From an uncultured cyanobacterium (GTDB lineage: Bacteria; Cyanobacteriota; Cyanobacteriia; Cyanobacteriales; Nostocaceae): a stretch of DNA of 64,000 bases. Below the pieces are notes generated by a model. The model was given only the letters and a program-made list of their open reading frames with translations, was not told the origin of the DNA and ran no database searches. Below, piece after piece: positions 1 to 64,000 of this stretch (its first letter is position 1; every line of letters begins with the position of its first letter). A program made the position numbers and the translations under genes. Location of the stretch: positions 3,584,001-3,648,000 of the forward strand of contig OY970166.1 in assembly GCA_963706595.1 (NCBI GenBank), read 5' to 3'.

Positions 1-2
1 AT

Positions 3-2324
3 TCTCAAAGTTCCCAATCTACCCCGAAGCAAGTTTTAGATAGTCATGTCCTTGTAGAGCCAGAATCACCACAAGCACCGATTAAAAAGAGTCCGATCCT
101 GCAAGAAATTTTGCGGACACAAGAGCCAGTGGTAATTCATGATATGAGCCATTGTGCTTTAGAAATTCAGGATGTGGATTTGCCTTTGAAAATGCCAGCG
201 CGATCGCTTATGGTAGTTCCCCTACTGGCTGATGGCAAATGTATTGGTAGTATTACTCTACAACAAAGTAACAAAACACGTAAGTGGTTAGCGTCTGATC
301 TGGAATTATCCAAAGCAGTAGCAGCGCAGGCGGCGATCGCAGTCCAGCAATCACGCTTGTACCAAAAAACTCGTGACCAAGCCCAGCGCTTGTTACAACT
401 AGACATTCAAAAAACTGAATTTTTCCAAAATATTTCCCATGAGTTCCGCACTCCCATCACCTTAATTCAAGGGCCTTTAGAGTCGGCGGTGCTGGCTGGG
501 GAAGGATTATCTCATCAACAAAGTGCGATCGCCCTACGTAACTCCCGCCGCCTATTAAGACTGGTAAACCAATTACTAGATTTGCAACGCCTAGATGCTG
601 GCAGAATGCAGCCGAGTTTCCGCCCTTGTAATTTAGTTGAATTTGTTAGCCAAATTGTCGAGTCATTCCGTCCCTATGGTGAAAAAAAGGGACTACATCT
701 AGAAACACAAATGAGCGAATGTCCTCAAGTCTACTTGGACATGGAAAAATTCGACAAAGTGGTTTACAATCTCCTGTCAAATGCCATGAAGTTCACTCCT
801 GAAGGTGGCACAATCACAGTCAGACTGCAATCTGAAGACAACCATTGCAAATTGCAAGTCAAAGACACAGGAATTGGTATTGTTGCCACACAAATTCCGC
901 AACTATTTGAGCGTTTTCGCCAAGCAGAAGGTTCAGGAAATCGCTCCTATGAAGGTAGTGGTTTAGGTTTGGCTCTAGTTAAAGAATTAGTAGAAATGCA
1001 CGGAGGCAAAGTCACTGTCAATTCAACTTATGGAAAAGGTACAACCTTCACTCTATGGCTAGTTACTGGTCATTCTCACCTACCCATAGAACAAGTTGTA
1101 GAAACCTCTATCGAATTAAATACGAATCGTGCCAAAGTCGAATTAGCTGATTTAGAACTACTACAAACAAACACAGAAAATATTAATATTGAAAATATTC
1201 CCCAAAATATTCCCGAAAATATATTATCCGATTCAGGTATACAGCACTCTATTTTAGTTGTAGACGACAATCCCGATCTGCGAACTTATGTATCTGATAT
1301 ATTGCGCCGTAAAGGTTATCAAGTTCAAACAGCTCGTAACGGTTATGAAGGATTTAGTAAAACTCAAGAAATTTCACCCAGCTTGATAGTTACTGACTTA
1401 ATGATGCCGATGGTGACAGGATTAGAAATGATTCGGATGATCCGCAGTGAGGAGAATTTAAAAGGAACACCAATCATTTTACTCACAGCCAAAGTAGATG
1501 AAGAAACCCGCATCGAAAGTACAGAACATGGCGCAGATGCTTATTTAGCAAAACCATTTAATGACCGAGAACTTTTGGCAGAAGTTAAAAATCTCTTAGC
1601 CTTAAAAGCAAATGAACGGCGGGTTTTAGAGCTAAATACTTACCTCACAGAATCCGTGCTAAAACGGTTTTTACCGCCTGTATTGGTACAAAAAGCCGCA
1701 GCCGGAACTTTAACCCTAGATTTGCGACCAGAACCGCGCTTGATCACAGTTTTATTTAGTGACATTGTGGGTTTTACCCAGCTATCAAATACTCTTAGAT
1801 CCCGACGAGTCGCAGAGTTGCTGAATGAATATTTAGAAACTATGACCAAAGTTGTGTTTAGTAATGGCGGTACTGTAGATAAATTTATGGGAGATGCTAT
1901 TTTAGCTTTATACGGAGCGCCGGAAGAACTCACCCCCAACGAACAAGTCCGTCGTGCTATCAGTACAGCCAGAGCCATGCAATCCTCACTAGCGAAGTTA
2001 AACCAGCACTGGCAAGAGCAAGGTATATTTGAAAATCACGGATATGCAGGTGTACAGTTTCGCTGTGGTATCCACCAAGGAACGGCAGTTGTGGGGATGT
2101 TTGGTAGCGCTGAACGTGCTGATTATACAGCTATTGGTCCGAGTGTAAATATTGCAGCGAGGTTGCAGGCGGCGGCTGTTCCCGGTACTATTCTAGTTTC
2201 TGCTGCTGTGGCAGATTATTTACAAGACGATGAAATTACTAAAGGTAGTCCGTTAAAACTTAAAGGCATTGATGAAACAGTTTTAACTTTTGCTGTTAAA
2301 CCAGAAATCATGGCTAATCGTTAA
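3..2324 (+). CDS. cyaC: Adenylate cyclase CyaC-type hybrid protein (GAF-HisKA-HATPase-REC-class III cyclase), 5' end outside window
   Basis: Frame is open from position 3. Motifs: H-box ISHEFRTP, G-boxes DTGIGI/GSGLGL, receiver VVDD..DLMMP..KPF, cyclase LFSDIVGFT, DKFMGDA and GPSVNIAARLQ. Confidence 0.88.
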   Translation, partial: SQSSQSTPKQVLDSHVLVEPESPQAPIKKSPILQEILRTQEPVVIHDMSHCALEIQDVDLPLKMPARSLMVVPLLADGKCIGSITLQQSNKTRKWLASDLELSKAVAAQAAIAVQQSRLYQKTRDQAQRLLQLDIQKTEFFQNISHEFRTPITLIQGPLESAVLAGEGLSHQQSAIALRNSRRLLRLVNQLLDLQRLDAGRMQPSFRPCNLVEFVSQIVESFRPYGEKKGLHLETQMSECPQVYLDMEKFDKVVYNLLSNAMKFTPEGGTITVRLQSEDNHCKLQVKDTGIGIVATQIPQLFERFRQAEGSGNRSYEGSGLGLALVKELVEMHGGKVTVNSTYGKGTTFTLWLVTGHSHLPIEQVVETSIELNTNRAKVELADLELLQTNTENINIENIPQNIPENILSDSGIQHSILVVDDNPDLRTYVSDILRRKGYQVQTARNGYEGFSKTQEISPSLIVTDLMMPMVTGLEMIRMIRSEENLKGTPIILLTAKVDEETRIESTEHGADAYLAKPFNDRELLAEVKNLLALKANERRVLELNTYLTESVLKRFLPPVLVQKAAAGTLTLDLRPEPRLITVLFSDIVGFTQLSNTLRSRRVAELLNEYLETMTKVVFSNGGTVDKFMGDAILALYGAPEELTPNEQVRRAISTARAMQSSLAKLNQHWQEQGIFENHGYAGVQFRCGIHQGTAVVGMFGSAERADYTAIGPSVNIAARLQAAAVPGTILVSAAVADYLQDDEITKGSPLKLKGIDETVLTFAVKPEIMANR

Positions 2325-2384
2325 GATAGAAACTGGATTTTGCATGCATGAGCAAAATTGCCGAATCATCTTTGGGTTACAAAT

Positions 2385-3653
2385 ATGACATCATCGGTTA
2401 CTGACAAAACACCAATTCCAGCCAATGAACGGAGACGGCACACAGATCCGCCAAGTTTATGGATTGCGATCGCCATAAGTTCAATTTCCTTGCATTTGCT
2501 GGTTTTTTGGTTTATGCGCTCATCTAATGTCTTTAAACCGTGGTTTCCGGAGCAAAACGAAACAATTGTTCCCATTGAATTTATAGAAGTCTCTCCCCCA
2601 GCAGAATCATTAGATAAATCTGTCTTAGAAGCTGAAACAGTCTCTCCTCAACCGTCTGCATCAGCGCCTGTGCCAGAAACTGCTGCACCAACTACACCTA
2701 GCAATCAGGATACTGAGGCAATAAATTCTGATGCTAGTCTCTTTGGTGAACGTGAAATAGCAGCTTCTCAACCTGAAACCCAAGTCTTTCCTGAGAAAAC
2801 AGTTTCAACACCAACCCCAGCACCAACTCCAACCCCAACTCCAACTCCAACCCCAACTCCAACTCCAACCTCAGCACCAGCACCAACTCCAACTCCAACT
2901 ATTCCAGTGGGTGATCTCCCTTGGAACCGTCGTGAGGAAGTTGTATTAGGACAAGGACAGGCACTACCAACAGATATTCCATCTATTCCGTCAGAACTAC
3001 CAAAACTTTCGGAAGCTGAACAAGGCGAAACGGCACGCACTCTGGATGAGGAAATATCATCTACGCCCACTGGGGAAACTGCTAACACTCCAGATGAGGA
3101 AATATCATCTACACCCACTGGGGAAACTGCTAACACTCCAGATGAGGAAGTATTACCTACACCCACCGGGGAAACTGCTAACACTCCAGATGAGGAAGTA
3201 TTACCTACACCCACCGGGGAAACTGCTAACACTCCCGCCAAAGAAGGAGCGCGGGTTACATTTACAGCAGTAAATAGAACTGAAATAGAACAATTGATAC
3301 AAGATGGTAGATTAAGTCCTGATGGTCTACCCGATGTTCTAGCTGAACACATACACAATGGAAGTAACAGCAAAGATATAGACTTAAGTTATATTCCTGG
3401 CGATTCTGGACTTGAGCCTACACAGTTCCTGGTTAGCTTAGTAATTGATAATAATGGTAATTTTCAAAAAGCTGAAGTTTTAGAAATAGCACCAGCGAGA
3501 CTGCAAAGTAACAAAAGCTTGTATGAGCAGGTTGTCAATGATATTTTCATCAACGATAGGTTTTTACCTGCACACAATAACGATGGCACAAAACCAGAGT
3601 TGAGTAATTTGTTTATGCGGATCAATATTCAGCCTGTTAGCAGCAACGAATAA
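2385..3653 (+). CDS. Membrane-anchored Pro/Thr-rich protein, TonB/TolA-like architecture
   Basis: N-terminal TM with S..SLH motif, (PT)n linker, 16-aa repeats, C-terminal domain resembling TonB_C (VSLVIDNNGN...FLPA...G). ATG 2385 preferred over TTG 2358. Confidence 0.6.
   Translation: MTSSVTDKTPIPANERRRHTDPPSLWIAIAISSISLHLLVFWFMRSSNVFKPWFPEQNETIVPIEFIEVSPPAESLDKSVLEAETVSPQPSASAPVPETAAPTTPSNQDTEAINSDASLFGEREIAASQPETQVFPEKTVSTPTPAPTPTPTPTPTPTPTPTSAPAPTPTPTIPVGDLPWNRREEVVLGQGQALPTDIPSIPSELPKLSEAEQGETARTLDEEISSTPTGETANTPDEEISSTPTGETANTPDEEVLPTPTGETANTPDEEVLPTPTGETANTPAKEGARVTFTAVNRTEIEQLIQDGRLSPDGLPDVLAEHIHNGSNSKDIDLSYIPGDSGLEPTQFLVSLVIDNNGNFQKAEVLEIAPARLQSNKSLYEQVVNDIFINDRFLPAHNNDGTKPELSNLFMRINIQPVSSNE
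3045..3236 (+). repeat. Coding tandem repeat, 4 x 48 bp (DEEISSTPTGETANTP / DEEVLPTPTGETANTP)
   Basis: Four near-identical units read directly from the DNA, in two pairs of variants. Confidence 0.9.
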
Positions 3654-3678
3654 CTAAAGCAATGCAAAATTAAGTGAC

Positions 3679-3802
3679 TAAGTAAGTCGGTGCAGTAAAA
3701 CCAAACTATGTAAACAAAAGTAAATAAGGCTCAAACTCTTTCTCCCCCTGCTCCCTGCCCCCTGCACCCCTGCCTTATTGCAATAATTCGCCGACCTACT
3801 TA
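3679..3802. mobile_element. MITE-like element (~120 bp) with terminal inverted repeats and an internal CCCCTGC-type heptamer tract
   Basis: Left end TAAGTAAGTCGG and right end CCGACCTACTTA are inverted repeats with 1 mismatch, with TA at both ends. Lies between convergent genes. Confidence 0.6.
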
Positions 3803-3846
3803 CAGGAGGTAGAGAGGACTAAAATCCTCACTACAAACCTTTAATA

Positions 3847-4578
3847 TCAATCACCTTGGGGATGTTCATTCCATAAGGTAGTAGTTTCACGTAAACTTTG
3901 GTGACTACCATTACCCAAAATCAAATGATCTAATAACGGGATGCCCAACAGTTGCGCCCCGGCTAACAATTGACGCGTTAATTCTATATCTTCTTCGCTA
4001 GGTTCTACGTTACCTGAAGGGTGATTATGAGCAATAATTGCCCGTGTGGCTCCTTGACGAATGATTTCTCGGAAAATGTCACGGGGAGATGCTAGGGTTT
4101 CGGTGGCAGTACCAATGGTAATTACTTGGGTTCCCAATAACCGATTTTTGACATCTAATAGCAACACTGCAAAACGTTCTTGAGTTTGCCACATCAGGTC
4201 TTGACTCAGTGCAGCCGCAGCGACAATGGGGTTATCAATGGGTGTACTGTCTGAAGGACGAAATTGAAAGGTGCGTTTACCTAGTTCAATTGCTGCGAGG
4301 ATAGTTGTGGCTTTGGCTGGGCCAATACCAGGAATTTGCATTAATTCCGCCGGGGTGACTTCTCGCAGAACAGCTAAGGGGTCACGTTGATGTTTGCTGA
4401 GTTCCTGTAGCAAATACTGCCCTAATCCCACGGCTGAAAGTTTGCCTGGACCTTGACCAGTGCCTAAAAGTATGGCAATTAACTCAGCCGTGGCTAAAAT
4501 TTTGGGACCGTGGGTCATTAATCGTTCACGCGGACGCTCATCTGTGGGGATATCGGCAATTCTGAGACAATAGGTCAT
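3847..4578 (-). CDS. radC: RadC / JAB-domain protein
   Basis: ERPRERL N-terminus, HhH motif [12 protein letters not shown] motif HNHPSG..PS..D, LLDHLI. Confidence 0.95.
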
Positions 4579-4882
4579 AGAATAACTAAGATAAGAGTGA
4601 CTTAGATCGCACTAACTCTAGTTATCCCTTGTTTACTGTGTAAATCATCCTCAGATGAAAAAACTTGGAATTTTTTACTGGTTGCGGGTAAGCTGTTGAG
4701 TATTCAACTTGCACAATTTGGACGGGCAAGATGCCCATCCCACAAGAGTTGTATTTAAAATGTTGTGCAAAATCAAGTTGTTTCAGCACAGATGCGATCG
4801 CACTATTGAACTAATTACGGCGATCGCCTAGCCAGATTATACTTAAATTGAGTATATTTTAAGTATATAAAACAGCATTAAT

Positions 4883-5359
4883 ATGACAGAAAGTATTGAT
4901 AAAACCACCGATTTAACCCAACAGTGGCTAACCGAAATTCAGGCACTCAGGGAACAATTAGCAGAACAGCAAGGCGATCGCGATACAGCTTGGGAAAGCG
5001 CCCAAAAATGGCGTAAACTTTATAACACCGAAGCTGAACAACGGCGCACAGATGCCAATTTAACCCAACAGGCGATCGCATCCCTGAAAGCAGAGATCCA
5101 GCAACTCAAGGGACTCGAATCAGGTACACTCGTAGACGGGAAAGCCACAACAGCCGCCCAACAAGAAATTCAACAAATCCAATCAATAGAAGAATTGCAA
5201 GGCAGACTCATAGCCATTATGAAGGAACGCGATCGCCTCCTGCAAGCCTTAAAAACCGAGCAAGAAAACCACGCCCAAACCCGTAAAAGCCTCACCACCG
5301 CCTTGGGTGATGCCATTGATGGCTTAACACGAGAAAGAGATGGTGTAACGGGGAAGTAG
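4883..5359 (+). CDS. Hypothetical coiled-coil protein
   Basis: 158-aa ATG ORF with heptad Q/E/L-rich pattern and in-frame HIP1 sites. Confidence 0.8.
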   Translation: MTESIDKTTDLTQQWLTEIQALREQLAEQQGDRDTAWESAQKWRKLYNTEAEQRRTDANLTQQAIASLKAEIQQLKGLESGTLVDGKATTAAQQEIQQIQSIEELQGRLIAIMKERDRLLQALKTEQENHAQTRKSLTTALGDAIDGLTRERDGVTGK

Positions 5360-5433
5360 GGGAGCAGGGAGAAGCCTTCTCATCCAAAAAGGGTTTCCAG
5401 CCTTAAAAACCGAATTTCACTGTAAATCCTGTT

Positions 5434-5470
5434 CCCCTCCTCGCTTGCGGGGAGGGGCTAGGGGTGGGGT
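5434..5470. repeat. Dispersed hairpin repeat CCCCTCCTCGCTTGCGGGGAGGGG..GGGGTGGGG
   Basis: Reverse-orientation copies near 22924-22959, 33908-33947 and 44203-44242. Confidence 0.8.
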
Positions 5471-5515
5471 CTTATGACACAAACGATAATTTACCGACTT
5501 GTGTGTACACCGTAG

Positions 5516-8500
5516 CTACTGACAAATTCCCCTCTCATCCTCACTCAAATTCGAGTTGTGCTGCAAATAATCATCCAACCAAGCGCAACCCCGCACCAGC
5601 AATTCATCTAAACTCTCCACAGGCCACAACCGCGCTGTCCGGTCATCGGATGCGGTGGCGATGGTTTTGCCGTCCGGGCTGAAACTCACACTATTGATTT
5701 CGCCTTGATGCCCTTTGAATTCTTGTAACAGTTGCCCGTTTAGAGTCCACAACCGCGCTGTCCGGTCAGAGGATGCGGTGGCGATGGTTTTGCCGTCCGG
5801 GCTGAAACTCACACTATAGACTATGCCCTGATGCCCTTTGAATTCTTGTAACAGTTGCCCGTCTAGAGTCCACAACCGCGCTGTCCGGTCAGAGGATGCG
5901 GTGGCGATGGTTTTGCCGTCCGGGCTGAAACTCACACTCCAGACCCAACCCTGATGCCCTTTGAATTCTTGTAACAGTTGCCCGTCTAGAGTCCACAACC
6001 ACGCTGTCTGGTCAGAGGATGCGGTGGCGATGGTTTTGCCGTCCGGGCTGAAACTCACACTAATGATTTCGCCCTGATGCCCTTTGAATTCTTGTAACAG
6101 TTGCCCGTCTAGAGTCCACAACCGCGCTGTCTGGTCAGAGGATGCGGTGGCGATGGTTTTGCCGTCCGGGCTGAAACTCACACTCCAGACCCAGCCCTGA
6201 TGCCCTTTGAATTCTTGTAACAGTTGCCCGTCTAGAGTCCACAACCGCGCTGTCTGGTCAGAGGATGCGGTGGCGATGGTTTTGCCGTCCGGGCTGAAAC
6301 TCACACTCCAGACCCAGCCCTGATGCCCTTTGAATTCTTGTAACAGTTGCCCGTCTAGAGTCCACAACCGCGCTGTCTGGTCAAAGGATGCGGTGGCGAT
6401 GGTTTTGCCGTCCGGGCTGAAACTCACACTATTGATTTCGCCTTGATGCCCTTTGAATTCTTGTAACAGTTGCCCGTTTAGAGTCCACAACCGCGCTGTC
6501 CGGTCAGAGGATGCGGTGGCGATGGTTTTGCCGTCCGGGCTGAAACTCACACTATTGATTTCGCCTTGATGCCCTTTGAATTCTTGTAACAGTTGCCCGT
6601 TTAGAGTCCACAACCGCGCTGTCCGGTCAGAGGATGCGGTGGCGATGGTTTTGCCGTCCGGGCTGAAACTCACACTATTGATTTCGCCTTGATGCCCTTT
6701 GAATTCTTGTAACAGTTGCCCGTTTAGAGTCCACAACCGCGCTGTCCGGTCAGAGGATGCGGTGGCGATGGTTTTGCCGTCCGGGCTGAAACTCACACTA
6801 ATGATTTCGCCCTGATGCCCTTTCAATTCTTGTAACAGTTGCCCGTCTAGAGTCCACAACCGCGCTGTCCCGTCAGAGGATGCGGTGGCGATGGTTTTGC
6901 CGTCCGGGCTGAAACTCACACTAATGATTTCGCCCTGATGCCCTTTCAATTCTTGTAACAGTTGCCCGTCTAGAGTCCACAACCGCGCTGTCCGGTCATC
7001 GGATGCGGTGGCGATGGTTTTGCCGTCCGGGCTGAAACTCACACTCCTGACTATGCCCTGATGCCCTTTGAATTCTTGTAACATTTGCCCGTCTAGAGTC
7101 CACAACCGCGCTGTCCCGTCAGAGGATGCGGTGGCGATGGTTTTGCCGTCCGGGCTGAAACTCACACTCCTGACTATGCCCTGATGCCCTTTGAATTCTT
7201 GTAACAGTTGCCCGTTTAGAGTCCACAACCGCGCTGTCCCGTCAGAGGATGCGGTGGCGATGGTTTTGCCGTCCGGGCTGAAACTCACACTAAAGACCCT
7301 GCCCTGATGCCCATGAAATTGGTTACGTTCTTTAATATCACTCAGAATAGTATGCAACGCATAAATCGGGCTAATAGCTGGGTATTCATCCAGAGGGCGA
7401 TTATCTTTAACTAAAGTTTTCAACTCTTTACCAGTTTTGACTGCTGTTACTAGCCCTTCTAATGGGGTAAATTCAAACTGTCTAATCGCATTAACTCCCG
7501 CCCGTTCTAATTCTGTTCCCTTTTGCGCTTCTTGTTGGGCTGCTTGCGCTAATTGTGCAGCTTGCTTTGCTGTTTGTTGGGCTTCTTGCGCCTGTTTCAG
7601 AGTAATTTCTGCCTGTGCAACTTGAGACTCCGCTTGCTGTTGTTGTTGCTGTGCTTGTTGCGCTTTCTCATCAGCCGTTCTCACTCTCTCCGTAGCCGTT
7701 TTAATTCTGGCTTCCGCTTCGGCATTTTTCTTTTCTAATGCTGCGGCTTGCTGATTTACCTTCTCTAAGTCTGTTTTAGCAGCAGCTAGGTTTTGGGTAG
7801 CTTTGATATTTTCTTTTTGTGCGTCCTTAAACTTTGCTTCTGCGTCCTTACTTTTAATTTCTAAATCTCGCGCTGTTCTTTGTAATTCTGCCTGTTTTCT
7901 TTCCGTCTCTTGCAAATTTTGAGTTGTTCGCCGATAATCACCTTCAGTTTTGGTTAATTTTCGTTCTGCTTGTTGTTGATTTTCATTAGCTTTACTGGCT
8001 GTACCAACTTGAATCACTGCATAAACAGAAGCCATCCCTGAAACTATTAATAAAAACACTGATAAACGAGAACTTATCTTAAACCGTTTCTGCCCTTCCC
8101 TAATCTTTGCTTCAGCTTCCTGGTTAGCAGCAGCTAATATTTTCTTAGCTTCTTGTTCCTGTTTTAACTGCTCTTCAGCTAGAGCTAATTTAGCTAATAA
8201 TTCATTATCCTGTTGTTGTCGCACAAAAGAAACCAAATAATCATGCACCAACTGATACCTATCAGCCGGGGATTCTGGTAATAGCAACACCAAACCAGAT
8301 TGCACAAAAATATCTAATATCAAATCTAATCTATCAGTTTCTGCTGCTAACTTTGCTGTCAACTCAGCCCTAGTTTTCAAAGGACGAGTGCCATTTTCAT
8401 CTGTGAGTAAATATAAAATCAATCTCGCAGCGCGTTCATTTTCTGCCCCACAATCTTTAATAACCGATTCTAAAAATCCTTCAACCAGATTTTCTTTAGT

Positions 8501-10798
8501 CCCAAAATCTTGATACTGTTTTAAAGTTGTAATTTTCTCAGTTTGCAACTGCATCCCCACAAGTTGCAACTCAATTGGGCGTACCTCCCCAATCTTCCCC
8601 GCTAAATCCTGCACTAATTGGTCAATTAAAGCAGCTTCTAAAGAAGATTGATTTCTAGTTTCCTCTGCAATCACACCTTCTAAACCAACGCTACCACTTA
8701 AAGCAGAGTTCAAAGCCTCTCTCCTCGTAGGAGAGAGGTTTGGAGAGAGGTTTTGTCGAGTCAAAGTTTCAATAACAGTCGTAGCATCTTCCGGTGAAAA
8801 ATTACCCAAATAATAGCGAATATTTTTAGCCAGAATATTATTATTAATTACCCCTAAATCAAACAGCCGTTCTAACTCTAATAAATAATGTAAATAATCT
8901 TCTCGTAAAGACAGAATCACCTTCACAAAAGGAATATCTAAACAAATATGTAGGAACTCATAAAAACTGCGCCTATCACCTTGGTCTGGATAAACAAAGA
9001 AAAACTCTTCAAATTGGTCAAAAATTAACACCGTTAACAGATTGCGGTCAGCATTTTTTCGCAACTCTGCCACAATAGCATCTGGAGAATTGAGAGAACT
9101 AGCATTTAACGACTGAATATTTGATTTCAAACACTGTCCCAACATTTCCACCCAATTTGTGTAAACTCGCAACAAAATAGGTAGAACATCACGTCCCTCA
9201 ATTGGTTTTTGTTGCAATGCAGGTATTAAACCACCTTGTAAAATTGAACTTTTACCCACACCTGACTGACCATGAATTACAGTCAATTTATGCTCAGTCC
9301 CGCTAATTCTTTCCCGCAATCGCTTCACATCTTGACTCCGACCAGAAGCGGCTATTTCTTGAGCTACACTATCTGTATTTTCTATTTGTAACTGTGCCGG
9401 ATTTATAGCTTGTTTCTGGGGATTTAAATAAGATGCACCCACAAAAGCCCGAAATCCATATTGATGTTCAATTTGTAATTGTTCTTGCTTGAGATTAAAA
9501 GCTAAACGATATTCATTTTTGTTAAAGTAGAGTAAACGTAATCTTTCTAAAATCAAGATATATAATTGCGGATCATATTGCGGATTACTTGCAGTTTTGG
9601 CAATTTCTAAATGCTCAATTGCGGCTGTAACTTCACCTAAACCCTGATCAGCACAAGCTAAAATAAATTGATATAAACTAAGTTCATAAGGTGCTAAACT
9701 AGAGATATCATTTAATATTTGCAGTGCATTATTCGCCAATTTCCTCGCATCTTGCCAGCGTGACTCTTGTAGCGCTACCTCTGCCAAAAAGCCATGATCT
9801 TGTGCTAATTGTCGGAGAGTGCCATATTCTTCATGTAGTGGCAGAGCTTTTTCAGCTAGGCTTTGTAAATCTGACCATGCTGTTAAATGTCGCAGCGCTT
9901 CACCCAAATGATTAATATATTTAGCGCTTAAATCTAGACGCTGTATTTCCTCAAAAATTTCTAAAGCATCTTGCAGATAATTTCTCGCAGTTTCCCAAGA
10001 TATTTGATTATCTAAGGGATTAATTACAGCTTGCCGAGAATAGAGTAAACCAATATGAATTAAAACTATACCTTGGCGTTCTTTGAAATCATTTATTGTT
10101 CGCCATCTAGTCAAACTTTGCTGATAATGTACTAAAGCCAAATCAAGTTTATCATAAAGATAATCATGAAATCCCAAGACAAATTCCAGACTAGCGGTAA
10201 TAGCAAAATTTAAAACTTCCCTACGCTGTTTTAAATCCTGATGAGCAGATTTTAATTCCTGGCAAATTTGCAGAGTGGGACGCACATCACCAGTAAATAC
10301 TTCACCAGTTGTTTGGCGTAATAAATTAAATAACTCAGGGGTAGGAGTTTCAAACTCAATAATACTAGCCCAATTTTCCAAATCTGCGGCTAACCGAATC
10401 AACTTTTGCAGAGTTTGGTCATTCACCCACAACAAAATAGGGAAAGGAAATTGTTTACTAAATTGCTCCCGCACTCGGTTAGCCGCAGTCAGAACCGTAT
10501 CAATATCTTTAACTGATTCCAACCCAAAAACCATTAAAGCTGGTGGTTGTTCATCTCCCAGTTGTTCTTTAATAGCCGTGTAAAGAGTTTTCACAGATGC
10601 AGGTAAAGTAATTTCGCGAATTTGTACAGGAGATAATTGGTGCAGTCGTTCAACCATACGCTGACGCAAAACCGCATAATTACAGCGCAATAAAATCAGT
10701 GAAAATTCACCTTCAGATAAGGTAATTGCTCTCACCAAACTTTGCAATGATTGCTGATTATCAACTTCTAAATTTTCCGGTTCATGCTGATTACTCAT
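5516..10798 (-). CDS. Large STAND-class NTPase: degenerate P-loop N-terminus, TPRs, STAND ATPase, TM helix, coiled coil, 14 WD40 repeats
   Basis: Walker A HGQSGVGKSS, Walker B LIFDQFEEFF, LSLREDY, YQLVHDYL; hydrophobic LSVFLLIVSGMASVYAVI; 14 x GHQG...SFSPDG...ATAS.D.TARLW. Confidence 0.93.
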   Translation of the reverse strand: MSNQHEPENLEVDNQQSLQSLVRAITLSEGEFSLILLRCNYAVLRQRMVERLHQLSPVQIREITLPASVKTLYTAIKEQLGDEQPPALMVFGLESVKDIDTVLTAANRVREQFSKQFPFPILLWVNDQTLQKLIRLAADLENWASIIEFETPTPELFNLLRQTTGEVFTGDVRPTLQICQELKSAHQDLKQRREVLNFAITASLEFVLGFHDYLYDKLDLALVHYQQSLTRWRTINDFKERQGIVLIHIGLLYSRQAVINPLDNQISWETARNYLQDALEIFEEIQRLDLSAKYINHLGEALRHLTAWSDLQSLAEKALPLHEEYGTLRQLAQDHGFLAEVALQESRWQDARKLANNALQILNDISSLAPYELSLYQFILACADQGLGEVTAAIEHLEIAKTASNPQYDPQLYILILERLRLLYFNKNEYRLAFNLKQEQLQIEHQYGFRAFVGASYLNPQKQAINPAQLQIENTDSVAQEIAASGRSQDVKRLRERISGTEHKLTVIHGQSGVGKSSILQGGLIPALQQKPIEGRDVLPILLRVYTNWVEMLGQCLKSNIQSLNASSLNSPDAIVAELRKNADRNLLTVLIFDQFEEFFFVYPDQGDRRSFYEFLHICLDIPFVKVILSLREDYLHYLLELERLFDLGVINNNILAKNIRYYLGNFSPEDATTVIETLTRQNLSPNLSPTRREALNSALSGSVGLEGVIAEETRNQSSLEAALIDQLVQDLAGKIGEVRPIELQLVGMQLQTEKITTLKQYQDFGTKENLVEGFLESVIKDCGAENERAARLILYLLTDENGTRPLKTRAELTAKLAAETDRLDLILDIFVQSGLVLLLPESPADRYQLVHDYLVSFVRQQQDNELLAKLALAEEQLKQEQEAKKILAAANQEAEAKIREGQKRFKISSRLSVFLLIVSGMASVYAVIQVGTASKANENQQQAERKLTKTEGDYRRTTQNLQETERKQAELQRTARDLEIKSKDAEAKFKDAQKENIKATQNLAAAKTDLEKVNQQAAALEKKNAEAEARIKTATERVRTADEKAQQAQQQQQQAESQVAQAEITLKQAQEAQQTAKQAAQLAQAAQQEAQKGTELERAGVNAIRQFEFTPLEGLVTAVKTGKELKTLVKDNRPLDEYPAISPIYALHTILSDIKERNQFHGHQGRVFSVSFSPDGKTIATASSDGTARLWTLNGQLLQEFKGHQGIVRSVSFSPDGKTIATASSDGTARLWTLDGQMLQEFKGHQGIVRSVSFSPDGKTIATASDDRTARLWTLDGQLLQELKGHQGEIISVSFSPDGKTIATASSDGTARLWTLDGQLLQELKGHQGEIISVSFSPDGKTIATASSDRTARLWTLNGQLLQEFKGHQGEINSVSFSPDGKTIATASSDRTARLWTLNGQLLQEFKGHQGEINSVSFSPDGKTIATASSDRTARLWTLNGQLLQEFKGHQGEINSVSFSPDGKTIATASFDQTARLWTLDGQLLQEFKGHQGWVWSVSFSPDGKTIATASSDQTARLWTLDGQLLQEFKGHQGWVWSVSFSPDGKTIATASSDQTARLWTLDGQLLQEFKGHQGEIISVSFSPDGKTIATASSDQTAWLWTLDGQLLQEFKGHQGWVWSVSFSPDGKTIATASSDRTARLWTLDGQLLQEFKGHQGIVYSVSFSPDGKTIATASSDRTARLWTLNGQLLQEFKGHQGEINSVSFSPDGKTIATASDDRTARLWPVESLDELLVRGCAWLDDYLQHNSNLSEDERGICQ
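5620..7318 (-). repeat. Array of 14 near-identical 123-bp WD40-coding repeats
   Basis: 41-aa period; DNA is nearly invariant apart from a few codon positions. Confidence 0.97.
8716..8750. repeat. Palindromic dispersed repeat inside the STAND-WD40 gene
   Basis: CCTCTCTCCT-CGT-AGGAGAGAGG hairpin followed by TTTGGAGAGAGG, translated as NLSPNLSPTRREA. Confidence 0.7.
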
Positions 10799-10823
10799 AT
10801 AGCAATCCTATTTGAATGGTATT

Positions 10824-10856
10824 AGATCCCCGACTTCTTTGAGAAGTCGGGGATCT
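10824..10856. repeat. Perfect 15-bp-arm palindrome (REP-like) between the ATPase and STAND-WD40 genes
   Basis: AGATCCCCGACTTCT-TTG-AGAAGTCGGGGATCT. Confidence 0.85.
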
Positions 10857-10872
10857 GGGTCACGCGACTACT

Positions 10873-12174
10873 CTAACTCTCCTCGTTTGCTGCCAAAATC
10901 GGATTGATATCAAACCAGGAACCTTCCTCATTACGATATTCAAATACAAACATACTGCGGAGCAAAAGTTCGTATTTCTCATCACCTCTAAAGCTTTTGC
11001 GTTCAGTCACCTCACTGAGTAATTCCCACTCATCTTCAGTAATAGCCAAACTTAGCTCATTACACCTTTGTTTTATCACTTTTTCCACGCACTCACGGGA
11101 CAAAGGTGGGTCTTCTCTCTGCACACAGCGAAATAATAACATCAACAAGTTACGCAGATGACCACCGCTAACTCGGCACAGTCGCTCTAAACTATCAGCC
11201 TCCTCAAATACCTCTGTAATTAAATGCTGGCTTTGTTCCCAACTCACTTCAGGAAATGCTCTAGCCATGACCATCTGTTGCAGTAGTGTAATTCCTGGGA
11301 GAAAATCACCCCCATGACGGAACTTAACCGGAACCATTGGCAAAACTTTCGGGTCTACCCCAAACCGATTTGTTAACCTTCCTAAAGCGTTGGAAAAAAT
11401 TAATACTAGGGGAATTGTGTAGACAACATGACAATTTAACTGGTTTAGCTGTTCGCCACGTTCCACAAACAGATATTCTGGCTGGTAATAGGAACCCCCT
11501 GGTTTCATAGAATTATCTATGCGGTCAAGGTTATCAACTATCACCACCAGTCCTTCTTTACCTTGCTGCTTCAGTCGTTCTATGGCAGGTTTGAGCAATT
11601 CTTGGTTAATTGATTCTAAAATGCCGTTAGTGCGCGGTTCTAAATATTGCCGTAATTGCGATCGCAGTTTTGGACTATCTTTAGTTTTAGCTGTAATCTT
11701 GCCAATACCCACAGATAACTCGGCTTCTACGCCAATATCTAACGGTGTTTGTAAAAAATCGACAATTTCCTTAAATAAAGTTTGAAAATATCCCGGTTTG
11801 AGGTTAATTGTAATTGCTTCCAGACTTAGACTGACTTCTCTAGCTATAGCCAATAAAATATCTGTAATATCCACATCTGCCATATCCAGGCTATGGCTAG
11901 ATTCAAAGTAAACTACATGAAACCCCTGCTTTTCTAATTCTTTTTTCAGTCGCAGCAGTTCAGTAGACTTACCACAACCAATATGTCCTGTAAATAATTG
12001 ACAGGTAGGTTCATCAGGAGAGAGACGGGTAATAGTCCGCCCTAGTTCTTCAATAATCTTGGCACCACGTACTTCAGAAAAATCAATATAATACTGTAGG
12101 TCTTCAGGTTTGCTGACTACCAGTGTTTTGGCAGGGTTGCACGCCTTAAAAAATTTACTTACATTCAGTTTCAT
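10873..12174 (-). CDS. P-loop ATPase (KAP/STAND-like), partner of the downstream STAND-WD40 gene
   Basis: Walker A GHIGCGKS, Walker B VVIVDNLD, SGGHLR; stop codon 74 bp before the start of the WD40 gene, same strand. Confidence 0.9.
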   Translation of the reverse strand: MKLNVSKFFKACNPAKTLVVSKPEDLQYYIDFSEVRGAKIIEELGRTITRLSPDEPTCQLFTGHIGCGKSTELLRLKKELEKQGFHVVYFESSHSLDMADVDITDILLAIAREVSLSLEAITINLKPGYFQTLFKEIVDFLQTPLDIGVEAELSVGIGKITAKTKDSPKLRSQLRQYLEPRTNGILESINQELLKPAIERLKQQGKEGLVVIVDNLDRIDNSMKPGGSYYQPEYLFVERGEQLNQLNCHVVYTIPLVLIFSNALGRLTNRFGVDPKVLPMVPVKFRHGGDFLPGITLLQQMVMARAFPEVSWEQSQHLITEVFEEADSLERLCRVSGGHLRNLLMLLFRCVQREDPPLSRECVEKVIKQRCNELSLAITEDEWELLSEVTERKSFRGDEKYELLLRSMFVFEYRNEEGSWFDINPILAANEES

Positions 12175-12252
12175 GACAATTTAGCCGAAATCAGCCTAAT
12201 ACTACTGCCTTTTACGTGATTATATAATTGCTCATGCGCTATTTCGGAATTT

Positions 12253-13122
12253 ATGACCAAACCCGCAGATGTTAGCACCAAAAAGTTAATTAGCCTCGCA
12301 CCCGACAACTGGGTAAAATGGGTGACACAAATTCCTGATGTCACAGCAACCGAAATACTAAATTCAGAATTTCAATGGATAAGTAGAGAAAGTGATGTTT
12401 TAATTCGCGTTGCCAGTCCTCAAGTTGGAGAATTTCTCGTTCTCAATGAATTACAATTACGCTATCAGCCACAAATGCCTCGTCGAATGCGTGCTTATGT
12501 CGGACTTGCAGAAGAAAAATATAATTTACCGATCTACCCCGTATTAATTAATATTCTCAAAGTCAGTAACGCGCAAATACCATCAACGTACACATCAAAT
12601 ATTGCAGGGTTGCAAGCACGCCAAGATTACCGCGTGATTAATTTATGGGAAGTAGATGTAAATATTGCTTTTCAACAACCATTACCGTCATTACTGCCAT
12701 TTGTTCCTATACTCAAAGGCGGTGAAAACGAATCTACAATTAGAGAAGCATTACAAGTTTTGCGTGCAGATGAGCAATTAAACCAACTGGAAACAGTGTT
12801 AGCTTTTTTTGCAACCTTTGTACTAGACAGCGCCTTAGTTCAAGAAATCATGAGGTGGGATATGGCTGTATTACACGAATCGCCTTGGTATCAAGAAATT
12901 TTACGCGAGGGTGAAAAACGCGGCGAGAAACGGGGTGAAGAACGCGGCGAGGGACGTGGATTGAAAAATGGTATTGAGTTAGCGTTAGAGATTAAATTTG
13001 GCACTCCTGGCTTGGAATTAATGCCAATTATCTCGCAAATCCATGATTTACAACAATTAAAGGCAGTTCAACAGGCGATCAAAACGTCAAATACAGTTGA
13101 GGAATTAAAACAAGTTTTTTGA
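12253..13122 (+). CDS. Rpn family recombination-promoting nuclease / putative transposase
   Basis: RESDVL...ELQ PD-(D/E)xK-like core, MPRRMRAY, ESPWYQEI followed by (GEKR)n repeats. Confidence 0.85.
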   Translation: MTKPADVSTKKLISLAPDNWVKWVTQIPDVTATEILNSEFQWISRESDVLIRVASPQVGEFLVLNELQLRYQPQMPRRMRAYVGLAEEKYNLPIYPVLINILKVSNAQIPSTYTSNIAGLQARQDYRVINLWEVDVNIAFQQPLPSLLPFVPILKGGENESTIREALQVLRADEQLNQLETVLAFFATFVLDSALVQEIMRWDMAVLHESPWYQEILREGEKRGEKRGEERGEGRGLKNGIELALEIKFGTPGLELMPIISQIHDLQQLKAVQQAIKTSNTVEELKQVF

Positions 13123-13258
13123 TCAAAAATGTTAAGGCTGGGCAAAGATGCCCAGCCCACAATATGGATAATTTATTTCTGGGAAATCTCTAATACAGTA
13201 AGGAATGCGGATTTAATAAAATACATAACCTCACCCCCAACCCCTCTCCTTACTAAGG

Positions 13259-14851
13259 CTATCCATTACCCACATCTTTCTTAACATGACTGTAAGCTAG
13301 ACTGTGTAGGGATGATAGAAGTTTCTAAGTCAGCGCGATCGCCTGTGGAGAGGGTTTGCCGATGTTTAAGCAGAAACATCAAGTGGAGAAGCGGGATGGA
13401 GAAGTTTCCAGGTAGCGGCGATATCGTGTAATCGCCGTAGACCCCGCCAAATAGTTTTAACTCCCGGCTCACCATCTCCATTGCGAGCCAGAAAGCCGCC
13501 GAGAGTGGCAATCATTCGCACGGCTTCTCGTAAAGACGGAGGTTTTTTTGGTGGTATGGGATTCTTGTTGACAGTGGCACATAAAGATTGCCATTCATCA
13601 GTTTCTAAAACGGTATTAGAGGGTAAATCAGGGTGAACTCGTGAGGAGTAAGTTAGCCATAACAAACGCCAAGCGACAACAGTATAAGTGGCTAGTGCCA
13701 TATTGATGCGGTCAGCAGTGGACAATTGTAATTGCTCAATTCTACACCCACTTTTTAAAGTGTAATGATAGCGTTCTATCAACCAACGATAAGTGTACCA
13801 TTGCACACAACGTGCGGCATCCTGTAAGTTATGAATCTCAAGGCTGGTGAGCAATAACCAACTAATAGGATTGATTCCGGGTGGTGAATGATCTTCTGAT
13901 GCCAGAATTACTTGTAACTTTACAGGTTTTAGCTGTGAACGCCCGATATGATGTGATGGGACTTGGATATCAACACTAGTGAATCGAATTGTGAGTATCG
14001 CTTTTCTAGCACTATGTTCTGGACTACGTTTGACCTCTGCTGTCAGTGTTCCATGGGGTTCAATTTGGCGGATTGCTTGATGTAAATACTTGGCACAGTG
14101 GTCAACTTTGCGGTTGTGAGTCCCACGGATTAACAAATGGGAATTTTCTGAACGTTTGAGATTAAATAGGTCAAATATATCTGCTTCTGAGTCCCCTATT
14201 GTCACTACTTGAATCTCTGATGGGACAGAATTTTGTGTCACATCTAATCCATCTAACCAGCGCTGACTTTCTTTTAAAAGTGTTTCCCTTTGACGACGTT
14301 TTTTCGCTATGCCCAAATTTTCGGGTGGTCTAGCCCATACCTGCTGTTCCAGAATTCCTAACGGCACTCCATTACTTGTAGCTGCAAATGTTGAATGTAC
14401 TTTCAATCCTGATGATTGACGATGGTCAAGATAACCCACTCCTTTCGTTTTGGGGTGGTCTGTTAAATCTATGTTGGTTGTGTCTTGAATCGCTAAGACT
14501 ATTTGATGTTCTTTGATTCTTTCGATTGTGCTGTCTATATGCCCTTGACGAATTTCACTGGCGGGAAAATATGGTGATTTCCAAAAGTTATATACTGCTT
14601 TGGTTGCTGCCATATTTCCACTTGCTTGTGGTACGCTACAATCTGGCTGTGCGGCTAAGTCCTCTACTATCTTGATTAACCGCTTGTTTCGACGAACGTC
14701 TCCTAGGTCTACCCCAGACAGTTCCTTGGCTGCCCACTTTTCCATGATTCCATTACCCGATTCTGTTCTCTCCACACTATACTTAGCAAGCTTTTTCCGC
14801 TTATGTTAAGTATCTTGTTTGATTGTTAAGAAAGATGCGGGTAATGGATAG
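13259..14851 (-). mobile_element. Complete IS4-family (IS50/Tn5-like) insertion sequence, 1593 bp
   Basis: 28-bp TIRs CTATCCATTACCC(A/G)CATCTTTCTTAACA with 1 mismatch; 9-bp target duplication TTACTAAGG at 13250-13258 and 14852-14860. Confidence 0.96.
13366..14775 (-). CDS. IS4-family DDE transposase
   Basis: WA..EL..DLGD.RR.KRL N-terminus, IQDTT, GDSEAD, YREK motif YRWLIERYHYTLKSG, LGGFL.R..DGEPG..TIWRG dimerisation tail. Confidence 0.96.
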   Translation of the reverse strand: MERTESGNGIMEKWAAKELSGVDLGDVRRNKRLIKIVEDLAAQPDCSVPQASGNMAATKAVYNFWKSPYFPASEIRQGHIDSTIERIKEHQIVLAIQDTTNIDLTDHPKTKGVGYLDHRQSSGLKVHSTFAATSNGVPLGILEQQVWARPPENLGIAKKRRQRETLLKESQRWLDGLDVTQNSVPSEIQVVTIGDSEADIFDLFNLKRSENSHLLIRGTHNRKVDHCAKYLHQAIRQIEPHGTLTAEVKRSPEHSARKAILTIRFTSVDIQVPSHHIGRSQLKPVKLQVILASEDHSPPGINPISWLLLTSLEIHNLQDAARCVQWYTYRWLIERYHYTLKSGCRIEQLQLSTADRINMALATYTVVAWRLLWLTYSSRVHPDLPSNTVLETDEWQSLCATVNKNPIPPKKPPSLREAVRMIATLGGFLARNGDGEPGVKTIWRGLRRLHDIAATWKLLHPASPLDVSA

Positions 14852-14976
14852 TTACTAAGGAGAGGGGAGACTTTGACGCACGTTAAAGGCGGGGTGAGGT
14901 CAAAAACTAGAATTTGGATGTTATTTAATTCATATTCCTAACTACCATTCAAAGCCTTTTGATTTTCGCCTTGCGC

Positions 14977-16068
14977 TTAAAATCCCATTGCTTTGGCTAC
15001 TGCACCCAATTCAGCATCAATGCCTTGTTTAAATTGGCTATGACTGTGCTTAATCGCGGTATCTGGGTCTTTTAAACCATTTCCTGTGAGGACACAAACC
15101 ACTGTCGCACCTGTGGGAACTTGGTCTTTAACCTGCAATAAACCGGCTACAGAGGCAGCACTGGCGGGTTCACAGAAAATACCTTCTGATGATGCCAAAA
15201 GTCTATAAGCATCTAGTATTTCTTCGTCTGTAACGGCTTTGAAGCAGCCTTGACTGGCAGATTGGGCGGCGATCGCTTTATCCCAACTCGCAGGGTTGCC
15301 AATGCGGATAGCGGTGGCGATGGTTTCAGGATGGGAAACTGGCTGTCCATTCACTAGAGGGGCTGCACCTGCGGCTTGGAATCCCATCATTCTGGGCAAG
15401 CGATCGCACTTTCCAGCTTGATGATATTGACAAAACCCCATCCAATATGCTGTGATGTTTCCCGCATTACCCACTGGGATACACAACCAATCTGGCGCAT
15501 TACCCAAAGCATCAACAACTTCAAATGCTCCGGTTTTTTGCCCTTCCAAACGGTAGGGATTTACAGAATTAACTAAAGTTATAGGATAGCTTTCTGCCAT
15601 TTCGCGGACAATTTCCAGCGCCCGGTCAAAGTTGCCTTTAATTGCTAAAACTTCCGCACCATATAACAAAGCCTGTGCTAACTTACCCAGCGCCACATAG
15701 CCATCGGGTATGAGTACAAAAGGTTTCATCCCGCCACGTTTAGCATAAGCTGCGGCGGCGGCTGAGGTGTTGCCTGTACTGGCACAAATTACCGCTTTCG
15801 CCCCAGCTTCCTTCGCCTTGGAAATTGCCATAGTCATTCCCCGGTCTTTGAAGCTACCAGTGGGATTCAGACCATCGTATTTCACATACACTTTGACTTG
15901 TCTGCCAATACGTTCTGCGATCGCCAGCACCGGAATCAAGGGCGTATTACCCTCTAATAAGGTCACAACGGGCGTGGTTTCGCTTACAGGCAAGTACTCA
16001 CGGTAGGCTTCTATCAGTCCGGGCCAGGGTTGGCGATAAGATTTAGCAACAGACAAACTCACAGTCAC
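14977..16068 (-). CDS. thrC: Threonine synthase
   Basis: PLP lysine motif [32 protein letters not shown]. Confidence 0.97.
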
Positions 16069-16518
16069 AGGCTTTAAAAGTTTTTAACTAAGGATTGGGA
16101 TGAAGGAGCGCTGCATTGGCCAGGGAAAAAACTTAATTTCTCCTTTTTAGGTCTATTTCCTAGATTTTCCATTCTAGAAGAATATGATCTATCTTTAAGG
16201 CCAACGTCTCACGGATAATTTTTATTTTATGTGGAATGCCAACTTATGGTCACTATCAACAGGAGTCGATAGTCGAAGAGATAATAATATCATTTTTCGG
16301 TAAATTCACCGCCGCTAACAACCTGATCCTAGCTTGAGAGGAAGTCTGTGATAAATTTCTGTATGGAACATAGCCCACAGAATTACCGTCACTTATGGAT
16401 ACACCAGTAACCTATAAGGTTATATGATGTAAACTATACAAGTATTTAACAAACCTTAAACTTATATTATTATGGTGTTTACCAATGGTGTGAGTTGAGT
16501 TGTGGATTTTAGTTAACA

Positions 16519-16707
16519 ATGCCTACCTATTCATCTAGTGTTTCTGAACGCCCCTCCCAGACCCTCTGGGTTAGCGATGTCACAAAGTCTTATTATCAAG
16601 ATGACCAAGAAGCGAAACTTAAGCACCTGCAAGCAGAGGTAGATTCTCTATTGCAGCAATTGCAAAACCTTAAAGAACAAAGGCAATCGGATCATCACCC
16701 AGAATAA
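16519..16707 (+). CDS. Small hypothetical coiled-coil protein (62 aa)
   Basis: ATG ORF with amphipathic LKHLQAEVDSLLQQLQNL, filling an intergenic gap. Confidence 0.65.
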   Translation: MPTYSSSVSERPSQTLWVSDVTKSYYQDDQEAKLKHLQAEVDSLLQQLQNLKEQRQSDHHPE

Positions 16708-16817
16708 TCAAATCATTGACAGCGATCGCTAATCAGTGAACAGTGAACAGTAAACAGTTATCACCCCGATTGAGTCAGGGACACCAAACCAAATTATGTT
16801 TCTTAACTGAGAACTGA

Positions 16818-19154
16818 TTACTCAAAGCGCTGATTTTTATCTGACCAAAGCTTGAGGCTGTAGTTTTGGGCATTCTCTACCAACAATGCTAGAGATTGAC
16901 TATGAGAAAGCTTGGCGATCGCTGTTAAAGCTTGTGGAGAAGTATTTTGAAAATCTGTATAAATCACCTTACCACTATCCGACAAGATGAGAGTACGATG
17001 ACGAGACTGATTTTGCTGTGGTTTTGGGCTATCCAAGTTGATATTCTGCAAAGAGGCGATCGCATCAGCTGAGATAGTCAGCACCATTTCTAGCTGAGTA
17101 TCATTTGTTAAATCAATCATTTGTAGCGGCCAATCACCCAGTTGTGCTTGAATCTGCACAAAGCCAGGAACATCACCAACCGGAAGCTGACCGATTTGTT
17201 GTAAAGAACGCCACATAATCGGCAGTAGCGCCTCGACTGCTTGGGGATTTTGTTGATAAAGTGTTGTCAGAGTCATGGGAGATGGTTGCACCCATTCCAG
17301 CGCCGCCTCACTCAAGGCTAAAGGTTTGGGTAAGAGAGGATTATGCTGATTATGAGAAATTTGTTGCCCAGCCGCCAATAGCTGCAATATCCCATTTTGC
17401 CACCGCACACCTTTAATAGTAGCGGAGGTAATTTGCTGATTTCTTTGTGAATCCCAGACCAGAATCTGAATAACTGGGTTGAGATTAATTCCCAAAGTTG
17501 TCCAGAAAAACTGGGCGGGAGAAGTTTTGGGAGGTTGTAAATTCCTAAAAGGAGAACTCAGCCACCTTTTACCGTCATAAAAAGCATTTACCTCTACCCG
17601 ATACCAAGTTTGCTGATCTGTGAGTGTGAGGTCTGCGTTGCTATCTCGTTGCAACCACTCAAAGGAATTAATTTTAGTAATGGGCTGCACCGCACCCATA
17701 ATTTGACTGCGATGATTGGTCGATATTTGCGCCTTTTTCACCTCGCCCTTCAGTTGTGGTAACAAACCTTGAACATAGACCAGATTAGCTGGGGTAATTT
17801 TCGGTTGGGACTTTAACCAAGAATTAGCACGTTGTTCTCCCTGCTGCGCTGCTAAAATTAAAGTCGCCCAAGCTTGCACATCTTGTCTAATCGGATTAAC
17901 TCGCAACGCCGCCACTGTGCGATTCCACAACCGCCCGGTATCTGCTTTCAGTAGGTTAGCGATTTCTTGGGCATTCTGCGGCGATGCGGCAAATACTTGT
18001 AAAGCCTTCGCCCAACGACCATCAATCAACTCTGCCAATACTTGTTGACTAGGGCTAGCCCAACTAACATCGGCTTGCGCTGTGGTTAATTGGGAATGCA
18101 AGCGAATCAGATCAACTTGGCCTTGGGCGGCTGGGGGGAAACCTCCTTGATGCTGTTTTTGGATAAATTGCAACCATTCCAAGGCAGGTGTCCATAATCC
18201 ATTGCGAGCAATTAACAAGGCATCTGCATAAGCAGAATTTTGAAATGCTGGTGTTTTTAAAGATATCTCAGCCAGTTGAATCGGGTTGAGATAAAAATTA
18301 GTCGATTGGACTTGGTAAACCTTTAATTGGGGTTCTAAACCGACTGTTTGATCAATAACTAGCTCTTTTGCACCTCCACCAGTCACCTGCTGCCATTGGG
18401 GTCGTTGTCCGTTGGGATTTTGCCAAGATAACAACTGTTGTAGGTTCTGGCGCTGGGAGTTGTAATAGATAATATAACCGTAAGCGATCGCATTAGTTTC
18501 TTGTTGACGCTGACCCCACAAAGTCAACCAACTTCCTGGTGATAGTACGTCAGATCCCAAAGATTGAATTTCAGTTAAAGGGAGACGAATATTATGATCT
18601 CGGTATTCTAATGCCGGATCAATCAAAGATTCGTCTGGTGCAATGATGGCTAATTGAGCCGCTAGATCATAGTATTTTTCTGACTGTAATTGAAATTCTC
18701 GGTCTTCTGAGGGCTGATAAACTCTCAGTTCCACAATTTCTTGACAATCAGATTGGCAATTTTCACTCTTCTGAAAAATTGGTAATAAAAATGAGCCTTT
18801 CTCGTCATCTAAAGCTAGGGATTCCCCGGCTGTTTGTTGTTTACTCAGACCATCTAAAATTTGTTTGCGGCTTTGGGGACGTTCCCTGTCAGTCAGAGGA
18901 ATTTGCACCCATTCGGGGAGAAATTCGTTCAGCCAGCTTACTTGTTCCGGATGGAAGATAAAGAGAATACTTAACCAGATAAAAGTAATAATTAATCCAA
19001 CACTACTCAACAAAAGAGCGATCGCGAGAGTTGACCACAGCCAACCCCGTTGAGACTTTTGCCTGGGTTTTGAGGAGACGCGTTTGTTCGCCTTTGCATC
19101 AGACTGATTTCGTTTAGAAGCTTGTGGCGTGAGCTTTCGCCAGCGATTTGCCAT
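16818..19154 (-). CDS. Hypothetical membrane-anchored protein (778 aa)
   Basis: Basic N-terminus, one long TM segment, large soluble domain; several in-frame HIP1 sites. Confidence 0.85.
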   Translation of the reverse strand: MANRWRKLTPQASKRNQSDAKANKRVSSKPRQKSQRGWLWSTLAIALLLSSVGLIITFIWLSILFIFHPEQVSWLNEFLPEWVQIPLTDRERPQSRKQILDGLSKQQTAGESLALDDEKGSFLLPIFQKSENCQSDCQEIVELRVYQPSEDREFQLQSEKYYDLAAQLAIIAPDESLIDPALEYRDHNIRLPLTEIQSLGSDVLSPGSWLTLWGQRQQETNAIAYGYIIYYNSQRQNLQQLLSWQNPNGQRPQWQQVTGGGAKELVIDQTVGLEPQLKVYQVQSTNFYLNPIQLAEISLKTPAFQNSAYADALLIARNGLWTPALEWLQFIQKQHQGGFPPAAQGQVDLIRLHSQLTTAQADVSWASPSQQVLAELIDGRWAKALQVFAASPQNAQEIANLLKADTGRLWNRTVAALRVNPIRQDVQAWATLILAAQQGEQRANSWLKSQPKITPANLVYVQGLLPQLKGEVKKAQISTNHRSQIMGAVQPITKINSFEWLQRDSNADLTLTDQQTWYRVEVNAFYDGKRWLSSPFRNLQPPKTSPAQFFWTTLGINLNPVIQILVWDSQRNQQITSATIKGVRWQNGILQLLAAGQQISHNQHNPLLPKPLALSEAALEWVQPSPMTLTTLYQQNPQAVEALLPIMWRSLQQIGQLPVGDVPGFVQIQAQLGDWPLQMIDLTNDTQLEMVLTISADAIASLQNINLDSPKPQQNQSRHRTLILSDSGKVIYTDFQNTSPQALTAIAKLSHSQSLALLVENAQNYSLKLWSDKNQRFE

Positions 19155-19329
19155 TTTAGTTCTTATTTAAGCAGAGAGTAAGTTTCTATTTTATGAGATG
19201 TGATGCGTAAGAACAGAACCATTACGTGGACGTACACCCGATATCTTTACTTTTTCAGCCGAAAGAGTTGGTTCAGATCGTCCGTAATCGCTAACTTTAA
19301 ATTTTGTTAAAATCATTGCTTAACTGGAT

Positions 19330-19367
19330 GCCTAAGTCAGGAAGTCAGCCTTCGGACTTAGGCTTTT
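19330..19367. terminator. Terminator-like hairpin
   Basis: GCCTAAGTC..GAAG-loop-CTTC.GACTTAGGC followed by TTTT. Confidence 0.55.
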
Positions 19368-19471
19368 AGCTATGTTGTCCACCCTTCTCAACACGAGCTA
19401 GTAGCACTGAATTGTTGCTCATATCTACCGCTTCTTTAATTTGATCAAATATTTATTTTTTTACGAATAAT

Positions 19472-19500
19472 AAAAGAGGTTTGGTCATCAACCAAACCTC
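19472..19500 (-). terminator. Intrinsic terminator-like hairpin
   Basis: Perfect GAGGTTTGGT/ACCAAACCTC stem with AAAA on its left, giving a U-tract on the minus strand. Confidence 0.55.
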
Positions 19501-20430
19501 ACTATAAATCCAGTGCATAACAACATCCCGGATTAATGTACCTATTTTTTTCCTCCTTAGTCATCTTCCTATGGGATGTGTCCAAATGTGATAAAAGCTG
19601 ATAAGGGCTGTTTTAGGTATTGCCAAATACATTAGCCAAATCCTCTATAAGACAGCTTTAGATAGCTAAAAATGTTGATATGACGGAATACTCTTTTATC
19701 TAGTACTTCCCACCACAGCATTTTTCAAAATGATTAGCCAAATAAAAGACGGGTTTTATCCCGTCGATATAGCTTGAAAGTGGCGATACACCTTGTAATT
19801 TAGAAAAATAGCAAAAATAAGATTTAATGGGTTGTCAGGAAAGCAAATGATGTTAACAAAACGAACAGCTAATTATGCTGAATTCCGTGTTTTAATCAAA
19901 GTCAATCCTTGCACTGCTCATGAATATATCACATAATAAATTTAATGCGCTGCCAAAATGGCAGATACTCAACAATAAAATTCATGGCTTGGCTGTTGTT
20001 GTAAGTATAAATATGAGCAGCTTTTTGGTAATTTATGCAATTTCCCCAAAGATTTTGGAGAAAATTGTCAGAATCGCATATTGTTAAAAATGTCACAAAA
20101 TTCCTAGCATATCTGCCGGATCATCAAGGTCAGAGCTAAGTGTATGAAAAAAAACCTAAATATAGTTATAATTTAACTATTGAGACGAATATAATAACCG
20201 CAGTTCGACCGCAATCAATTTTCTGGTCAACATAGACTGCCTGATTTCGGATTTCTGCAATTCCACTTTCTGTTTATCGGTGAGTGCGAAAAAAGCATCT
20301 TGCTAATTTACGCAAATTTTTATTTAAATGTGTTACCTAGACAAAGTAACATCTATGTGTTAATTCTTAGTTATCTTAACGGTAACAAGCTCTGGAGTCA
20401 CATTTTTACTAATTCTGTTAATATTCCTAA

Positions 20431-21279
20431 ATGTTACAAGAAAAACATAAAAACGAAACAAAACTCGGTTGGTCTTTAGATGAACGAGATCCAAAATTTA
20501 TTGAATCTTTGATGCCCTTATTGGGCTTTTTGTATAATTATTACTTTCGAGTTAAAACTAGTGGTTGGCATCATATACAACCCGAAAAAAAAGTCCTCTT
20601 CGTGGGTTCTCACAATGGCGGACTGGCGGCTCCCGATATGTCGATGATGATGTACGACTGGTTCCGAAGATTTGGCTTTGAGAAGCCTGTCTACGGTCTC
20701 ATGCATCCCCATGTTTGGCAATTCACCCCTGCAATAGCCAAAATGGCTGCCAAAAGTGGAGCAGTCATCGCTCATCCGAAAATGGCTTACGCCGCTTTGC
20801 GTTCTGGGGCGAGTGTCCTGGTTTATCCTGGGGGAGCAGAAGATGTCTTTCGTCCCCATGATTTGCGGAATAAAATTTATTTTGCCGGACGACAAGGATT
20901 TATCAAGTTAGCGCTACGGGAGAACGTCCCAATTGTACCCGTAATTTCTACTGGCGCTCATGATACTCTGTTTGTGTTGACTGATGCCTATAAATTTGTA
21001 CGGCAACTGCATGAATGGGGAATGCCGTGGTTGTTTGGAGTTGATCCGGTAGTTTTTCCTGTTTATCTGGGATTACCGTGGGGATTAGCAATTGGACCGC
21101 TTCCGAATATCCCATTACCAGCGCCTATTCACACACGGGTGTGTAAACCCATTATATTTGAACGCTATGGTCGGGAAGCTGCTTGCGATCGCCATTATGT
21201 GAATGAATGCTATGAATTAGTTGTAAATCAGATGCAGCAAGAGTTAGACGAATTAGTTAAACTCAGCGCTAAAAGCTGA
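20431..21279 (+). CDS. PlsC/DGAT-like lysophospholipid acyltransferase
   Basis: SHNGGLAAPD (H...D motif), VYPGG, GFIKLALRENVPIVPV. Confidence 0.9.
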   Translation: MLQEKHKNETKLGWSLDERDPKFIESLMPLLGFLYNYYFRVKTSGWHHIQPEKKVLFVGSHNGGLAAPDMSMMMYDWFRRFGFEKPVYGLMHPHVWQFTPAIAKMAAKSGAVIAHPKMAYAALRSGASVLVYPGGAEDVFRPHDLRNKIYFAGRQGFIKLALRENVPIVPVISTGAHDTLFVLTDAYKFVRQLHEWGMPWLFGVDPVVFPVYLGLPWGLAIGPLPNIPLPAPIHTRVCKPIIFERYGREAACDRHYVNECYELVVNQMQQELDELVKLSAKS

Positions 21280-21375
21280 TTTACAACAGCAAAGGCGAAA
21301 TTTTTGCTTGCACTTCTTCCGTCACTGCTGGTGGTACAGATTCAACAAACTGAAATAAACTTGCTTAATCTCAGA

Positions 21376-22740
21376 TTAAACTGGCACTGCTTGGCGAACT
21401 TCTACGGGTTCACCAGTTAAACTAAAAGCTCTAACTTCAGTAATTTTTACCTTGACAATTTGCCCTTTTAGTTGATTAATGTCACCTGTAAAGAAAGTCA
21501 AACGATTACCGCCAGTGCGTCCCATGACTTGGGTGGGATCTTTGGTATTTTGATCTTCGACTAAGACTTCTTCAATGCGTCCCATGTAACGCTGCGATCG
21601 CTCGGATGCTTTAACGTTAACTAAATGGTTTAATCTTTGTAGGCGATCGCTCTTCACTTCTTCACTGAGTTGATTTGTCCACAAAGCTGCTGGTGTACCA
21701 GGACGAGGGGAATATGCGGCTGTATTCAATAAATCGAAGCCGATATCTTCTACCAACTTCAGAGTATTTTCAAACTGTGCTTCCGTCTCCCCAGGAAAGC
21801 CCACAATTGCATCGCCACTAATGGAAGCATCAGGCATATACCCCCGAATCGTATCAATAATCCGGCGATATTTCTCCTGAGTATAACCCCGTGACATTGC
21901 TTTCAACAGTTCATTATCTCCAGATTGAAAGGGAATGTGAAAGTGTTCACACACCTTGGGTAACTCAGCACAAGCCTTAATTAATCGCTCCGTAAAATAA
22001 CGGGGATGGCTAGTAGCAAATCTTAAGCGTTCAATTCCTGGAATATCATGGACATAATAAAGTAAATCAGTGAAATTATGTAAATTGCGACCTTCTGGAG
22101 TTGTCCCTGGCAAATCTCGACCGTAAGCGTCAATATTTTGACCGAGAAGGGTAATTTCCTTGTAACCTTGTCGTCCCAGTTCTTCCATTTCCGCACGTAT
22201 GGCTTCTGGGGTGCGAGATTGTTCTACACCACGCACATTAGGAACCACGCAATAAGTGCAGCGTTCATTACAGCCATAAATAATATTCACCCAAGCAGTC
22301 ACACTGCTATCTCTTCGGGGCTGAGTAATATCTTCCATGATGTGAACCGACTCAGTGGCCACAACTTGATTACCATTTAAAACTGATGTCAGCAAATCTT
22401 GGAGACGGTTGGCGTGTTGTGGTCCCATTACCAAGTCCAATTCTGGGACTCGTCGTAATAAGGCTTCTCCTTCCTGCTGGGCAACACAACCAGCAACAAT
22501 CAGCGTTAAACCAGGCTCTTGTTGCTTGCGTTTGGCTTGTCTACCCAGATAAGAATACACCTTGTGTTCGGCGTTATCCCGAATCGTGCAGGTATTGTAG
22601 AGAATTAAATCTGCATCATTGGGGTCTTCTGACCATTTAAAGCCCATGTCTTCTAAAATGCCAGCCATGCGCTCGGAGTCGGCTTTATTCATTTGGCAAC
22701 CGAAAGTAATAATGTGGTAATGGCGATTAGAAGTAGTCAT
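21376..22740 (-). CDS. miaB: tRNA-2-methylthio-N6-dimethylallyladenosine synthase MiaB
   Basis: TFGCQMN..DSE, NTC.IR, radical SAM motif [18 protein letters not shown]-terminal TRAM. Confidence 0.97.
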
Positions 22741-22794
22741 GGGCGATTATGCTGAGTTAGCGTCAGGTATATAAACTTTGTTTCTATTCTATAA

Positions 22795-22829
22795 CTCAGT
22801 TATCAGTTATCAGTTATCAGTTACCAGTC
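22795..22829. repeat. Heptamer tandem repeat (TCAGTTA)n
   Basis: Direct reading; STRR-type repeats are typical of Nostocales. Confidence 0.8.
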
Positions 22830-22973
22830 AATAGACATAATTGGGGTTAAGTTCTCCAGTATGTCAGCGTGATAACTGATAATTGTTCACTGGTTCACCG
22901 CTATTTCCCCAGGCTGCTATTGACCCCACCCCTAGCCCCTCCCCGCAAGCGAGGAGGGGCTGCTCAGGTCTAT

Positions 22974-24557
22974 TTATTCCTGACTTGCTGGCTGAGATGG
23001 AGCTGCTTCACGACTACGGCGTAATGAATTCCGCAACTGATTTTGACTAGAAGAGGAAGTATTAGCTGGTGCTGCTGGTGTACTTGCGGTGGGACGTGGC
23101 CGCCGATTTGTACTAGGTTGCGCTGGTCGTGGCGCTGGTCGTGCTGCTGCTGGTGCTGGATTGGTTCGCTGACGCTTGACCCTACGCAAAGAATCTCTGA
23201 CGTTTGACTGGCTAGGAGTAGGAGTCGTCCTTGTTCCAGATGATGAACCTGCGGCGGTGTTTTGCTGGCGTGGTCGTCTGACTGGTGTTGCTGCTGCGGG
23301 TCTGGTGACTGGGGCGGCTGGGGCTGTGGGTGTAATTTCTCGTCTGGCTCTGACTGTAGGTGTGCTGGTGGTGTTGGTAGCAGGAGTATTTGGAGTCGGT
23401 GTGGGAGTGGAACTAGATGCTGCTCTCTCGCGGCTTCTCTGTCTTGCTTGCTCTGCTTGTTTCTTTTTCCGTTCTTGGACTTGGCGGTGTCGCTGTGATC
23501 CTTCTATAGCAAATTCTGTGGCTATTGATACTCCCTCTCTACCACTCTCTGAGGGCTTCAATTTCCAGTTACGCGCTTGTCTCAAGGTTTCTTCGTCTAA
23601 TCTGCTGTTACCACTAGAGTTCACAATTCGCGCTCTGGTGACATTCCCTTTGGCATCAGTATCAACTGCTACTTCTACTTTACCCTCAATGCCTCGCCGT
23701 CTAGCAAACTCTGGATAATTGGTGTTGCACTCAGTACAAGCTGCACGACCATTACCTGAACCTCTGGAATTACCACTACTATTATTTTGCGGAGCAGTGT
23801 TTATCTGTGGCGTTTTGGGTGCAGTGGGTGCGACTGCGACAGGCGATCGCTGTACTCTTGTATTATTACTTGTATTATTATTTGTACCTGAAGCTACTGT
23901 ATTACTGCTTTGAGTGACTCTGGAATCTCTTAATCCACTTAAAGTTCCTCTGAGTTGTTCACTAGCTTGATTCGTCTGAGGAACTGCAATTGTCGATTCT
24001 GATGATGTTGTTGTTGAAGTCAACAGAGATTCTAACTTAGCTACAGATTCCTGGCGTGGGAGACTCGTAGGTTGAGGCTGTGCAGTGGTTGCTGTAGTTT
24101 GTTGGACTGGCTGAGAAACTGTTGGTTGGGGTGGCTGAGGAACCGGCGGAGTTTTCACACTTTCAACCTTTGGTGCTGGTGGAGTTACCGTTGGCTGCTG
24201 TTGTTGAGGCGCTAAAGCAGGCTGGGAAAATGTTGGCTCAATTTTTACCGGAGTTACCGGAGTTATTGGTGTGACTCTACTCGTAACAATCTTGGTCGGT
24301 TCAGGTATTTTAATTTTTTCAGGAATTATTTCTGGTGGTTTTTCTGGTTTTTCTTCTGGAGGGTCTACCGGATCTAAAATTACTAACTCTATTGGTTCAT
24401 ATTGTTCTTTCGGCACTCTCACCAACAAACTACCTATACCCGAAGCTAGTACGCCGATGTGTAGCGTGAACGAACCAATCAGACTGTAAATCAAGAAAGT
24501 CTTGAGAGCTTCAACTTCTTGGGAACGATGTTTGATAGAAATGCCGGAAAAGCTCAT
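22974..24557 (-). CDS. TonB-family energy transducer with a long low-complexity C-terminal extension
   Basis: TM with S...H motif (SFTLHIG), Pro-rich linker, TonB_C motif YPEFARRRGIEGKVEV...GNV...SSGNSRLD. Confidence 0.9.
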   Translation of the reverse strand: MSFSGISIKHRSQEVEALKTFLIYSLIGSFTLHIGVLASGIGSLLVRVPKEQYEPIELVILDPVDPPEEKPEKPPEIIPEKIKIPEPTKIVTSRVTPITPVTPVKIEPTFSQPALAPQQQQPTVTPPAPKVESVKTPPVPQPPQPTVSQPVQQTTATTAQPQPTSLPRQESVAKLESLLTSTTTSSESTIAVPQTNQASEQLRGTLSGLRDSRVTQSSNTVASGTNNNTSNNTRVQRSPVAVAPTAPKTPQINTAPQNNSSGNSRGSGNGRAACTECNTNYPEFARRRGIEGKVEVAVDTDAKGNVTRARIVNSSGNSRLDEETLRQARNWKLKPSESGREGVSIATEFAIEGSQRHRQVQERKKKQAEQARQRSRERAASSSTPTPTPNTPATNTTSTPTVRARREITPTAPAAPVTRPAAATPVRRPRQQNTAAGSSSGTRTTPTPSQSNVRDSLRRVKRQRTNPAPAAARPAPRPAQPSTNRRPRPTASTPAAPANTSSSSQNQLRNSLRRSREAAPSQPASQE

Positions 24558-24922
24558 AGTCTATTGCTACCTATTCTCACTTATCTAGCTATCTTAAAAC
24601 GCACAGGCTGAAAATATCAAGTAAAAATTGAAAATTCTTGCAGTAATCCTACGAAAACCTGTTTTAGCCCACACTTGCCAGTCCATTGCTGATCATCAGG
24701 GTTGTGTGTCTATAGATTGTTTAGTAGGTACTGGAACCCCACCCCCTCCGGTGCAAGCGAGAGCAGGGGGCTATAATATACCTTATATGATTAGGAAAGG
24801 CTATGTGTGACGGAATATAGATAAAAATTATTCTTTTTTATAGACTACTATTTTATTTTAATTCTTCGCAAAATAGTATCAACTATTTTGATTGATACTA
24901 AATTTGTCAGAAAAAGTGTATA

Positions 24923-25031
24923 TAGTACAAGTCGGCGTAAATAAACAGACCATTCAAAATCCATGAAAAGCCCATTTTATAAGCTTTTTGACTTTTGACT
25001 TTTGACTTTTGACTTCCGCCTTGCGGTAATA
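24923..25031. repeat. Dispersed repeat / MITE-like element containing (TTTTGAC)4
   Basis: TAGTACAAGTCGGCG...(ttttgac)n...CCGCCTTGCGGTAATA, with only weak terminal complementarity. Confidence 0.5.
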
Positions 25032-25298
25032 GCGTCTCCCTTTGGGAGAAGCCCGTTGTGTACACACAAGTCTAAAAACGTTTATTTGCATAAGGTGCGT
25101 TAACCCATGCCATGTTGACACATTTATATCTTTGGTATGCGTTATTTATCTTAAGATAAGAATATAAAAGCAATTTCAATTTCATTAGTAAACTTAAGTA
25201 AGTTTATCTAGCGGTTAATAGCTAGTTACAAAAAATTAGCACCACAAAAATCTGTCTTTGAAGTAGGCTTGTAGCATCTCAACGCTTGTATTATTTTT

Positions 25299-27410
25299 AT
25301 GACTTCCTTGATTCGCTTCTTGATGTGCGCCCCTGACCACTACGATGTGGACTATGTAATTAATCCCTGGATGGAAGGGAATATTCACAAGTCTTCGCGC
25401 GATCGCGCCGTGGAACAGTGGCAAAAACTCCACCACATCCTTAAACAACACGCCATTGTCGATTTAGTAACTCCCCAGATTGGTTGGCCTGACATGGTAT
25501 TTACCGCCAATGCTGGTTTAGTCCTGGGGAAAAATGTTGTCCTCAGTCGATTTCTCCACAAAGAACGTCAGGGAGAAGAACCTTTCTTCCAAAACTGGTT
25601 TGAGGAAAACGGTTACACGGTGAATTTACTGCCAAAAGACTTACCCTTTGAAGGTGCTGGAGATGCACTTTTAGATCGGGAAGGACGTTGGTTATGGGCT
25701 GGATATGGTTTTCGCTCAGAATTAGATTCTCACCCTTATTTAGCTAAATGGCTAGATATTGAGGTGCTGTCTCTACGACTAATTGATGAGCGCTTCTATC
25801 ACCTAGATACCTGCTTCTGTCCTTTGGCTAACGGCTATTTATTGTATTATCCCGGCGCTTTTGATGCTTATTCTAACCGCTTAATAGAAATGCGAGTTGC
25901 GCCAGAAAAGCGCATAGCAATTACCGAAGCTGATGCTGTCAACTTCGCCTGTAATACGGTGAATGTGGAAAGCATCGTGATTATGAACAAAGCCAGCAAT
26001 ACTTTAAAAGCACGTTTAACAGATTTTGGTTTCCGAGTCATTGAAACCCCACTGACGGAATTCCTCAAAGCCGGTGGTGCTGCTAAATGTCTCACACTGC
26101 GTGTCACAGAACCACTAGACGCAGAAATTCATGCTAATGTCTCGGTCGAAAGCCGCGTGATTCGCATGGAAGGCCATTTGCTGGACTCTGGTTTGATTAA
26201 CCAAGCTCTAGATTTGATTGTGGATACTGGTGGAAGTTTCCAAGTGATGAATTTTAACTTGGGAGAACAACGCCAAAGTACATCTGCGGCTGAGGTACGC
26301 GTTTCTGCACCTTCTCATGAGGTGATGGAAGAAATCATCTCGCAGTTAATTGATTTGGGTGCTGTCGATTTACCCCAAGATGAACGAGACGCTAAATTAC
26401 AGCCTGTAATTCAAGCTGGGGTGGCTCCTGATGATTTCTATGTGAGTACAATTTATCCTACGGAAGTGCGGATTAATGGTGAATGGGTGCGGGTAGAAAA
26501 TCAGCGCATGGATGGCGCGATCGCCATTACTCAAACTGCCAATGGTTTAGTAGCTAGATGTAAACTATTACGTGACTTAGAAGTGGGCGATCGCGTAATT
26601 GTCGATGTCCTCGGTATCCGTACTATCCGCAAAACTGAATCCCGTGAACAGCGTAATTCTCAAGAATTTAGCTTTATGTCCTCTGGGGTTTCCAGCGAAA
26701 GACGTGTGGAAATTGTGGTGGAACAAGTCGCTTGGGAATTACGTAAAATTAGGGATGCTGGCGGTAAAGTAGTTGTCACTGCGGGTCCTGTGGTGATTCA
26801 CACAGGCGGCGGCGAACATTTGGCGCAACTGATTCGGGAAGGATATGTACAGGCGCTCTTGGGTGGGAATGCGATCGCAGTCCATGACATTGAGCAAAAT
26901 ATGATGGGGACTTCCCTCGGTGTAGATATGAAGCGGGGTGTAGCCGTGCGAGGTGGGCATCGCCATCACCTTAAAGCCATTAATATTATCCGCCGTTATG
27001 GCAGCATTGCCAAGGCTGTGGAAGCGGGAGTGGTTAAAAATGGTGTGATGTATGAATGTGTATCTAATAATATACCTTTCAGCCTCGCTGGTTCCATTCG
27101 CGATGATGGTCCTTTGCCTGATACCCAAACGGATTTGATTAAGGCACAGGAGGAATACGCCAAACTAATTGAGGGTGCGGAGATGATTTTGATGTTGTCT
27201 TCAATGTTACACTCAATTGGGGTGGGAAATATGACTCCGGCTGGGGTGAAGATGGTCTGTGTGGATATTAATCCGGCTGTAGTTACTAAGTTAAGCGATC
27301 GCGGTTCTGTGGAATCTGTGGGTGTGGTGACAGATGTCGGTTTGTTCCTGAGTCTGTTGATTCAGCAGTTGGAAAAGTTGACAAATCCTTATGTTGCTAG
27401 TGTAGGTTAA
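25299..27410 (+). CDS. agrE: Bifunctional arginine dihydrolase / ornithine cyclodeaminase (AgrE/ArgZ)
   Basis: Amidinotransferase-fold N-domain (INPWM, DMVFTAN, FEGAGD, FYHLDTC, GGAAKC) fused to LOR/SDH-like domains (GSIRDDGPLP, LHSIGVGN); 703 aa. Confidence 0.93.
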   Translation: MTSLIRFLMCAPDHYDVDYVINPWMEGNIHKSSRDRAVEQWQKLHHILKQHAIVDLVTPQIGWPDMVFTANAGLVLGKNVVLSRFLHKERQGEEPFFQNWFEENGYTVNLLPKDLPFEGAGDALLDREGRWLWAGYGFRSELDSHPYLAKWLDIEVLSLRLIDERFYHLDTCFCPLANGYLLYYPGAFDAYSNRLIEMRVAPEKRIAITEADAVNFACNTVNVESIVIMNKASNTLKARLTDFGFRVIETPLTEFLKAGGAAKCLTLRVTEPLDAEIHANVSVESRVIRMEGHLLDSGLINQALDLIVDTGGSFQVMNFNLGEQRQSTSAAEVRVSAPSHEVMEEIISQLIDLGAVDLPQDERDAKLQPVIQAGVAPDDFYVSTIYPTEVRINGEWVRVENQRMDGAIAITQTANGLVARCKLLRDLEVGDRVIVDVLGIRTIRKTESREQRNSQEFSFMSSGVSSERRVEIVVEQVAWELRKIRDAGGKVVVTAGPVVIHTGGGEHLAQLIREGYVQALLGGNAIAVHDIEQNMMGTSLGVDMKRGVAVRGGHRHHLKAINIIRRYGSIAKAVEAGVVKNGVMYECVSNNIPFSLAGSIRDDGPLPDTQTDLIKAQEEYAKLIEGAEMILMLSSMLHSIGVGNMTPAGVKMVCVDINPAVVTKLSDRGSVESVGVVTDVGLFLSLLIQQLEKLTNPYVASVG

Positions 27411-27427
27411 GGAAATAGATGTTCCTT

Positions 27428-27500
27428 ATTGCGGACATCATTTACTTTATGGGTAATTATGTATGTCCGCAAACTACAATGAGTTTTAACTTTAGCTCCA
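27428..27500 (+). pseudogene. Short duplicated remnant of the DUF2085 gene (direct repeat of 31277-31321)
   Basis: 40/45 nt identity; encodes IADIIYFMGNYVCPQ versus IADIIYFMGNHVCPQ; weaker frameshifted similarity continues to about 27500. Confidence 0.8.
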
Positions 27501-27582
27501 AACTGTTCCTATGTTTTATGACCAGACGAAACCACAATAAGCTTATATGATTTAGTTCCTGAAATGAGTAAATCTAAATTAT

Positions 27583-29709
27583 ATGGTACAAGAAGATTCC
27601 TTAAAGTTTAGTATTCAAGAAATTGGTGCAACTTCTCAGCATTTAAAAACTGTCATTAACTTAGGTAATGCTAATTCAGAAACCCTTGGCTTTTTACCCT
27701 ATGGAGCTTTTGAAAGACTAGCGGACGAAGGTCGTATTATTGGTTTTATTGTTCCAGAATTAGGTTGTGTGGGATATCTGCTTTATGGTATTAGTCGTCG
27801 TAATTACAGAGTAAAACTTACCCATCTTTGTGTAGATAAAAATTGGCAAAAAAGAGGAATAGCCAAAAAATTACTCCAGTATTTAAAAAATAAAACTCAA
27901 CATTTATACGGTATTCTTTTATCATGCCGTCGTGATTATAATTTAGATGGAATGTGGGCAGCACTTGGTTTTGTAGCTCCTCATGAAAGACCAGGAAAAA
28001 GCAAAGAAGGCAGTATTTTAACTGAGTGGTGGTTAGATTATGGTCATCATAGTTTACTCACTAATCTTGCCTATCAAGAAACTGAATCTAGATTATGTGT
28101 TGCTATTGATGCTAATATTTTCTTTGATTTAGTAGATGATGAAAAGTTTGATGAGGAAGGAAAAGAATCTAAAGTTCTAATTTCTGATTGGCTAGATTCA
28201 GAAATAAAATTATGTTTAACTGACGAAATTTTAAATGAAATTAACAGAAATCCAGACAGTAGAAAAAGAGAAAAATTACGTACAGCAAGAAGTCATTTTA
28301 CAAACCTTCCTTCCACCCAAAAAGAATTTGATAAACTATGCCAAACTATACGTAGATTTTTTCCTGAAAAGATGACTCCTAGTGATGAATCAGATTTACG
28401 TCAAATCGCTAGAGTTATTAGCTCTCAAATTAATACTCCTTACTTTGTTACTAGAGATAAACGTTTATTAGGTATTGAAGAAGAGATTTATCAAGAATTT
28501 AATTTGACCATTATTCATCCCATTGATTTAATTATTAAATTAGATCAATTACGTAGAGAAAATGAATATCAACCAGAGCTTTTAGGTGGAACTAATATCA
28601 AAGAAAAGCGCATTCAGAGTAAAGAGATAGATTCAATAATTGACCTCTTTTTATGTTATTCTCAGGGTGAAAAAAAACCAGACTTTAGAAAAAATATTCG
28701 CAGTTTAGTTTCAAATACTAAACAAATTAAAGGTTTTACAGTTAGTCAAAATGAAGAATTTATAGCTCTGATAATCTATGATAGATCAGAAGATAGAGAG
28801 TTAAATATTCCGGTTTTTCGATTCAGAAATACTAAAATTACTCCTACTCTTTTACGGAGGTGTATTTTTGAATGTTTCTCAACTGCTGCTAGTGAAAATA
28901 GAGAATTCACCAGAATTACTGAAATATACTTGGATGATACAACCGTTAAAGCACTGTCTGAAGATGGTTTTTTAAAGACTAAATCTGGATGGTTAAGAGC
29001 TAATTTAGCTATTTCAGAAAATGCAGTAGATATTTCTTCGTATATTACTAACTTGTGTAAAAAATCACCTAAAGATTATGACAAATATCTTCCATTTGCA
29101 GATATTTTATTAAATCAAGATTTACTTCAAAAACCAGAAATCATGGCAGATATTGAGAGAATGCTTTATCCTGCCAAAATTACTGATGCTGAAATTCCTA
29201 CTTATATTATTCCTATTAAATCACGTTGGGCTAAAGAATTATTTGATAAAGAATTAGCAGAAGAAGGAATATGGAGAGCTAAAGAACAATTAGCACTGAG
29301 ACGTGAGGTTGTTTACTACTCTTCAAAGCGAAAAATGAAATATCCAGGAAGAATTTTATGGTATGTTACTCCATCTCCTGACGATAAAAATAGTTCTGCT
29401 ATTCTAGGAGCTATTAGAGCTTGTTCTAGACTAGATGAAGTAACAATTGGTAAACCCAAAGATTTATATAAAAAATTTAGAAGATTAGGCATTTACAGTT
29501 TTCAAGATGTTTTAAAAGCTGCTAATAACGATTTAGACAAGGAAATCAAAGCTGTTAAATTTAGTGATACTGAGTTATTTGAAAATCCTATAAAATTTGC
29601 AGAAATAAAAATAATACTAAATCGATCTATTCAACTTCAAAGTTCTATAGAAATTTCTCCAGAAGAATTTAAAATGTTATATAATAGAGGAAATTCAATG
29701 TCTATATAA
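27583..29709 (+). CDS. GNAT acetyltransferase - PIN nuclease - PUA/EVE-like multidomain protein
   Basis: GNAT motif A LCVDKNWQKRGIAKKLL; PIN acidic residues in IDANIFFDL, EILNE, DESD and FVTRDKRL; C-terminal IIPIK..WAKELF...ILWYV region is PUA-like (inferred). Confidence 0.82.
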   Translation: MVQEDSLKFSIQEIGATSQHLKTVINLGNANSETLGFLPYGAFERLADEGRIIGFIVPELGCVGYLLYGISRRNYRVKLTHLCVDKNWQKRGIAKKLLQYLKNKTQHLYGILLSCRRDYNLDGMWAALGFVAPHERPGKSKEGSILTEWWLDYGHHSLLTNLAYQETESRLCVAIDANIFFDLVDDEKFDEEGKESKVLISDWLDSEIKLCLTDEILNEINRNPDSRKREKLRTARSHFTNLPSTQKEFDKLCQTIRRFFPEKMTPSDESDLRQIARVISSQINTPYFVTRDKRLLGIEEEIYQEFNLTIIHPIDLIIKLDQLRRENEYQPELLGGTNIKEKRIQSKEIDSIIDLFLCYSQGEKKPDFRKNIRSLVSNTKQIKGFTVSQNEEFIALIIYDRSEDRELNIPVFRFRNTKITPTLLRRCIFECFSTAASENREFTRITEIYLDDTTVKALSEDGFLKTKSGWLRANLAISENAVDISSYITNLCKKSPKDYDKYLPFADILLNQDLLQKPEIMADIERMLYPAKITDAEIPTYIIPIKSRWAKELFDKELAEEGIWRAKEQLALRREVVYYSSKRKMKYPGRILWYVTPSPDDKNSSAILGAIRACSRLDEVTIGKPKDLYKKFRRLGIYSFQDVLKAANNDLDKEIKAVKFSDTELFENPIKFAEIKIILNRSIQLQSSIEISPEEFKMLYNRGNSMSI

Positions 29710-29716
29710 AATAAAA

Positions 29717-30220
29717 ATGAGTCTCATGTCTCCAAATGTACTTTTAATATCTATTCACTATGAATACGCTAATATGATATTTGAGGGTAATAAACAAGTT
29801 GAGTTTAGGCGTGTTAGACCTCGACATCTAAGTGAAGGTGATCTAATTCTTGTTTATGCAACATCTCCTGAAAAAGCATTGTTGGGAGTGCTTGAAGTAG
29901 AAGAAGTTGTGGAAATGTCTCCTAATAAGCTTTGGAATATTGTTAAAGATAAAGCTGGTATTAACCAAGAAACCTTTCAAAAATACTACAAAAATTCACA
30001 AATTGCTTTTGCTATTTTCTTTAAAAACCCGTTCAGTTTTGATTCACCAATTACAATTGAAAAACTAAGAGAAGAGTGGAAAGATTTTCGACCACCACAG
30101 TGTTATCATTATTTAAAAGATAGAGAGATAAATTTTATCAAATCAATGACAAAATATGATATTCTAGCATTATCTAATAAGTTTAGAGGTTATCAAACTG
30201 AACTATTGCCTCAAGTTTAA
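29717..30220 (+). CDS. ASCH domain protein
   Basis: LISI...YANMIFEGNKQVEFRR (GxKxxExR), GDLILVYATSP, PPQ; starts 7 bp after the upstream stop. Confidence 0.88.
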   Translation: MSLMSPNVLLISIHYEYANMIFEGNKQVEFRRVRPRHLSEGDLILVYATSPEKALLGVLEVEEVVEMSPNKLWNIVKDKAGINQETFQKYYKNSQIAFAIFFKNPFSFDSPITIEKLREEWKDFRPPQCYHYLKDREINFIKSMTKYDILALSNKFRGYQTELLPQV

Positions 30221-30308
30221 AAGATAAATATATATATTTTTATATATTACTTTTTGTTTTAGTGTAAATCTATTATACTAATATGTAAACTCGTATCCCT
30301 TAAATAGT

Positions 30309-31112
30309 ATGAGTGAAACCCTGGCTGATATTGCTATACCACCGCAGTTTCCTGATCATACTCAACTACCAGAGTCTGATGGTACGTTTGTGTTAGCGAA
30401 GCGTACCGTAGGTCAGAACTTTCAAGAACATCCCCAAAGCATAATTATCACAGACTCAATAATTCAAACTTTACAAAAGTTACATCCCGATGGACAATTT
30501 TGTATAGGTCAAGATTGTGGGATTTATTGGCGCGAAACAGAACCACCAGAAAAAGGTACAGTAGCACCAGATTGGTTTTATGTCCCTGATGTCGCACCAA
30601 GATTAGAAGGTAAAATTCGCCGTTCTTATGTATTATGGCGGGAATATATTCCCCCATTAATTGCGATAGAATTAGCCAGTGGTAATGGTGATGAAGAACG
30701 AGACAAAACACCTTTACCTTTAGCTGGTAATCGTGAAGGTGCAAAACCTGGGAAATTTTGGGTATACGAAAGAGTGATCCGCATTCCCTACTATGCTATT
30801 TATGAAATTAATAATGAGAAATTAGAAGTTTATCACTTGGTAGATTTTTCCTACCAAAAAATGCAGCCCAACGAACGTGGACATTACCCAATTCCCCCTT
30901 TAGGTGTAGAATTAGGACTATGGCAAGGAAGTTATTTAAATAATCCTGAGCAACTTTGGCTGCGCTGGTGGGATTTAGATGGTAATTTATTATTAGTCGG
31001 TAAAGAAGAAGCCCAATTACAAAGACTCAGGGCTGAACAAGCAGAACACAAAGCAGCACAATTAGCAGCACGATTGCGAGAAATGGGTATTGATCCAGAT
31101 ACAATAGATTAA
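30309..31112 (+). CDS. Uma2 family (DUF820) endonuclease-fold protein
   Basis: PDHTQLPESDG, APDWFYVP, PLIAIELAS, GKFWVYE...IPYY, AARLREMGIDP tail. Confidence 0.92.
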   Translation: MSETLADIAIPPQFPDHTQLPESDGTFVLAKRTVGQNFQEHPQSIIITDSIIQTLQKLHPDGQFCIGQDCGIYWRETEPPEKGTVAPDWFYVPDVAPRLEGKIRRSYVLWREYIPPLIAIELASGNGDEERDKTPLPLAGNREGAKPGKFWVYERVIRIPYYAIYEINNEKLEVYHLVDFSYQKMQPNERGHYPIPPLGVELGLWQGSYLNNPEQLWLRWWDLDGNLLLVGKEEAQLQRLRAEQAEHKAAQLAARLREMGIDPDTID

Positions 31113-31138
31113 GAAATTTTTCTCGCAAAGTAAGAAAT

Positions 31139-31657
31139 ATGCAAAGGGTTATTTTGTCAAGGGAGTTACAGGTTAATTGGGTGAGTTTTATTGCTGATTT
31201 CCTGTTGGTGGGGATGGTTTTTGGTCCTCCTATTGCTCCTTTTTTGGCTGCGTCTGATGTGTCTTTGCTGAGTAGGATTGCGGACATTATTTATTTCATG
31301 GGTAATCATGTCTGTCCGCAACCTGATATGGGTTTGGATTTAGCACCCCCGTTTATTATGGCTGTTTGTATGCGTTGCTATGGTACTGTTTCGGGGTTGC
31401 TATTTACTCGGTTTTTATATGGGGTAACTGGTGGTAAGGGTTTTTACTGGTTAAGTCAATATGGTTGGAATGGTGCGGCTTTGGCTAGTGTGTTGATGAT
31501 GGCTTATCCTTTGGAATTGGCTGCTCAGGTTTTTGGTTTGTGGGATTTTAATAATTATTTGGTGACACCTTTTGGGTTAATTACGGGTTTGGCTTGGGGT
31601 TTATTTACTATGCCGATTTTTCATCAGTCGCAGCATAATCATTTTTATAAAATTTAA
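31139..31657 (+). CDS. DUF2085-like membrane protein
   Basis: HVCPQ and VCMRCYG motifs with multiple TM helices. Confidence 0.8.
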   Translation: MQRVILSRELQVNWVSFIADFLLVGMVFGPPIAPFLAASDVSLLSRIADIIYFMGNHVCPQPDMGLDLAPPFIMAVCMRCYGTVSGLLFTRFLYGVTGGKGFYWLSQYGWNGAALASVLMMAYPLELAAQVFGLWDFNNYLVTPFGLITGLAWGLFTMPIFHQSQHNHFYKI

Positions 31658-31958
31658 TATGAATAATCAAACGCCGATAAACGCGGATAAATCCAGATTT
31701 TTAATTGTTTGGCTTGGTTTTCATATCATCTATTCTTAGCCTAACTGTATTTTCCTAAACTTTGGCTTTAATAGTAATCTTACGCAAAAAACTCTCATGA
31801 CTCTGCGTCCTCTGTGCCTCTGTGGTTAATTAACTCCTGACTTAAGCGTAATTACTGATACAGATTATCCTCTTCTCTGGGTAAACTAAAAGAGAAACTA
31901 ATACATTTGTATTATCAGGCTTGTAGCTGACCACAGTTAACTCAGAGGGGTGTACCAG

Positions 31959-33806
31959 ATGATTAATACCAGTTACGACTTTGACCAAGCTATCCTACCT
32001 ACAGGTTCTTCATTAAAAACAAATATTTTGCTGCGTTTTCGGGCTGATATTGCAGAATCTCCCCGACGTAACCTGAATCTTTCTTTGGTAATTGACCGTT
32101 CCGGCTCTATGGCGGGTGGTGCTTTGCATCACGCACTTAAAGCGGCTGAGTCTGTGGTGGATCAACTGGAATCAAATGATATTCTCTCAGTGGTGGTTTA
32201 CGATGATGAAGTGAATACCGTTATTTCACCTCAACCGGTAACTGACAAGTCAGAACTGAAAAAATCCATTCGCAAAGTCAGAGCCGGCGGTATTACTAAC
32301 TTATCAGGGGGTTGGCTCAAAGGTTGCGAATATGTCAAAGCGCAACTTGATTCCCAAAAAATCAACCGTGTGCTTTTACTTACCGATGGTCACGCCAATA
32401 TGGGCATTATAGACCCCAAAATACTGACGGCGACATCAGCAAAAAAAGCTGAGGAAGGTATCACTACAACTACATTAGGTTTTGCTCAAGGTTTCAATGA
32501 AGATTTGTTAATTGGTATGGCGAGAGCAGCCAATGGTAATTTCTATTTTATTCAAAGCATTGACGATGCAACGGAAGTTTTTAGCATTGAGTTAGACAGT
32601 CTCAGAGCCGTGGTAGGTCAAAATCTGACAGTAACTCTGGAATTAGCTGATGGTGTTAGCCTCGTAGATACTTTGAGTTTATCTACAGTTAGTCACAACG
32701 AAGCTGGTCAAGCTGTGATTAGTTTGGGCGAACTTTACGAAGGGGAAGATAAACTTTTGGGGTTGAGTCTGGATATCTCCTCAGCACCAGTTGGTAATTT
32801 ACCTGTAATGAAGCTGCATTACAGCGCTGATGTTGTCCAAGATAACGTGATTCAAAGTGTGTCAGGTACAGCCGATGTCTTCGCTAAAGTTGGTACTATT
32901 GAGGAAGCTGCGGCTGCGTCTTCTAGTGGTGTTATCCTGGAACTGAGTCGCCTGACTATTGCTAAAGCTAAAGAAATTGCCCTTGATTTAGCTGAACATG
33001 GCAGACATGAAGAAGCTGAACAAACTCTGCGGGTATTAGTGAAAGACCTTCAGGATAAAGGTTTAAATGAGAATTTTGAAATTGCGGAAGAGATAGATCA
33101 GCTAGAGTATTTCGCTGGTAGAATTGCTCAAAAAGCTTTGGGTAATGCTGGACGTAAAGAAATGCGAGACCAAAGTTACCAGACAATGACGCGCAATCGC
33201 AGCGATTTAGCGGGACGTGGTGTGACTGCTGGCGATGAAGTCTATGCAATTCCGGTGGTGAATGAAGTCGGTTCTGGGGTGGAACTGCAATGTATTCGGG
33301 AAGGTGGTAAATTGCGGGTTAAAGTTGTCTCTGAGGGTTACGATACTAGTAAAAATGTCCAGTTTCCGCGAGCAATACGGGCTGAAGGCGCACGTTATAT
33401 TGTAGAAGGTTTGGAACTTTCTAGCGATCGCACTTTCTACCGTGTCCAGGGAGACATTACTCGTTTTGCTCAAGCAGGTGTCGCAGATACTTTTGTTGAC
33501 CGTAGAACTACGCAACGAGTTAGCACAGGTAAAGCTTCCAAAGGTCCCGCTAGTGCTGCTGACTTGGAAACAACTGACACTATAGACAATCAGGTTTTAG
33601 TGCAGTGTGTCAAAGATGGTGGTAAACTCAGAGCCAGGGTGGTTTCTGATGGTTATGAACCGGATTGGAATATGCGCTTTCCTCGTTCGGTACGGGAAGA
33701 AGGAATGCTTTACGTTGTTGATGAAGTGAAGACAGCGCCTGATGGTAAGTCTTATATTGCTTGTGGGGATATTAAGCGGTTTGTCCAACCTACGATTAAT
33801 AATTAA
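31959..33806 (+). CDS. vWA (MIDAS) domain protein with tandem-duplicated C-terminal domain
   Basis: DRSGS, GITNL and LLTDG MIDAS residues; two copies of C..EGGKLR..VVS.GY....N..FPR..R.EG..Y.V. ATG 31959 or GTG 31950. Confidence 0.9.
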   Translation: MINTSYDFDQAILPTGSSLKTNILLRFRADIAESPRRNLNLSLVIDRSGSMAGGALHHALKAAESVVDQLESNDILSVVVYDDEVNTVISPQPVTDKSELKKSIRKVRAGGITNLSGGWLKGCEYVKAQLDSQKINRVLLLTDGHANMGIIDPKILTATSAKKAEEGITTTTLGFAQGFNEDLLIGMARAANGNFYFIQSIDDATEVFSIELDSLRAVVGQNLTVTLELADGVSLVDTLSLSTVSHNEAGQAVISLGELYEGEDKLLGLSLDISSAPVGNLPVMKLHYSADVVQDNVIQSVSGTADVFAKVGTIEEAAAASSSGVILELSRLTIAKAKEIALDLAEHGRHEEAEQTLRVLVKDLQDKGLNENFEIAEEIDQLEYFAGRIAQKALGNAGRKEMRDQSYQTMTRNRSDLAGRGVTAGDEVYAIPVVNEVGSGVELQCIREGGKLRVKVVSEGYDTSKNVQFPRAIRAEGARYIVEGLELSSDRTFYRVQGDITRFAQAGVADTFVDRRTTQRVSTGKASKGPASAADLETTDTIDNQVLVQCVKDGGKLRARVVSDGYEPDWNMRFPRSVREEGMLYVVDEVKTAPDGKSYIACGDIKRFVQPTINN

Positions 33807-33875
33807 AAATTAAAGCGTTGCATAAATGCGAGATGATTTTATGCAATGCTTAATTACGAATTACGAATTACGAAT

Positions 33876-33981
33876 TATAGCGGTTATCAGTTAAGTGAGA
33901 TACAAGAACCCCACCCCCAACCCCCTCCCCGCAAGCGAGGAGGAGGCTATGATGTACTTCATTGAAGTGGATACCGCTATA
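33876..33981. mobile_element. MITE-like element inserted in an (AATTACG)n array
   Basis: TATAGCGGT/ACCGCTATA ends with TA duplication; heptamer array resumes in phase on both sides; partial second copy at 44171-44245. Confidence 0.72.
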
Positions 33982-33995
33982 CGAATTACGAATTA

Positions 33996-34694
33996 TTAGA
34001 CTTCAATTAATGGATGATAGTCGTCTGGGTTAGTGAAACCTGCTATCCAGGCGGCTGCTTGATGACAATTTCTGATATGAGGGGGAACGCGTAAAATATG
34101 AATGTGTCCTGTGGATGGACAGGTGACTTTTAAAACGATGAATGGTTCGTCATCTTCAAAGGGAATGTAAATCAGTTGACGTTCTCCACCTGCATCTTGA
34201 TCGCGATCGCGCACCAAACCCCCCACTTGCTGCAATAATGTTTCATATCCCAAACGCTCAATCAAGACACGGCGTAACTCAACATTCTCAATATTAAGAA
34301 TATCTTGTCCTGTAATCGAGTCTGATGCAAAAGCAATGTCATCTGTTACCCGGACTCCTCGCCAGCGTAGAATAAAACCATGTCCCGCAGGTAAACTGGT
34401 AATTCCACTTCCAGCTAATTCAATTCCATGAGTGACGTGTAAACCTGGGGGAAGGGTGGTTAAGTTTATACAGTCGCTAATATCGAGACTTTCACAAGTG
34501 AGATTTTCCGGTAAATTGTAAATATCCGATGCGCTGCTTAAATTCAAATTACCCAAGACACGCATCCCATCCCAGGCGCGATGTGCCAAAATGAGTTTTC
34601 TAGCAGTTTCAGGCGATACAGGCTCATGTCTGGCTTGGGAGGGCTGTTTAACGGGCTTTTTGGGGATACGCCCCTTTGACATCATATTCAGCAT
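33996..34694 (-). CDS. DUF6745-like domain protein with short LRR-like N-terminal region
   Basis: LP.NL...LDIS.C.NL..LP.GL repeats; NVELRRVLIERLGY, VTCPSTG..HILRVPP, AAAWIAG. Confidence 0.78.
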   Translation of the reverse strand: MLNMMSKGRIPKKPVKQPSQARHEPVSPETARKLILAHRAWDGMRVLGNLNLSSASDIYNLPENLTCESLDISDCINLTTLPPGLHVTHGIELAGSGITSLPAGHGFILRWRGVRVTDDIAFASDSITGQDILNIENVELRRVLIERLGYETLLQQVGGLVRDRDQDAGGERQLIYIPFEDDEPFIVLKVTCPSTGHIHILRVPPHIRNCHQAAAWIAGFTNPDDYHPLIEV

Positions 34695-34993
34695 TAGTCC
34701 TCTACCTCTACATAAGCATCAGGACGGTATTCCCGTTGTTTCCAAACTCGATAAAACCCTTGGGGTAATTCAATGGCGCGATGTTCTTCATGTATTAAGG
34801 TTGCACTGGATGCTTTGACTTCTAAAAAAAGTTCACTACCATCTACCCACAATTGTACTGCTTGGGTTTGCTGAATGCGGTGGCTATGTCCGGTAACTTC
34901 ACCGTGTGCGAGAGTCGCACCTGTACGCTTCTGCACACCTGCGGGTAAAGCCGGAATTTTGCTGATGAGAACGTCGCCATGTCTGTAAAGCAT
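34694..34993 (-). CDS. Small His-rich protein, partner of the DUF6745-like gene
   Basis: YRHGDV, LAHGEVTGHSH, HEEH..I.LP.G.Y.V..QREY; its stop overlaps the next ORF start. Confidence 0.8.
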   Translation of the reverse strand: MLYRHGDVLISKIPALPAGVQKRTGATLAHGEVTGHSHRIQQTQAVQLWVDGSELFLEVKASSATLIHEEHRAIELPQGFYRVWKQREYRPDAYVEVED

Positions 34994-35115
34994 ATCAGTT
35001 TGGGGTTTATTTCACGCAGAGGCGCAGAGAGTTGGAGAGTTTGCTTGACATTACATTTATACTCGCTTAATTTTAAACAAACTAACCTAAATTAACTACG
35101 TAAAAGTCTGTAATT

Positions 35116-35856
35116 ATGAATAATCCAGATTTTTTTAATGATCAACTTCTCGAAAAATTCATTGAAACATTTTATGGCTACGGTAATTTGCAAGGAAAGT
35201 ATTGGTTTATCGGAATGGAAGAATCAGGAGGAGACTTTAAAGAGATTGAAAACAGAATCAATATATGGAGTCAGAGAGGACAAAAGGAAATAGAAGATGT
35301 TGCAGAATATCATATAGCTCTCGGATATGGGGAAAGTTTTCAACCAGGTGCAAAATTACAACCAACTTGGAAGAAATTAATTCGCATTGTATTAAGTGCC
35401 AAAAAAAATGAAAATATTAATACAGAAGATGTTCGTACATATCAAATAAATGAATTAGGTAGAATAGGTAAAGAAACTTGTTTATTAGAATTACTGCCTT
35501 TACCTTCACCCTCTCTCAATCATTAGATATATAAGGATCATACTCAGCTAAGTTATTTAACCGACAGAAATCAGTATGAAAAGCATTGTCTAGAAAACCG
35601 CATCAATACAATTAGTGAGAAAATCAAAGAACATCAACCTAAAGCAGTTGTGTTTTATGGAACTGGATATGAATATTTTTGGAGAAAAATCACACAACAA
35701 ATAACAAACGTTGAATTTTTACTAACTTCAGAAGGTTTCTTAACCTGTAGAAACAGTCAAACCATATTTGTGATATCTCAACATCCTGTAGCTTGGGGTT
35801 CAACAAATGAATACTTCCATAAAATTGGTAAATTTCTTGCTACTAACCCAGCCTAA
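35116..35856 (+). pseudogene. UDG-fold-like protein gene interrupted by an in-frame TAG at 35524-35526
   Basis: The two track ORFs share one frame and 35527-35649 is open; probable TGG>TAG. WFIGMEE and SQHP resemble UDG-superfamily motifs. Confidence 0.72.
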
Positions 35857-35906
35857 AATCCCAAACTTCTCTTCCTTTGCGACTTTGCGCCTTTGCGCGA
35901 AATAAA

Positions 35907-37661
35907 TCATTGATTAAACCACTCAACAACACCCTCAGCCAAAACCCTCGCTAACTTCCCTTGTTCCTGAGAATCCATCGCCAACTCAAAATCATCAGGG
36001 TTACTCATAAAACCCAACTCCAATAAAACCGATGGCGCAGAATGGGGACGAGTCAGCGCTAAATTATTCCAATACACCCCAAAAGAAGACCTACCCAAAT
36101 TTTGCACTAAGCGATTTTGCAATAACACCGCTAAACTATGCGCTTGGGGATGATACCAATAACTGCTAACTCCCTTGGTCTTTTCTGCATCGCCATCATC
36201 AGCCAAAAATCGATAATGAAAAGTCAGTGACATCGCAGGTTGATTTTGAGCTATCATTTTCTGACGTTCCACCAAAGACAAATCCCGGTCATCTTCCCTA
36301 GCCATTACCACTGTTGCACCTCGTCGCCGCAATTCATCCCGCAACAGTTTTGTAACTACCAAATTTAAATCTTTCGCTAAATATCCTGTTGGACCTGCTG
36401 CGCCTAATTCTTCACCACCATGTCCGGCGTTCAGCAGAATTTTTACCCCAGATAAAGGTTGTGGTTGTCTGCGGGAAATAACCGGAGAATGACGCAAACT
36501 CAAAACTAAGCTTGTATTTCGGTATTGCAGGTTATATCCCCACTGTTGGTCTTTTGTGAGGTTAAAAGTATATTGCACCTTGCCAGGAGCTATTTGCTGC
36601 CAATCTAGACGAGAAATTAAAGGGTTATCATCGAGGCGAATTGTGTCTGTTTGGGCAGTGGTGTTATGCAAAGTCAGGGTAAAAGTTTTATCCCCCTGTT
36701 CTATACTGACGGGGACAGGAACTTGCAGAGGAAAGACGATTTCTGTTGTTTTCGGTAATTCCCGCGAAATTATACTGCGAATCTTCGAGTGTGGTGGAAT
36801 TGCGCCTGGAATCATCCGAGTTTCTTGACGATGAATCCAGCCTCCGTAGTCTAAACGCAACCAATCACCTTCTTTACCTGTAACAGATGCTCTCACACCT
36901 TGGGGTAAAGGCGTTAACCGTGAATCAGTGGTACTTGGACCTGTGCGCGCCACACCAGCTTCGGCTATGATTTCGACTACTGGGAGTTTGGCTGGTAAAA
37001 GAGTTTGAATCTGACCAGAACTGAATTGAGTTATGGTTTGATTATTGAGAGTTAATTGAAATTCCGGTTTTCCCCCTGCTTCTAATCTTCCTAATGTCGT
37101 GCATCCCTGATATTTACCTGGGACAATTTGAGTAATAGGTTGATTTTTACCATCTATATATATGGCTGAATTACTGGGTAGAGATATTTGTTTTGGTTGC
37201 GGTGATAGTTTAACAGTTTGCTCTCCCAATCTTACGCTTAAATTAGCATTGGGAGAAGCTACGGCACTAAAACAAATTTCTTCTCCTGTTAAACGGGAAA
37301 TGTCAACTTTAGGAGTCAGGGAATCTTTGACAAAGGCTAATCCTTGGGGTATTTTTGGTTGAGAATCAACTCTAGTTACCAGCTTCTGAATTTCTTGATT
37401 TTGGTAACTTACAGTAAACAGATTTTCTCCCAACTGTAAGGGAAAGCTAGGGGCGAAATGTCCAGATTTACCGCGCTTAATGGGTTGATTATTTATTAAA
37501 ACTTGTCCCGTTGGTGGTGCAGTTCCCAGGAGGAATATTTTATCTGTATTAGTTTCGTGATTCGCTGGCGGATAAACCACTTTTAGCGTGTTTTCTTGCG
37601 CCCAAACTACAGTGGGAGTTGTCAGAGAACCGAGAATGATTAATCCTAAAAGCGATCGCAT
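35907..37661 (-). CDS. N-acetylmuramoyl-L-alanine amidase paralogue with degenerate Zn site
   Basis: Signal peptide, SH3-like domain, Amidase_3 domain; LNAGHGG, YLAKD and TFHYR versus LDPGHGG, YPEKE and SVHYN in the neighbour. Confidence 0.88.
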   Translation of the reverse strand: MRSLLGLIILGSLTTPTVVWAQENTLKVVYPPANHETNTDKIFLLGTAPPTGQVLINNQPIKRGKSGHFAPSFPLQLGENLFTVSYQNQEIQKLVTRVDSQPKIPQGLAFVKDSLTPKVDISRLTGEEICFSAVASPNANLSVRLGEQTVKLSPQPKQISLPSNSAIYIDGKNQPITQIVPGKYQGCTTLGRLEAGGKPEFQLTLNNQTITQFSSGQIQTLLPAKLPVVEIIAEAGVARTGPSTTDSRLTPLPQGVRASVTGKEGDWLRLDYGGWIHRQETRMIPGAIPPHSKIRSIISRELPKTTEIVFPLQVPVPVSIEQGDKTFTLTLHNTTAQTDTIRLDDNPLISRLDWQQIAPGKVQYTFNLTKDQQWGYNLQYRNTSLVLSLRHSPVISRRQPQPLSGVKILLNAGHGGEELGAAGPTGYLAKDLNLVVTKLLRDELRRRGATVVMAREDDRDLSLVERQKMIAQNQPAMSLTFHYRFLADDGDAEKTKGVSSYWYHPQAHSLAVLLQNRLVQNLGRSSFGVYWNNLALTRPHSAPSVLLELGFMSNPDDFELAMDSQEQGKLARVLAEGVVEWFNQ

Positions 37662-37759
37662 GATGGAAATGTTTTGGTGGGTAAACCTTCAAGGTGGGTT
37701 ACGACGATACAAACCTTTTCAAGAAAATATAATTGATCGCCGTCTAACCCACCCTACTT

Positions 37760-39562
37760 CTAAAGACTCGTTTTAAACCACTCTACAACACCCTCAGCCA
37801 AGGCTTTTGCTAATTTTTTCTGTTCTTGGGAATTTGTCAGCCATTCAAACTCTTCGGGGTTAATCATAAAACCCAACTCCAATAAAACTGATGGCGCAGA
37901 ATGGGGACGTGTGAGGGCGAGGTTGTTCCAAAATACGCCATAAGAAGGTCGATTTAGCTTTTTCACCAGATAATTCTGCATAAATATAGCTAAGTTATGA
38001 GCTTGGGGATGATACCAGAAAGTGCCGATTCCCTTGGTATTCTCCGCATCACCACTATCGGGTAAAGCATTGTAATGTACGGAAAGTGCGATCGCGGGTG
38101 CTTCTCTGTCTATCATGGCCATGCGATCGCCTAAAGAAACATCAATATCAGTCTCCCTCGTCATGACAACTGTCGCCCCTCGATTCACCAATTCATCGCG
38201 GAATAACTTGGATACAACTAAATTAACTTCTTTTTCTGGATATCCAGTCGGACCCACTGCACCAGATTCTTTGCCACCATGCCCAGGATCGAGTAGAATC
38301 TTAATACCAGATAGCGGTTTTCGTCTTTCCCCTCCCATTGTTGGCGGATGACGCAAAGCCAATACCAGGGTTGTATCTTCGTATCTCAGCTTATAACCCC
38401 ACTGTTGAGCATTTTTGAGGTTAAAAGTGTATTGAGCCTGACCTGGAACCACCTGCTGCCAATCTAGACGAGAAATTAAAGGGTCATCATCCAGGCGAAT
38501 TGTGTCTGTTTGGGCAGTAGTGTTGTAAAGTGTGAGAGTGAAATTATCATCGCTCTGTTGCACACTCACAGGTACTGGAACTTGTAGCGGAAAAACCATT
38601 TCCGTTGTACTAGGAAGCCGACGATATCCCACACTACGAATAGTTGTGCGTGGCGGAATCGCACCTGGTAAAACGCGAGTTTCCCGACTATTAATCCAAC
38701 CGCCATATTCCAGGCGCAACCATTCACCTTCGCGCCCTGTTACTGATGCTTGTGTGCCTTTGGGGAGTGGGGTGAGTCGGGAATAATCTGTACTAGGACC
38801 TGTCCGTGCTACCCCTGCATCTGCTACCACCTCCGCAACTTGTAAGTTTGCAGGTGAGAGAATTTGAATTTTGCCAATTCCTGATTTTGTTATAGTCTGG
38901 CCGTTAAGTGTTAGTTGAAATTCTGGTTTCCCCAAATCTCTACTCTGGGCAACAGAAATGATGTTATTACCAGAGGTAGGAGAAACAGGCTGTTCTACTG
39001 TAGTACAACCCTCATACTTTCCTGGGGTAAACTGGGCAGTAGGCTGGTTACTTCCTGTGAGGGCTGCCGAATTACTTGGTAGACTTACCTGCTGAGGTTG
39101 GGGTGCAAGAGAAATAGTTTGATTTGCCAGATTGACAGATACACTGGCATTAGGGGAAGCGATCGCACTAAAACAAATCAATTCTCCCGGTAGTCTGGCT
39201 ATGTCGGCTGCTGGAATCAGAGAATCTTGAGCAAAGCCTAACCCTAGCGGTAACTCAGGCTGTGTCCCCAGCCTTGTCACCTGAATTTCTCGTTCTTGGT
39301 TTTGATGACGTACAGTAAAGAGGTTTTCTCCCAACTGCAAAGGAAAACTCGGAGCAAAATGACCGGCTTGACTGCGGTTAATTGGCTTACCATTGATCAG
39401 AACCTGTCCATCAGGTGGTGCTGTGCCAATCAAGAAGATTTTTTCCGCCCTTGTCTGGTGGTTGTTTGGGGGATAAACAACTAAAAGTGATGATACTGCC
39501 AATGCGACTACAGAGGAGGTAACGATAAACCCTAATATTAGTAATCCTAGAAGTTTTTTCAC
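37760..39562 (-). CDS. N-acetylmuramoyl-L-alanine amidase (Amidase_3)
   Basis: DPGHGG, EKEVN, SVHYNA, LLELGF. GTG start at 39562 gives a signal peptide (MKKLLGLL...). Confidence 0.92.
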   Translation of the reverse strand: MKKLLGLLILGFIVTSSVVALAVSSLLVVYPPNNHQTRAEKIFLIGTAPPDGQVLINGKPINRSQAGHFAPSFPLQLGENLFTVRHQNQEREIQVTRLGTQPELPLGLGFAQDSLIPAADIARLPGELICFSAIASPNASVSVNLANQTISLAPQPQQVSLPSNSAALTGSNQPTAQFTPGKYEGCTTVEQPVSPTSGNNIISVAQSRDLGKPEFQLTLNGQTITKSGIGKIQILSPANLQVAEVVADAGVARTGPSTDYSRLTPLPKGTQASVTGREGEWLRLEYGGWINSRETRVLPGAIPPRTTIRSVGYRRLPSTTEMVFPLQVPVPVSVQQSDDNFTLTLYNTTAQTDTIRLDDDPLISRLDWQQVVPGQAQYTFNLKNAQQWGYKLRYEDTTLVLALRHPPTMGGERRKPLSGIKILLDPGHGGKESGAVGPTGYPEKEVNLVVSKLFRDELVNRGATVVMTRETDIDVSLGDRMAMIDREAPAIALSVHYNALPDSGDAENTKGIGTFWYHPQAHNLAIFMQNYLVKKLNRPSYGVFWNNLALTRPHSAPSVLLELGFMINPEEFEWLTNSQEQKKLAKALAEGVVEWFKTSL

Positions 39563-39622
39563 GATAACGGCACAAAAGTTTTTACCACAGTGACTGTGGC
39601 ACAATTACGGGATGTTTTTTGA

Positions 39623-41290
<1,668 letters not shown>

Positions 41291-41294
41291 ACAA

Positions 41295-41331
41295 TTCAAA
41301 ACTCAAGAAAATCAGTTTTTTGAGTTTTGAA
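41295..41331 (+). terminator. Hairpin after pyrG
   Basis: TTCAAAACTCAA / TTGAGTTTTGAA inverted repeat just after the stop; AT-rich and without a U-tract. Confidence 0.4.
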
Positions 41332-41423
41332 ACAGCCCATAGCAACATCCTTTTAGGACTTGAGGCTATTGTTAGTTATATGTTGGGTGCATCATTCTTA
41401 AAATTCAAACTCAAGGAGATGTT

Positions 41424-41846
41424 GTGGGGTACTGGGTGAAAATCCTTTACGATAGGAACAAATATATAGTTAACTTTGACCGTATTAATGCTTTTTCTTT
41501 TGAAAAAAACGGCAGGGTGACATTTTGGTTGCCTGATGGAGCTATTCCTATTGTCCTTAATCCGCAGAATAATTTACAAGAATATCAAAAAGTTTTAGAA
41601 TATATAGAATATGTTACAGGCTTAGAGTTGGAGCATTCTCAGTGGGTCAAAATTAATTATGACCAAAAAGAATATATAATTAATCTCACCTGTATTAGTT
41701 CTTTTTGTCAAGAAGCTAATGGCAGAATAACATTTTGGCTACCTGATGTTACTAGCCCTATTATTATTAACTCCGTCAGTCATCCCGAATCATATCAAAA
41801 AATCTTAAAATTTGTCCATAAATCAACCGGATATTCCTTGTATTAA
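41424..41846 (+). CDS. Hypothetical protein made of two ~70-aa repeats
   Basis: WVKI.YD...YI.N...I..F..E.NGR.TFWLPD occurs twice; AGGAG RBS before the GTG. Confidence 0.85.
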   Translation: MGYWVKILYDRNKYIVNFDRINAFSFEKNGRVTFWLPDGAIPIVLNPQNNLQEYQKVLEYIEYVTGLELEHSQWVKINYDQKEYIINLTCISSFCQEANGRITFWLPDVTSPIIINSVSHPESYQKILKFVHKSTGYSLY

Positions 41847-42150
41847 AAACTGGGAAGCGGGAATTCTTAAAGAGGCGATTAATTGCCTCTTTAACTGTAT
41901 TCATGCCGAGATGATCAAAGTTTTACTCCAACTAACCTTGAGTGTGATCAGCGATCAGGTTATTATCTGTATGTAGCTTGATTCGGGAAAATTACCATCA
42001 GTAGTAGATGTTTGCGGAATCGTGTCATATCCCCTTGATTACTTCATTAAACTTGGACAAACTCAAGCTTTAAGCCCCTGAAACAAATCACGGCTTTGAC
42101 AAGTTGGGGTGCAAGTGGAATCTTCCTGCTTATACTGTTGGAGAAATTAA

Positions 42151-43065
42151 ATGTTCCGTTCAAAAGTAACTAAAACTGCTACATTGCTTCTAGGCATTCT
42201 TACCTTTAGCTATATTTCTAATTTGTCAATCAATCAGCAAACCCTCAAACTGCAATCGGCGCAAGCTAGCAGTGGACACTGTGGACCAAATGACGATCCC
42301 GCCGGCACTGCTGCAACCAAGTTTTTCTTATTTCCTTATGGCAAAACCTTTGATCCTGGCTGTAAGCAACACGATATTTGTTATGCCACGTTGAAACAAA
42401 CAGGTAAAACCAAAGAACGCTGCGAAACAGAATTTCGCCAGAATCTCTACAAAGTTTGCGAAGATCGCTCTCTCTGGCAAAAAGTCAGTCAGGACTTGTT
42501 TGGTTCACTCACTAATCCAAAGCTATGGGGTGGAATTGCCATGACTGGCCCTTGTAAGCGTCAAGCCGATTACGCTTATTGGGCAGTGAGTCAATTTGGT
42601 CAAAAAGCCTTGGGGGAACAAGCTATTCACAGTTTAAAAGTTGTTGGCGTTAGGGCTAATCGCATTTATGATCGCTGGAGTGATGATGAACTTAAGGTAT
42701 GTGTCAAAGTCCGCAACGACGGCAACTTGGCCACAGAGTGGGATCTTGTATTGCTGGATAAAAAAGGCGCGATTGTAGATACTGAGCCGGACACCTACGA
42801 GCGTAATATCAAAGTAGGTCAAACCGACGAAGAATGTGTCAGCACTAGGGGAAGCAGGTATTCTATTTCCGATTTGGGAGCAAATGCCAAAGTAGTCGTG
42901 CGTATGGATGATCACCCAGGCGTGGCACCATTCACGATTTTGACGACAATCTCAGTGTCAACTGCACGCAAACGTGATCAATTCACACCTGTAGCCAACG
43001 ATCATCAGAGCCGAATGGACGGATACAAAAAGTTAGAGCAGATCAAGTCCCGGTCTAGCAGGTAG
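42151..43065 (+). CDS. Secreted protein with phospholipase A2-like domain and C-terminal beta-sandwich
   Basis: Signal peptide; CGP...F..GC..HD.CY...K..CE..F..NL...C...Y.AV..FG pattern; GGAG RBS. Confidence 0.7.
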   Translation: MFRSKVTKTATLLLGILTFSYISNLSINQQTLKLQSAQASSGHCGPNDDPAGTAATKFFLFPYGKTFDPGCKQHDICYATLKQTGKTKERCETEFRQNLYKVCEDRSLWQKVSQDLFGSLTNPKLWGGIAMTGPCKRQADYAYWAVSQFGQKALGEQAIHSLKVVGVRANRIYDRWSDDELKVCVKVRNDGNLATEWDLVLLDKKGAIVDTEPDTYERNIKVGQTDEECVSTRGSRYSISDLGANAKVVVRMDDHPGVAPFTILTTISVSTARKRDQFTPVANDHQSRMDGYKKLEQIKSRSSR

Positions 43066-43177
43066 CTTTATAATTAAAAATTTCCACAGATTTCGATTTA
43101 TATTCCAGGTAATTCTGGAAGGCGACTAAAATTGAAAGATAGGAGAATTTACCCAAAAATATTAAAGCTTGATTTCT

Positions 43178-44164
43178 ATGACTTGGTTGTTGCCGGCGCT
43201 GGGATTTCTGTTCACACTACTGATAGTCAGCATCGTCTTGTATCTCATCACTACTCGCCGTTATCAATCATCTAACTCCGTAGCCAATTCCTATGACCAA
43301 TGGACTGAAGACGGTATTTTGGAGTTTTATTGGGGCGAACATATCCACTTAGGTTATTATGGTTCGCCGCCACAAAAGCAGGATTTTCTCGCAGCTAAAT
43401 CCGACTTTGTGCATGAAATGGTGCGTTGGGGTGGTTTAGATGAATTACCCCGTGGTACTACCGTTTTAGATGTTGGCTGTGGAATTGGGGGTAGCAGTCG
43501 CATTTTAGCAGAGGATTACGGGTTTGCAGTCACAGGTATTACCATCAGCCCCCAACAAGTCCAACGCGCCCAGCAGTTAACTTCTGAGGAACTTGATGTG
43601 CAGTTCCTGGTGGATGATGCGATGGCACTTTCTTTCCCAGATGCTAGTTTTGATGTGGTTTGGTCGATTGAAGCTGGTCCACACATGCCAGATAAAGCCA
43701 TTTTTGCTAGAGAGTTGATGCGGGTGTTAAAACCCGGTGGAGTGCTGGTTTTAGCGGATTGGAATCAGAGAGATGACCGCCAAATTCCCCTAAATTTTTG
43801 GGAGAAACCCGTCATGAGGCAACTACTAGACCAGTGGTCTCATCCCGCTTTTTCCAGTATAGAAGGCTTTTCTGAGCTTTTGGCAGCGACGGGATTTGTC
43901 GAGGGGAAAGTGATAACCGCAGATTGGACTCAACAAACACTGCCTTCTTGGTTAGATTCTATCTGGCAAGGAGTGATTCGACCAGAGGGATTAGTGCGTT
44001 TTGGTTTATTTGGTTTGATTAAATCTCTCCGGGAAGTACCCACTCTCCTATTGATGCGGCTGGCATTCGGTACGGGACTCTGCCGATTTGGAATGTTTCG
44101 CGCTAAAAGAGCTAATTTATGGACAAAATCAACTCAGGAGACAGTTGCTGTGGAAACTGTTTAA
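43178..44164 (+). CDS. SAM-dependent methyltransferase, MPBQ/MSBQ (tocopherol/plastoquinone) type
   Basis: YWGEHIHLGYY, VLDVGCGIGGS, WSIEAGPHMPDK, N-terminal TM. Confidence 0.85.
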   Translation: MTWLLPALGFLFTLLIVSIVLYLITTRRYQSSNSVANSYDQWTEDGILEFYWGEHIHLGYYGSPPQKQDFLAAKSDFVHEMVRWGGLDELPRGTTVLDVGCGIGGSSRILAEDYGFAVTGITISPQQVQRAQQLTSEELDVQFLVDDAMALSFPDASFDVVWSIEAGPHMPDKAIFARELMRVLKPGGVLVLADWNQRDDRQIPLNFWEKPVMRQLLDQWSHPAFSSIEGFSELLAATGFVEGKVITADWTQQTLPSWLDSIWQGVIRPEGLVRFGLFGLIKSLREVPTLLLMRLAFGTGLCRFGMFRAKRANLWTKSTQETVAVETV

Positions 44165-44290
44165 AGTTTGTATAGCGGTTATCAGTTAAGTGATATACAA
44201 GAACCCCACCCCCAACCCCCAACCCGCAAGCGAGGAGGGGGCTATTGAAGGAGTGAGCTTCCCGCCGCATTTGGTGATTTGCATCACAAT

Positions 44291-45187
44291 TTAATGCCTC
44301 AAATGATGATGCCAAGCCAATTTTGCTGCACCCACCATTCCTGCTGAATTGCCTAATTTTGCTGGTAATATTTGTAAGCCTGTGCGAGATGTAGGCATGA
44401 CTCGCTGTTCAATTTCGGCTTTTAGGGCGGGGAAAAAATACTCAAAGCTTGCACTAATACCGCCACCCAGAATAATCGCTTCTGGGGTTAAGACGTAAAT
44501 TAAACTAGTTAAACCAATACCTAAGTTCTTACCATATTCTTGCCAAAAAGTCAATGCTTCTATGTCTCCATTTGCGGCGAGTGCGCCTAATTCGGCGGGT
44601 TCTTTGCCAGTGCGGCGACGAATTGCGGTGATGGAAGCATACTGTTCTAAAGAACCGGAATTGCCACTTTTACATCTAGGTCCGTCGGGGTTCAAGGTAA
44701 TTAAACCCAGTTCCCCGGCTGCGCCTTGATGTCCGACAAATAGTTTGCCATCGAAAATAATCGCACCACCCACACCAGTTCCCAAGGTCAACAAAATCAG
44801 ATTTTGAACGTGGCTACCAGCACCCAACCAAGCTTCTGCTAATCCTGCACAGTTAGCATCGTTGGCAATAACGGTGGGTTTTCCTGTTTTGGCTTCTAAC
44901 CAGTCTGCTAAAGGCACATTTTGCCATCCTGGTAAGTTGATGGCGATTTGGGCAATGCGTCCGGTTTTATCGGCTGGACCTGGAGTACCCACACCAATGG
45001 CTACAGCTTGATTATAGGGGTCAATTTGCGCGATCGCATCTACCATCACAGCTAGAACTGCTTCTGGTGTCGATGGTTGGGGAGTTGCTACAGTCAAAGA
45101 TTGTAAGCAAGTACCATCCGGGTTGAACCGTCCCAGCTTTATCGCTGTTCCCCCCACATCAATTCCAATTAATTGTGTATTAACCAC
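44291..45187 (-). CDS. ROK family sugar kinase (glucokinase-like)
   Basis: GIDVGGT, NDANCA, LGTGVGG, GELG, C..GN.G.LE, AGMVGAA. Confidence 0.93.
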   Translation of the reverse strand: MVNTQLIGIDVGGTAIKLGRFNPDGTCLQSLTVATPQPSTPEAVLAVMVDAIAQIDPYNQAVAIGVGTPGPADKTGRIAQIAINLPGWQNVPLADWLEAKTGKPTVIANDANCAGLAEAWLGAGSHVQNLILLTLGTGVGGAIIFDGKLFVGHQGAAGELGLITLNPDGPRCKSGNSGSLEQYASITAIRRRTGKEPAELGALAANGDIEALTFWQEYGKNLGIGLTSLIYVLTPEAIILGGGISASFEYFFPALKAEIEQRVMPTSRTGLQILPAKLGNSAGMVGAAKLAWHHHLRH

Positions 45188-45236
45188 CTGAAAAAATATA
45201 AGACAGACCTAACCGTTTCACTAAATCAAATACAGA

Positions 45237-45277
45237 ACCTCACCCCCAACCCCTCTCCTTATCAAGGAGAGGGGAGA
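45237..45277. repeat. Dispersed hairpin repeat ACCTCACCCCCA.CCCCTCTCCTT-NNN-AAGGAGAGGGG
   Basis: Intact copies here and near 50178-50219; the copy at 13228/14860 is interrupted by the IS. Confidence 0.85.
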
Positions 45278-45319
45278 ATACAAATGGTATTAGATTTTTT
45301 GGGTTTTGTTGCCCAAAAA

Positions 45320-45493
45320 TTATGATTTTTCAGTTTCTTTGACCATAACCTGTGAACTCGTCACCATTGCAGAATTAACACTCAATGGTAATTGCCAAGC
45401 TGTCATAGGAGTACCCCGTAACAAGCCGGACAAAGCAACGGATAACATAAACCCACCAGTAGCAGCCGCAATTAAAGAAATATTATCTTTCAC
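45320..45493 (-). CDS. Small single-TM hypothetical protein (57 aa), not in ORF track
   Basis: GTG start after purine-rich AGAGAGAG; MKDNISLIAAATGGFMLSVALSGLLRG...; co-oriented with both flanking genes. Confidence 0.6.
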   Translation of the reverse strand: MKDNISLIAAATGGFMLSVALSGLLRGTPMTAWQLPLSVNSAMVTSSQVMVKETEKS

Positions 45494-45621
45494 TCTACTC
45501 TCTCTGTAATAACTTCAAAGATATTTAGACGCAAAAACAGCAATTTAGATGCAATTAATGGCGAGTCTCAATCACCCACCATACACCTTGATAACTGATA
45601 ATTGATAACTGATAACTGAAT

Positions 45622-46518
45622 TTATTTCCGCATTCTATTCTCGCGCCGTAATCGAGGATTGACAAATTCATTTAACCCCTCACCCAGTAATGATAACCCT
45701 ACTACCATCAATGTCATTGCTAAACCAGGAAACAAGGTTGTCCACCAAATGCCTGTGGGTAAGGCTTCTAGGGCTTGTCTGAGGTCGTGTCCCCATTCTG
45801 GCACTTCTTCGGGAAGTCCTAGCCCCAAAAAGCCTAAACCGCCTAAGACTAAAATTGCATCGGCGGCATTCAGGGTAAATAATACGGGTACACTTTGAAT
45901 GACGTTAAAAAATAGATAGCGAGATAGTACCACCCAAGTAGAAGCACCCATGGCTTGAGCCGCTTCAATAAATACTTCTGTTTTGACGCTTACCGTGTGA
46001 TTACGGACAACGCGATAATATTGGGGAACGTAGGCAATGCTAATGGCGATCGCCGCATTGAAAATTCCCCGCCCTACCACAAAAGCCAGTGTCACTGACA
46101 GCAGCAGCCCTGGTAAGGTGTAGATACTGTCCATGAGAAACAGCAACAGCTTATCTAATTTACCGCCTAAATATCCACTCACCATTCCCAACGGCACACC
46201 AATAAACATACTCAAGGCTGTAGCTAAAATGACTACTTGTAGTGCAGCCTGAACACCAAACAATGTGCGAGAAAATACATCATGTCCCAGGCGACTTGTG
46301 CCAAACCAATATTTAGCTGATGGTGGTTCTTGAATGGGGTTAGATAGGAACTCTCTGGGGTTTTGCAGCCATCCCCAAGCTTGAAACACGGGAGCGAAGA
46401 AGGCTAGGAAGAGGAAAAATAGGGTAATGGCTATCCCAATTAGCATTAATTTTTGGGAAAGGTTGGGATTTTGAGCAAAACGTAAAAATGTCGGTAGCTG
46501 ACGTTTAGTCATGGCCAT
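45622..46518 (-). CDS. Peptide/nickel ABC transporter permease (DppC/OppC family)
   Basis: PPS..YWFGT..LGHDVFSR, EAA loop FIEAAQAMGAS, LGFLGLG...PEWG. Confidence 0.93.
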   Translation of the reverse strand: MAMTKRQLPTFLRFAQNPNLSQKLMLIGIAITLFFLFLAFFAPVFQAWGWLQNPREFLSNPIQEPPSAKYWFGTSRLGHDVFSRTLFGVQAALQVVILATALSMFIGVPLGMVSGYLGGKLDKLLLFLMDSIYTLPGLLLSVTLAFVVGRGIFNAAIAISIAYVPQYYRVVRNHTVSVKTEVFIEAAQAMGASTWVVLSRYLFFNVIQSVPVLFTLNAADAILVLGGLGFLGLGLPEEVPEWGHDLRQALEALPTGIWWTTLFPGLAMTLMVVGLSLLGEGLNEFVNPRLRRENRMRK

Positions 46519-46660
46519 GAGCGATCGCCTAAAGCAAGATACCATTCTACACAGTCAGTCCATATTGCCATACCTTTGGTGAAAGTGGCGATCGCCTCAG
46601 TTGTTTTCTGAACTCAAGCGGCTGTAATATTAGCATCAGAAGATTCTGGGAATAAATTCT

Positions 46661-47500
46661 ATGCAAATTAGCCTGAAAACAAGGATCTTGAACTACTTTC
46701 AGTCCCTAAAAACATATCGTTGCTTAAAGACAGATAGGTTTTATTGGTTACTTCTATTTTCATCTACATTGTTACTCAGTACCTCTGATACAGTGGTAGC
46801 AATTGTAGCGCCTCAACAAATTGCCCAAGTCATTCCCAGGGCTAGTATTAACCGTCCTACCCTCAAACTTGGTAGTCAAGGAGAAAGAGTATCAGAACTT
46901 CAAGCAGCTTTAAAACTTTTGGGCTTTTATTCAGGTGCAGTGGATGGTATCTACAAAGAAGACACAGCCAGCGCTGTTTCTCGGTTCAAGCAAGCAGTTA
47001 ATTTGAATCCAGATGGGATTGTTGATGCTAGCACTTGGCAACGACTATTCCCCACAGAGCCAATAATTACTCCAAATATCTCTTCGCCTAACCCGCCTTC
47101 TAACTTGACCTCAAGTTTTCCTGTTCCCACCCAAACCACCCAAACTCCAAGGGTTACGAGTCCTCAACCTCAACCAAGACCAACTCCAAGGGCTACAAGT
47201 CCTCAACCCCAGCCAAGACCGACCTCGCCGCCCTCCAGACCATCCACTACACCTGCTGGACAAATCCCTGGTGTTCAATATACCTCCCAAGGATTGCCGA
47301 TTTTACGTTTAGGAATGTTTAATGCGGAAGTGAGAAAGCTGCAAGAACGACTCAAACAGCTTGGTTTTCTGACTGGTAATGTAGATGGAGATTTTGGACT
47401 GATGACTGAAGCAGCAGTCAAAGCTGCACAACAGCGCTATGGTTTAGAGGCTGACGGTGTAGTTGGTGGTGCTACCTGGGAAGCATTAGGACGAAGATAG
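46661..47500 (+). CDS. Peptidoglycan-binding protein (two PG_binding_1 domains, Pro-rich linker)
   Basis: L.LG..G..V..LQ..L..LGF..G.VDG....T..AV..F/AQ.....DG.V...TW occurs twice. Confidence 0.9.
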   Translation: MQISLKTRILNYFQSLKTYRCLKTDRFYWLLLFSSTLLLSTSDTVVAIVAPQQIAQVIPRASINRPTLKLGSQGERVSELQAALKLLGFYSGAVDGIYKEDTASAVSRFKQAVNLNPDGIVDASTWQRLFPTEPIITPNISSPNPPSNLTSSFPVPTQTTQTPRVTSPQPQPRPTPRATSPQPQPRPTSPPSRPSTTPAGQIPGVQYTSQGLPILRLGMFNAEVRKLQERLKQLGFLTGNVDGDFGLMTEAAVKAAQQRYGLEADGVVGGATWEALGRR

Positions 47501-47520
47501 CTAATTTCTCCAAAAAACTG

Positions 47521-47874
47521 ATGAAACACTTTTTGCTAACTTGGCTGGGTACTGCGGTGGCTTTGCTGATTACCGCTAACGTTGTTCCTGGATTTTTTGT
47601 CAGGGATTTTGTCGCTGCTTTAGTCGCTGTAGCAATTATTGGCTTGGTAAATGCGTTTATTCGCCCAATTTTCAGCATTTTAGCGTTTCCAATTACCTTA
47701 ATTACCTTTGGTTTATTTACATTTGTCATCAATGCTTTAACTCTTTGGCTAGCAAGTAACCTCACTCCTGGTTACGGTTTTGAAATTCAAGGATTCTTAC
47801 CTGCCTTAGTGGGTTCAATTGTGCTAACAATTGTTTCTAGTCTAATTAGCTATTTTCTCAAAGTTATTTTGTAA
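47521..47874 (+). CDS. YvlD-like 4-TM membrane protein (phage holin_4_2 family)
   Basis: GLVNAFIRPI..IL.FP...ITFGLF.FVINA. Confidence 0.9.
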   Translation: MKHFLLTWLGTAVALLITANVVPGFFVRDFVAALVAVAIIGLVNAFIRPIFSILAFPITLITFGLFTFVINALTLWLASNLTPGYGFEIQGFLPALVGSIVLTIVSSLISYFLKVIL

Positions 47875-48300
47875 CACGGCAACAGCTATTGTCACCGTCC
47901 CTGGTTCTCCCTGTAAGCGAAAAATGTGTTTAGGAACTAATAATCTGATTTCTAGCTCTTGCTTTCTAGTTAAAGATGGGGTGATGTGGGAGACGGCGAG
48001 AATAGCAGCCGCTTCAGCTACGCTGGGAGTTCCCACGGTTTTTCCCGCGATTTTGGCAGGGTTGGGGACAGATACAGTAGACAAAATCTCTGCGGGAAAG
48101 ATTTTTAAGGAAAAATTGCGTAGACAGCAAAGTTCTATTAAACCCACTTCTGAAGCTTTAGTATCGATGGTAGCAAGACCCGCGATCGCATTTTCGTTGA
48201 GTTGATGGTCTTGAAATACTTTTTGTATTGCCGTTAACATCAATTTCCCTGAACTACCCTTTTGACAACCAATTCCTACCCATAAATTTTGTGGCTGCAT
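47842..48300 (-). CDS. Cobalamin biosynthesis CbiG C-terminal (CobE-like) protein
   Basis: LWVGIGCQKG, ATIDTKASE.GL, GTPSVAEAAA, VTIAVA. Confidence 0.85.
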   Translation of the reverse strand: MQPQNLWVGIGCQKGSSGKLMLTAIQKVFQDHQLNENAIAGLATIDTKASEVGLIELCCLRNFSLKIFPAEILSTVSVPNPAKIAGKTVGTPSVAEAAAILAVSHITPSLTRKQELEIRLLVPKHIFRLQGEPGTVTIAVAVLQNNFEKIAN

Positions 48301-48688
48301 AATTCATCCGTCTTTTTCTGAGCTAATAACCTCAAGAATTGCCTAAAAATACCAGCAATATTAGCTTAAATAAACCTTGCATTTGACGAGTCTATTATAA
48401 TACCTGGAAACTGCTCTTTATAATACTGTTAAACCCAATTAAACCTTATATATTTAGCTTATCTAGCACAGTAGGAAACACCAAGGTAGAAACATTTTGC
48501 CTGTTATACCTTAGTGTTTCAATTTTTTCCTTCTCCGGCGCGGCCAGTTTTTCAAAGTTGCGACGGAGTTTTGTGATCTTAATTTTTTAATAAGATATGG
48601 GACTCATATTTGATTTGTGTTTCCCACTCCCCACTCCCCACTCCCCACCTACGCAAGTAAGTTTAATAATCAAAGTGGGTTTCTATAA

Positions 48689-49984
48689 CTATTCCTGTGC
48701 GCCAGCTTTTTGCAGACTTCGCACTATATTCTTATACCCATTAAATTCTGCAATCATCAAAGCAGTATAACCGCCCCGATTTTTCAGATTTATATATGCC
48801 CCAGCTGCGAGTAATATCTGTACACATCCACCATAGCCTCCAGAGACTGCCCACATCAATGCTGTTGCCCCTGCTAAGTCCTGAAAATTCACATTTGCAC
48901 CCTTAGCCAGCAATAACCTGATTATCCCTGGGTAATTGCCTTCTGCGGCTTTAATTAAAGCTGTTTTACTATCATTCCCTAAAGTATTAGCATCAGCACC
49001 GTAATCTAGTAATATTTTTACTGTCTCTATGTGTCCCTGGGATATTGCCAGCATCAGAGGTATACCCAAAGTTGTTCTGTTGATTTTTCCACAAGAACTC
49101 AGCAATATCTCCACGATTTGGCTATATCCCTGCAATGCGGCTACAAGCATTGGTGTATCACCTAGATGATTTGAAATTTGGGGGTCTGCACCTCGGTTAA
49201 TTAACACTTGCACCAAATCCACATAACCTTCGACAGCAGCCAAATGTAGGGCAGTTTCACCATCGTTGTCTTGATGATTAATCTCCGCACTTTGATCTAG
49301 TAAAGCAGATGCGATCGCACTGTGTCCTGTGGCGGCGGCGGCCAATAGCGCAGTAATACCATCTGCATTTTTCAGGTTGACATCAGCCCCAGCTACCAGC
49401 AATGCTTGGACAACGCCCAAATGTCCCAAGTCAGATGCAATCATCAAAAGTGTTTCACCTTCTTCGTCTGGCTGATTGACATTCGTAGTGTTTTGTGATA
49501 ATAATTCGACAACTGCTGTATGACCGGATTTTACAGCCAATTTCAAAGCGCTATCATTATCTTGATCGGTGATATTTACTTCAGCGCCAGCAGCCAGTAA
49601 AACTTGCACTACATCAACATAACCTTTAAGTGCAGCAGCCATTAAAGCTGTGCTGCCATCTTCATTAATGGCATTCACATCAGCACCTCTAGATACCAAA
49701 AGCTTTATAATGTCGAGTTGATTGGTACTAGCAGCCAACATCAAAGCCGTTAAACCATAGCGTTTTCGAGGTAAGTTAATATTTGCCCCGGCATCTAATA
49801 GCGATCGCACAATTTCGGTGTAACCTAAGTTGGCAGCAAACATTAAGGCTGTAGTACCATCGCGATCGCATACGTCAACCTTAGCATCAGCGGCCAGTAG
49901 CGCACACACCCGTTTAATATCGCCACTTTTAGCAGACTTTAGCAGCAAAACATCGTTATTTTCCATGATCAATATTCCCCGCAT
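48689..49984 (-). CDS. Ankyrin repeat protein
   Basis: About 13 divergent G.TALM.AA..G...IV..LL..GA.VN repeats; true start may be the MENN methionine. Confidence 0.95.
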   Translation of the reverse strand: MRGILIMENNDVLLLKSAKSGDIKRVCALLAADAKVDVCDRDGTTALMFAANLGYTEIVRSLLDAGANINLPRKRYGLTALMLAASTNQLDIIKLLVSRGADVNAINEDGSTALMAAALKGYVDVVQVLLAAGAEVNITDQDNDSALKLAVKSGHTAVVELLSQNTTNVNQPDEEGETLLMIASDLGHLGVVQALLVAGADVNLKNADGITALLAAAATGHSAIASALLDQSAEINHQDNDGETALHLAAVEGYVDLVQVLINRGADPQISNHLGDTPMLVAALQGYSQIVEILLSSCGKINRTTLGIPLMLAISQGHIETVKILLDYGADANTLGNDSKTALIKAAEGNYPGIIRLLLAKGANVNFQDLAGATALMWAVSGGYGGCVQILLAAGAYINLKNRGGYTALMIAEFNGYKNIVRSLQKAGAQE

Positions 49985-50055
49985 CAGCAGGTTTTGTGAG
50001 TCTAGTCCCCAAATTTAGTCTGAAATTGTTTAACCACTTTGGCAAGAGGGGAAAT

Positions 50056-50147
50056 TAATTCGTAATTCGTAATTCGTAATTCGTAATGCTCCCTTTCCTG
50101 CGGAACGCTACGCGAACGGGAGAGCTACGCTAACGTAATTCGTAATT
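50056..50147. repeat. (TAATTCG)n array carrying two nested ~21-25 nt small dispersed repeats
   Basis: Minus strand reads GTTAGCGTAGCTCTCCC[GTTCGCGTAGCGTTCCGCAGGA]AAGGGAGC. Confidence 0.65.
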
Positions 50148-50316
50148 AAGAAGGAGGATTTAATCATAAAATACACAGACCTCACCCCCAGCCCCTCTCC
50201 TTACCAAGGAGAGGGGAGACTTTGCTCCCCCACATCTTTCGCTCTTGGCAACTTTAAGCACAGAAATTAGAGTTATGCTAATTTTTATGAAGATTTAAGA
50301 ATTGGGCGAGAACACT

Positions 50317-50787
50317 ATGAATCTGGAACTGTCATCGGAAGTTAAATATTGGCTAAACTTTTTTCACCCAGTCACCATGTGGGGACTATTCGCACTCTCA
50401 TTGTACGCTGCTTACTCAGGGCTACAAGTACAGCGCACCAGAAACGCTCAAGGGGATGAAAAAAAAGAACTGATTAAAGGTAAGTATAACATTAAGCACC
50501 ACCAAATGGGTTCTATACTCTTAGGTTTGATGGTGACAGGTGCTATTGGTGGTATGGCTGTTACCTACATCAATAACGGTAAGTTATTTGTCGGACCGCA
50601 TTTACTAGCTGGACTGGGAATGACTGGTCTGATTGCCTTTTCGGCTTCTTTATCTCCTTTCATGCAAAAAGGAGCAAATTGGGCGCGCGCAACTCATATT
50701 TTGCTAAATTTCGCACTTTTGGGACTGTTTACTTGGCAGGCTATTACTGGGGTGCAAATTGTCCAAAGGATTCTGACTAATGCTTAG
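50317..50787 (+). CDS. DUF4079-like membrane protein
   Basis: FFHPV.MW, HHQMGS, LFVGPHL, ARATHI: His pattern of cytochrome b561-like DUF4079 proteins. Confidence 0.82.
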   Translation: MNLELSSEVKYWLNFFHPVTMWGLFALSLYAAYSGLQVQRTRNAQGDEKKELIKGKYNIKHHQMGSILLGLMVTGAIGGMAVTYINNGKLFVGPHLLAGLGMTGLIAFSASLSPFMQKGANWARATHILLNFALLGLFTWQAITGVQIVQRILTNA

Positions 50788-50837
50788 TCATTAGTTTTTA
50801 GTCATTAGCCATTGACTATTGGCTAATGACTGTTAAT

Positions 50838-51521
50838 TTAGCGCTTTTTCGGGGAATTAGGAAAGGGTATTCCCAGAGATTGATGAAAATCTGCCTGGAC
50901 TTTGCGAGTTAAGCGGCGGGATACTTGACGGACGATTTGATTAAGTAAGCGATCGCCTGTAGATTGAATCAGAGATTGGGGCAATCGTTGAATAAATTTG
51001 GGAAAGTGGAGATTAACTAACAAATCTAATTCCCATTCAATGCGTGTAATCTCACTAAAACCGTGATTCGATGTGTTCTGGACATTTTCTACCAACTGTA
51101 GCGATGCCTGATAGTCTACATCATAGCCAGGCGGATGGTAGTCAGGAACAGGGATTGTCCGAATCCGGTATATTCCTTGGTCTGGAGGTAAAAGTTCTAG
51201 ACCAATTTTTGGCTCTACGTCATAACCAAAAGAGCCAAAGCGACCGATAATTACAGCATAACCATTTTCAGCCAAGGGTTGTACTTTCATTGGTTCAGCA
51301 CAGCGCGAAAACCAGGAGGCGTGAGTTTCCAGATACTCTGCAACTGTCTCGGCTGGGGCATACATTTCCATTGAGTCGCTATAATGACCGCAAAACTTGG
51401 AGAATGACCCAAAGGTTGTTTCTGTATCAGTGTCTTCAGATTCTGTTAAACTTGACGCTACGGGCAAAACTGTTTCTTTTATATCCCAAGATTGATGTTC
51501 GCCGTTTTTTGAAAGCATCAA
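50838..51521 (-). CDS. DUF1997 family protein
   Basis: WFSRCAEPMKV, GRFGSFGYDVEP, P.FI..LP..LIQSTGDRLL. Confidence 0.82.
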   Translation of the reverse strand: MMLSKNGEHQSWDIKETVLPVASSLTESEDTDTETTFGSFSKFCGHYSDSMEMYAPAETVAEYLETHASWFSRCAEPMKVQPLAENGYAVIIGRFGSFGYDVEPKIGLELLPPDQGIYRIRTIPVPDYHPPGYDVDYQASLQLVENVQNTSNHGFSEITRIEWELDLLVNLHFPKFIQRLPQSLIQSTGDRLLNQIVRQVSRRLTRKVQADFHQSLGIPFPNSPKKR

Positions 51522-51699
51522 TGTGTTCCCCTATAAATTGGCTTTTGTCTATAAATTAAGAGTTCCCAACTTGCTGGTGTAGTTTACCAGTGGACTTATA
51601 TTTTTGTTGAAACCTCACAAATCTGTCTTCAACTTCATCAAATCACTAAAATTAAAGAACTAAATCATTACATATTAGTTTCCCAGGATAGTTTTTTTT

Positions 51700-52488
51700 G
51701 TGAAAATCGCTGATTTAATTACTTGGTTTGAAGCATGGGCAAATCCGGCTTGGTGTGAAAAATGGGATAATTGCGGTTGGCAAATTCAACCGGGTGTGTT
51801 AAAGGAAAAGGCGCGGGTTTTGGTTTGTTTGACACCGACTTTAGCTGTGATGCACGAAGCGATCGCTCTCAATGCTAATCTAATTTTTGCTCATCATCCA
51901 CTGATTTTTAATTCTCTTAAGTCATTATGTACTGGTGAAGCGATCGCCGAAATGGCAAGATTAGCTTTTACCCACAATATTGGCATTTACAGCGCCCACA
52001 CCAATTTTGATCAAGTACAGGATGGTACGGCTGACGTTTTAGCTCAAATTTTAGATTTGCACTCAACCACTCCCATCGTACCCACACAAGCAGGATTGGG
52101 CTATGGGCGTGTTGGTTTATTAAAGCCATTTCTGACTTTAGAAGAATTACTCGCGACCATTCAAACCCGACTCGCTGTACCTAATTTGATTTTTTCCCCC
52201 ACTGCTGACTTACAGCAGAAGATTTCACGAGTGGCTGTGTTAGGCGGTTCAGGCGCTAGTTATATTTCGGAAGTAGTCAAAACTGATGCTCAAGTTTATT
52301 TAACTTCTGATTGTAAATTCCATCAGTTTCAGGAAAGCCGCGATCGCAATTTGATTTTAATTGATGCAGGACACTATGCCACGGAACGCCCGGCTTGCGA
52401 TCGCTTAGTACAAAAATTTATAGCTTTAAACCTCGACTGGGTAAAATTGAGTCACAAAGATGAAGACTTCCGCCAATTTATTCTGTAA
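51700..52488 (+). CDS. Nif3-like dinuclear metal centre protein (YbgI family)
   Basis: WDNCG, HHPLIF, YSAHTNFD, GGSG, DAGHYATE. Confidence 0.95.
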   Translation: MKIADLITWFEAWANPAWCEKWDNCGWQIQPGVLKEKARVLVCLTPTLAVMHEAIALNANLIFAHHPLIFNSLKSLCTGEAIAEMARLAFTHNIGIYSAHTNFDQVQDGTADVLAQILDLHSTTPIVPTQAGLGYGRVGLLKPFLTLEELLATIQTRLAVPNLIFSPTADLQQKISRVAVLGGSGASYISEVVKTDAQVYLTSDCKFHQFQESRDRNLILIDAGHYATERPACDRLVQKFIALNLDWVKLSHKDEDFRQFIL

Positions 52489-52820
52489 CACCACCGTCAA
52501 AAGAAGCAGGGGAGCAGGGAGCAAGGGAGCAAGGGAGAAGACAAAAGACAGAGCTTAATACGTAAGCGTTCAGCATTTTTGAACGCATTACATAACCAAA
52601 TTTAGAGTGATCAAGTAACCCACATAGTTTAACTTTTTGATCAGCCGATAAATTTTCTCACATTTTCCCACCCAACCATCACCTTTTTTGAGCATTCTGT
52701 GATTTCAATCACAAAAATAAGTGATCACAATCACCTATTATCACTGTTTTATATCAATCAATAAAAGGAATAAATGTTCCACAATAGAATTAACAAAATT
52801 CTCACCGTACCCTAATCAAC

Positions 52821-53036
52821 ATGATTCGCACACTCGTTGAATCTGCCTTCCAAACTGGATATCTTAGTGTCGAATCTGAGGGTTTACTCCATCAAGTATT
52901 AGCCAGTAAGTGCTATAGTTCAGAGGATTTGGCAGTTCTTTCAGCTTTATATGACGCAGTTAACACAGGTAAAATTAAAAGAGAAGCATCCTCACAACTG
53001 CCGATAGAATTTCTCGGACAATCTAAAATTAAGTAA
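52821..53036 (+). CDS. Small hypothetical protein (71 aa)
   Basis: ATG ORF MIRTLVE.A..TGYLS.E.E..L, resembling small conserved cyanobacterial helical proteins. Confidence 0.75.
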   Translation: MIRTLVESAFQTGYLSVESEGLLHQVLASKCYSSEDLAVLSALYDAVNTGKIKREASSQLPIEFLGQSKIK

Positions 53037-53572
53037 TTCTGCCCCTAGATTGTAGTCGCAAATTCCTGGTTTACGCACACTCACCTTCAAGTTTTCAGTG
53101 CGTCAACTCAAAACTCTTTGCCGATTGTGAGAGAAAAGCATTAAGGTTGGTCAGAGAATGAGTTAAGATCAAATACATAGGGATAAAAATAAAGCAGAGT
53201 TCCCGGACTTTCCAGCAATGCCAATGACTACAACTAAGCAAATTAAACAACCGCAATCAAAGCTTGATTTGTGGTGTTTTTTATTACATAGTTACAGAAA
53301 TACTGCTGAGGAGAATTACTGTATTGTGTGACTTCTCAAAGGTAGAGATTCGTTGAAGACCTGAAGGAGATTTTGTTACCCTTGTGCAGTAGCTGTGAGT
53401 CTGTGACTTCAAATTTCTCTAGATTTTAGCAAAAATAAGCAAGTCTATGGGTAGAATCATAAGATACAGTGATGCCTAACTGCGGAACTGATTTCTTAAA
53501 GGTGTATCTAAATGGGGTAAAACCCAAACTTTACAGGTTTAACTACGTTGTTTAAAAAGGTAGAAGCAGTAT

Positions 53573-53884
53573 ATGCTACACCGCAAGATTTATCAACTGT
53601 GTTGCGACGGGCGCGAGGTATGTGTATTCTTGCGGGACCAGCAACGCTGGATTGAACGCGCCCGCATCCTCGACATAGAGGGGGACTTAGTGACTCTACG
53701 CTATGAAACAGACGAGGAAGACGAAGTTTGTGCCTGGGAGGAAATGGTGCGTCTGGAAAGCATTGGCTCTGTAACCCAAAAGTTAGCCTCAGTGCCACGC
53801 GGTAATGCCGAATTTCTGATGACGGAAGATTGTCCAGAATCAGAGCGTATCCACAACAATTCTCCCGATTCTAATCCTGAGTAG
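53573..53884 (+). CDS. Conserved cyanobacterial protein (DUF6679-like)
   Basis: MLHRKIYQLC..GREV..FLRDQQRWIE...WEEMVRLESIG. Confidence 0.8.
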   Translation: MLHRKIYQLCCDGREVCVFLRDQQRWIERARILDIEGDLVTLRYETDEEDEVCAWEEMVRLESIGSVTQKLASVPRGNAEFLMTEDCPESERIHNNSPDSNPE

Positions 53885-53901
53885 AGACTCAATTAACCCC
53901 A

Positions 53902-54090
53902 GTAGAGACGCGATTTATCGCGTCTTTACCAAAGATATCGCGTCTTTACCAAAGATATCGCGTCTTTACCAAAGATATCGCGTCTTTACCAAAGATATCG
54001 CGTCTTTACCAAAGATATCGCGTCTTTACCAAAGATATCGCGTCTTTACCAAAGATATCGCGTCTTTACCCAAGATATCGCGTCTTTACA
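53902..54090. repeat. Tandem array of 20-bp unit ATCGCGTCTTTACCAAAGAT (8 full copies plus a partial), starting from a palindrome
   Basis: Units start at 53917 with 20-bp period and no spacers; preceded by AGACGCGAT-TT-ATCGCGTCT. Confidence 0.95.
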
Positions 54091-54100
54091 CCAGAGGTAT

Positions 54101-55759
54101 TTAAATTGGGTTTTCATGATTGGATAAGCGTTCAAAAGCCGGACAGTAACCTTCGAGAGTCACTTTGAAGTTATATAACGGCGAAGCGGGATTCCAACAC
54201 CGTTGTCCTCTTTGGTATCGGCAACTACCACAACAGTCTATATCAGACCCGGTATAGCGATCGCCATTTTGGTGCAGCAGTTCTCTGGGAGACAATCCCC
54301 GCAATACTAATTCTTCACCCTGCCAACGAGCTTCAACTAAACCAGTATCGGCAAACTGTCGCCACCGTGGGTCATGTGTAATGGCATCAGGTAAAGTGAC
54401 TGTGATCACTGTTCCTAACTCTGTGAGTTCGCCTTCATAATTTGTTTCTGGCGGTGCTGGTTGTAAAAATGTCTCGCCAATTGGCAACTCTACTAAAGTG
54501 CCAGCAGCTGGAGAATGTACATGATAACGGTTCTGTAATTCTTCTAAGCTCGTCAAATCTGCTAAGTATGCCGGGGAACCGTGGACAAAAACGACGTGCT
54601 GGGGACGCAAATTATGAATGAGCTGAGTGGTTCCTGGTCCGTCACTATGCTGGGCGAGAAGATAACTTTCGTCTGTAGTAGTTGCTGAATATTTGGGATT
54701 AACTTTTATATCAATTTTTTCTGGTAACAGAATCACCCAAGGGCCTGTTTCCTTTTGGCAGTATTGGTTTAAATCAGCTGTGGAGTCTGTCAGCACAATA
54801 CAGGGAGACTTGCCCACTGTAGCCCGATGTTCTGGCTGCAAACGCCGCACTCGCGGACGCACTCGCTCATCCCAAAACAAAGGTTGATGGCGGGCGAAGT
54901 TCTGCACTGATGGCGGTAGGTGGGGCAGTAATTCCAGGTAAGCATCACAACCAATAGCCACAGCACCATCAACCCAGATATCTAAATCTCGTCCGGTGAA
55001 GTGGTGGTGAGAACGTAATAGCATTAACAATTCTTGCCCCAAACCTAATGCGGGTGTGGGCAGTAGTACAGAACAACGGTCTGCGATCGCGCGATTAATC
55101 CGTTCCGCTAGTTGATTTTCTTGGTTGCGGCGGTGGGGATGGCGTGATGTGCCGTAAGTACCTTCAATAATCAGTACATTTAACTCTAACCCTCGCAACT
55201 CTTCTAAACGCAAACCTTCGACGAGGCGGGAGTTAGATAAAAAGAAATCCCCTGTATACAGCAGCTTGTAAGAACGTGCTTCTGTAGTATATGTGAGTAA
55301 AATTGCTACCGCCCCTGGTAAGTGTCCGGCGGGAAATAATTCTACCACCAAACCTTCTAATATTTCTATAGGCGATCGCAACGGCAAAGCATGACAAAGC
55401 TGAGGAATTTCCTGGGGGTCAAGGTCAAGCCAATTCAGAGGTAGTAACTTACTCGTGACTTCGCTGGCATAAATAGGTAACAGAGGGAACGCCTGATGTA
55501 GTTCTAGCAATCCTCTAGCGTGATCTGGGTGGGCGTGACTAACCAAAACCACATCTGCCGGCATTGGGAACTGAGCTAACGAGGTCAGCAATGATGAAGT
55601 GTCCCTCAATCCGCAATCTAGGAGAATCCGGTGTGGTCCCATTCGGACTAATAAACACACACCCTCATCATGATGCTGGACACTATAGGGCAGACAATTT
55701 AATTGACTCACTACATCCTCAGCATCAACGCCAGAGGATGCTGACAGATTATCCCTCAT
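54101..55759 (-). CDS. MBL-fold metallo-hydrolase, beta-CASP-like RNA-processing family
   Basis: LLDCG, SHAHPDH, AGHLPGA, YTGDF, EGTYG, HSD, VHG; C-terminal C..C....C...C cluster; GGGAG-rich RBS before ATG 55759. Confidence 0.9.
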   Translation of the reverse strand: MRDNLSASSGVDAEDVVSQLNCLPYSVQHHDEGVCLLVRMGPHRILLDCGLRDTSSLLTSLAQFPMPADVVLVSHAHPDHARGLLELHQAFPLLPIYASEVTSKLLPLNWLDLDPQEIPQLCHALPLRSPIEILEGLVVELFPAGHLPGAVAILLTYTTEARSYKLLYTGDFFLSNSRLVEGLRLEELRGLELNVLIIEGTYGTSRHPHRRNQENQLAERINRAIADRCSVLLPTPALGLGQELLMLLRSHHHFTGRDLDIWVDGAVAIGCDAYLELLPHLPPSVQNFARHQPLFWDERVRPRVRRLQPEHRATVGKSPCIVLTDSTADLNQYCQKETGPWVILLPEKIDIKVNPKYSATTTDESYLLAQHSDGPGTTQLIHNLRPQHVVFVHGSPAYLADLTSLEELQNRYHVHSPAAGTLVELPIGETFLQPAPPETNYEGELTELGTVITVTLPDAITHDPRWRQFADTGLVEARWQGEELVLRGLSPRELLHQNGDRYTGSDIDCCGSCRYQRGQRCWNPASPLYNFKVTLEGYCPAFERLSNHENPI

Positions 55760-55997
55760 GCTTTCCTCCCCTTTAACCTGAATCATGATCGAAATGCCTC
55801 AAAAGCCAAGAATTATGCTAAATCTTGGTTTTTTGACTGAGGGGCAAACTTCATTTTGCGCCCCTACACCCTGATAAAGCAAATTTTTGATTGGGGAGGA
55901 CGCTGACACCAAACTCAAGCCAGTGGGGAAAATTTGGTTAACAAGAAACTCTCATCTTTGGCTTGAGAGGAGTTTGCTTCTTGCCGATTTCGTCTTT

Positions 55998-56120
55998 TTA
56001 ATGTGCAGATCCGTTACCGTGATAGTTTTCGGAATCATAAAATCCATTTTTCGTGCCAAAGAACAGGCACGCAACAGTGAATAGAACTGTTAATCCCACT
56101 AAAATCAGCTTTACATCCAT
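55998..56120 (-). CDS. ndhP: NDH-1L complex subunit NdhP (40 aa), not in ORF track
   Basis: Manual translation MDVKLILVGLTVLFTVACLFFGTKNGFYDSENYHGNGSAH matches the NdhP signature; GAGG RBS upstream. Confidence 0.93.
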   Translation of the reverse strand: MDVKLILVGLTVLFTVACLFFGTKNGFYDSENYHGNGSAH

Positions 56121-56417
56121 TTGTTTGCTGTTCCTCGCTCAAGACCTTCTTATAGTAATAGAATGCTGCCGAAATCCGGATGAATTAGCAGAAAATCTTT
56201 ACTATGGTTGGGCTGATTGAGCAATAGGTAAATTTACTACAATCAGTCAAATTGTATAACTTTTCTGTTAACCTGTCCATCCAGATCATCGGTCTGGAAC
56301 CAAGGCGAAATAAATCTTAAAAGAGGAAAAATATTTTCTAGTTTTAATTCTCAGTTGGTTTCATAAAAATGTATTTATACTGTAAATATTAACACATAAA
56401 ACTACATAAATGCTGGA

Positions 56418-57383
56418 ATGAAGCATCACATTTTAAAAGCTACGAGAGAAACTGTACATCTGGGTGGTTTCTCGGATCTACTTAAACCAGTACTCACAAT
56501 TAATTCTGGGGATACCATAGACGTGGAAACTTACACTGGTTATTACGTTTACGACAAAGCACCACCGGAGTTTCTCACACCAGAATTACTGGACATCTGC
56601 CAAAATCTCGCGTCAGAACGTAAAGTTGCGGGAGGGCCACATTTGCTCACGGGGCCAATTTATGTGCGAGATGCCGAAGCAGGTGACGTTTTGGAGGTAG
56701 AATTACAAGCGATCGCACCGAGTTTACCAGTTGGCTTTAATGCCATTCGTACAGGCTGGGGAGCTTTACCACAGCAATTTACTCAACCAATTCTGAGATT
56801 TATTCCCCTAGATTTAACTAACAATATCGCCGAATTTCCGGCTCATAGTGGCATCAAAATTCCCCTCAGACCCTTTTTTGGTATCCTGGGTGTCGCCACC
56901 CCAGAAAATTCCCGAACCTCAATTCCACCGGGTAGCTATGGTGGTAACATTGACAACCGTGAACTCCAAGCAGGTTCGCGGATATTCTTACCTGTTTTTG
57001 TTCCAGGTGGATTATTTTCTCTGGGTGATGGACATTCAGCCCAGGGAGATGGGGAAGTTAATGTCACCGCCATTGAAACTTCCATGAATGGTAGAATCAA
57101 ACTCACTCTTCGCAAGGATTTACAACTGACAACACCGATAGCTGAAACACCGACAGATATTATTACAATGGGTTTTGCTCCCACTTTAGATACAGCCTTA
57201 GAACTGGCTTTAAAAAACATGATTGCTCTGCTGGAACGTTTCACCAATTTGTCGGCGGAAGAGGCTTATGTCTTGTGTAGTTTAGCTGTAAATTTTCACA
57301 TTACTCAAGTTGTTAATAGTCCCCAAAAAGGTGTTCATGGTATGCTACCCAAGTCTATACTCGCAGAGCAAATATGTTTATAA
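56418..57383 (+). CDS. Acetamidase/formamidase family protein
   Basis: HLLTGPIYV..AE.GD, PF.G.LGV, GGNID, GDGHSAQGDGEV..TAIE, AYVLCS. Confidence 0.93.
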   Translation: MKHHILKATRETVHLGGFSDLLKPVLTINSGDTIDVETYTGYYVYDKAPPEFLTPELLDICQNLASERKVAGGPHLLTGPIYVRDAEAGDVLEVELQAIAPSLPVGFNAIRTGWGALPQQFTQPILRFIPLDLTNNIAEFPAHSGIKIPLRPFFGILGVATPENSRTSIPPGSYGGNIDNRELQAGSRIFLPVFVPGGLFSLGDGHSAQGDGEVNVTAIETSMNGRIKLTLRKDLQLTTPIAETPTDIITMGFAPTLDTALELALKNMIALLERFTNLSAEEAYVLCSLAVNFHITQVVNSPQKGVHGMLPKSILAEQICL

Positions 57384-57405
57384 ATATCAATAAATAAATA
57401 TAAAT

Positions 57406-57771
57406 ATGCCTAATATAGTTATTCAAATGTTGAGCATTGGCTTGGTTGCTGGCTTGACTGGTGGGATGTTTGGCTTGGGTGGTGGTGCAATTATGGTCCC
57501 AGCAATGGTGTTGTTAGTTGGTTTAGATCAGAAATTTGCCACTGGTACTTCTATTGCCGCTCAAATTTTACCAATTGGTATTTTAGGCGCAGTAGTATAC
57601 TATCGTAACGGCAACATAAATATTAAATATGCGGCCATTATCGCTGTTGGTCTAATAATTGGTAATTTATTCGGAGCGTTATTTGCTAATCAGCCATTTA
57701 TCAGCAGTGAAATGATCAAGAAGTTGTATGGCATTTTTTTGTTACTCCTGGGTTTACGGTATTTAATTTGA
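57406..57771 (+). CDS. TauE/SafE family membrane protein (half-size)
   Basis: GLVAG..GGMFGLGGGAIMVP, A.GTS, G..FGA. Confidence 0.88.
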   Translation: MPNIVIQMLSIGLVAGLTGGMFGLGGGAIMVPAMVLLVGLDQKFATGTSIAAQILPIGILGAVVYYRNGNINIKYAAIIAVGLIIGNLFGALFANQPFISSEMIKKLYGIFLLLLGLRYLI

Positions 57772-57775
57772 TGTT

Positions 57776-57986
57776 AGGGAGTGGGGAGTGGGGAGTGGGG
57801 AGTGGGGATAAATAATAATTCCTGATATCATCTTCGCCTAATTAGTTATAATTCCCACCTCTGTGCAAAAAACGTAAAATCTTCTTTCCCCCTGCTCCCC
57901 TGCTCCCTGCTCCCCTGCTCCCCTGCTCCCCTGCTCCCCTGCTCCCCTGCTCCCTGCTCCCCTGCTCCCTGCTCCCTGCTCCCCTG
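57776..57986. repeat. Heptamer tandem repeats (GGGGAGT)n and (CCCCTGCT/CCCTGCT)n
   Basis: Direct reading; lies between convergent genes. Confidence 0.85.
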
Positions 57987-58065
57987 CGGCCTTAATGATA
58001 AGTCTTTCACCGAACACGATATGACTCGGCACTTTCTTGTACAGACGCGATTTATCGCGTCTCAG

Positions 58066-59331
58066 TTATTGTACTGGTTGAGTGGGTAAAGCCCCAGTTT
58101 GCACAGCCAAGTTAACATTCTGCCCATTGCGCCGCAGTCCTAAGCTCACATTTCCCCCGACTTGAGCATTTTCTACGGCTTTTTGGATACTGCTGGCTTC
58201 TGTGACTGATTGACCGTTAAGCTGTTGGATGACATCTCCGGCACGTAAACCAGCTTGAGCGGCGGGTGAGTTGGGCATGACGCGCACAATTAAGACACCT
58301 TTATCTTCATTCACCCTGACAGGGCTATTGGGGTCTGAGTTCAGACGTTCTTTGATTTGAGGTGTTATCTCTACCATCTGAATTCCTAGATAGGAATGTT
58401 GGGCTTTACCTGTAGCAATTAGTTGGTTGGAAATCCGTTGAGCTGTGTTGATGGGAATGGCGAAACCCAATCCTTGCGCTCTTTGGATAATGGCTGTATT
58501 CATCCCAATTACCTGACCACGAGCATTTAGCAAAGGTCCGCCGGAGTTACCAGGATTAATTGCTGCATCAGTTTGAATAAATTCAACTCGCTTATCAGGT
58601 GCGCCAATTTGATTACTACTGCGACCTGTGGCACTGATGATTCCTGTAGTGACTGTATTATCTAATCCTAAAGGATTACCAATGGCGATCGCCCATTCTC
58701 CGGCTTGTAGTTGGTCTGAGTTACCCACTTCTACTGTCGGTAGATTGTTGGAATTAATTTTGACCACAGCGACATCTGTTAATTCGTCAGTCCCCATCAC
58801 CTTACCTTCAAAGCTCCGCCCATCTTTGAGTATGACTCTTACTGTGTCCGCACCCGCCACGACATGGGCATTGGTGAGAATACTGCCATCTTTACTGATA
58901 ATAAAACCGGAACCAGTGCCTCGTTGGACTCGACTTTGTTGTTCTGGTAGCTGAGAGCCAAAAAATTGGCGGAAAAATGGATCGTTAAAGGCCGCAGGTA
59001 CACGACTAGTCACAGTTCGAGAAGCCTCAATCCGCACCACGGCTGGTCCAACCTTCTGGACTACCTGGGTTACGAAGTTAGCACCTGTAGCCGTTGGTAA
59101 TGGAGGGGCTGCATTGACTCTACTCACTGCTAGGTTTGATGTCCTATCAGATATCTGCTGAGAGTTTTCAGCCAAATAACCACCTGCGAATGTCATCCCT
59201 GATCCAAGCAGCACCAGTGATAAAGAGGCCGCTGTCTTTTGCCAAATTCCTTGATTTTGGGATTTGGTATGAGCTTGATTAGCTGAAATATTATTTAATG
59301 AGGAATCTCCATCATTTACTTGCTTGTTCAT
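58066..59331 (-). CDS. HhoA/HhoB/HtrA family serine protease with PDZ domain
   Basis: [30 protein letters not shown]-terminal PDZ. Confidence 0.95.
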
Positions 59332-59575
59332 TGCTGCCTGCAAAAATATTTAGATGTATTACTAATAGTGTAGATATTATTTGTGACGCTTTTGTTGCAA
59401 AGGTATTGCTTATTTGTGAAATATTAGTCATTTTTGCAGTTTTATGCTTGTTAGGTGCGTTAACACGCAAGTAACCTATACAAACCTAGCCCGCCTAAGC
59501 GGGCTAAAATTATGCTTGTAGAGTGACGTTTAATTTGTCTAACCGCAAATTTGAAAGTGTTGGGCGGATTGAGTC

Positions 59576-60418
59576 TTAATAATCACCTTTGATGAGACAA
59601 CGCACAGCCTGCTCTATGTCCTCTTGTTTAATTAAAGATTCTCCCACTATCACTGCATGTGTACCAGCCTCAGCCATCAGAGACAAATCAGCATTTGTAT
59701 ATAACCCAGACTCACTGACAACCATCACACCTAAGTTTTGCAACTGCGATCGCCTTGCTGCCAACAGTTGTTGAGTAATGCTAAGATCAATGGTAAAGTC
59801 TTCTAAATTCTGGTTGTTAAACCCGATTAAGCGGATGTCATCAAGCTTGAGTACGCGGTCTAGTTCACTCAAGTTATGCACTTCCACCAAAGCATTCATC
59901 CCTAAATAGTGAATTACTCTCAGAAAATCTTGCAATTCCCGATCTGTGAGAATAGCTGCAATTAATAGTACAGCATCTGCTCCTGCTGATCGTGCTAAAT
60001 AAATTTGGCACGGGTCAATGATAAAGTCTTTGCACAACAAGGGCAATGCTACTTTTTGGCGAATTGCCCTCAAACTTTCAAAACTGCCATGAAAAAATGC
60101 TGTTTCAGTAAAAACTGAGATACAAGCAGCGCCACCTCGCTCATAAGCTTTCGCGATGGCTATGGGGTCAAAATCTGGGCGAATATTCCCATATAGTGGC
60201 GATGCTTTCTGAATTTCGGCAATTAATCCAGGTTTGTAAGGATTTTGTTGCAAAGCAGTCAAGAAATCTCGCACAGTTGGCGCAGCAGTTAACTGGCGTT
60301 GCAAAGAAGCCAACGACATCTGTTGATGCATTTGTGTTACTTCTTGCTTTTTATGCCAAACAATCTCTCTGAGCATCGGTTGCAAACGGGTATTAACAGT
60401 AGTCAGTGGGTAAATCAT
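59576..60418 (-). CDS. trpC: Indole-3-glycerol phosphate synthase-like paralogue (divergent active site)
   Basis: IAEIQKASP, LLCKDFI, GADAVLLI, LVEVH, VSESG, GESL. Confidence 0.8.
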   Translation of the reverse strand: MIYPLTTVNTRLQPMLREIVWHKKQEVTQMHQQMSLASLQRQLTAAPTVRDFLTALQQNPYKPGLIAEIQKASPLYGNIRPDFDPIAIAKAYERGGAACISVFTETAFFHGSFESLRAIRQKVALPLLCKDFIIDPCQIYLARSAGADAVLLIAAILTDRELQDFLRVIHYLGMNALVEVHNLSELDRVLKLDDIRLIGFNNQNLEDFTIDLSITQQLLAARRSQLQNLGVMVVSESGLYTNADLSLMAEAGTHAVIVGESLIKQEDIEQAVRCLIKGDY

Positions 60419-60487
60419 TAGCTGCTATGTATCTAGAGAGAGGGTGACTCAGAAAGGATAAAAAATGAAATATTGTGCCTGTTGTTT

Positions 60488-60760
60488 TCAGAGTCGAATC
60501 CAGTTGGAGTTCATGTCAAAGACTTCCTTCTTTTCCTTGTCTTTCAACTTGGAATTTTCAACTAAGCAATTATTTTTCAGCAGTCGAATGTAGGTGCGGT
60601 AAGGTATGTAGTCTATAGGGTTATAGCCAGAAAACCGGAGAATTAATACACAAGCCCATGAATACTTGCCGGCAATAATTGCTTTGATAATTTGTTCAAT
60701 TTGTTCTGTATTAATTTTCTTAGTGCTTTGTGTATTACAACTATTATTCAGTTGATGCAT
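60488..60760 (-). CDS. HetP family heterocyst commitment protein
   Basis: [36 protein letters not shown] signature. Confidence 0.92.
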
Positions 60761-62565
60761 AGCTTTCCCTCTTTTTTAATTTGGAGTCCTACATCTAGAA
60801 TCAATTGTGATTGATGTTTTTATCTAAAATCTAAAATCATGGGACCTAGCTTTGACGGTGGTAGTATCATCCCTTGTTTGGAATTTTACTGCCAATTTAA
60901 CTGGCTTTAGCAGAAAAATTTGTGCTTATTAAAAGCTAATCACAGACATTTGTGCTGATATGTAAAAAGCATTAACAAGAATTACAAGTTGGTTGGGAAA
61001 ATAGGGGTGAATTTAACTAGTCAGCATTTTTATCTGCCTAATATATATCTAGTTAAACTAGCCCCTAGAGATAAACCGTGTTGCAGAAGCAGCTTCTTTG
61101 TTAAGCGTACTCAATTTTTCACCACAGATATATGATCAATTTTTGGATAGACTTATCTCTTCTTTCGCTCTTCCCATTTATTAATTCTCCTTAACTGTCA
61201 TACTGGCTGGCAGGATTATGCTTTAGTAATAAATTATACTTTAGTAAATTTGGTAAAATAAAAAGACAGATTTTAGGATTTTAATATATATATTGCATCT
61301 CTTTTCTAATAACAGGTAAGATTTTTGTGTAATAGCAAGTATTATATGTTGCGATCTGCCACTGTATTAAATCTCAGGGGAGTTTAATTGATTCTTATGG
61401 TAATGAGAGAAAAATTCATTTGCTTCAAAACGTTTTTTTATACATGTACTTATAGTCAATATAGTCATTTTTAAACAACAAATCCACAATATTTAGACTG
61501 ACTATGAACCTTGTAAATCTTAATGGACAAAGCTAAACAATAACAATATTTCAATAATTGATGATTATAGTCTTTAACTAAGATTATTTTCTATTTGTAT
61601 AAATAAATACTTACAAATTTAGGAATAAAAAAAATTACTGATTTAAAATCTAGTCAATGGATTACTGTTAACAAAACAAATACATCAAGCTATTAACAGC
61701 TTATAAATTTTCTGCTACATAAAATTCTTGCCATAAAAATTTTGTAATTATCAATACATTCATTCTTTACATTTTCTATTACTTTTGAGAGATGTTTTAG
61801 TAACACGTATATAAATGTAAAAAAAAAGGTATATCTCATGACAGATGACTTAGTACAATATTCTATAGTTAGATGTCTGAAGGAGTAAAATGATTAAAAC
61901 TCAATTTATAATCAGTAAATTGTTTATTTAGTCGCAATATGATATGACAAAATTATCTAAATTAAATTAGACATAATACATTTGTTTGAAATCATGTTTT
62001 AGCAAAAATATATTGTTCTAACTGTAGTATCGTCTTAACCAAACTGTTTTTAACCTAAATTAAACTTAGCACTTAGTGATATATAGGATTTTAAACTATA
62101 AGCCAAAGTGCTATTTGGTATATATATATTACCTACAAAATTCTTGGCTTCACCATCAAAAAAATGTTATTTATTTATGTAAACAAGTTTAATATTACTA
62201 ATTTAGATTGATAAAATCAGGTGAGGAATAGCAATTAACCTGAGAATATTCATAATTAAACTCATTTTTTGTAAAAGTGCCGGGTAATCAGCACTTTTAA
62301 GAAATTATGATGATCAAAACTTCGGTGACTCGATTCCCAATTGATAAAAAATAGTGAGTAGGGATATGAATGCTGGCAATTATAAATTAGCGAAATCTGA
62401 TGATTCATTAAAAGTACAGCCAGAAGCGAAGCTGAAATTTGCTCATTTACTGGTCAAATATTTTTGCTGGAAATTCCCTTTATCTACATAACTATAGATG
62501 ATTAACGCCAGGAGTTTGACTGTAATTTTGGGTGTGAGAGAAGTGATGAAGTAGTAGAGGGGAGC

Positions 62566-64000
62566 ATGTACAAGTGGACTGACGAATCAAAAAATATTCA
62601 ACAGCATTTACCACGGGAAATTGCTGAACTGAAGAAAAAGGAAGCACAGATCCAAGAATCCCTTTCTCTGCTTCATTCTATCCTGGAATCTACTGCTCAT
62701 GGTATTGTTGCAGTCAGTCTTGAAGGAGATATTCTTTGCTGTAATCAGAAATTTGTGAATATGTGGCAGATCCCAAATTCTGTGATGCTAGCCAAAAACT
62801 ATCGTCAATGCCAAGCTTTTTTGGAGAACGAACTCAAATATCCAGAAGCATATAGCCAGATTATGCGGGAAGTATCCAGTCAACCTGATTTGGAAAGCTA
62901 TGATATTTTAGAGTTAAAGGATGGGAAAATTTTTGCTCAATACTCTCAGCCTCAGTGCTTGGGCGGCAAGATTGTCGGTAGAGTATGGAGTATTTGGGAT
63001 ATTACTGAATCCCAGCGAACAGAAGAATTACCACAGTTTAATCAAGCTAGCTTGTGTACTTTAGCAGAAACGACCAACGCTAGTATTTTTGTGATTCAAG
63101 GCTTGAAGTTATCTTACATGAATCCGGCGGCGGAGGTACTGACAGGCTATACAAAAGAGGAACTACTAACTGGGTTTGATGCGCGCCAATTGTTCAAGAA
63201 CAAAAAGCGGAAGCAGGTAAATAATAAGGATTTAGAATACCAGGAAATGAAAATCCTGGAAAAAAACGGTACAGAGCGCTGGTTAGCTTGTGCAGTAGGA
63301 ATGCTTGATGAGCAAGAAACACCAGTGGAAATGATTGCAGGTATTGATATCACCGAATACAAACAAGCAGAATCAGACCTTAGCCAAACTTTAGCACAAA
63401 TCAAACAACTCAGCGAACTCAAAGCACACTTCATGTCTATGGTTTGCCATCAATTCCGCACTCCCCTAAATGTTGTTTCATTCTCCAATAGCTTACTCAA
63501 AAGACATATTCATGGATATAGAGACGAAAAAACACGACCCTTACTGGATCACATTCAATCAGGTATTGAACAGCTGACTAAGATGTTGGATGATATTCTG
63601 TTCTTCGCGAAAGCAGAAGCAGCCACAGTTAACTATGATGCTAAACCAGTGAATTTGGTTGAGTTCTGCAAGTCCCTAATTGCACAAATGCAGACAAGTG
63701 GTTGCGAGAACCGGATAAATTTTGTGAGTCAAGGTAGTTACTTAACAGCCTGTATAGATCAAAAACTGCTGGAGCCGATGATGAGGAATTTGCTTGACAA
63801 TGCCATGAAATATTCTCATGCGGGCAGCGTGATTGATTTTAAACTGTTCTGTGAGTGTGGGAAAGTAGTTTTCGAGGTTAAAGATAGGGGTATTGGCATT
63901 CCTATTGCCGATAAACAGCGATTATTTGAACCATTTTATCGAGGTAGCAATATTCATAATCTGCCCGGTACTGGACTAGGTTTATCGATTGTTAAAACCC
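62566..64000 (+). CDS. PAS-PAS sensor histidine kinase, 3' end outside window
   Basis: Open frame from ATG 62566 (GAGGGGAG RBS) to the window end; PAS motifs NQKF..MW and NPAAE.LTGY; H-box MVCHQFRTPL; NLLDNAMKYS, DRGIGI, GTGLGL. Confidence 0.92.
   Translation, partial: MYKWTDESKNIQQHLPREIAELKKKEAQIQESLSLLHSILESTAHGIVAVSLEGDILCCNQKFVNMWQIPNSVMLAKNYRQCQAFLENELKYPEAYSQIMREVSSQPDLESYDILELKDGKIFAQYSQPQCLGGKIVGRVWSIWDITESQRTEELPQFNQASLCTLAETTNASIFVIQGLKLSYMNPAAEVLTGYTKEELLTGFDARQLFKNKKRKQVNNKDLEYQEMKILEKNGTERWLACAVGMLDEQETPVEMIAGIDITEYKQAESDLSQTLAQIKQLSELKAHFMSMVCHQFRTPLNVVSFSNSLLKRHIHGYRDEKTRPLLDHIQSGIEQLTKMLDDILFFAKAEAATVNYDAKPVNLVEFCKSLIAQMQTSGCENRINFVSQGSYLTACIDQKLLEPMMRNLLDNAMKYSHAGSVIDFKLFCECGKVVFEVKDRGIGIPIADKQRLFEPFYRGSNIHNLPGTGLGLSIVKT

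Follow-up and report, generated by a model that had tools for sequence, protein, structure and literature searches.

Two adjacent minus-strand genes of an uncultured cyanobacterium of the Nostocaceae encode a stand-alone AAA+ ATPase and a 1760-aa receptor. The two-gene module may be a strain-variable non-self sensor, in which a ligand-triggered dead domain of the receptor switches the partner ATPase, the putative output; the probability of this reading is put at about one half. The analysis demonstrated both folds, the pairing of the genes, the pattern of repeat variation and the accessory status of the copy in the window (the whole stretch of 64,000 nucleotides that was analysed).

Organisation of the locus

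The two open reading frames, of 433 aa (10873-12174) and 1760 aa (5516-10798), lie 74 bp apart, confirming the preliminary description of an ATPase with both Walker motifs directly upstream of the long protein. The flanking ORFs are radC, a 158-aa gene, an Rpn-like gene, an IS4 transposase and thrC; with radC and thrC as neighbours, no defence island surrounds the gene pair. The features are as follows:

10873..12174, minus strand: stand-alone AAA+ ATPase gene, the proposed output (motifs, AF2 model, fold search)
5516..10798, minus strand: 1760-aa receptor gene, with dead AAA+ core, TPR, nSTAND1, membrane helix, coiled coil, 14 WD40 repeats and a two-Cys tail
10824..10856, no strand: palindromic dispersed repeat of 33 bp inside the 74-bp intergenic gap (78 copies genome-wide)
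10343..10798, minus strand: inactive AAA+ alpha/beta core, aa 1-152 (AF2 model, fold search, 143-row alignment)
9419..10213, minus strand: TPR-like helical region, aa 196-460 (TPR_12 32.8 bits, TPR_MalT E 9e-4)
8159..9388, minus strand: nSTAND1 NTPase with helical and winged-helix region, aa 471-880 (PF20703 E 3e-32)
8000..8071, minus strand: predicted single membrane helix, aa 910-933, preceded by basic residues (hydropathy, family survey, CHASE2/kinase swaps)
7469..7999, minus strand: predicted coiled-coil stalk, aa 934-1110 (composition, weak TolA/PspA-like matches)
5603..7324, minus strand: 14 WD40 repeats of 123 bp, predicted to form two 7-blade propellers
5519..5602, minus strand: C-terminal cap, whose two cysteines (1738, 1759) are the only ones downstream of the helix
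12253..13122, plus strand: Rpn-like neighbour (TIGR01784 E 0.044, below cut-off)
13366..14775, minus strand: IS4-family transposase, a bystander (NF033590 E 5e-129)

Several nearby elements were discarded as parts of the module. The 33-bp palindrome was rejected as a module-specific element on account of its copy number. The gene taken earlier for an Rpn gene has a sub-cut-off profile match and no Pfam match; it occurs in genomes G009 and G006 and is absent in G002 and G010, and it was not assigned to the module. The adjacent insertion sequence is clear, but it was likewise excluded, being absent at the same site in G009. The 5.3-kb receptor gene is indeed free of HIP1 sites (0 versus 4.1 expected, P 0.017), but this was given little weight and rejected as evidence because 19 of the 112 ORFs of at least 1000 aa also lack HIP1 and a single repeated unit makes up 1.7 kb of the gene.

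A scan for promoters and terminators was no richer than shuffled sequences (9 versus 14.1 and 6 versus 8.2). Sequencing runs contained at most 0.20 of words. RNA-library contigs cover the ATPase gene and the first 1.1 kb of the receptor gene, and one bridges both; these contigs, mostly 90-95% alike and thus from other strains, show neither strand nor a single transcript and were set aside as evidence of co-transcription.

An intact ATPase and an inactive AAA+ domain

The partner ATPase carries a Walker A motif, GHIGCGKST (11962-11988), a Walker B motif, VVIVDNLD (11524-11547), and a sensor-2-like SGGHLR (GGHxR at 11152-11169). Its AF2 model (pLDDT 92) aligns with AAA+ chains across residues 3-433, and the fold search (VIA) returned TnsC (Z 15.4), Orc1/Cdc6 (14.9) and PAB2304 (14.1). 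Judged by this model, the protein is an intact AAA+ ATPase of Orc1/Cdc6-TnsC-MNS-like fold, with a helical insert, a lid and a C-terminal winged-helix-like region. Pfam returned P-loop families only; KAP NTPases (PF07693) scored 26 bits against a cut-off of 20 over profile positions 3-165 of 293 only, and AAA_22 scored similarly. Sequence search of solved structures found no real relative of the ATPase or the receptor. In locus L288, EAD8-iSTAND, MoxR-type and vWA genes are followed by an ATPase homologue that is fused behind a linker, a position described as the effector slot of ternary conflict systems (PMC8195603).

The degenerate P-loop noticed earlier at the N-terminus of the receptor belongs to a fold of the same class. 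Residues 1-200 match no Pfam family at cut-off (best E 0.042). The AF2 model (pLDDT 93) has no lid, and AAA+/STAND-type ATPase chains make up all 50 VIA matches listed, the best being TnsC (Z 10.8, rmsd 3.0 over 129 residues). A Walker A motif is present in 0 of the 143 aligned domains and Walker B is eroded to LMVFGLE; on the modelled fold, the receptor N-terminus is an inactive AAA+ core without Walker motifs. Arg110 (10469-10471) is invariant (143/143) and sits in the helix that follows Walker B rather than at the canonical position of an arginine finger; Asn107 (97%), Asp139 (99%) and Trp143 (94%) are also conserved. The canonical finger site, position 144, holds Arg in 54 of 85 rows of the basal clade, nearly all with TPR-only tails, versus 0 of 58 in the nSTAND-bearing clade. 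A profile-profile comparison between the dead domain and the partner ATPase found nothing (probability 0.6%), and an ESM Atlas search returned unnamed cyanobacterial clusters only. The tails seen on dead domains are TPR, nSTAND1-WD40, CHASE2, kinase, one Uma2 and one NACHT.

Pairing, distribution and turnover

Linkage of the two genes is conserved. The ATPase is followed by a dead-domain gene in 75 of 80 loci, in 66 of the 74 testable loci of a second 80, and in 72 of the 75 testable among 80 distant loci, the three sets overlapping in a few loci. Distant pairs include Acidobacteria, Chloroflexota, Gammaproteobacteria, Planctomycetota, Myxococcota and Methanothrix; the family reaches several bacterial phyla and archaea and is not confined to filamentous cyanobacteria. 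A search gave 9 matches in 72,556 plasmid records and none in 50,697 phage records. Copies are found in Acaryochloris plasmids and in one Microcystis record, both genera being unicellular. Many of the gene pairs overlap by 4-50 bp, suggesting tight translational coupling. Pairwise distances of the partners correlate (Spearman 0.84, permutation maximum 0.21), which shows co-inheritance only. The genome of origin holds two further pairs with TPR-only tails.

The window copy is subject to turnover. Of 11 congeneric genomes, one has an intact receptor with 14 repeats, and most congeners have a broken copy or none: the window copy is accessory.

A possible, though doubtful, alternative is that the receptor serves envelope or developmental signalling (division, septum, filament differentiation or symbiosis), the window copy being a dispensable paralogue of an ftsQ/ftsZ-linked core receptor. 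A paralogous clade of 61 ATPases holds all 39 loci flagged as adjacent to ftsQ or ftsZ, with repeats of about 55% identity, nearly always 14 in number, whose top-face codes resemble one another across five genera or species; this fixed code looks like a core function. The presence of the family in 31 of 32 sampled genomes of its own cyanobacterial family, the exchange of propellers for signalling domains (CHASE2, Ser/Thr kinase) and the lack of an effector also fit such a role. The window ATPase, however, falls in a separate clade of 28 members (support 0.989) in which no fts flag occurs, the repeats are homogenised and truncation is frequent; its genome, with three ATPase matches only, has no fts-clade copy; and the excess of replacements at four repeat codons (below) is ill-suited to a fixed ligand. 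In the window copy the repeats are variable and the gene is accessory; the paralogous fts clade has a fixed repeat code.

The receptor NTPase and the predicted membrane topology

The TPR-like helices of the receptor were borne out by TPR_12 (cut-off 30.1 bits), and its STAND ATPase by nSTAND1, at 113 bits well above the curated cut-off of 27.1, with Walker A GQSGVGKS (9248-9271) and Walker B VLIFDQFEE (9005-9031) both intact. The NACHT profile stayed under its cut-off (22.8 versus 26.7 bits). An in-frame dispersed-repeat insert lies at 8708-8755 in the nSTAND1 region.

Hydropathy predicts the single transmembrane helix expected from the first reading: there is one hydrophobic segment (Kyte-Doolittle 2.04 at residue 914), with 24 uncharged residues after a basic patch. 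The long coiled coil also stands as a prediction from composition, in a stalk of 177 residues rich in Ala, Gln, Glu and Lys and devoid of Pro. The helix is found in 74 of 83 receptor homologues and is absent in 9; its N-side is the more positive in 54 of the 74. Among the 120 homologues listed, 10 carry CHASE2 and 3 a kinase. In sisters whose first domain is about 75% identical, CHASE2 takes the propeller slot, and it begins right after one helix (three sequences checked), while the kinase-type sister has two hydrophobic segments before the kinase (one sequence, judged by eye). Because CHASE2 follows one helix and the kinase two in these sister proteins, outward-facing propellers are supported, and by this analogy the C-terminal propellers would face outward across the membrane from the ATPase, as first suggested.

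It is rather unlikely that the protein is an intracellular NLR, with a membrane-touching or buried helix and with propellers that read cytoplasmic phage or self proteins, as in Apaf-1 and HET-E. The 9 helix-less homologues, several of them in the window clade, nevertheless have 7-14 repeats; hydropathy is often moderate across the family (1.2-1.8), and basal TPR-only partners lack the helix. Against this stand the uncharged stretch of the window receptor, the use of the same slot by CHASE2 in close sisters, and the propeller cysteines, which average 4.3 in helix-less homologues versus mostly 0-2 in helix-bearing ones. The two-Cys tail was rejected as a topology marker, being present in 71 of 74 helix-bearing and 8 of 9 helix-less proteins.

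A variable surface on homogenised WD40 repeats

The 14 WD40 repeats reported earlier were recovered at a spacing of exactly 123 bp throughout, and the 12 internal ones are 94% identical in DNA. The differences fall mainly at four top-face codons of each repeat (9, 11, 27 and 29), with 14 replacements on 9.4 sites versus 3 silent changes on 28 sites, a ratio of 14 whose binomial p of 1e-6 is overstated for the window copy, since the codons were picked after viewing the same array and gene conversion makes changes non-independent. The other repeat codons give a ratio of 0.44. The four top-face positions are also where the multi-base codon swaps concentrate. Among homogenised arrays, the ratio exceeds 1 in 11 of 12, with p<0.01 in 6. 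The codon spacing of 2/18/2 equals that of the variable codons 7, 9, 25 and 27 of HET-E (PMC1805685). Low repeat counts in draft genomes (G009 and many of the L-numbered loci) may reflect assembly collapse, as described for such arrays (PMC12222747), and were not counted as real contractions.

Highly repetitive cyanobacterial WD40 proteins with variable hotspots are described as common and without proven function (PMC5587647, PMC9218822). It is accordingly conceivable, although improbable, that the pattern is a by-product of blade amplification, with scaffold codons constrained and top-face codons drifting in a decaying accessory gene of little present use. Recent propeller amplification and decay is presented as general (PMC9218822), most congeners have broken or missing copies, and receptor dN/dS is 0.2-0.58 versus 0.02-0.06 for thrC and radC. 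Drift, however, predicts a ratio near 1 at the top-face codons, multi-base swaps cluster there, the frame is intact over 5.3 kb, and the ATPase is under purifying selection (dN/dS 0.14 versus two congeners).

Comparison with known systems

Among earlier descriptions, the WRAP-type operons and the nSTAND2 pairs come nearest to the module. In the two-gene WRAP-type STAND operons known from cyanobacteria (Dunin-Horkawicz, Kopec, Lupas 2014, as described in PMC9218822), two genes for P-loop ATPases are likewise coupled, and the STAND protein has 14 WD40 blades of recent amplification at its end; these operons, too, turn over and are disrupted rapidly, and a role in innate immunity has been proposed for them. 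In that description, the WRAP partner is a STAND protein with TIR and sometimes caspase domains, whereas the window partner is a bare Orc1/TnsC-like ATPase and its receptor has in addition a dead AAA+ domain, TPRs and a membrane helix. Pfam found P-loop families and no N-terminal TIR or caspase on the 433-aa partner.

The nSTAND2 pairs, as presented by Kaur et al. 2021 (PMC8195603), are also mobile and join an active NTPase to an inactive one fused to variable modules. They are described with arginine fingers in both proteins and GT4/HEPN effectors, whereas the window ATPase has no invariant finger and its dead partner is lid-less and fused to sensors (TPR, nSTAND1-WD40, CHASE2). Paired fingers of that type were not seen: the Arg before strand 5 of the ATPase (Arg270) occurs in 43% of 143 aligned rows and Arg144 of the dead domain in 54 of 143. 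Neither GT4 nor HEPN is fused to the window dead-domain protein or was among the family tails seen. The Pfam matches of both proteins include no family named nSTAND2, in a library that we take to hold such a model.

A precedent for the proposed switch is BrxB-BrxC of BREX, where a lid-less, Walker-free AAA+ core is paired with an ATPase of the ORC/Cdc6 clade and one conserved Arg is the candidate contact (PMC13326643, PMC12839542). R82 of BrxB is reported to contact BrxC, to stimulate it 2-6 fold and to be required for restriction (PMC13326643). In the model, the window dead domain differs from BrxB as described there by lacking a beta-cap insert after strand 4 and by its fusion to a receptor. 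The BrxB profile (PF08747) had no match in the genome of origin (the control matched in 2 of 14), no PglX or PglZ genes flank the pair, and BrxB was absent among the matches listed in two dead-domain fold searches, which excludes nothing. That the dead domain is instead an inhibitor (guard or antitoxin) restraining a harmful ATPase until the sensor fires is very improbable. Intact orphan ATPases, which stand in 8 of 74 loci (a partner in trans being possible), speak against it; in its favour, the genes are tightly coupled with many overlaps, loss or break-up of the receptor goes along with truncation or loss of the ATPase (congeners G010, G006), and BrxB is also reported to compete with BrxC multimerisation (PMC13326643).

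Fungal HNWD/NWD NLRs such as HET-D and HET-E share with the window receptor a STAND domain, homogenised WD40 arrays of variable length and four diversifying top-face codons with the same spacing (PMC1805685, PMC12222747). Compared with these accounts, the window protein has nSTAND1 rather than NACHT, no HET death domain (HET is absent from the Pfam matches of the receptor) and, in addition, a membrane helix and stalk by prediction and an ATPase encoded by a gene of its own. Its central NTPase is a member of the nSTAND1 conflict NTPases (PF20703), which bear C-terminal sensors that are sometimes trans-membrane; the N-termini described are EADs, TIR or peptidases, unlike a dead AAA+ domain and TPRs with an own ATPase gene (PMC8195603, PMC10907252). 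As to Avs/AVAST and the other defence systems in the catalogue, the pair has no N-terminal effector and no PADLOC family match, only weak P-loop matches (PDC-S20, E 2.5e-5) and a WD40-driven one (HEAT-ARM_XIII). Pfam and PADLOC profiles found no toxic effector domain in either gene, in agreement with the first reading. The literature search returned no paper on the ATPase/dead-domain-receptor pair; the family may be listed in the source data of PMC8195603 and PMC7159879 or in the 589-clade tables of PMC13581612.

Proposed mechanism and significance

For the window copy, a membrane helix is predicted, the gene linkage is conserved and the repeats are not those of an invariant housekeeping protein; the preliminary interpretation as a whole is partly supported. 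In the non-self sensor proposed here, the receptor would be oriented N-in/C-out, a stalk holding its propellers in the periplasm (or thylakoid lumen), and repeat recombination and diversifying selection would rewrite their binding surface, as in fungal HET-D/E. A ligand on the outward propellers would trigger STAND oligomerisation and cluster the dead domains, each of which may dock on an ATPase via Arg110 and switch it on, much as BrxB binds and stimulates BrxC. The ATPase would then act on a target, for which its TnsC/ORC-like fold makes DNA a possible candidate. Ancestrally, the module may have been an ATPase with a dead-domain-TPR protein as a cytoplasmic sensor, to which cyanobacteria would have added the nSTAND1-helix-WD40 extension for sensing across the membrane.

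A bolder version, offered tentatively, is a trans-membrane, HET-E-like allorecognition system: the WD40 code would read a touching filament, a phage or a predator in the periplasm, the BrxB-like dead domain would pass the signal to the TnsC/ORC-like ATPase as effector, and the same switch would have been domesticated beside ftsQ/ftsZ for a fixed cellular ligand.

To our knowledge, the bacterial STAND receptors characterised so far detect phage proteins inside the cytoplasm and either contain a toxic effector that can be recognised as such or recruit one. Neither feature appears in the window family, despite its wide occurrence. If the proposal is true, it would add an NLR-like route across the membrane and an output of a new kind, in which a dead AAA+ domain gates a stand-alone ATPase. 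The module bears on whether filamentous cyanobacteria tell self from non-self by a HET-E-like code, and its labile and ftsQ/ftsZ-linked clades offer a natural comparison between immune and core uses of one switch.

Gene pair and domain layout

The module comprises two open reading frames (ORF calls), separated by 74 bp:

10873-12174, minus strand, ATPase, 433 aa
5516-10798, minus strand, receptor, 1760 aa

The nearest named relative of the ATPase is a Nodularia spumigena protein (95% identity), which makes Nodularia the probable host genus. In the receptor, the Pfam search placed residues 1-200 in no family at the cut-off and detected TPR_12 barely over it, while nSTAND1 scored 113 bits and was accompanied by 14 WD40 repeats, in agreement with the STAND ATPase and WD40 tail of the preliminary description. 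A single hydrophobic segment is found around residue 914. The reported neighbouring IS is a clear IS4 match, and the label of the reported Rpn gene falls under the cut-off. The receptor gene does lack HIP1 sites (0 versus 4.1 expected), but so do 19 of 112 long ORFs.

The two genes are separated by a 33-bp palindrome (window 10824-10856) with 78 copies in the genome, one of them just upstream of a paralogous ATPase near C1:178999 (C1 being a contig of the same genome, G000). A 46-bp dispersed repeat (window 8708-8755), with 24 genome matches of at least 35 bp, is translated in frame within a loop of the nSTAND1 region; the loop carries another, longer insert in the congeneric genomes G002 and G009, and none in L034 (L-numbers denote regions fetched around homologous ATPases). 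Contigs of RNA libraries from another strain (runs X15 and X17) match up to window 9640 and end loosely there, which may reflect a truncated receptor allele in that strain.

The N-terminal domain is an inactive AAA+ core

In the AF2 model (pLDDT 93) the receptor N-terminus is a lid-less fold in which five strands alternate with helices. VIA listed 50 matches, every one an AAA+/STAND-type ATPase chain, the best of them TnsC (Z 10.8, rmsd 3.0 over 129 residues), although such moderate Z values indicate the fold class, not the family; among the Foldseek matches are clamp loaders, ORC and RuvB. Walker A was found in none of 143 aligned domains and Walker B is eroded. By its fold, the proposed degenerate P-loop-like N-terminus is borne out as a dead AAA+ domain.

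Conservation in this domain centres on Arg110 (143/143), located on the helix that follows the eroded Walker B, together with Asp139 (99%) and Asn107 (97%). The canonical finger position, assigned by analogy to 144, is Arg in 54 of 85 basal-clade rows, whose tails are nearly all TPR-only, and in 0 of 58 rows of the nSTAND-bearing clade. With Arg110 invariant, this alignment pattern leaves a classical arginine finger in trans unsupported for this copy and supports a conserved contact through the dead domain. The BREX pair BrxB-BrxC offers a precedent for a dead domain with one conserved Arg contacting an ATPase: in the sections consulted, BrxB is a lid-less inactive STAND protein whose Arg82 contacts BrxC (PMC13326643; also PMC12839542), speeds up ATP hydrolysis by BrxC 2-6 fold and is required for restriction (PMC13326643). 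The likeness is one of analogy, not membership, since the BrxB profile had no match in the G000 genome.

The upstream ATPase resembles TnsC and ORC

The confident AF2 model of the ATPase (pLDDT 92) aligned by VIA with TnsC (Z 15.4, rmsd 4.0, 286 aligned), archaeal Orc1/Cdc6 (Z 14.9) and the archaeal ATPase PAB2304 (Z 14.1, 307 aligned, reaching the C-terminus), and ORC/Cdc6 chains ranked first in Foldseek. Across 143 aligned homologues there is no variation in Walker A, the Walker B Asp, Arg305 or the GGHxR Arg341, whereas an Arg preceding strand 5 occurs in only 43%. The dN/dS against two congeners is 0.14. A PADLOC search with 70 family members returned nothing beyond weak P-loop matches.

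Linkage and taxonomic range

The two genes remain together across a wide range. A dead-domain gene follows the ATPase in 75 of 80 regions taken from the top and tail of 131 listed matches (the misses include one broken ATPase and one contig end), in 66 of 74 testable loci among 80 further ones, and in 72 of 75 among 80 distant ones; a few loci are counted in two of these sets, and related loci do not give independent counts. The distant set spans Acidobacteria, Chloroflexota, Gammaproteobacteria, Planctomycetota, Myxococcota, a spirochaete and Methanothrix. Outside cyanobacteria nearly all partners consist of the dead domain plus TPRs, and the nSTAND1-WD40 extension appears only in records titled cyanobacteria or unclassified. 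In the phylum sample, the ATPase family occurs in 71 of 251 genomes (31 of 32 in the window's own family, 0 of 107 in one large family).

The G000 genome holds two further pairs with TPR-only tails (C1:175971-178881 and C1:4843998-4846822), in which stop and start codons overlap and the 42-aa TPR units are near-identical. It also encodes a tandem pair of proteins (C1:743057-751952) with an N-terminus read as caspase-like, WD40 tails and a STAND region matching that of the receptor, with no partner ATPase of the module's family.

Several variant arrangements were seen. In an orphan-ATPase clade (L134, L153, L174, L180), mostly Microcoleus-type records, the ATPase is not followed by a dead-domain gene; in three of these the next gene was read as shikimate-dehydrogenase-like. 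The order in L084:2899-11211 is ATPase, dead-domain-ATPase fusion, receptor, and in L061:1223-9023 it is STAND-TPR-ATPase fusion, ATPase, receptor with two dead domains. Rare partner tails are Uma2, a putative endonuclease, following the TPRs (L229:7301-9709) and NNH1-NACHT (L241:7343-10153, a planctomycete).

Two evolutionary regimes

A FastTree phylogeny of 150 ATPases, midpoint-rooted, sets apart a basal group with TPR-only tails and two clades, one with 61 members and one with 28 (support 0.989), the latter including the window. The clade of 61 contains all 39 loci flagged, by crude motifs, as lying beside ftsQ/ftsZ; its repeats are about 55% identical, with a code alike across genera. The window's clade has no such flag, mixes members with and without the hydrophobic helix, and shows many truncations, some of which are perhaps assembly collapse. 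At the thrC-side site, the chromosomal place of the module, an intact 14-repeat module is present only in G000 among 11 congeneric genomes, a survey in which G008 stops at a contig edge and the site in G007 was unread.

Content of the thrC-side site in congeneric genomes
G002: resolvase/TnpB-like pair (read from ORFs) truncates the receptor after its first repeat
G009: two repeats; draft genome
G010: ATPase stub, 163 aa
G006: receptor fragments flanking a transposase
G003: lipoxygenase gene, L281:662-2305
G004: empty, under 60 bp
G001, G005: rearranged intervals without the module

Variable codons in the WD40 repeats

The 12 internal repeat units share 94% DNA identity, with silent differences at two codon positions only. 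They are not invariant: three kinds of residue occur at each of positions 9, 27 and 29, and five at position 11. This four-codon spacing is identical to that of the selected codons 7, 9, 25 and 27 in Podospora NWD genes, where, in the portion of the source used, the pairs flank conserved top-face positions (PMC1805685). A minimal-change count over 11 units (one dropped by pattern) gave 14 replacements per 9.4 sites versus 3 silent changes per 28 sites at the four codons, a ratio of 14 with a p of 1e-6 that is generous, since the positions were chosen once the array had been seen and the units are tied together by gene conversion; the ratio for the remaining codons is 0.44. Among 24 arrays (hand-picked close orthologues, homogenised arrays and five controls), 12 were at least 86% identical, of which 11 had a ratio above 1 and six a p below 0.01; the other 12 were saturated or near 1. 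Each homogenised array has a distinct four-letter code. As read from the sequence, the window copy bears the evolutionary signature of a recognition protein undergoing diversification.

Membrane topology

An uncharged hydrophobic stretch is found in 74 of 83 distinct receptors with at least six repeats and is absent in nine; in 54 of the 74, more positive charge lies on the N-side. Among 120 listed dead-domain homologues, the WD40 region is swapped for CHASE2 in ten, a Ser/Thr kinase in three and a TPR tail in one. CHASE2, described as an extracellular sensor domain in the part consulted of PMC5587647, starts directly after a single helix in the three proteins scanned, and two hydrophobic segments precede the kinase in the one kinase-tailed sequence read, by eye. 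An N-in/C-out topology predicts this pattern, a single helix leading to an external domain and a pair of helices leading to an enzyme in the cytoplasm. The receptor probably spans the membrane, with its C-terminal side predicted to face the periplasm or thylakoid lumen.

Candidate output

The preliminary description saw no obvious toxic effector domain, and neither gene encodes a toxin domain. In L288, a 260-aa unnamed domain, which may correspond to vWA-L, precedes an ATPase homologue in one fused protein. This fusion, which ends in an ATPase of the module's family, is the final gene of a complete EAD8-iSTAND/MoxR-type/vWA ternary locus (L288:3858-9252, G023:C57). Kaur et al. place the effector in that slot, behind the vWA-L linker (PMC8195603, consulted in part). 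Other ATPase fusions adjoin CHAT protease genes. This one locus and the few fusions hint, as a lead, that the ATPase itself could be the output, and the TnsC/ORC-like fold of its model suggests DNA as a possible target.

Relation to known systems

Several elements have precedents, cited here from partial texts. The WRAP operons of cyanobacteria consist of two STAND genes, one encoding a propeller of 14 recently amplified blades and its partner a TIR domain, and a role in immunity has been proposed for them (PMC9218822). Pairs of active and inactive NTPases have been published as nSTAND2 (PMC8195603), variable hotspots are known in highly repetitive prokaryotic WD40 proteins (PMC5587647), and STAND proteins with periplasmic sensors were predicted earlier (PMC10907252). 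The ATPase/receptor pair is undescribed in the consulted sections of PMC13581612, PMC7159879, PMC12222747 and PMC12691664, and literature searches, with supplementary data outside their scope, turned up no publication describing it.

The module is real, and its reading as a conserved switch of two genes with a dead AAA+ domain for coupling is well supported. Its best functional reading is an immune or non-self role, at about even odds.

Follow-up and report, generated by a model that had tools for sequence, protein, structure and literature searches.

The highly repetitive (HR) WD40 proteins of prokaryotes and fungi, which are marked by high internal identity, diversity at top-face hotspots and intact DHSW tetrads, are enriched in cyanobacteria (Hu et al. 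2017, PMC5587647). That work is a protein-level survey that described young duplications, and its main text does not contain the words 'recombination', 'concerted' or 'positive selection'. For WRAP and the STAND-TIR operon of cyanobacteria, recent amplification and a role in innate immunity have been proposed (PMC9218822, PMC6805158); the main text of PMC9218822 contains neither 'recombination' nor 'gene conversion', and its Fig. 2 and Fig. S3 may show the same variable positions as those described here. In Podospora, selection has been reported at codons 7, 9, 25 and 27 of the WD40 repeats, in the same two loops as the variable codons described here (Paoletti 2007, PMC1805685), and the rearrangements that create new units have been shown directly (Chevanne 2010, PMC2873952). 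That bacterial repeats might evolve like the repeats of fungal NLRs has been raised as speculation (Dyrka et al., bioRxiv 2020.01.06.895854). The pattern itself is already published for bacterial WD40 proteins and is expected for the protein class, and the phenomenon is not new. A search by title and start of abstract, with most subscription papers outside its scope, found no paper in which WD40 arrays of cyanobacteria are tested for recombination, selection or GC bias. A 2014 study by Dunin-Horkawicz, cited in the literature on WRAP and STAND-TIR, reportedly belongs to the same background.

Here, a WD40 array within a 64,000-nucleotide stretch of DNA from an uncultured cyanobacterium (GCA_963706595.1, OY970166.1:3584001-3648000; hereafter the window) was examined. 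The genome is a single contig of 5.57 Mb with 41% GC. It seems probable that the array is the ligand-sensing end of an NLR-like STAND receptor, homogenised by recombination and selected at four codons; confidence is higher for the genetic part of this account and lower for an immune role.

Comparison with described systems

The array is most readily compared with WRAP of Npun_R6612 (Nostoc punctiforme PCC 73102, PDB 2YMU). Both have 14 near-identical blades of 41 residues, which align without gaps, and nearly no silent change among blades; the modelled window propeller has a TM-score of 0.96, both propeller regions lie C-terminal to a STAND ATPase whose gene comes after another ATPase gene, and the main variable site of WRAP (W/R) aligns with codon 7 of the window unit. 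Unlike WRAP, to which it has about 55% identity, the window array has a different backbone, far more alleles and four variable sites. Moreover, searches for TIR and caspase domains in the upstream 433-aa ATPase found none, so that the locus is likened here to WRAP but not classed in the TIR-STAND operon. The high internal identity, top-face hotspot diversity and intact tetrads of the HR WD40 proteins (PMC5587647) are likewise shared by the window array.

The NWD/HNWD NLRs of Podospora anserina (het-d, het-e, plus het-r) also combine a STAND NTPase with a homogenised WD40 array that has four top-face codons under selection, in two pairs spaced as in the window array, where selection was assessed by a counting method. 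The preliminary description had drawn a parallel with het-e/het-d, and the codon pattern agrees with it, the spacing being equal to that of Podospora codons 7, 9, 25 and 27 (PMC1805685; the match is by spacing, with HET-E not aligned). The systems differ in that the Podospora proteins carry NACHT and HET domains, whereas the window protein carries nSTAND1 with no effector found; in that Podospora repeats are exchanged between loci, whereas each array of the window genome has its own backbone; and in that the Podospora ligand, HET-C, is known and no membrane helix is described in the accounts consulted (PMC1805685, PMC2873952). Similarity also extends to the nSTAND1 NTPases described by Kaur et al. 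(2021, PMC8195603) from counter-invader systems in multicellular bacteria, given a PF20703 match over the cut-off, a C-terminal repeat sensor and a filamentous host, but no EAD, TIR, caspase or other effector was found here.

Gene organisation and genomic context

The features of the locus are collected in Table 1. The closest named locus belongs to a Nodularia MAG, with 94% identity in the STAND region, and the host is for this reason placed, by inference from sequence, as a filamentous heterocystous cyanobacterium.

Table 1. Features of the receptor locus; positions are counted from the first letter of the window, and codons from the G of GHQG
Feature	Position	Strand	Description
1760-aa ORF	5516..10798	minus	N-terminal domain, TPR, nSTAND1 NTPase, hydrophobic helix, coiled-coil stalk, 14 WD40 blades, short tail
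Conserved N-terminal domain, about aa 1-200	10199..10798	minus	Unnamed Atlas clusters only
TPR-like region, aa 296-447	9458..9913	minus	Weak Pfam TPR_12 and TPR_MalT matches, under cut-off
nSTAND1 NTPase module, about aa 486-880	8159..9343	minus	PF20703, 113.7 bits (cut-off 27.1)
Hydrophobic helix, aa 914-932	8003..8059	minus	Mean Kyte-Doolittle 2.04; N-terminal flank with basic residues; one membrane span predicted
Coiled-coil stalk (predicted), about aa 933-1100	7499..8002	minus	Gln/Ala/Lys-rich; from sequence
WD40 array, aa 1163-1725	5624..7312	minus	TRF, 13.7 x 123 bp; unit i starts at 7312-123(i-1)
First hypervariable island, codons 5-7 (unit 1 example)	7292..7300	minus	d-a loop and start of strand a; every 123 bp
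Second hypervariable island, codons 23-25 (unit 1 example)	7238..7246	minus	b-c loop, flanks invariant tetrad Asp24; every 123 bp
EIN allele patch, codons 3-7 of unit 6	6677..6691	minus	Recurs in units 7, 8 and 14
170-bp tract, units 13-14	5648..5817	minus	Identical to units 6-7 (6509-6678) and to the tracts at lags 6 and 8
C-terminal tail	5516..5623	minus	Two conserved cysteines, C1738 and C1759
433-aa P-loop ATPase	10873..12174	minus	74 bp upstream of receptor gene; constant neighbour

The Walker A motif of the nSTAND1 module is intact (aa 510), and the NACHT profile scored 23.1 bits on the same protein, under its cut-off and well short of the nSTAND1 score; a Pfam profile search revealed no HET domain. 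The N-terminal domain had no NCBIfam or PDB match, and every Atlas cluster that it matched was without a name. The idea that this domain is a dead copy of the 433-aa ATPase was unsupported (hhalign probability 0.5%). Across orthologues the full-length linker between the STAND and WD40 regions ranges from 117 to 352 aa.

The neighbouring ATPase, which has a Walker A motif at residue 63, adjoins the receptor gene in 48 of the 53 loci that possess the N-terminal domain (55 loci were examined), and two of the five exceptions have fewer than 300 bases of upstream sequence. It matched no named system in the libraries searched, and PADLOC and NCBIfam searches of the locus returned nothing meaningful. 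The surroundings are housekeeping-like, with RadC and thrC. A defence-island context was considered and rejected, the 28-30 kb between the flanking genes in two congeners (G001 and G005) mirroring, inverted, the downstream genes of the window, as judged by ORF sizes alone. In a further congener (G003) a lipoxygenase sits between the flanking genes.

A 14-unit array with variation at a few codons

TRF analysis recovered a single array with a period of 123, 95% matches and zero indels, in frame on the minus strand at the 3' end of the ORF. It contains 14 GHQG anchors spaced by exactly 41 residues, with unit 14 following the repeat through codon 30 only before the tail begins. The mean DNA identity among units is 93% over codons 1-30, and 11 distinct sequences are present among units 1-13. 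Of the 123 columns in units 1-13, 17 are variable, and 10 of these fall within the 12 columns of codons 5, 7, 23 and 25 (hypergeometric p 7.6e-9). Only two variable columns, in codons 3 and 4, are purely synonymous, and fourfold-degenerate sites showed 0 differences in 1079 pairwise comparisons (codons 1-30, excluding 4-7, 23 and 25), bearing out the earlier observation of near-identity even at synonymous sites. The residues listed in the preliminary description were also recovered exactly, both for the triplets after GHQG (RVF, IVR, IVR, EII, EII, EIN, EIN, EIN, WVW, WVW, EII, WVW, IVY, EIN) and for the S-x-D-x site (SSDG, SDDR, SSDR, SFDQ and SSDQ). Minor variation occurs at codons 6 (V/I), 33 (N/D) and 40 (F/L), with single changes at codons 28 and 36, whereas H2, S22, D24 and W30 of the DHSW tetrad are invariant beside the variable codons 5, 7 and 23.

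That the near-identity or the order of the units is an artefact of assembly is very unlikely. Among sequencing runs the best share of the sampled words was 12%, with no run of the source strain and none of RNA recognised, and orthologous arrays frequently stop at contig edges or N gaps. Against this, the genome is a single contig, the frame is intact across the usual 14 blades, and the distinct units differ in the same codons as do orthologous arrays. A joint that steps back by 123 bases was moreover found in two independent runs of relatives. In four unrelated runs the contigs are broken at the island of codons 4-7, where they have alleles unlike those of the window, the loose ends translating as WVW, IVY and others. 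These contigs differ from the window at about 7-11 letters in 100 in their unique part, and copy number is not derivable from them. The breaks and the step-back joint indicate that arrays of this kind are real and varied in relatives.

Diversity at four predicted binding-face codons

Pairwise counting revealed a pN of 0.478 at codons 5, 7, 23 and 25 of the window array, as against 0.019 over the remaining 37, at which pS was 0.021. Orthologues were drawn from 41 genomes and two contig collections, and a pooled set was assembled of 26 array segments from 25 loci, one frameshifted array counting as two segments; the segments admitted had 7 or more units without gaps and an internal DNA identity of roughly 85% upwards. 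Arrays that were shorter or more diverged were left out, as were one duplicated record (L108), locus L059 and one frameshifted paralogue. In the pooled set the ratios of pN to background pS were 4.2, 4.3, 4.5 and 2.3 at codons 5, 7, 23 and 25, respectively, 2.1 at codon 4 and at most 0.71 at the remaining codons; these are uncorrected counts over non-independent pairs from related genomes, made without an ML codon model, and conversion itself lowers pS. The per-codon dN/dS check proposed at the outset, carried out here by counting, gave an excess of pN at these four codons in the window array and in the pooled segments. Codons 23, 5 and 7 ranked among the top four in 26, 25 and 24 of the 26 segments, respectively, and the ordered hotspot strings of all 26 differed. 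Unit number ranged from 2 to 14 across species, a range that compares different species as opposed to isolates of one, and to which short-read collapse may contribute.

The best match by sequence to a solved structure was 2YMU, gapless over 571 residues. A model of blades 8-14, calculated with a 39-row alignment, had a pLDDT of 97.7 and a pTM of 0.92, and compared with WRAP-derived structures and 2YMU at TM values of 0.93-0.98. The array is accordingly predicted to fold as two 7-bladed propellers, with the model covering blades 8-14; a single-sequence model of all 14 blades (pLDDT 42) was unusable. Duplication of a whole 7-blade propeller was examined as a separate matter and rejected, since neither the window array (p 0.39) nor any of 14 others showed more similarity at lag 7 than chance would give.

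The strand limits of the model place codon 5 within the d-a loop and codon 7 where strand a begins, and assign codons 23 and 25 to the b-c loop. Wu et al. (PMC3419727) define the d-a and b-c loops as the top face and the R1-2, R1 and D-1 positions as binding hotspots; in their scheme, codons 5, 7, 23 and 25 correspond to R1-2, R1, D-1 and D+1. The model of blades 8-14 and this scheme agree with the earlier placement of the variable positions on the top, ligand-binding face. With side-chain direction taken from the rule of Wu et al. as opposed to the coordinates, the four codons are predicted to face a bound partner.

Selection is likely to favour variety at these codons. A contrary reading, that they are unconstrained surface positions which drift in an array with no recognition role, would draw on the established tolerance of WD40 loop positions to change and on the putative nature of any function of the array. 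It is nonetheless distinctly improbable, given that pN at the four codons is far higher than pS in the same units, which neutral drift cannot achieve, that an equally exposed loop on the bottom face (P13-D14-G15-K16) barely varies (pN 0.015-0.06), and that W, Y, R, L and N are abundant among the residues used.

Probable recombination among units

Point mutation along a duplication tree is a bad fit to the array. The best tree of units required 32 steps against a minimum of 21, and incompatible site pairs made up 8 of 29 pairs within 15 bases and 29 of 37 pairs further apart; among columns outside the hot codons, 3 of 6 pairs were incompatible (p 0.02 by simple null simulation). Adjacent units were more similar than chance (p 0.019), as expected from unequal crossover, and the 170-bp identical tract of Table 1 is as expected from conversion or a multi-unit event. 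Recombination tests among units had been suggested when the array was first described, and the tree length, the incompatible pairs and the long-range identical tracts all favour the proposal made then that gene conversion or unequal crossover shuffles blade alleles. The further suggestion that other WD40 loci of the genome act as donors was not borne out. No near copy of the unit exists in the genome outside the array, the best match elsewhere covering 57 of the 123 bases at 82% and lying in a different WD40 gene, and exchange is therefore confined to the locus. Of the 16 WD40 ORFs in the genome, 14 had enough units to score and four were homogenised; each of the four has a backbone of its own, and the same positions vary in all of them.

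The blades are thus likely to be kept alike by recombination within the array. Unequal crossover would duplicate and delete adjacent units, while short-tract gene conversion would remove new mutations in scaffold codons and carry the codon 3-7 and codon 23-25 islands independently among blades. Old island alleles would persist because selection on the binding surface prevents a sweep by any one of them, and conversion is probably biased to G+C.

An alternative history, which is the one published for WRAP, would have the propeller amplified very recently from a single blade, followed by point mutation and top-face selection with no continuing exchange. Such an origin would account for the complete lack of fourfold scaffold differences, and the window unit has four fixed silent departures from the Nostoc consensus (4/16), marks of a kind taken as evidence of independent amplification by Pereira and Lupas (PMC9218822). 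However, the EIN and WVW alleles differ at 7 of 9 bases with no difference at any silent scaffold site, incompatibility rises with distance, identical tracts recur at long range, the EIN patch is common to Nostoc, and silent GC is raised; recent amplification without exchange is thus considered unlikely. Repeated re-amplification from chimeric blades would be unequal crossover under another name.

Rewriting of the four codons by a DGR or another templated hypermutator was also considered. Cyanobacteria have DGRs, nSTAND1 proteins are DGR targets elsewhere according to the account consulted (PMC10907252), and the genome contains five reverse transcriptase matches. The explanation is largely refuted and extremely improbable, because no template-like copy of the unit lies outside the array and nine invariant codons end in a silent A; in addition, no A-specific repeat pair was found beside the three of five reverse transcriptase loci tested. 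Steering of mutation by a hairpin within the unit was rejected separately (z-scores -0.28, 0.57 and -0.15).

An EIN allele shared with Nostoc

The EIN patch matches its counterpart in three Nostoc-type arrays (L055, L079 and L109) at 14 of 15 bases, including the silent A of codon 3, whereas it differs from the WVW patch of its own array at 8 or 9 of 15 bases. Codon 3 is CAA in all four EIN units of the window and CAG in the other 10, and CAA is near-universal at this codon in Nostoc arrays. With the variable codons masked, all 13 window units were nearest to their own array, owing to lineage-specific silent bases. E5 and I6 were associated in a set of 243 Nostocales units taken from 22 arrays (5/18 against 8/225; Fisher p 0.001, with units not independent). 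From sequence, these data favour an allele that is old and was retained, or one that was imported, rather than a fresh amplification of a single blade. The EIN sharing concerns one allele and one silent base, so that convergence is conceivable.

Masked blades show no difference between Nostoc species in which 23% of the fourfold sites of the STAND domain diverge. Compared over 13 Nostoc-type arrays, 5% of fourfold sites differ in the unit consensus, as opposed to 23% in the STAND domain, and in 12 of these the units differ by 10% between species and 9.5% within arrays. The window blades group with those of Anabaena azotica (100/98), the STAND domains of which are no nearer than those of Nostoc. 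The lower silent divergence of the unit (4/16) relative to STAND (0.36-0.55) between window and Nostoc was set aside, as too few sites are involved for it to count alone.

As a separate observation, blades do not group by species among Nostoc species, so that homogenisation is not species-specific there, which counts against the present account.

On the strength of the EIN sharing, the identical masked Nostoc blades, the Anabaena azotica grouping and the raised silent GC, it is tentatively suggested that propellers regarded as recently amplified may be old arrays maintained by GC-biased conversion, together with a cross-species pool of blade alleles in heterocystous cyanobacteria that would move as short patches between genomes. 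Were this true, it would represent recombination-based, DGR-free diversification of a membrane-anchored, NLR-like sensor facing the periplasm.

Raised silent GC in homogenised arrays

GC3 is 0.62 in the window array compared with 0.27 in the remainder of the gene, and fourfold GC is 13/17 compared with 0.33. Consensus fourfold GC in the four homogenised arrays of the genome, that of the window included, is 13/17, 14/20, 11/22 and 14/23 against backgrounds of 0.25-0.40 (p 0.0003, 0.006, 0.01 and 0.035); across the genome the four homogenised arrays range from 0.54 to 0.82 and ten diverged WD40 arrays from 0.21 to 0.49. The excess grows with homogeneity (rho 0.65 over 41 homologous array segments, in which kin are not independent). 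Arrays of Microcoleus are homogenised without a clear rise in GC (differences of -0.18 to +0.13), which speaks against a general effect. In 16 Nostoc arrays, 88 silent variants were to AT and 3 to GC, at a mean frequency of about 0.17, and a frequency test for GC-biased conversion found W-to-S variants at no higher frequency than S-to-W variants (3 against 88 events, p 0.50), a comparison that had no power and gave no support. GC-biased conversion, a GC-rich blade spread by transfer or selection at silent sites could each account for the raised silent GC.

Topology, turnover and putative function

A helix between the STAND domain and the blades is present in 33 of 41 orthologue rows (mean hydropathy 1.70-2.39) and missing, in frame, in the other eight, five of which are of Nostoc type and three from Microcoleus. 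Judged by hydropathy, and if the helix spans the membrane, the propellers of this strain are predicted to lie outside the cytoplasm and the family would have both anchored and soluble forms; an extracytoplasmic sensor is therefore not constant across orthologues. The tail cysteines were considered as a sign of a periplasmic disulfide, which is weak, since they are kept in orthologues without the membrane helix.

An orthologue is present in 4 of 10 congeners. In one (G002) an insertion resembling a resolvase and TnpB element interrupts the gene after the first blade, another (G009) has two blades, a third (G008) stops at a contig edge and a fourth (G006) contains gaps and lacks its 5' part; in addition, a broken piece of the ATPase is left in G010, and the flanking genes of G004 are only about 50 bases apart. 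This turnover is compatible with intermittent selection on the gene, although such arrays are prone to poor assembly.

In the proposed mechanism, the propellers would stand outside the cytoplasm, beyond one membrane helix and on a coiled-coil stalk, where a foreign protein, from a phage, predator or rival filament, would bind their tops. Binding would switch nSTAND1 to an ATP-bound oligomer, and the signal might travel via the N-terminal domain to the co-encoded 433-aa ATPase, a route proposed because the receptor has no recognisable effector of its own. Ligand, effector and immune role are all inferred in this scheme, and the array variants may, as suggested in the preliminary description, give new binding specificities.

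The same genetics could instead serve kin or self recognition, or developmental signalling between filaments, as opposed to defence. The lack of an effector domain and the housekeeping-like neighbourhood, devoid of defence neighbours, count against the defence account and suit this one, as do the predicted extracytoplasmic sensor and the role of fungal het-e itself in allorecognition (PMC1805685). On the other hand, frequent loss, truncation and IS disruption in congeners fit a conflict gene, and the characterised bacterial STAND proteins covered by PMC12803255 sense phage proteins. A role in kin or self recognition, or in signalling between filaments, is, on balance, doubtful, while retaining some plausibility.

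Significance

What is new here is DNA-level evidence, set against the view that such propellers were simply amplified from one blade, for ongoing recombination and the retention of old alleles, with 25 comparable loci. Allele sharing and the GC signal make the choice between recent amplification and concerted evolution testable, and the small AT-rich arrays offer a test of GC-biased conversion in bacteria, with diverged arrays from the same genome as matched controls. Should the receptor reading be right, the four codons would constitute a binding code, and screening for the ligand would become a bounded experiment.

Homogenised WD40 arrays and repeats in the genome

Besides the array of the window gene, further homogenised WD40 arrays are present in the same genome (see table). 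The array of the second STAND-like gene comprises seven homogenised 126-bp units of 92% identity which, compared with the window array, have their own backbone and the same variable sites; the tail of the protein carries two cysteines, similar to that of the window gene. The array with 129-bp units has on its C-terminal side a P-loop NTPase, which appears KAP-like when judged by eye. Two 557-aa reverse transcriptase frames have identical scores, and one of them is ∼2 kb away from this array.

The repeat that follows the STAND-WD40 gene is dispersed, with 188 blastn matches in the genome (22 of at least 90 bases) and many in each of the 10 congeners examined; it looks like a MITE-type element. 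Additionally, the 289-aa ORF, which had no match in Pfam or NCBIfam, presumably resembles Rpn-type putative transposases. A Pfam search with the membrane-anchored protein returned no match.

Features of the window and, with the prefix G000, of the genome that holds it
Feature	Position	Strand	Remarks
Membrane-anchored protein	2358-3653	+	Pro-Thr run, four 48-bp repeats
Four 48-bp repeats	3038-3235		Within ORF 2358-3653 (+)
Dispersed repeat, ∼117 bp	5400-5516		Immediately past stop codon of STAND-WD40 gene; blastn
289-aa ORF	12253-13122	+	
Tn5/IS4-type transposase	13366-14775	-	
20-bp unit, 8.7 near-perfect copies	53916-54089		Between two ORFs
Second STAND-like gene	G000:C1:4242735-4246016	-	Helix, coiled coil, WD40 array
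Homogenised WD40 array, 129-bp units	G000:C1:2961792-2966573	-	
Homogenised WD40 array, 126-bp units	G000:C1:5081379-5083514	+	

Corresponding loci in other genomes

The Tn5/IS4-type transposase is absent from the matching site in congener G009, and in G003 a lipoxygenase gene (L184:662-2308) holds the position of the ATPase-STAND pair. In G002 one and the same truncated gene end with an insertion element was found twice (L031:8562-10440 and L032:7200-9900), with one copy adjoining an N gap; the doubling probably reflects either scaffolding duplication or element-mediated rearrangement.

Eight orthologous loci (L059, L060, L064, L066, L070, L071, L072 and L079) have lost, in frame, the helix predicted to span the membrane, together with a large part of the stalk. 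Since the junction in the Nostoc-type cases joins two similar Ala-Glu-Glu-Lys motifs, loss by deletion between short repeats is suggested there.

The blades of the Anabaena azotica array (L068) cluster with those of the window (100/98), even though its STAND domain, which differs from that of the window at 0.48 of fourfold sites, is no closer than that of Nostoc; it is possible that the array was transferred. Finally, units 9, 11 and 13 of the array at L037 (genome G012) carry two-residue insertions within the first variable island, where further arrays have one-residue deletions, indicating that length varies there as well as sequence.

Follow-up and report, generated by a model that had tools for sequence, protein, structure and literature searches.

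The window studied here, a stretch of 64,000 nucleotides from an uncultured cyanobacterium, carries a two-gene cassette in which an intact GNAT domain is encoded next to an eraser-type ASCH protein, and whose relatives have exchanged their PIN nuclease for restriction enzymes. Together with a recent transfer between genera, these are the features that are new here. The reading that we tentatively favor, at somewhat less than an even chance, is that of a mobile conflict module of two genes, probably serving defense, whose basis would be an acetyl mark that can be put on nucleic acid and taken off again. The features of the locus are the following:

27428..27499, plus strand: decayed 72-bp copy of sequence from inside the DUF2085 gene (31277-31347), 81% identity, E 3e-11
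27583-29709, plus strand: ORF A, 708 aa, PIN_17 family, with the order GNAT1-PIN-GNAT2-helical linker-PUA/ASCH-like
27604..28041, plus strand: GNAT1, aa 8-153, with H81, C83, motif A (Q89-G92-A94), C115, R116, D118 and W125
28093..28554, plus strand: PIN domain, aa 171-324, tetrad D176, E215, D271 and D292 intact
28597..29001, plus strand: GNAT2, aa 339-473, a GNAT fold without motif A, R413 invariant
29191..29697, plus strand: PUA/ASCH-like domain at the C-terminus, aa 537-705; its aromatics W549, Y578, Y579, W593 and Y594 are conserved
29717-30220, plus strand: ORF B, 167 aa, ASCH protein
30309..31112, plus strand: Uma2-family gene (Pfam Uma2)

The pair sits behind the arginine dihydrolase gene agrE/argZ. 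Both open reading frames, the 7-bp gap between them and every motif named in the original prediction are present in the sequence: QKRGIA corresponds to Q89-A94 of ORF A, DAN and TRD supply D176 and D292 of its PIN domain, and GNKQVEFRR spans G24-R32 of ORF B, which has K26, E29, R31 and Y47. Judging from its homologues (96% of 77), Met4 is probably the conserved start of ORF B.

An AlphaFold2 model of ORF A built from 111 homologues had a mean pLDDT of 88.6; for the fold search with PIN and GNAT2, residues 160-480 were modeled separately (pLDDT 92.4). The models and searches bore out the anticipated GNAT, PIN and PUA-like folds. GNAT1, at residues 5-158, matched Ard1 (4pv6; Z 18.5, rmsd 3.3, 147 aligned), its top matches being protein N-terminal acetyltransferases (Ard1, RimI); PIN, at residues 171-314, matched VapC11 (6a7v; Z 12.7, rmsd 3.2, 133 aligned) and has the features of a VapC-type PIN RNase, i.e., the fold and the four acidic residues; the C-terminal domain matched ZmASCH (5guq; Z 15.7, rmsd 2.5, 140 aligned). 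With Pfam, GNAT scored above the curated cut-off and PIN_3 below it (E 0.0016). GNAT2 is a further domain beyond those originally listed; the profile comparison between GNAT1 and GNAT2 was weak (E 0.012), and GNAT2 was identified instead by fold search, at residues 338-475 (3d8p; Z 14.3, rmsd 2.4, 137 aligned).

Motif conservation was counted in 163 full-length A members of 660-780 aa, split and partial genes being excluded. The GNAT1 core residues H81/C83/C115/R116/D118/W125 are kept in 161/160/163/160/161/163 of them, and the strict motif A [RQ]xxGx[GA] in only 105. From the model and these residues, GNAT1 is predicted to be an active acetyltransferase. GNAT2, with motif A in 0/163 members, is probably non-catalytic, and the C-terminal PUA, in which the ASCH catalytic motif GxKxx[ET]xR is likewise found in 0/163, is a predicted reader. 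No stand-alone GNAT1 family emerged among 69 short candidates, where nine matches look like fragments. Purifying selection acts on every domain of A and B: against two Anabaena orthologues, dN/dS was 0.11 for GNAT1 (the lowest in A), 0.18-0.20 for PIN, 0.37 for GNAT2, 0.15-0.19 for the PUA and 0.13-0.17 for ORF B.

ORF B is recognized by Pfam as ASCH above the curated cut-off, and K..E.R is kept in 129/130 B-type proteins; the writer-like GNAT and the eraser-like ASCH proposed at the outset are both intact in their motifs. The solved structure nearest to ORF B is ZmASCH (E 1e-15). The Lys and Glu/Thr of GxKxx[ET]xR, a feature of ac4C erasers, are present in B and absent from the PUA of A. In a 2026 preprint, the Lys and Glu of ASCH were essential for the removal of tRNA ac4C, all 19 assayed ASCH proteins (19/19, ZmASCH included) were active in vitro, and free ac4C was not hydrolysed by ZmASCH (10.64898/2026.02.27.708502), a protein originally reported as a single-stranded RNA nuclease (PMC5615036). 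The GxKxxExR motif and Y47 of the ZmASCH/TthASCH/YqfB-type amidohydrolases also occur in ORF B, whereas S128 of ZmASCH is replaced by C129. By analogy with these enzymes, which were assayed alone, ORF B is predicted to be an acetyl eraser, and an RNase activity is also possible. The A-B complex prediction returned a score of 0.00, which we count neither for nor against contact.

The proposed horizontal acquisition is borne out by the distribution of empty and filled slots and by the divergence of the cassette as compared to agrE. The nearest named records are from Nodularia (99% identity). A homologue occurs in 3/10 other genomes of the genus, and in 16/61 genomes searched when weak and partial matches are counted. 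The slot is empty in 5/10 genus relatives (G002, G003, G004, G008, and G010), with agrE and DUF2085 only 58 bp apart and no insert in G003, while other inserts fill it in G001, G006, and G009. With respect to the Anabaena locus L003, dS is 0.22 for A and 0.11 for B, with 95% identity in the non-coding spacer; for agrE, by contrast, dS is 1.19 and identity 81%. These values indicate that the cassette has recently crossed between Nodularia and Anabaena, arriving in the same slot. Just upstream of it, the 72-bp DUF2085 copy, common to the Anabaena versions and with 31277-31347 as its sole other significant match genome-wide, is a probable insertion scar; no terminal repeats or integrase were found at the cassette. 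The Uma2-family gene adjoins the A/B pair in 4/80 loci and, in G001 and G009, occupies the same slot in the absence of the pair; it is a variable passenger of the slot, outside the conserved system.

The AT-richness noticed at first sight is confirmed, the G+C content of the cassette being 30.4%, below that of both the genome (41.3%) and agrE (46.0%); values as low occur in 0.14% of 11,135 same-size windows of the genome, and GC3 of ORF A is 0.15. The HIP1 octamer GCGATCGC is indeed absent from 27302 to 33424, but this part of the original observation is weak as evidence of transfer and was rejected as a proof of it: the octamer is missing in 16% of 2.6-kb windows of the genome, 53/4,323 gaps are as long, and the gap here also spans native genes. 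Scans for promoters (15 found, 14.7 expected) and terminators (1 found, 0.6 expected) remained at chance level.

At E <=1e-30, a profile search with the family returned 1,456 representatives, a figure that counts partial and shorter matches. Loci are found in cyanobacteria, Planctomycetota, Verrucomicrobiota, Bacillota, Myxococcota, Nitrospirota, Bacteroidota, Actinomycetota, Chloroflexota, and in one archaeon. The predicted linkage to ASCH proved near-obligate, an ASCH gene directly following A in 80/80 mostly cyanobacterial loci, in 72/75 metagenome loci, and in 101/109 distant loci with room downstream, a set from which 30 loci had been removed beforehand as duplicates or cyanobacterial. 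Among the eight distant misses, two have a divergent ASCH by Pfam and one is broken by an IS. The A gene is split in 7/80 of the first loci. As for the surroundings, a defense-island setting applies outside cyanobacteria and not at this locus: by our own sorting and with no background control, the nearest gene there is of defense type in 29/99 cases upstream and 19/104 downstream (e.g., HNH, type IIG and type III restriction-modification, DUF499, AbiE, PemK, and a Schlafen helicase) and of mobile-element type in 11/99 and 7/104, while cyanobacterial copies lie mostly among housekeeping genes. A search of 50,697 phage records gave no match, and IMG/VR gave one locus, in one alignment, whose ORF layout equals that of the bacterial locus L221.

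The feature that separates the effector from the rest of the module is the identity of the nuclease. In the first 80 loci, McrB follows ASCH in 50 and McrC in 47, with McrBC <=300 bp from ASCH in 47/49 measurable cases; the McrC nuclease motif [DE]xKYK (43/43) and the McrB Walker A motif (48/48) are intact. In a midpoint-rooted FastTree phylogeny of 94 proteins, into which one quarter of the distant members was taken, the window belongs to a clade of 21 members, 0 with McrBC (support 0.995). Its sister clade of 45 members (support 0.99) has McrB downstream in all 45, counting two truncated cases, and the outgroups of both cyanobacterial clades are without McrBC. Given this topology, we rejected the idea that the window holds a truncated four-gene system. 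A frameshifted McrBC remnant lies elsewhere in the genome (C1:989554-991566); it lacks the N-terminal domain, and no remnant of A or B was found within the 16 kb searched around it. The N-terminal domain of this McrB subfamily, which matched no named family above the bar, occurs in 10/61 genomes, in 9 of these beside A.

The strict PIN tetrad is kept in 18/21 members of the window clade and in 91/97 of the remaining members, but in only 3/45 of the McrBC clade, where the PIN substitutions are many and varied and the GNAT1 core (44-45/45) and the ASCH dyad (44/44) persist. Metagenomic loci, 80 in all and overlapping the same clades, so not independent, show the same pattern: PIN is broken in 27/27 readable McrB-adjacent loci, intact in 19/20 loci with no McrB or Mrr in reach, and intact in 14 and broken in 4 of 18 readable edge cases. 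Where a full Mrr gene adjoins, the PIN tetrad departs from the strict set in 3/4 genome loci and in 1/1 metagenome locus; PIN is intact in L065, beside a full Mrr, and in L189, beside no more than the Mrr catalytic domain. Being confined to one clade, the McrBC swap counts as one event, and Mrr adds at most two more, because L010 and L012 are sisters. The tetrad loss beside McrBC supports the view of PIN as a replaceable effector, and since GNAT1 outlasts PIN decay, PIN is unlikely to be its sole substrate. The decay of PIN beside restriction enzymes hints at a tag-and-cut defense against foreign DNA.

A fixed GNAT, a stripped PUA and a catalytic ASCH beside an exchangeable nuclease are most simply read as writer, reader, eraser and effector. 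GNAT1, whose fold and motif are observed, would use acetyl-CoA to acetylate a base, most likely at the N4 of cytosine because ASCH proteins with the same dyad remove tRNA ac4C. By homology to the assayed enzymes, B would hydrolyse the mark and protect the cell, acting as the antitoxin, while the stripped PUA of A may bind marked or modified bases and position the effector, with GNAT2 as a possible scaffold. Once writing exceeds erasing, e.g., upon infection, the nuclease would cut. In the window copy the effector would be PIN; because its tetrad is intact, it would probably cleave RNA and thereby arrest growth. McrBC in the sister clade and Mrr in a few lineages would point to DNA. This reading is weakened by the resemblance of GNAT1 to protein N-terminal acetyltransferases and by its strict motif A in only 105/163 members; by the McrBC swap being a single event and by L065 and L189, which keep PIN together with Mrr; by the McrC subfamily occurring without the pair in 6/15 other genomes; by the single-stranded RNase history of ZmASCH and its failure to hydrolyse free ac4C; and by the mostly housekeeping neighbors of the cyanobacterial copies. 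A more specific form of it, which we consider unlikely, is an inverted restriction-modification in which the host would write N4-acetylcytosine, ASCH would clear self, and the plugged-in nuclease (PIN for RNA, McrBC or Mrr for DNA) would destroy the nucleic acid that remains marked. If true, this would mean that bases of bacterial DNA are acetylated and that a type IV enzyme reads a mark written by the host, and it would give ASCH deacetylases their first biological role.

The kinship of GNAT1 with protein acetyltransferases also fits a different and rather unlikely explanation, according to which there is no acetylation of nucleic acid at all: the two PUA/ASCH domains would sense phage-modified bases, GNAT1 would acetylate a protein as a signal (either a target in the host or the nuclease of the operon), and PIN or McrBC would be the effector. 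Mrr is a modification-dependent enzyme. McrBC is modification-dependent as well (PMC7641849), and the same paper argues that ASCH in such operons binds modified DNA and reports ASCH-HsdS fusions. This explanation leaves unexplained why B keeps the amidohydrolase dyad (129/130) that the PUA of A has lost (163/163), and why folds of an acetyl writer and an acetyl eraser are paired. The conservation of GNAT1 irrespective of the nuclease, together with the toxin-antitoxin-like two-gene layout and the patchy distribution, would also suit a TacT/AtaT-like toxin acting on aminoacyl-tRNA, with B as antitoxin and PIN or McrBC as redundant back-up effectors sharing the operon. TacT/AtaT toxins typically have an adjacent RHH/DUF1778 antitoxin gene, and none is found in the operon, where ASCH is the only conserved partner. 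We know of no hydrolysis of N-acetyl-aminoacyl-tRNA by ASCH enzymes, and no GNAT toxin is among the 50 GNAT1 fold matches listed, an absence that amounts to no exclusion. Aminoacyl-tRNA targets have been proposed for GNAT-EVE proteins (PMC7641849), but known ASCH enzymes hydrolyse N4-acyl-cytidine (10.64898/2026.02.27.708502). This branch of the original prediction gained no positive support, and we regard it as quite improbable.

Very doubtful, too, is a selfish addiction or stress RNA-turnover module with no anti-phage role, for which the nuclease swap would be operon shuffling. The housekeeping neighbors in cyanobacteria and the split A genes are compatible with it, as is the lack of a functional test of the family in print: a literature search with most subscription papers and figures outside its reach found no experimental study. 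It does not sit well with the decay of PIN beside a type IV restriction enzyme, nor with the patchy occurrence in the genus, where 5/10 slots are empty and an addiction module would resist loss; the defense-type neighbors outside cyanobacteria (the uncontrolled counts given above) also speak against it.

What is at stake in the preferred reading, a module built on an acetyl mark, is a reversible acetyl modification of RNA or DNA in the conflict between bacteria and phages, and a programmable C-acetyl writer/eraser pair would be a useful tool. Operons of the GNAT-PIN-PUA/ASCH type have been on record since 2013 with no mechanism attached to them, and their GNAT was considered inactive in one survey; the branch of the window has a second, intact GNAT beside an ASCH with acetyl-eraser residues. 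With PIN replaced by McrBC or Mrr, the fixed core can be told apart from the effector, and two matched test systems are available, namely the two-gene copy of the window and a four-gene relative such as the plasmid locus of Calothrix PCC 6303, in which the mechanism is directly testable.

Several known systems bear comparison with the cassette. Mom of phage Mu is an earlier case of DNA-base acylation by an enzyme of GNAT fold; it uses Gly-tRNA and protects phage DNA (PMC13219725). The type IV restriction enzymes McrBC and Mrr follow or flank the pair in relatives and are absent at the window locus. A term search of a McrBC census (PMC11090510) met neither GNAT nor ASCH, and McrB is not mentioned in the PIN_17 supplement text searched (PMC5499597). 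Neither the McrBC link nor the PIN decay was found reported; with figures and most subscription papers outside the search, an earlier description is possible. (PIN-)GNAT-EVE plus ASCH operons were described as uncharacterised, crediting Iyer et al. 2013, by Bell, Wolf and Koonin (2020, PMC7641849). They correspond to the PADLOC candidate PDC-M11, which has PIN, a degenerate GNAT, a PUA-like domain and an ASCH partner in common with our cassette; an AAA_17 ATPase or HTH is absent here. PDC systems are predicted candidates, for which the passages of 10.1101/2024.01.29.577857 contain no phage data. ORF B matches the PDC-M11B profile with E 3e-34. The PDC-M11A profiles (357-501 positions) have no N-terminal GNAT, unlike ORF A, which scores 55 bits from residue 174 (best stretch 212/486 positions) as compared to 713 bits for a canonical member.

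The closest likeness is to PIN_17 (Matelska 2017, PMC5499597). In the text of its Supplementary Fig. S6B the order is GNAT, PIN_17, GNAT, PUA, PUA, which equals that of ORF A, with PIN boundaries near 160-335, and the PIN_17 gene precedes an ASCH (COG4933) gene, as A precedes B. The table of the paper mentions an HTH, which ORF B lacks. Its main text states that the PIN-associated GNAT has no motif A and probably lacks acetyltransferase activity, a verdict which fits GNAT2 and not GNAT1. Membership was judged from organism names and PIN boundaries instead of accessions: full-length tblastn matches were obtained in Prevotella sp. oral taxon 299 (32%, E 4e-88) and Ca. Nitrospira defluvii, both among the PIN_17 organisms (PMC5499597). 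The idea that the fusion was uncatalogued did not hold, and we rejected it for the four-domain form, since the supplement lists PIN_17; the architecture of ORF A is this already catalogued one, and the window copy is a new member of it.

The slot between agrE and the DUF2085 gene, which holds the cassette (window 27411-31138; collected loci L242 and L243), varies within the genus. Elsewhere in the genus it is empty, carries Uma2 alone, or is occupied by a gene for a Cys-rich zinc-ribbon membrane protein; in one relative (G006), the latter gene is interrupted by a transposase.

An McrBC of the same subfamily as the pair-linked McrBC is found elsewhere in the genome of the window:

G000, contig C1, 989554-991566 (locus L093, about 5550-7570), minus strand: McrBC remnant, frameshifted and N-terminally truncated.

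It is flanked by an iron ABC transporter on one side and by unrelated genes on the other. In two relatives within the genus (G003 and G006), an McrC match free of internal stops is present.

In distant loci, a single HNH_5 family of about 265 aa lies near the pair in 10 cases (including L100, L104, L137, L153, L165, L178 and others), and the PIN domain is intact in all nine of the loci of this kind that were checked. One Hymenobacter locus (L183:5324-11530) holds both forms, the canonical PIN-GNAT-PUA + ASCH pair (PDC-M11) and the four-domain pair, in a head-to-head arrangement. On a plasmid of Calothrix PCC 6303 (L095:5838-13542), the four-gene version lies behind genes for a cytosine methyltransferase and for an endonuclease of the Eco29kI family, all on the same strand. 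Two Chloroflexota members (L129:8170-11094 and L156:8362-11094) carry N-terminal extensions of 200-270 aa.

Further features were recorded in the window itself:

31950-34993: vWA protein gene, facing a DUF6745 gene and a small partner on the opposite strand.
35116-35856: two short, co-directional, AT-rich ORFs of 136 and 68 aa.

The vWA protein has two similar C-terminal repeats. The two short ORFs look like one split gene; no Pfam match was found for the 136-aa ORF, and the GMEESGG motif may be reminiscent of uracil-DNA glycosylase-like proteins. Finally, no ORF of 90 aa was found in the approximately 1.8 kb at 60761-62565, within which the G+C content falls to 26% (61001-62000).

A further observation concerns the N-terminal region of the pair-linked McrB:

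L023 (a collected locus), 10596-11300, and homologues: N-terminal domain of 230 aa.

No Pfam name was found for this domain, which is a candidate new specificity domain; it resembles domains fused to other McrB proteins and to NucS, NOV_C and NmeDI_C nucleases.
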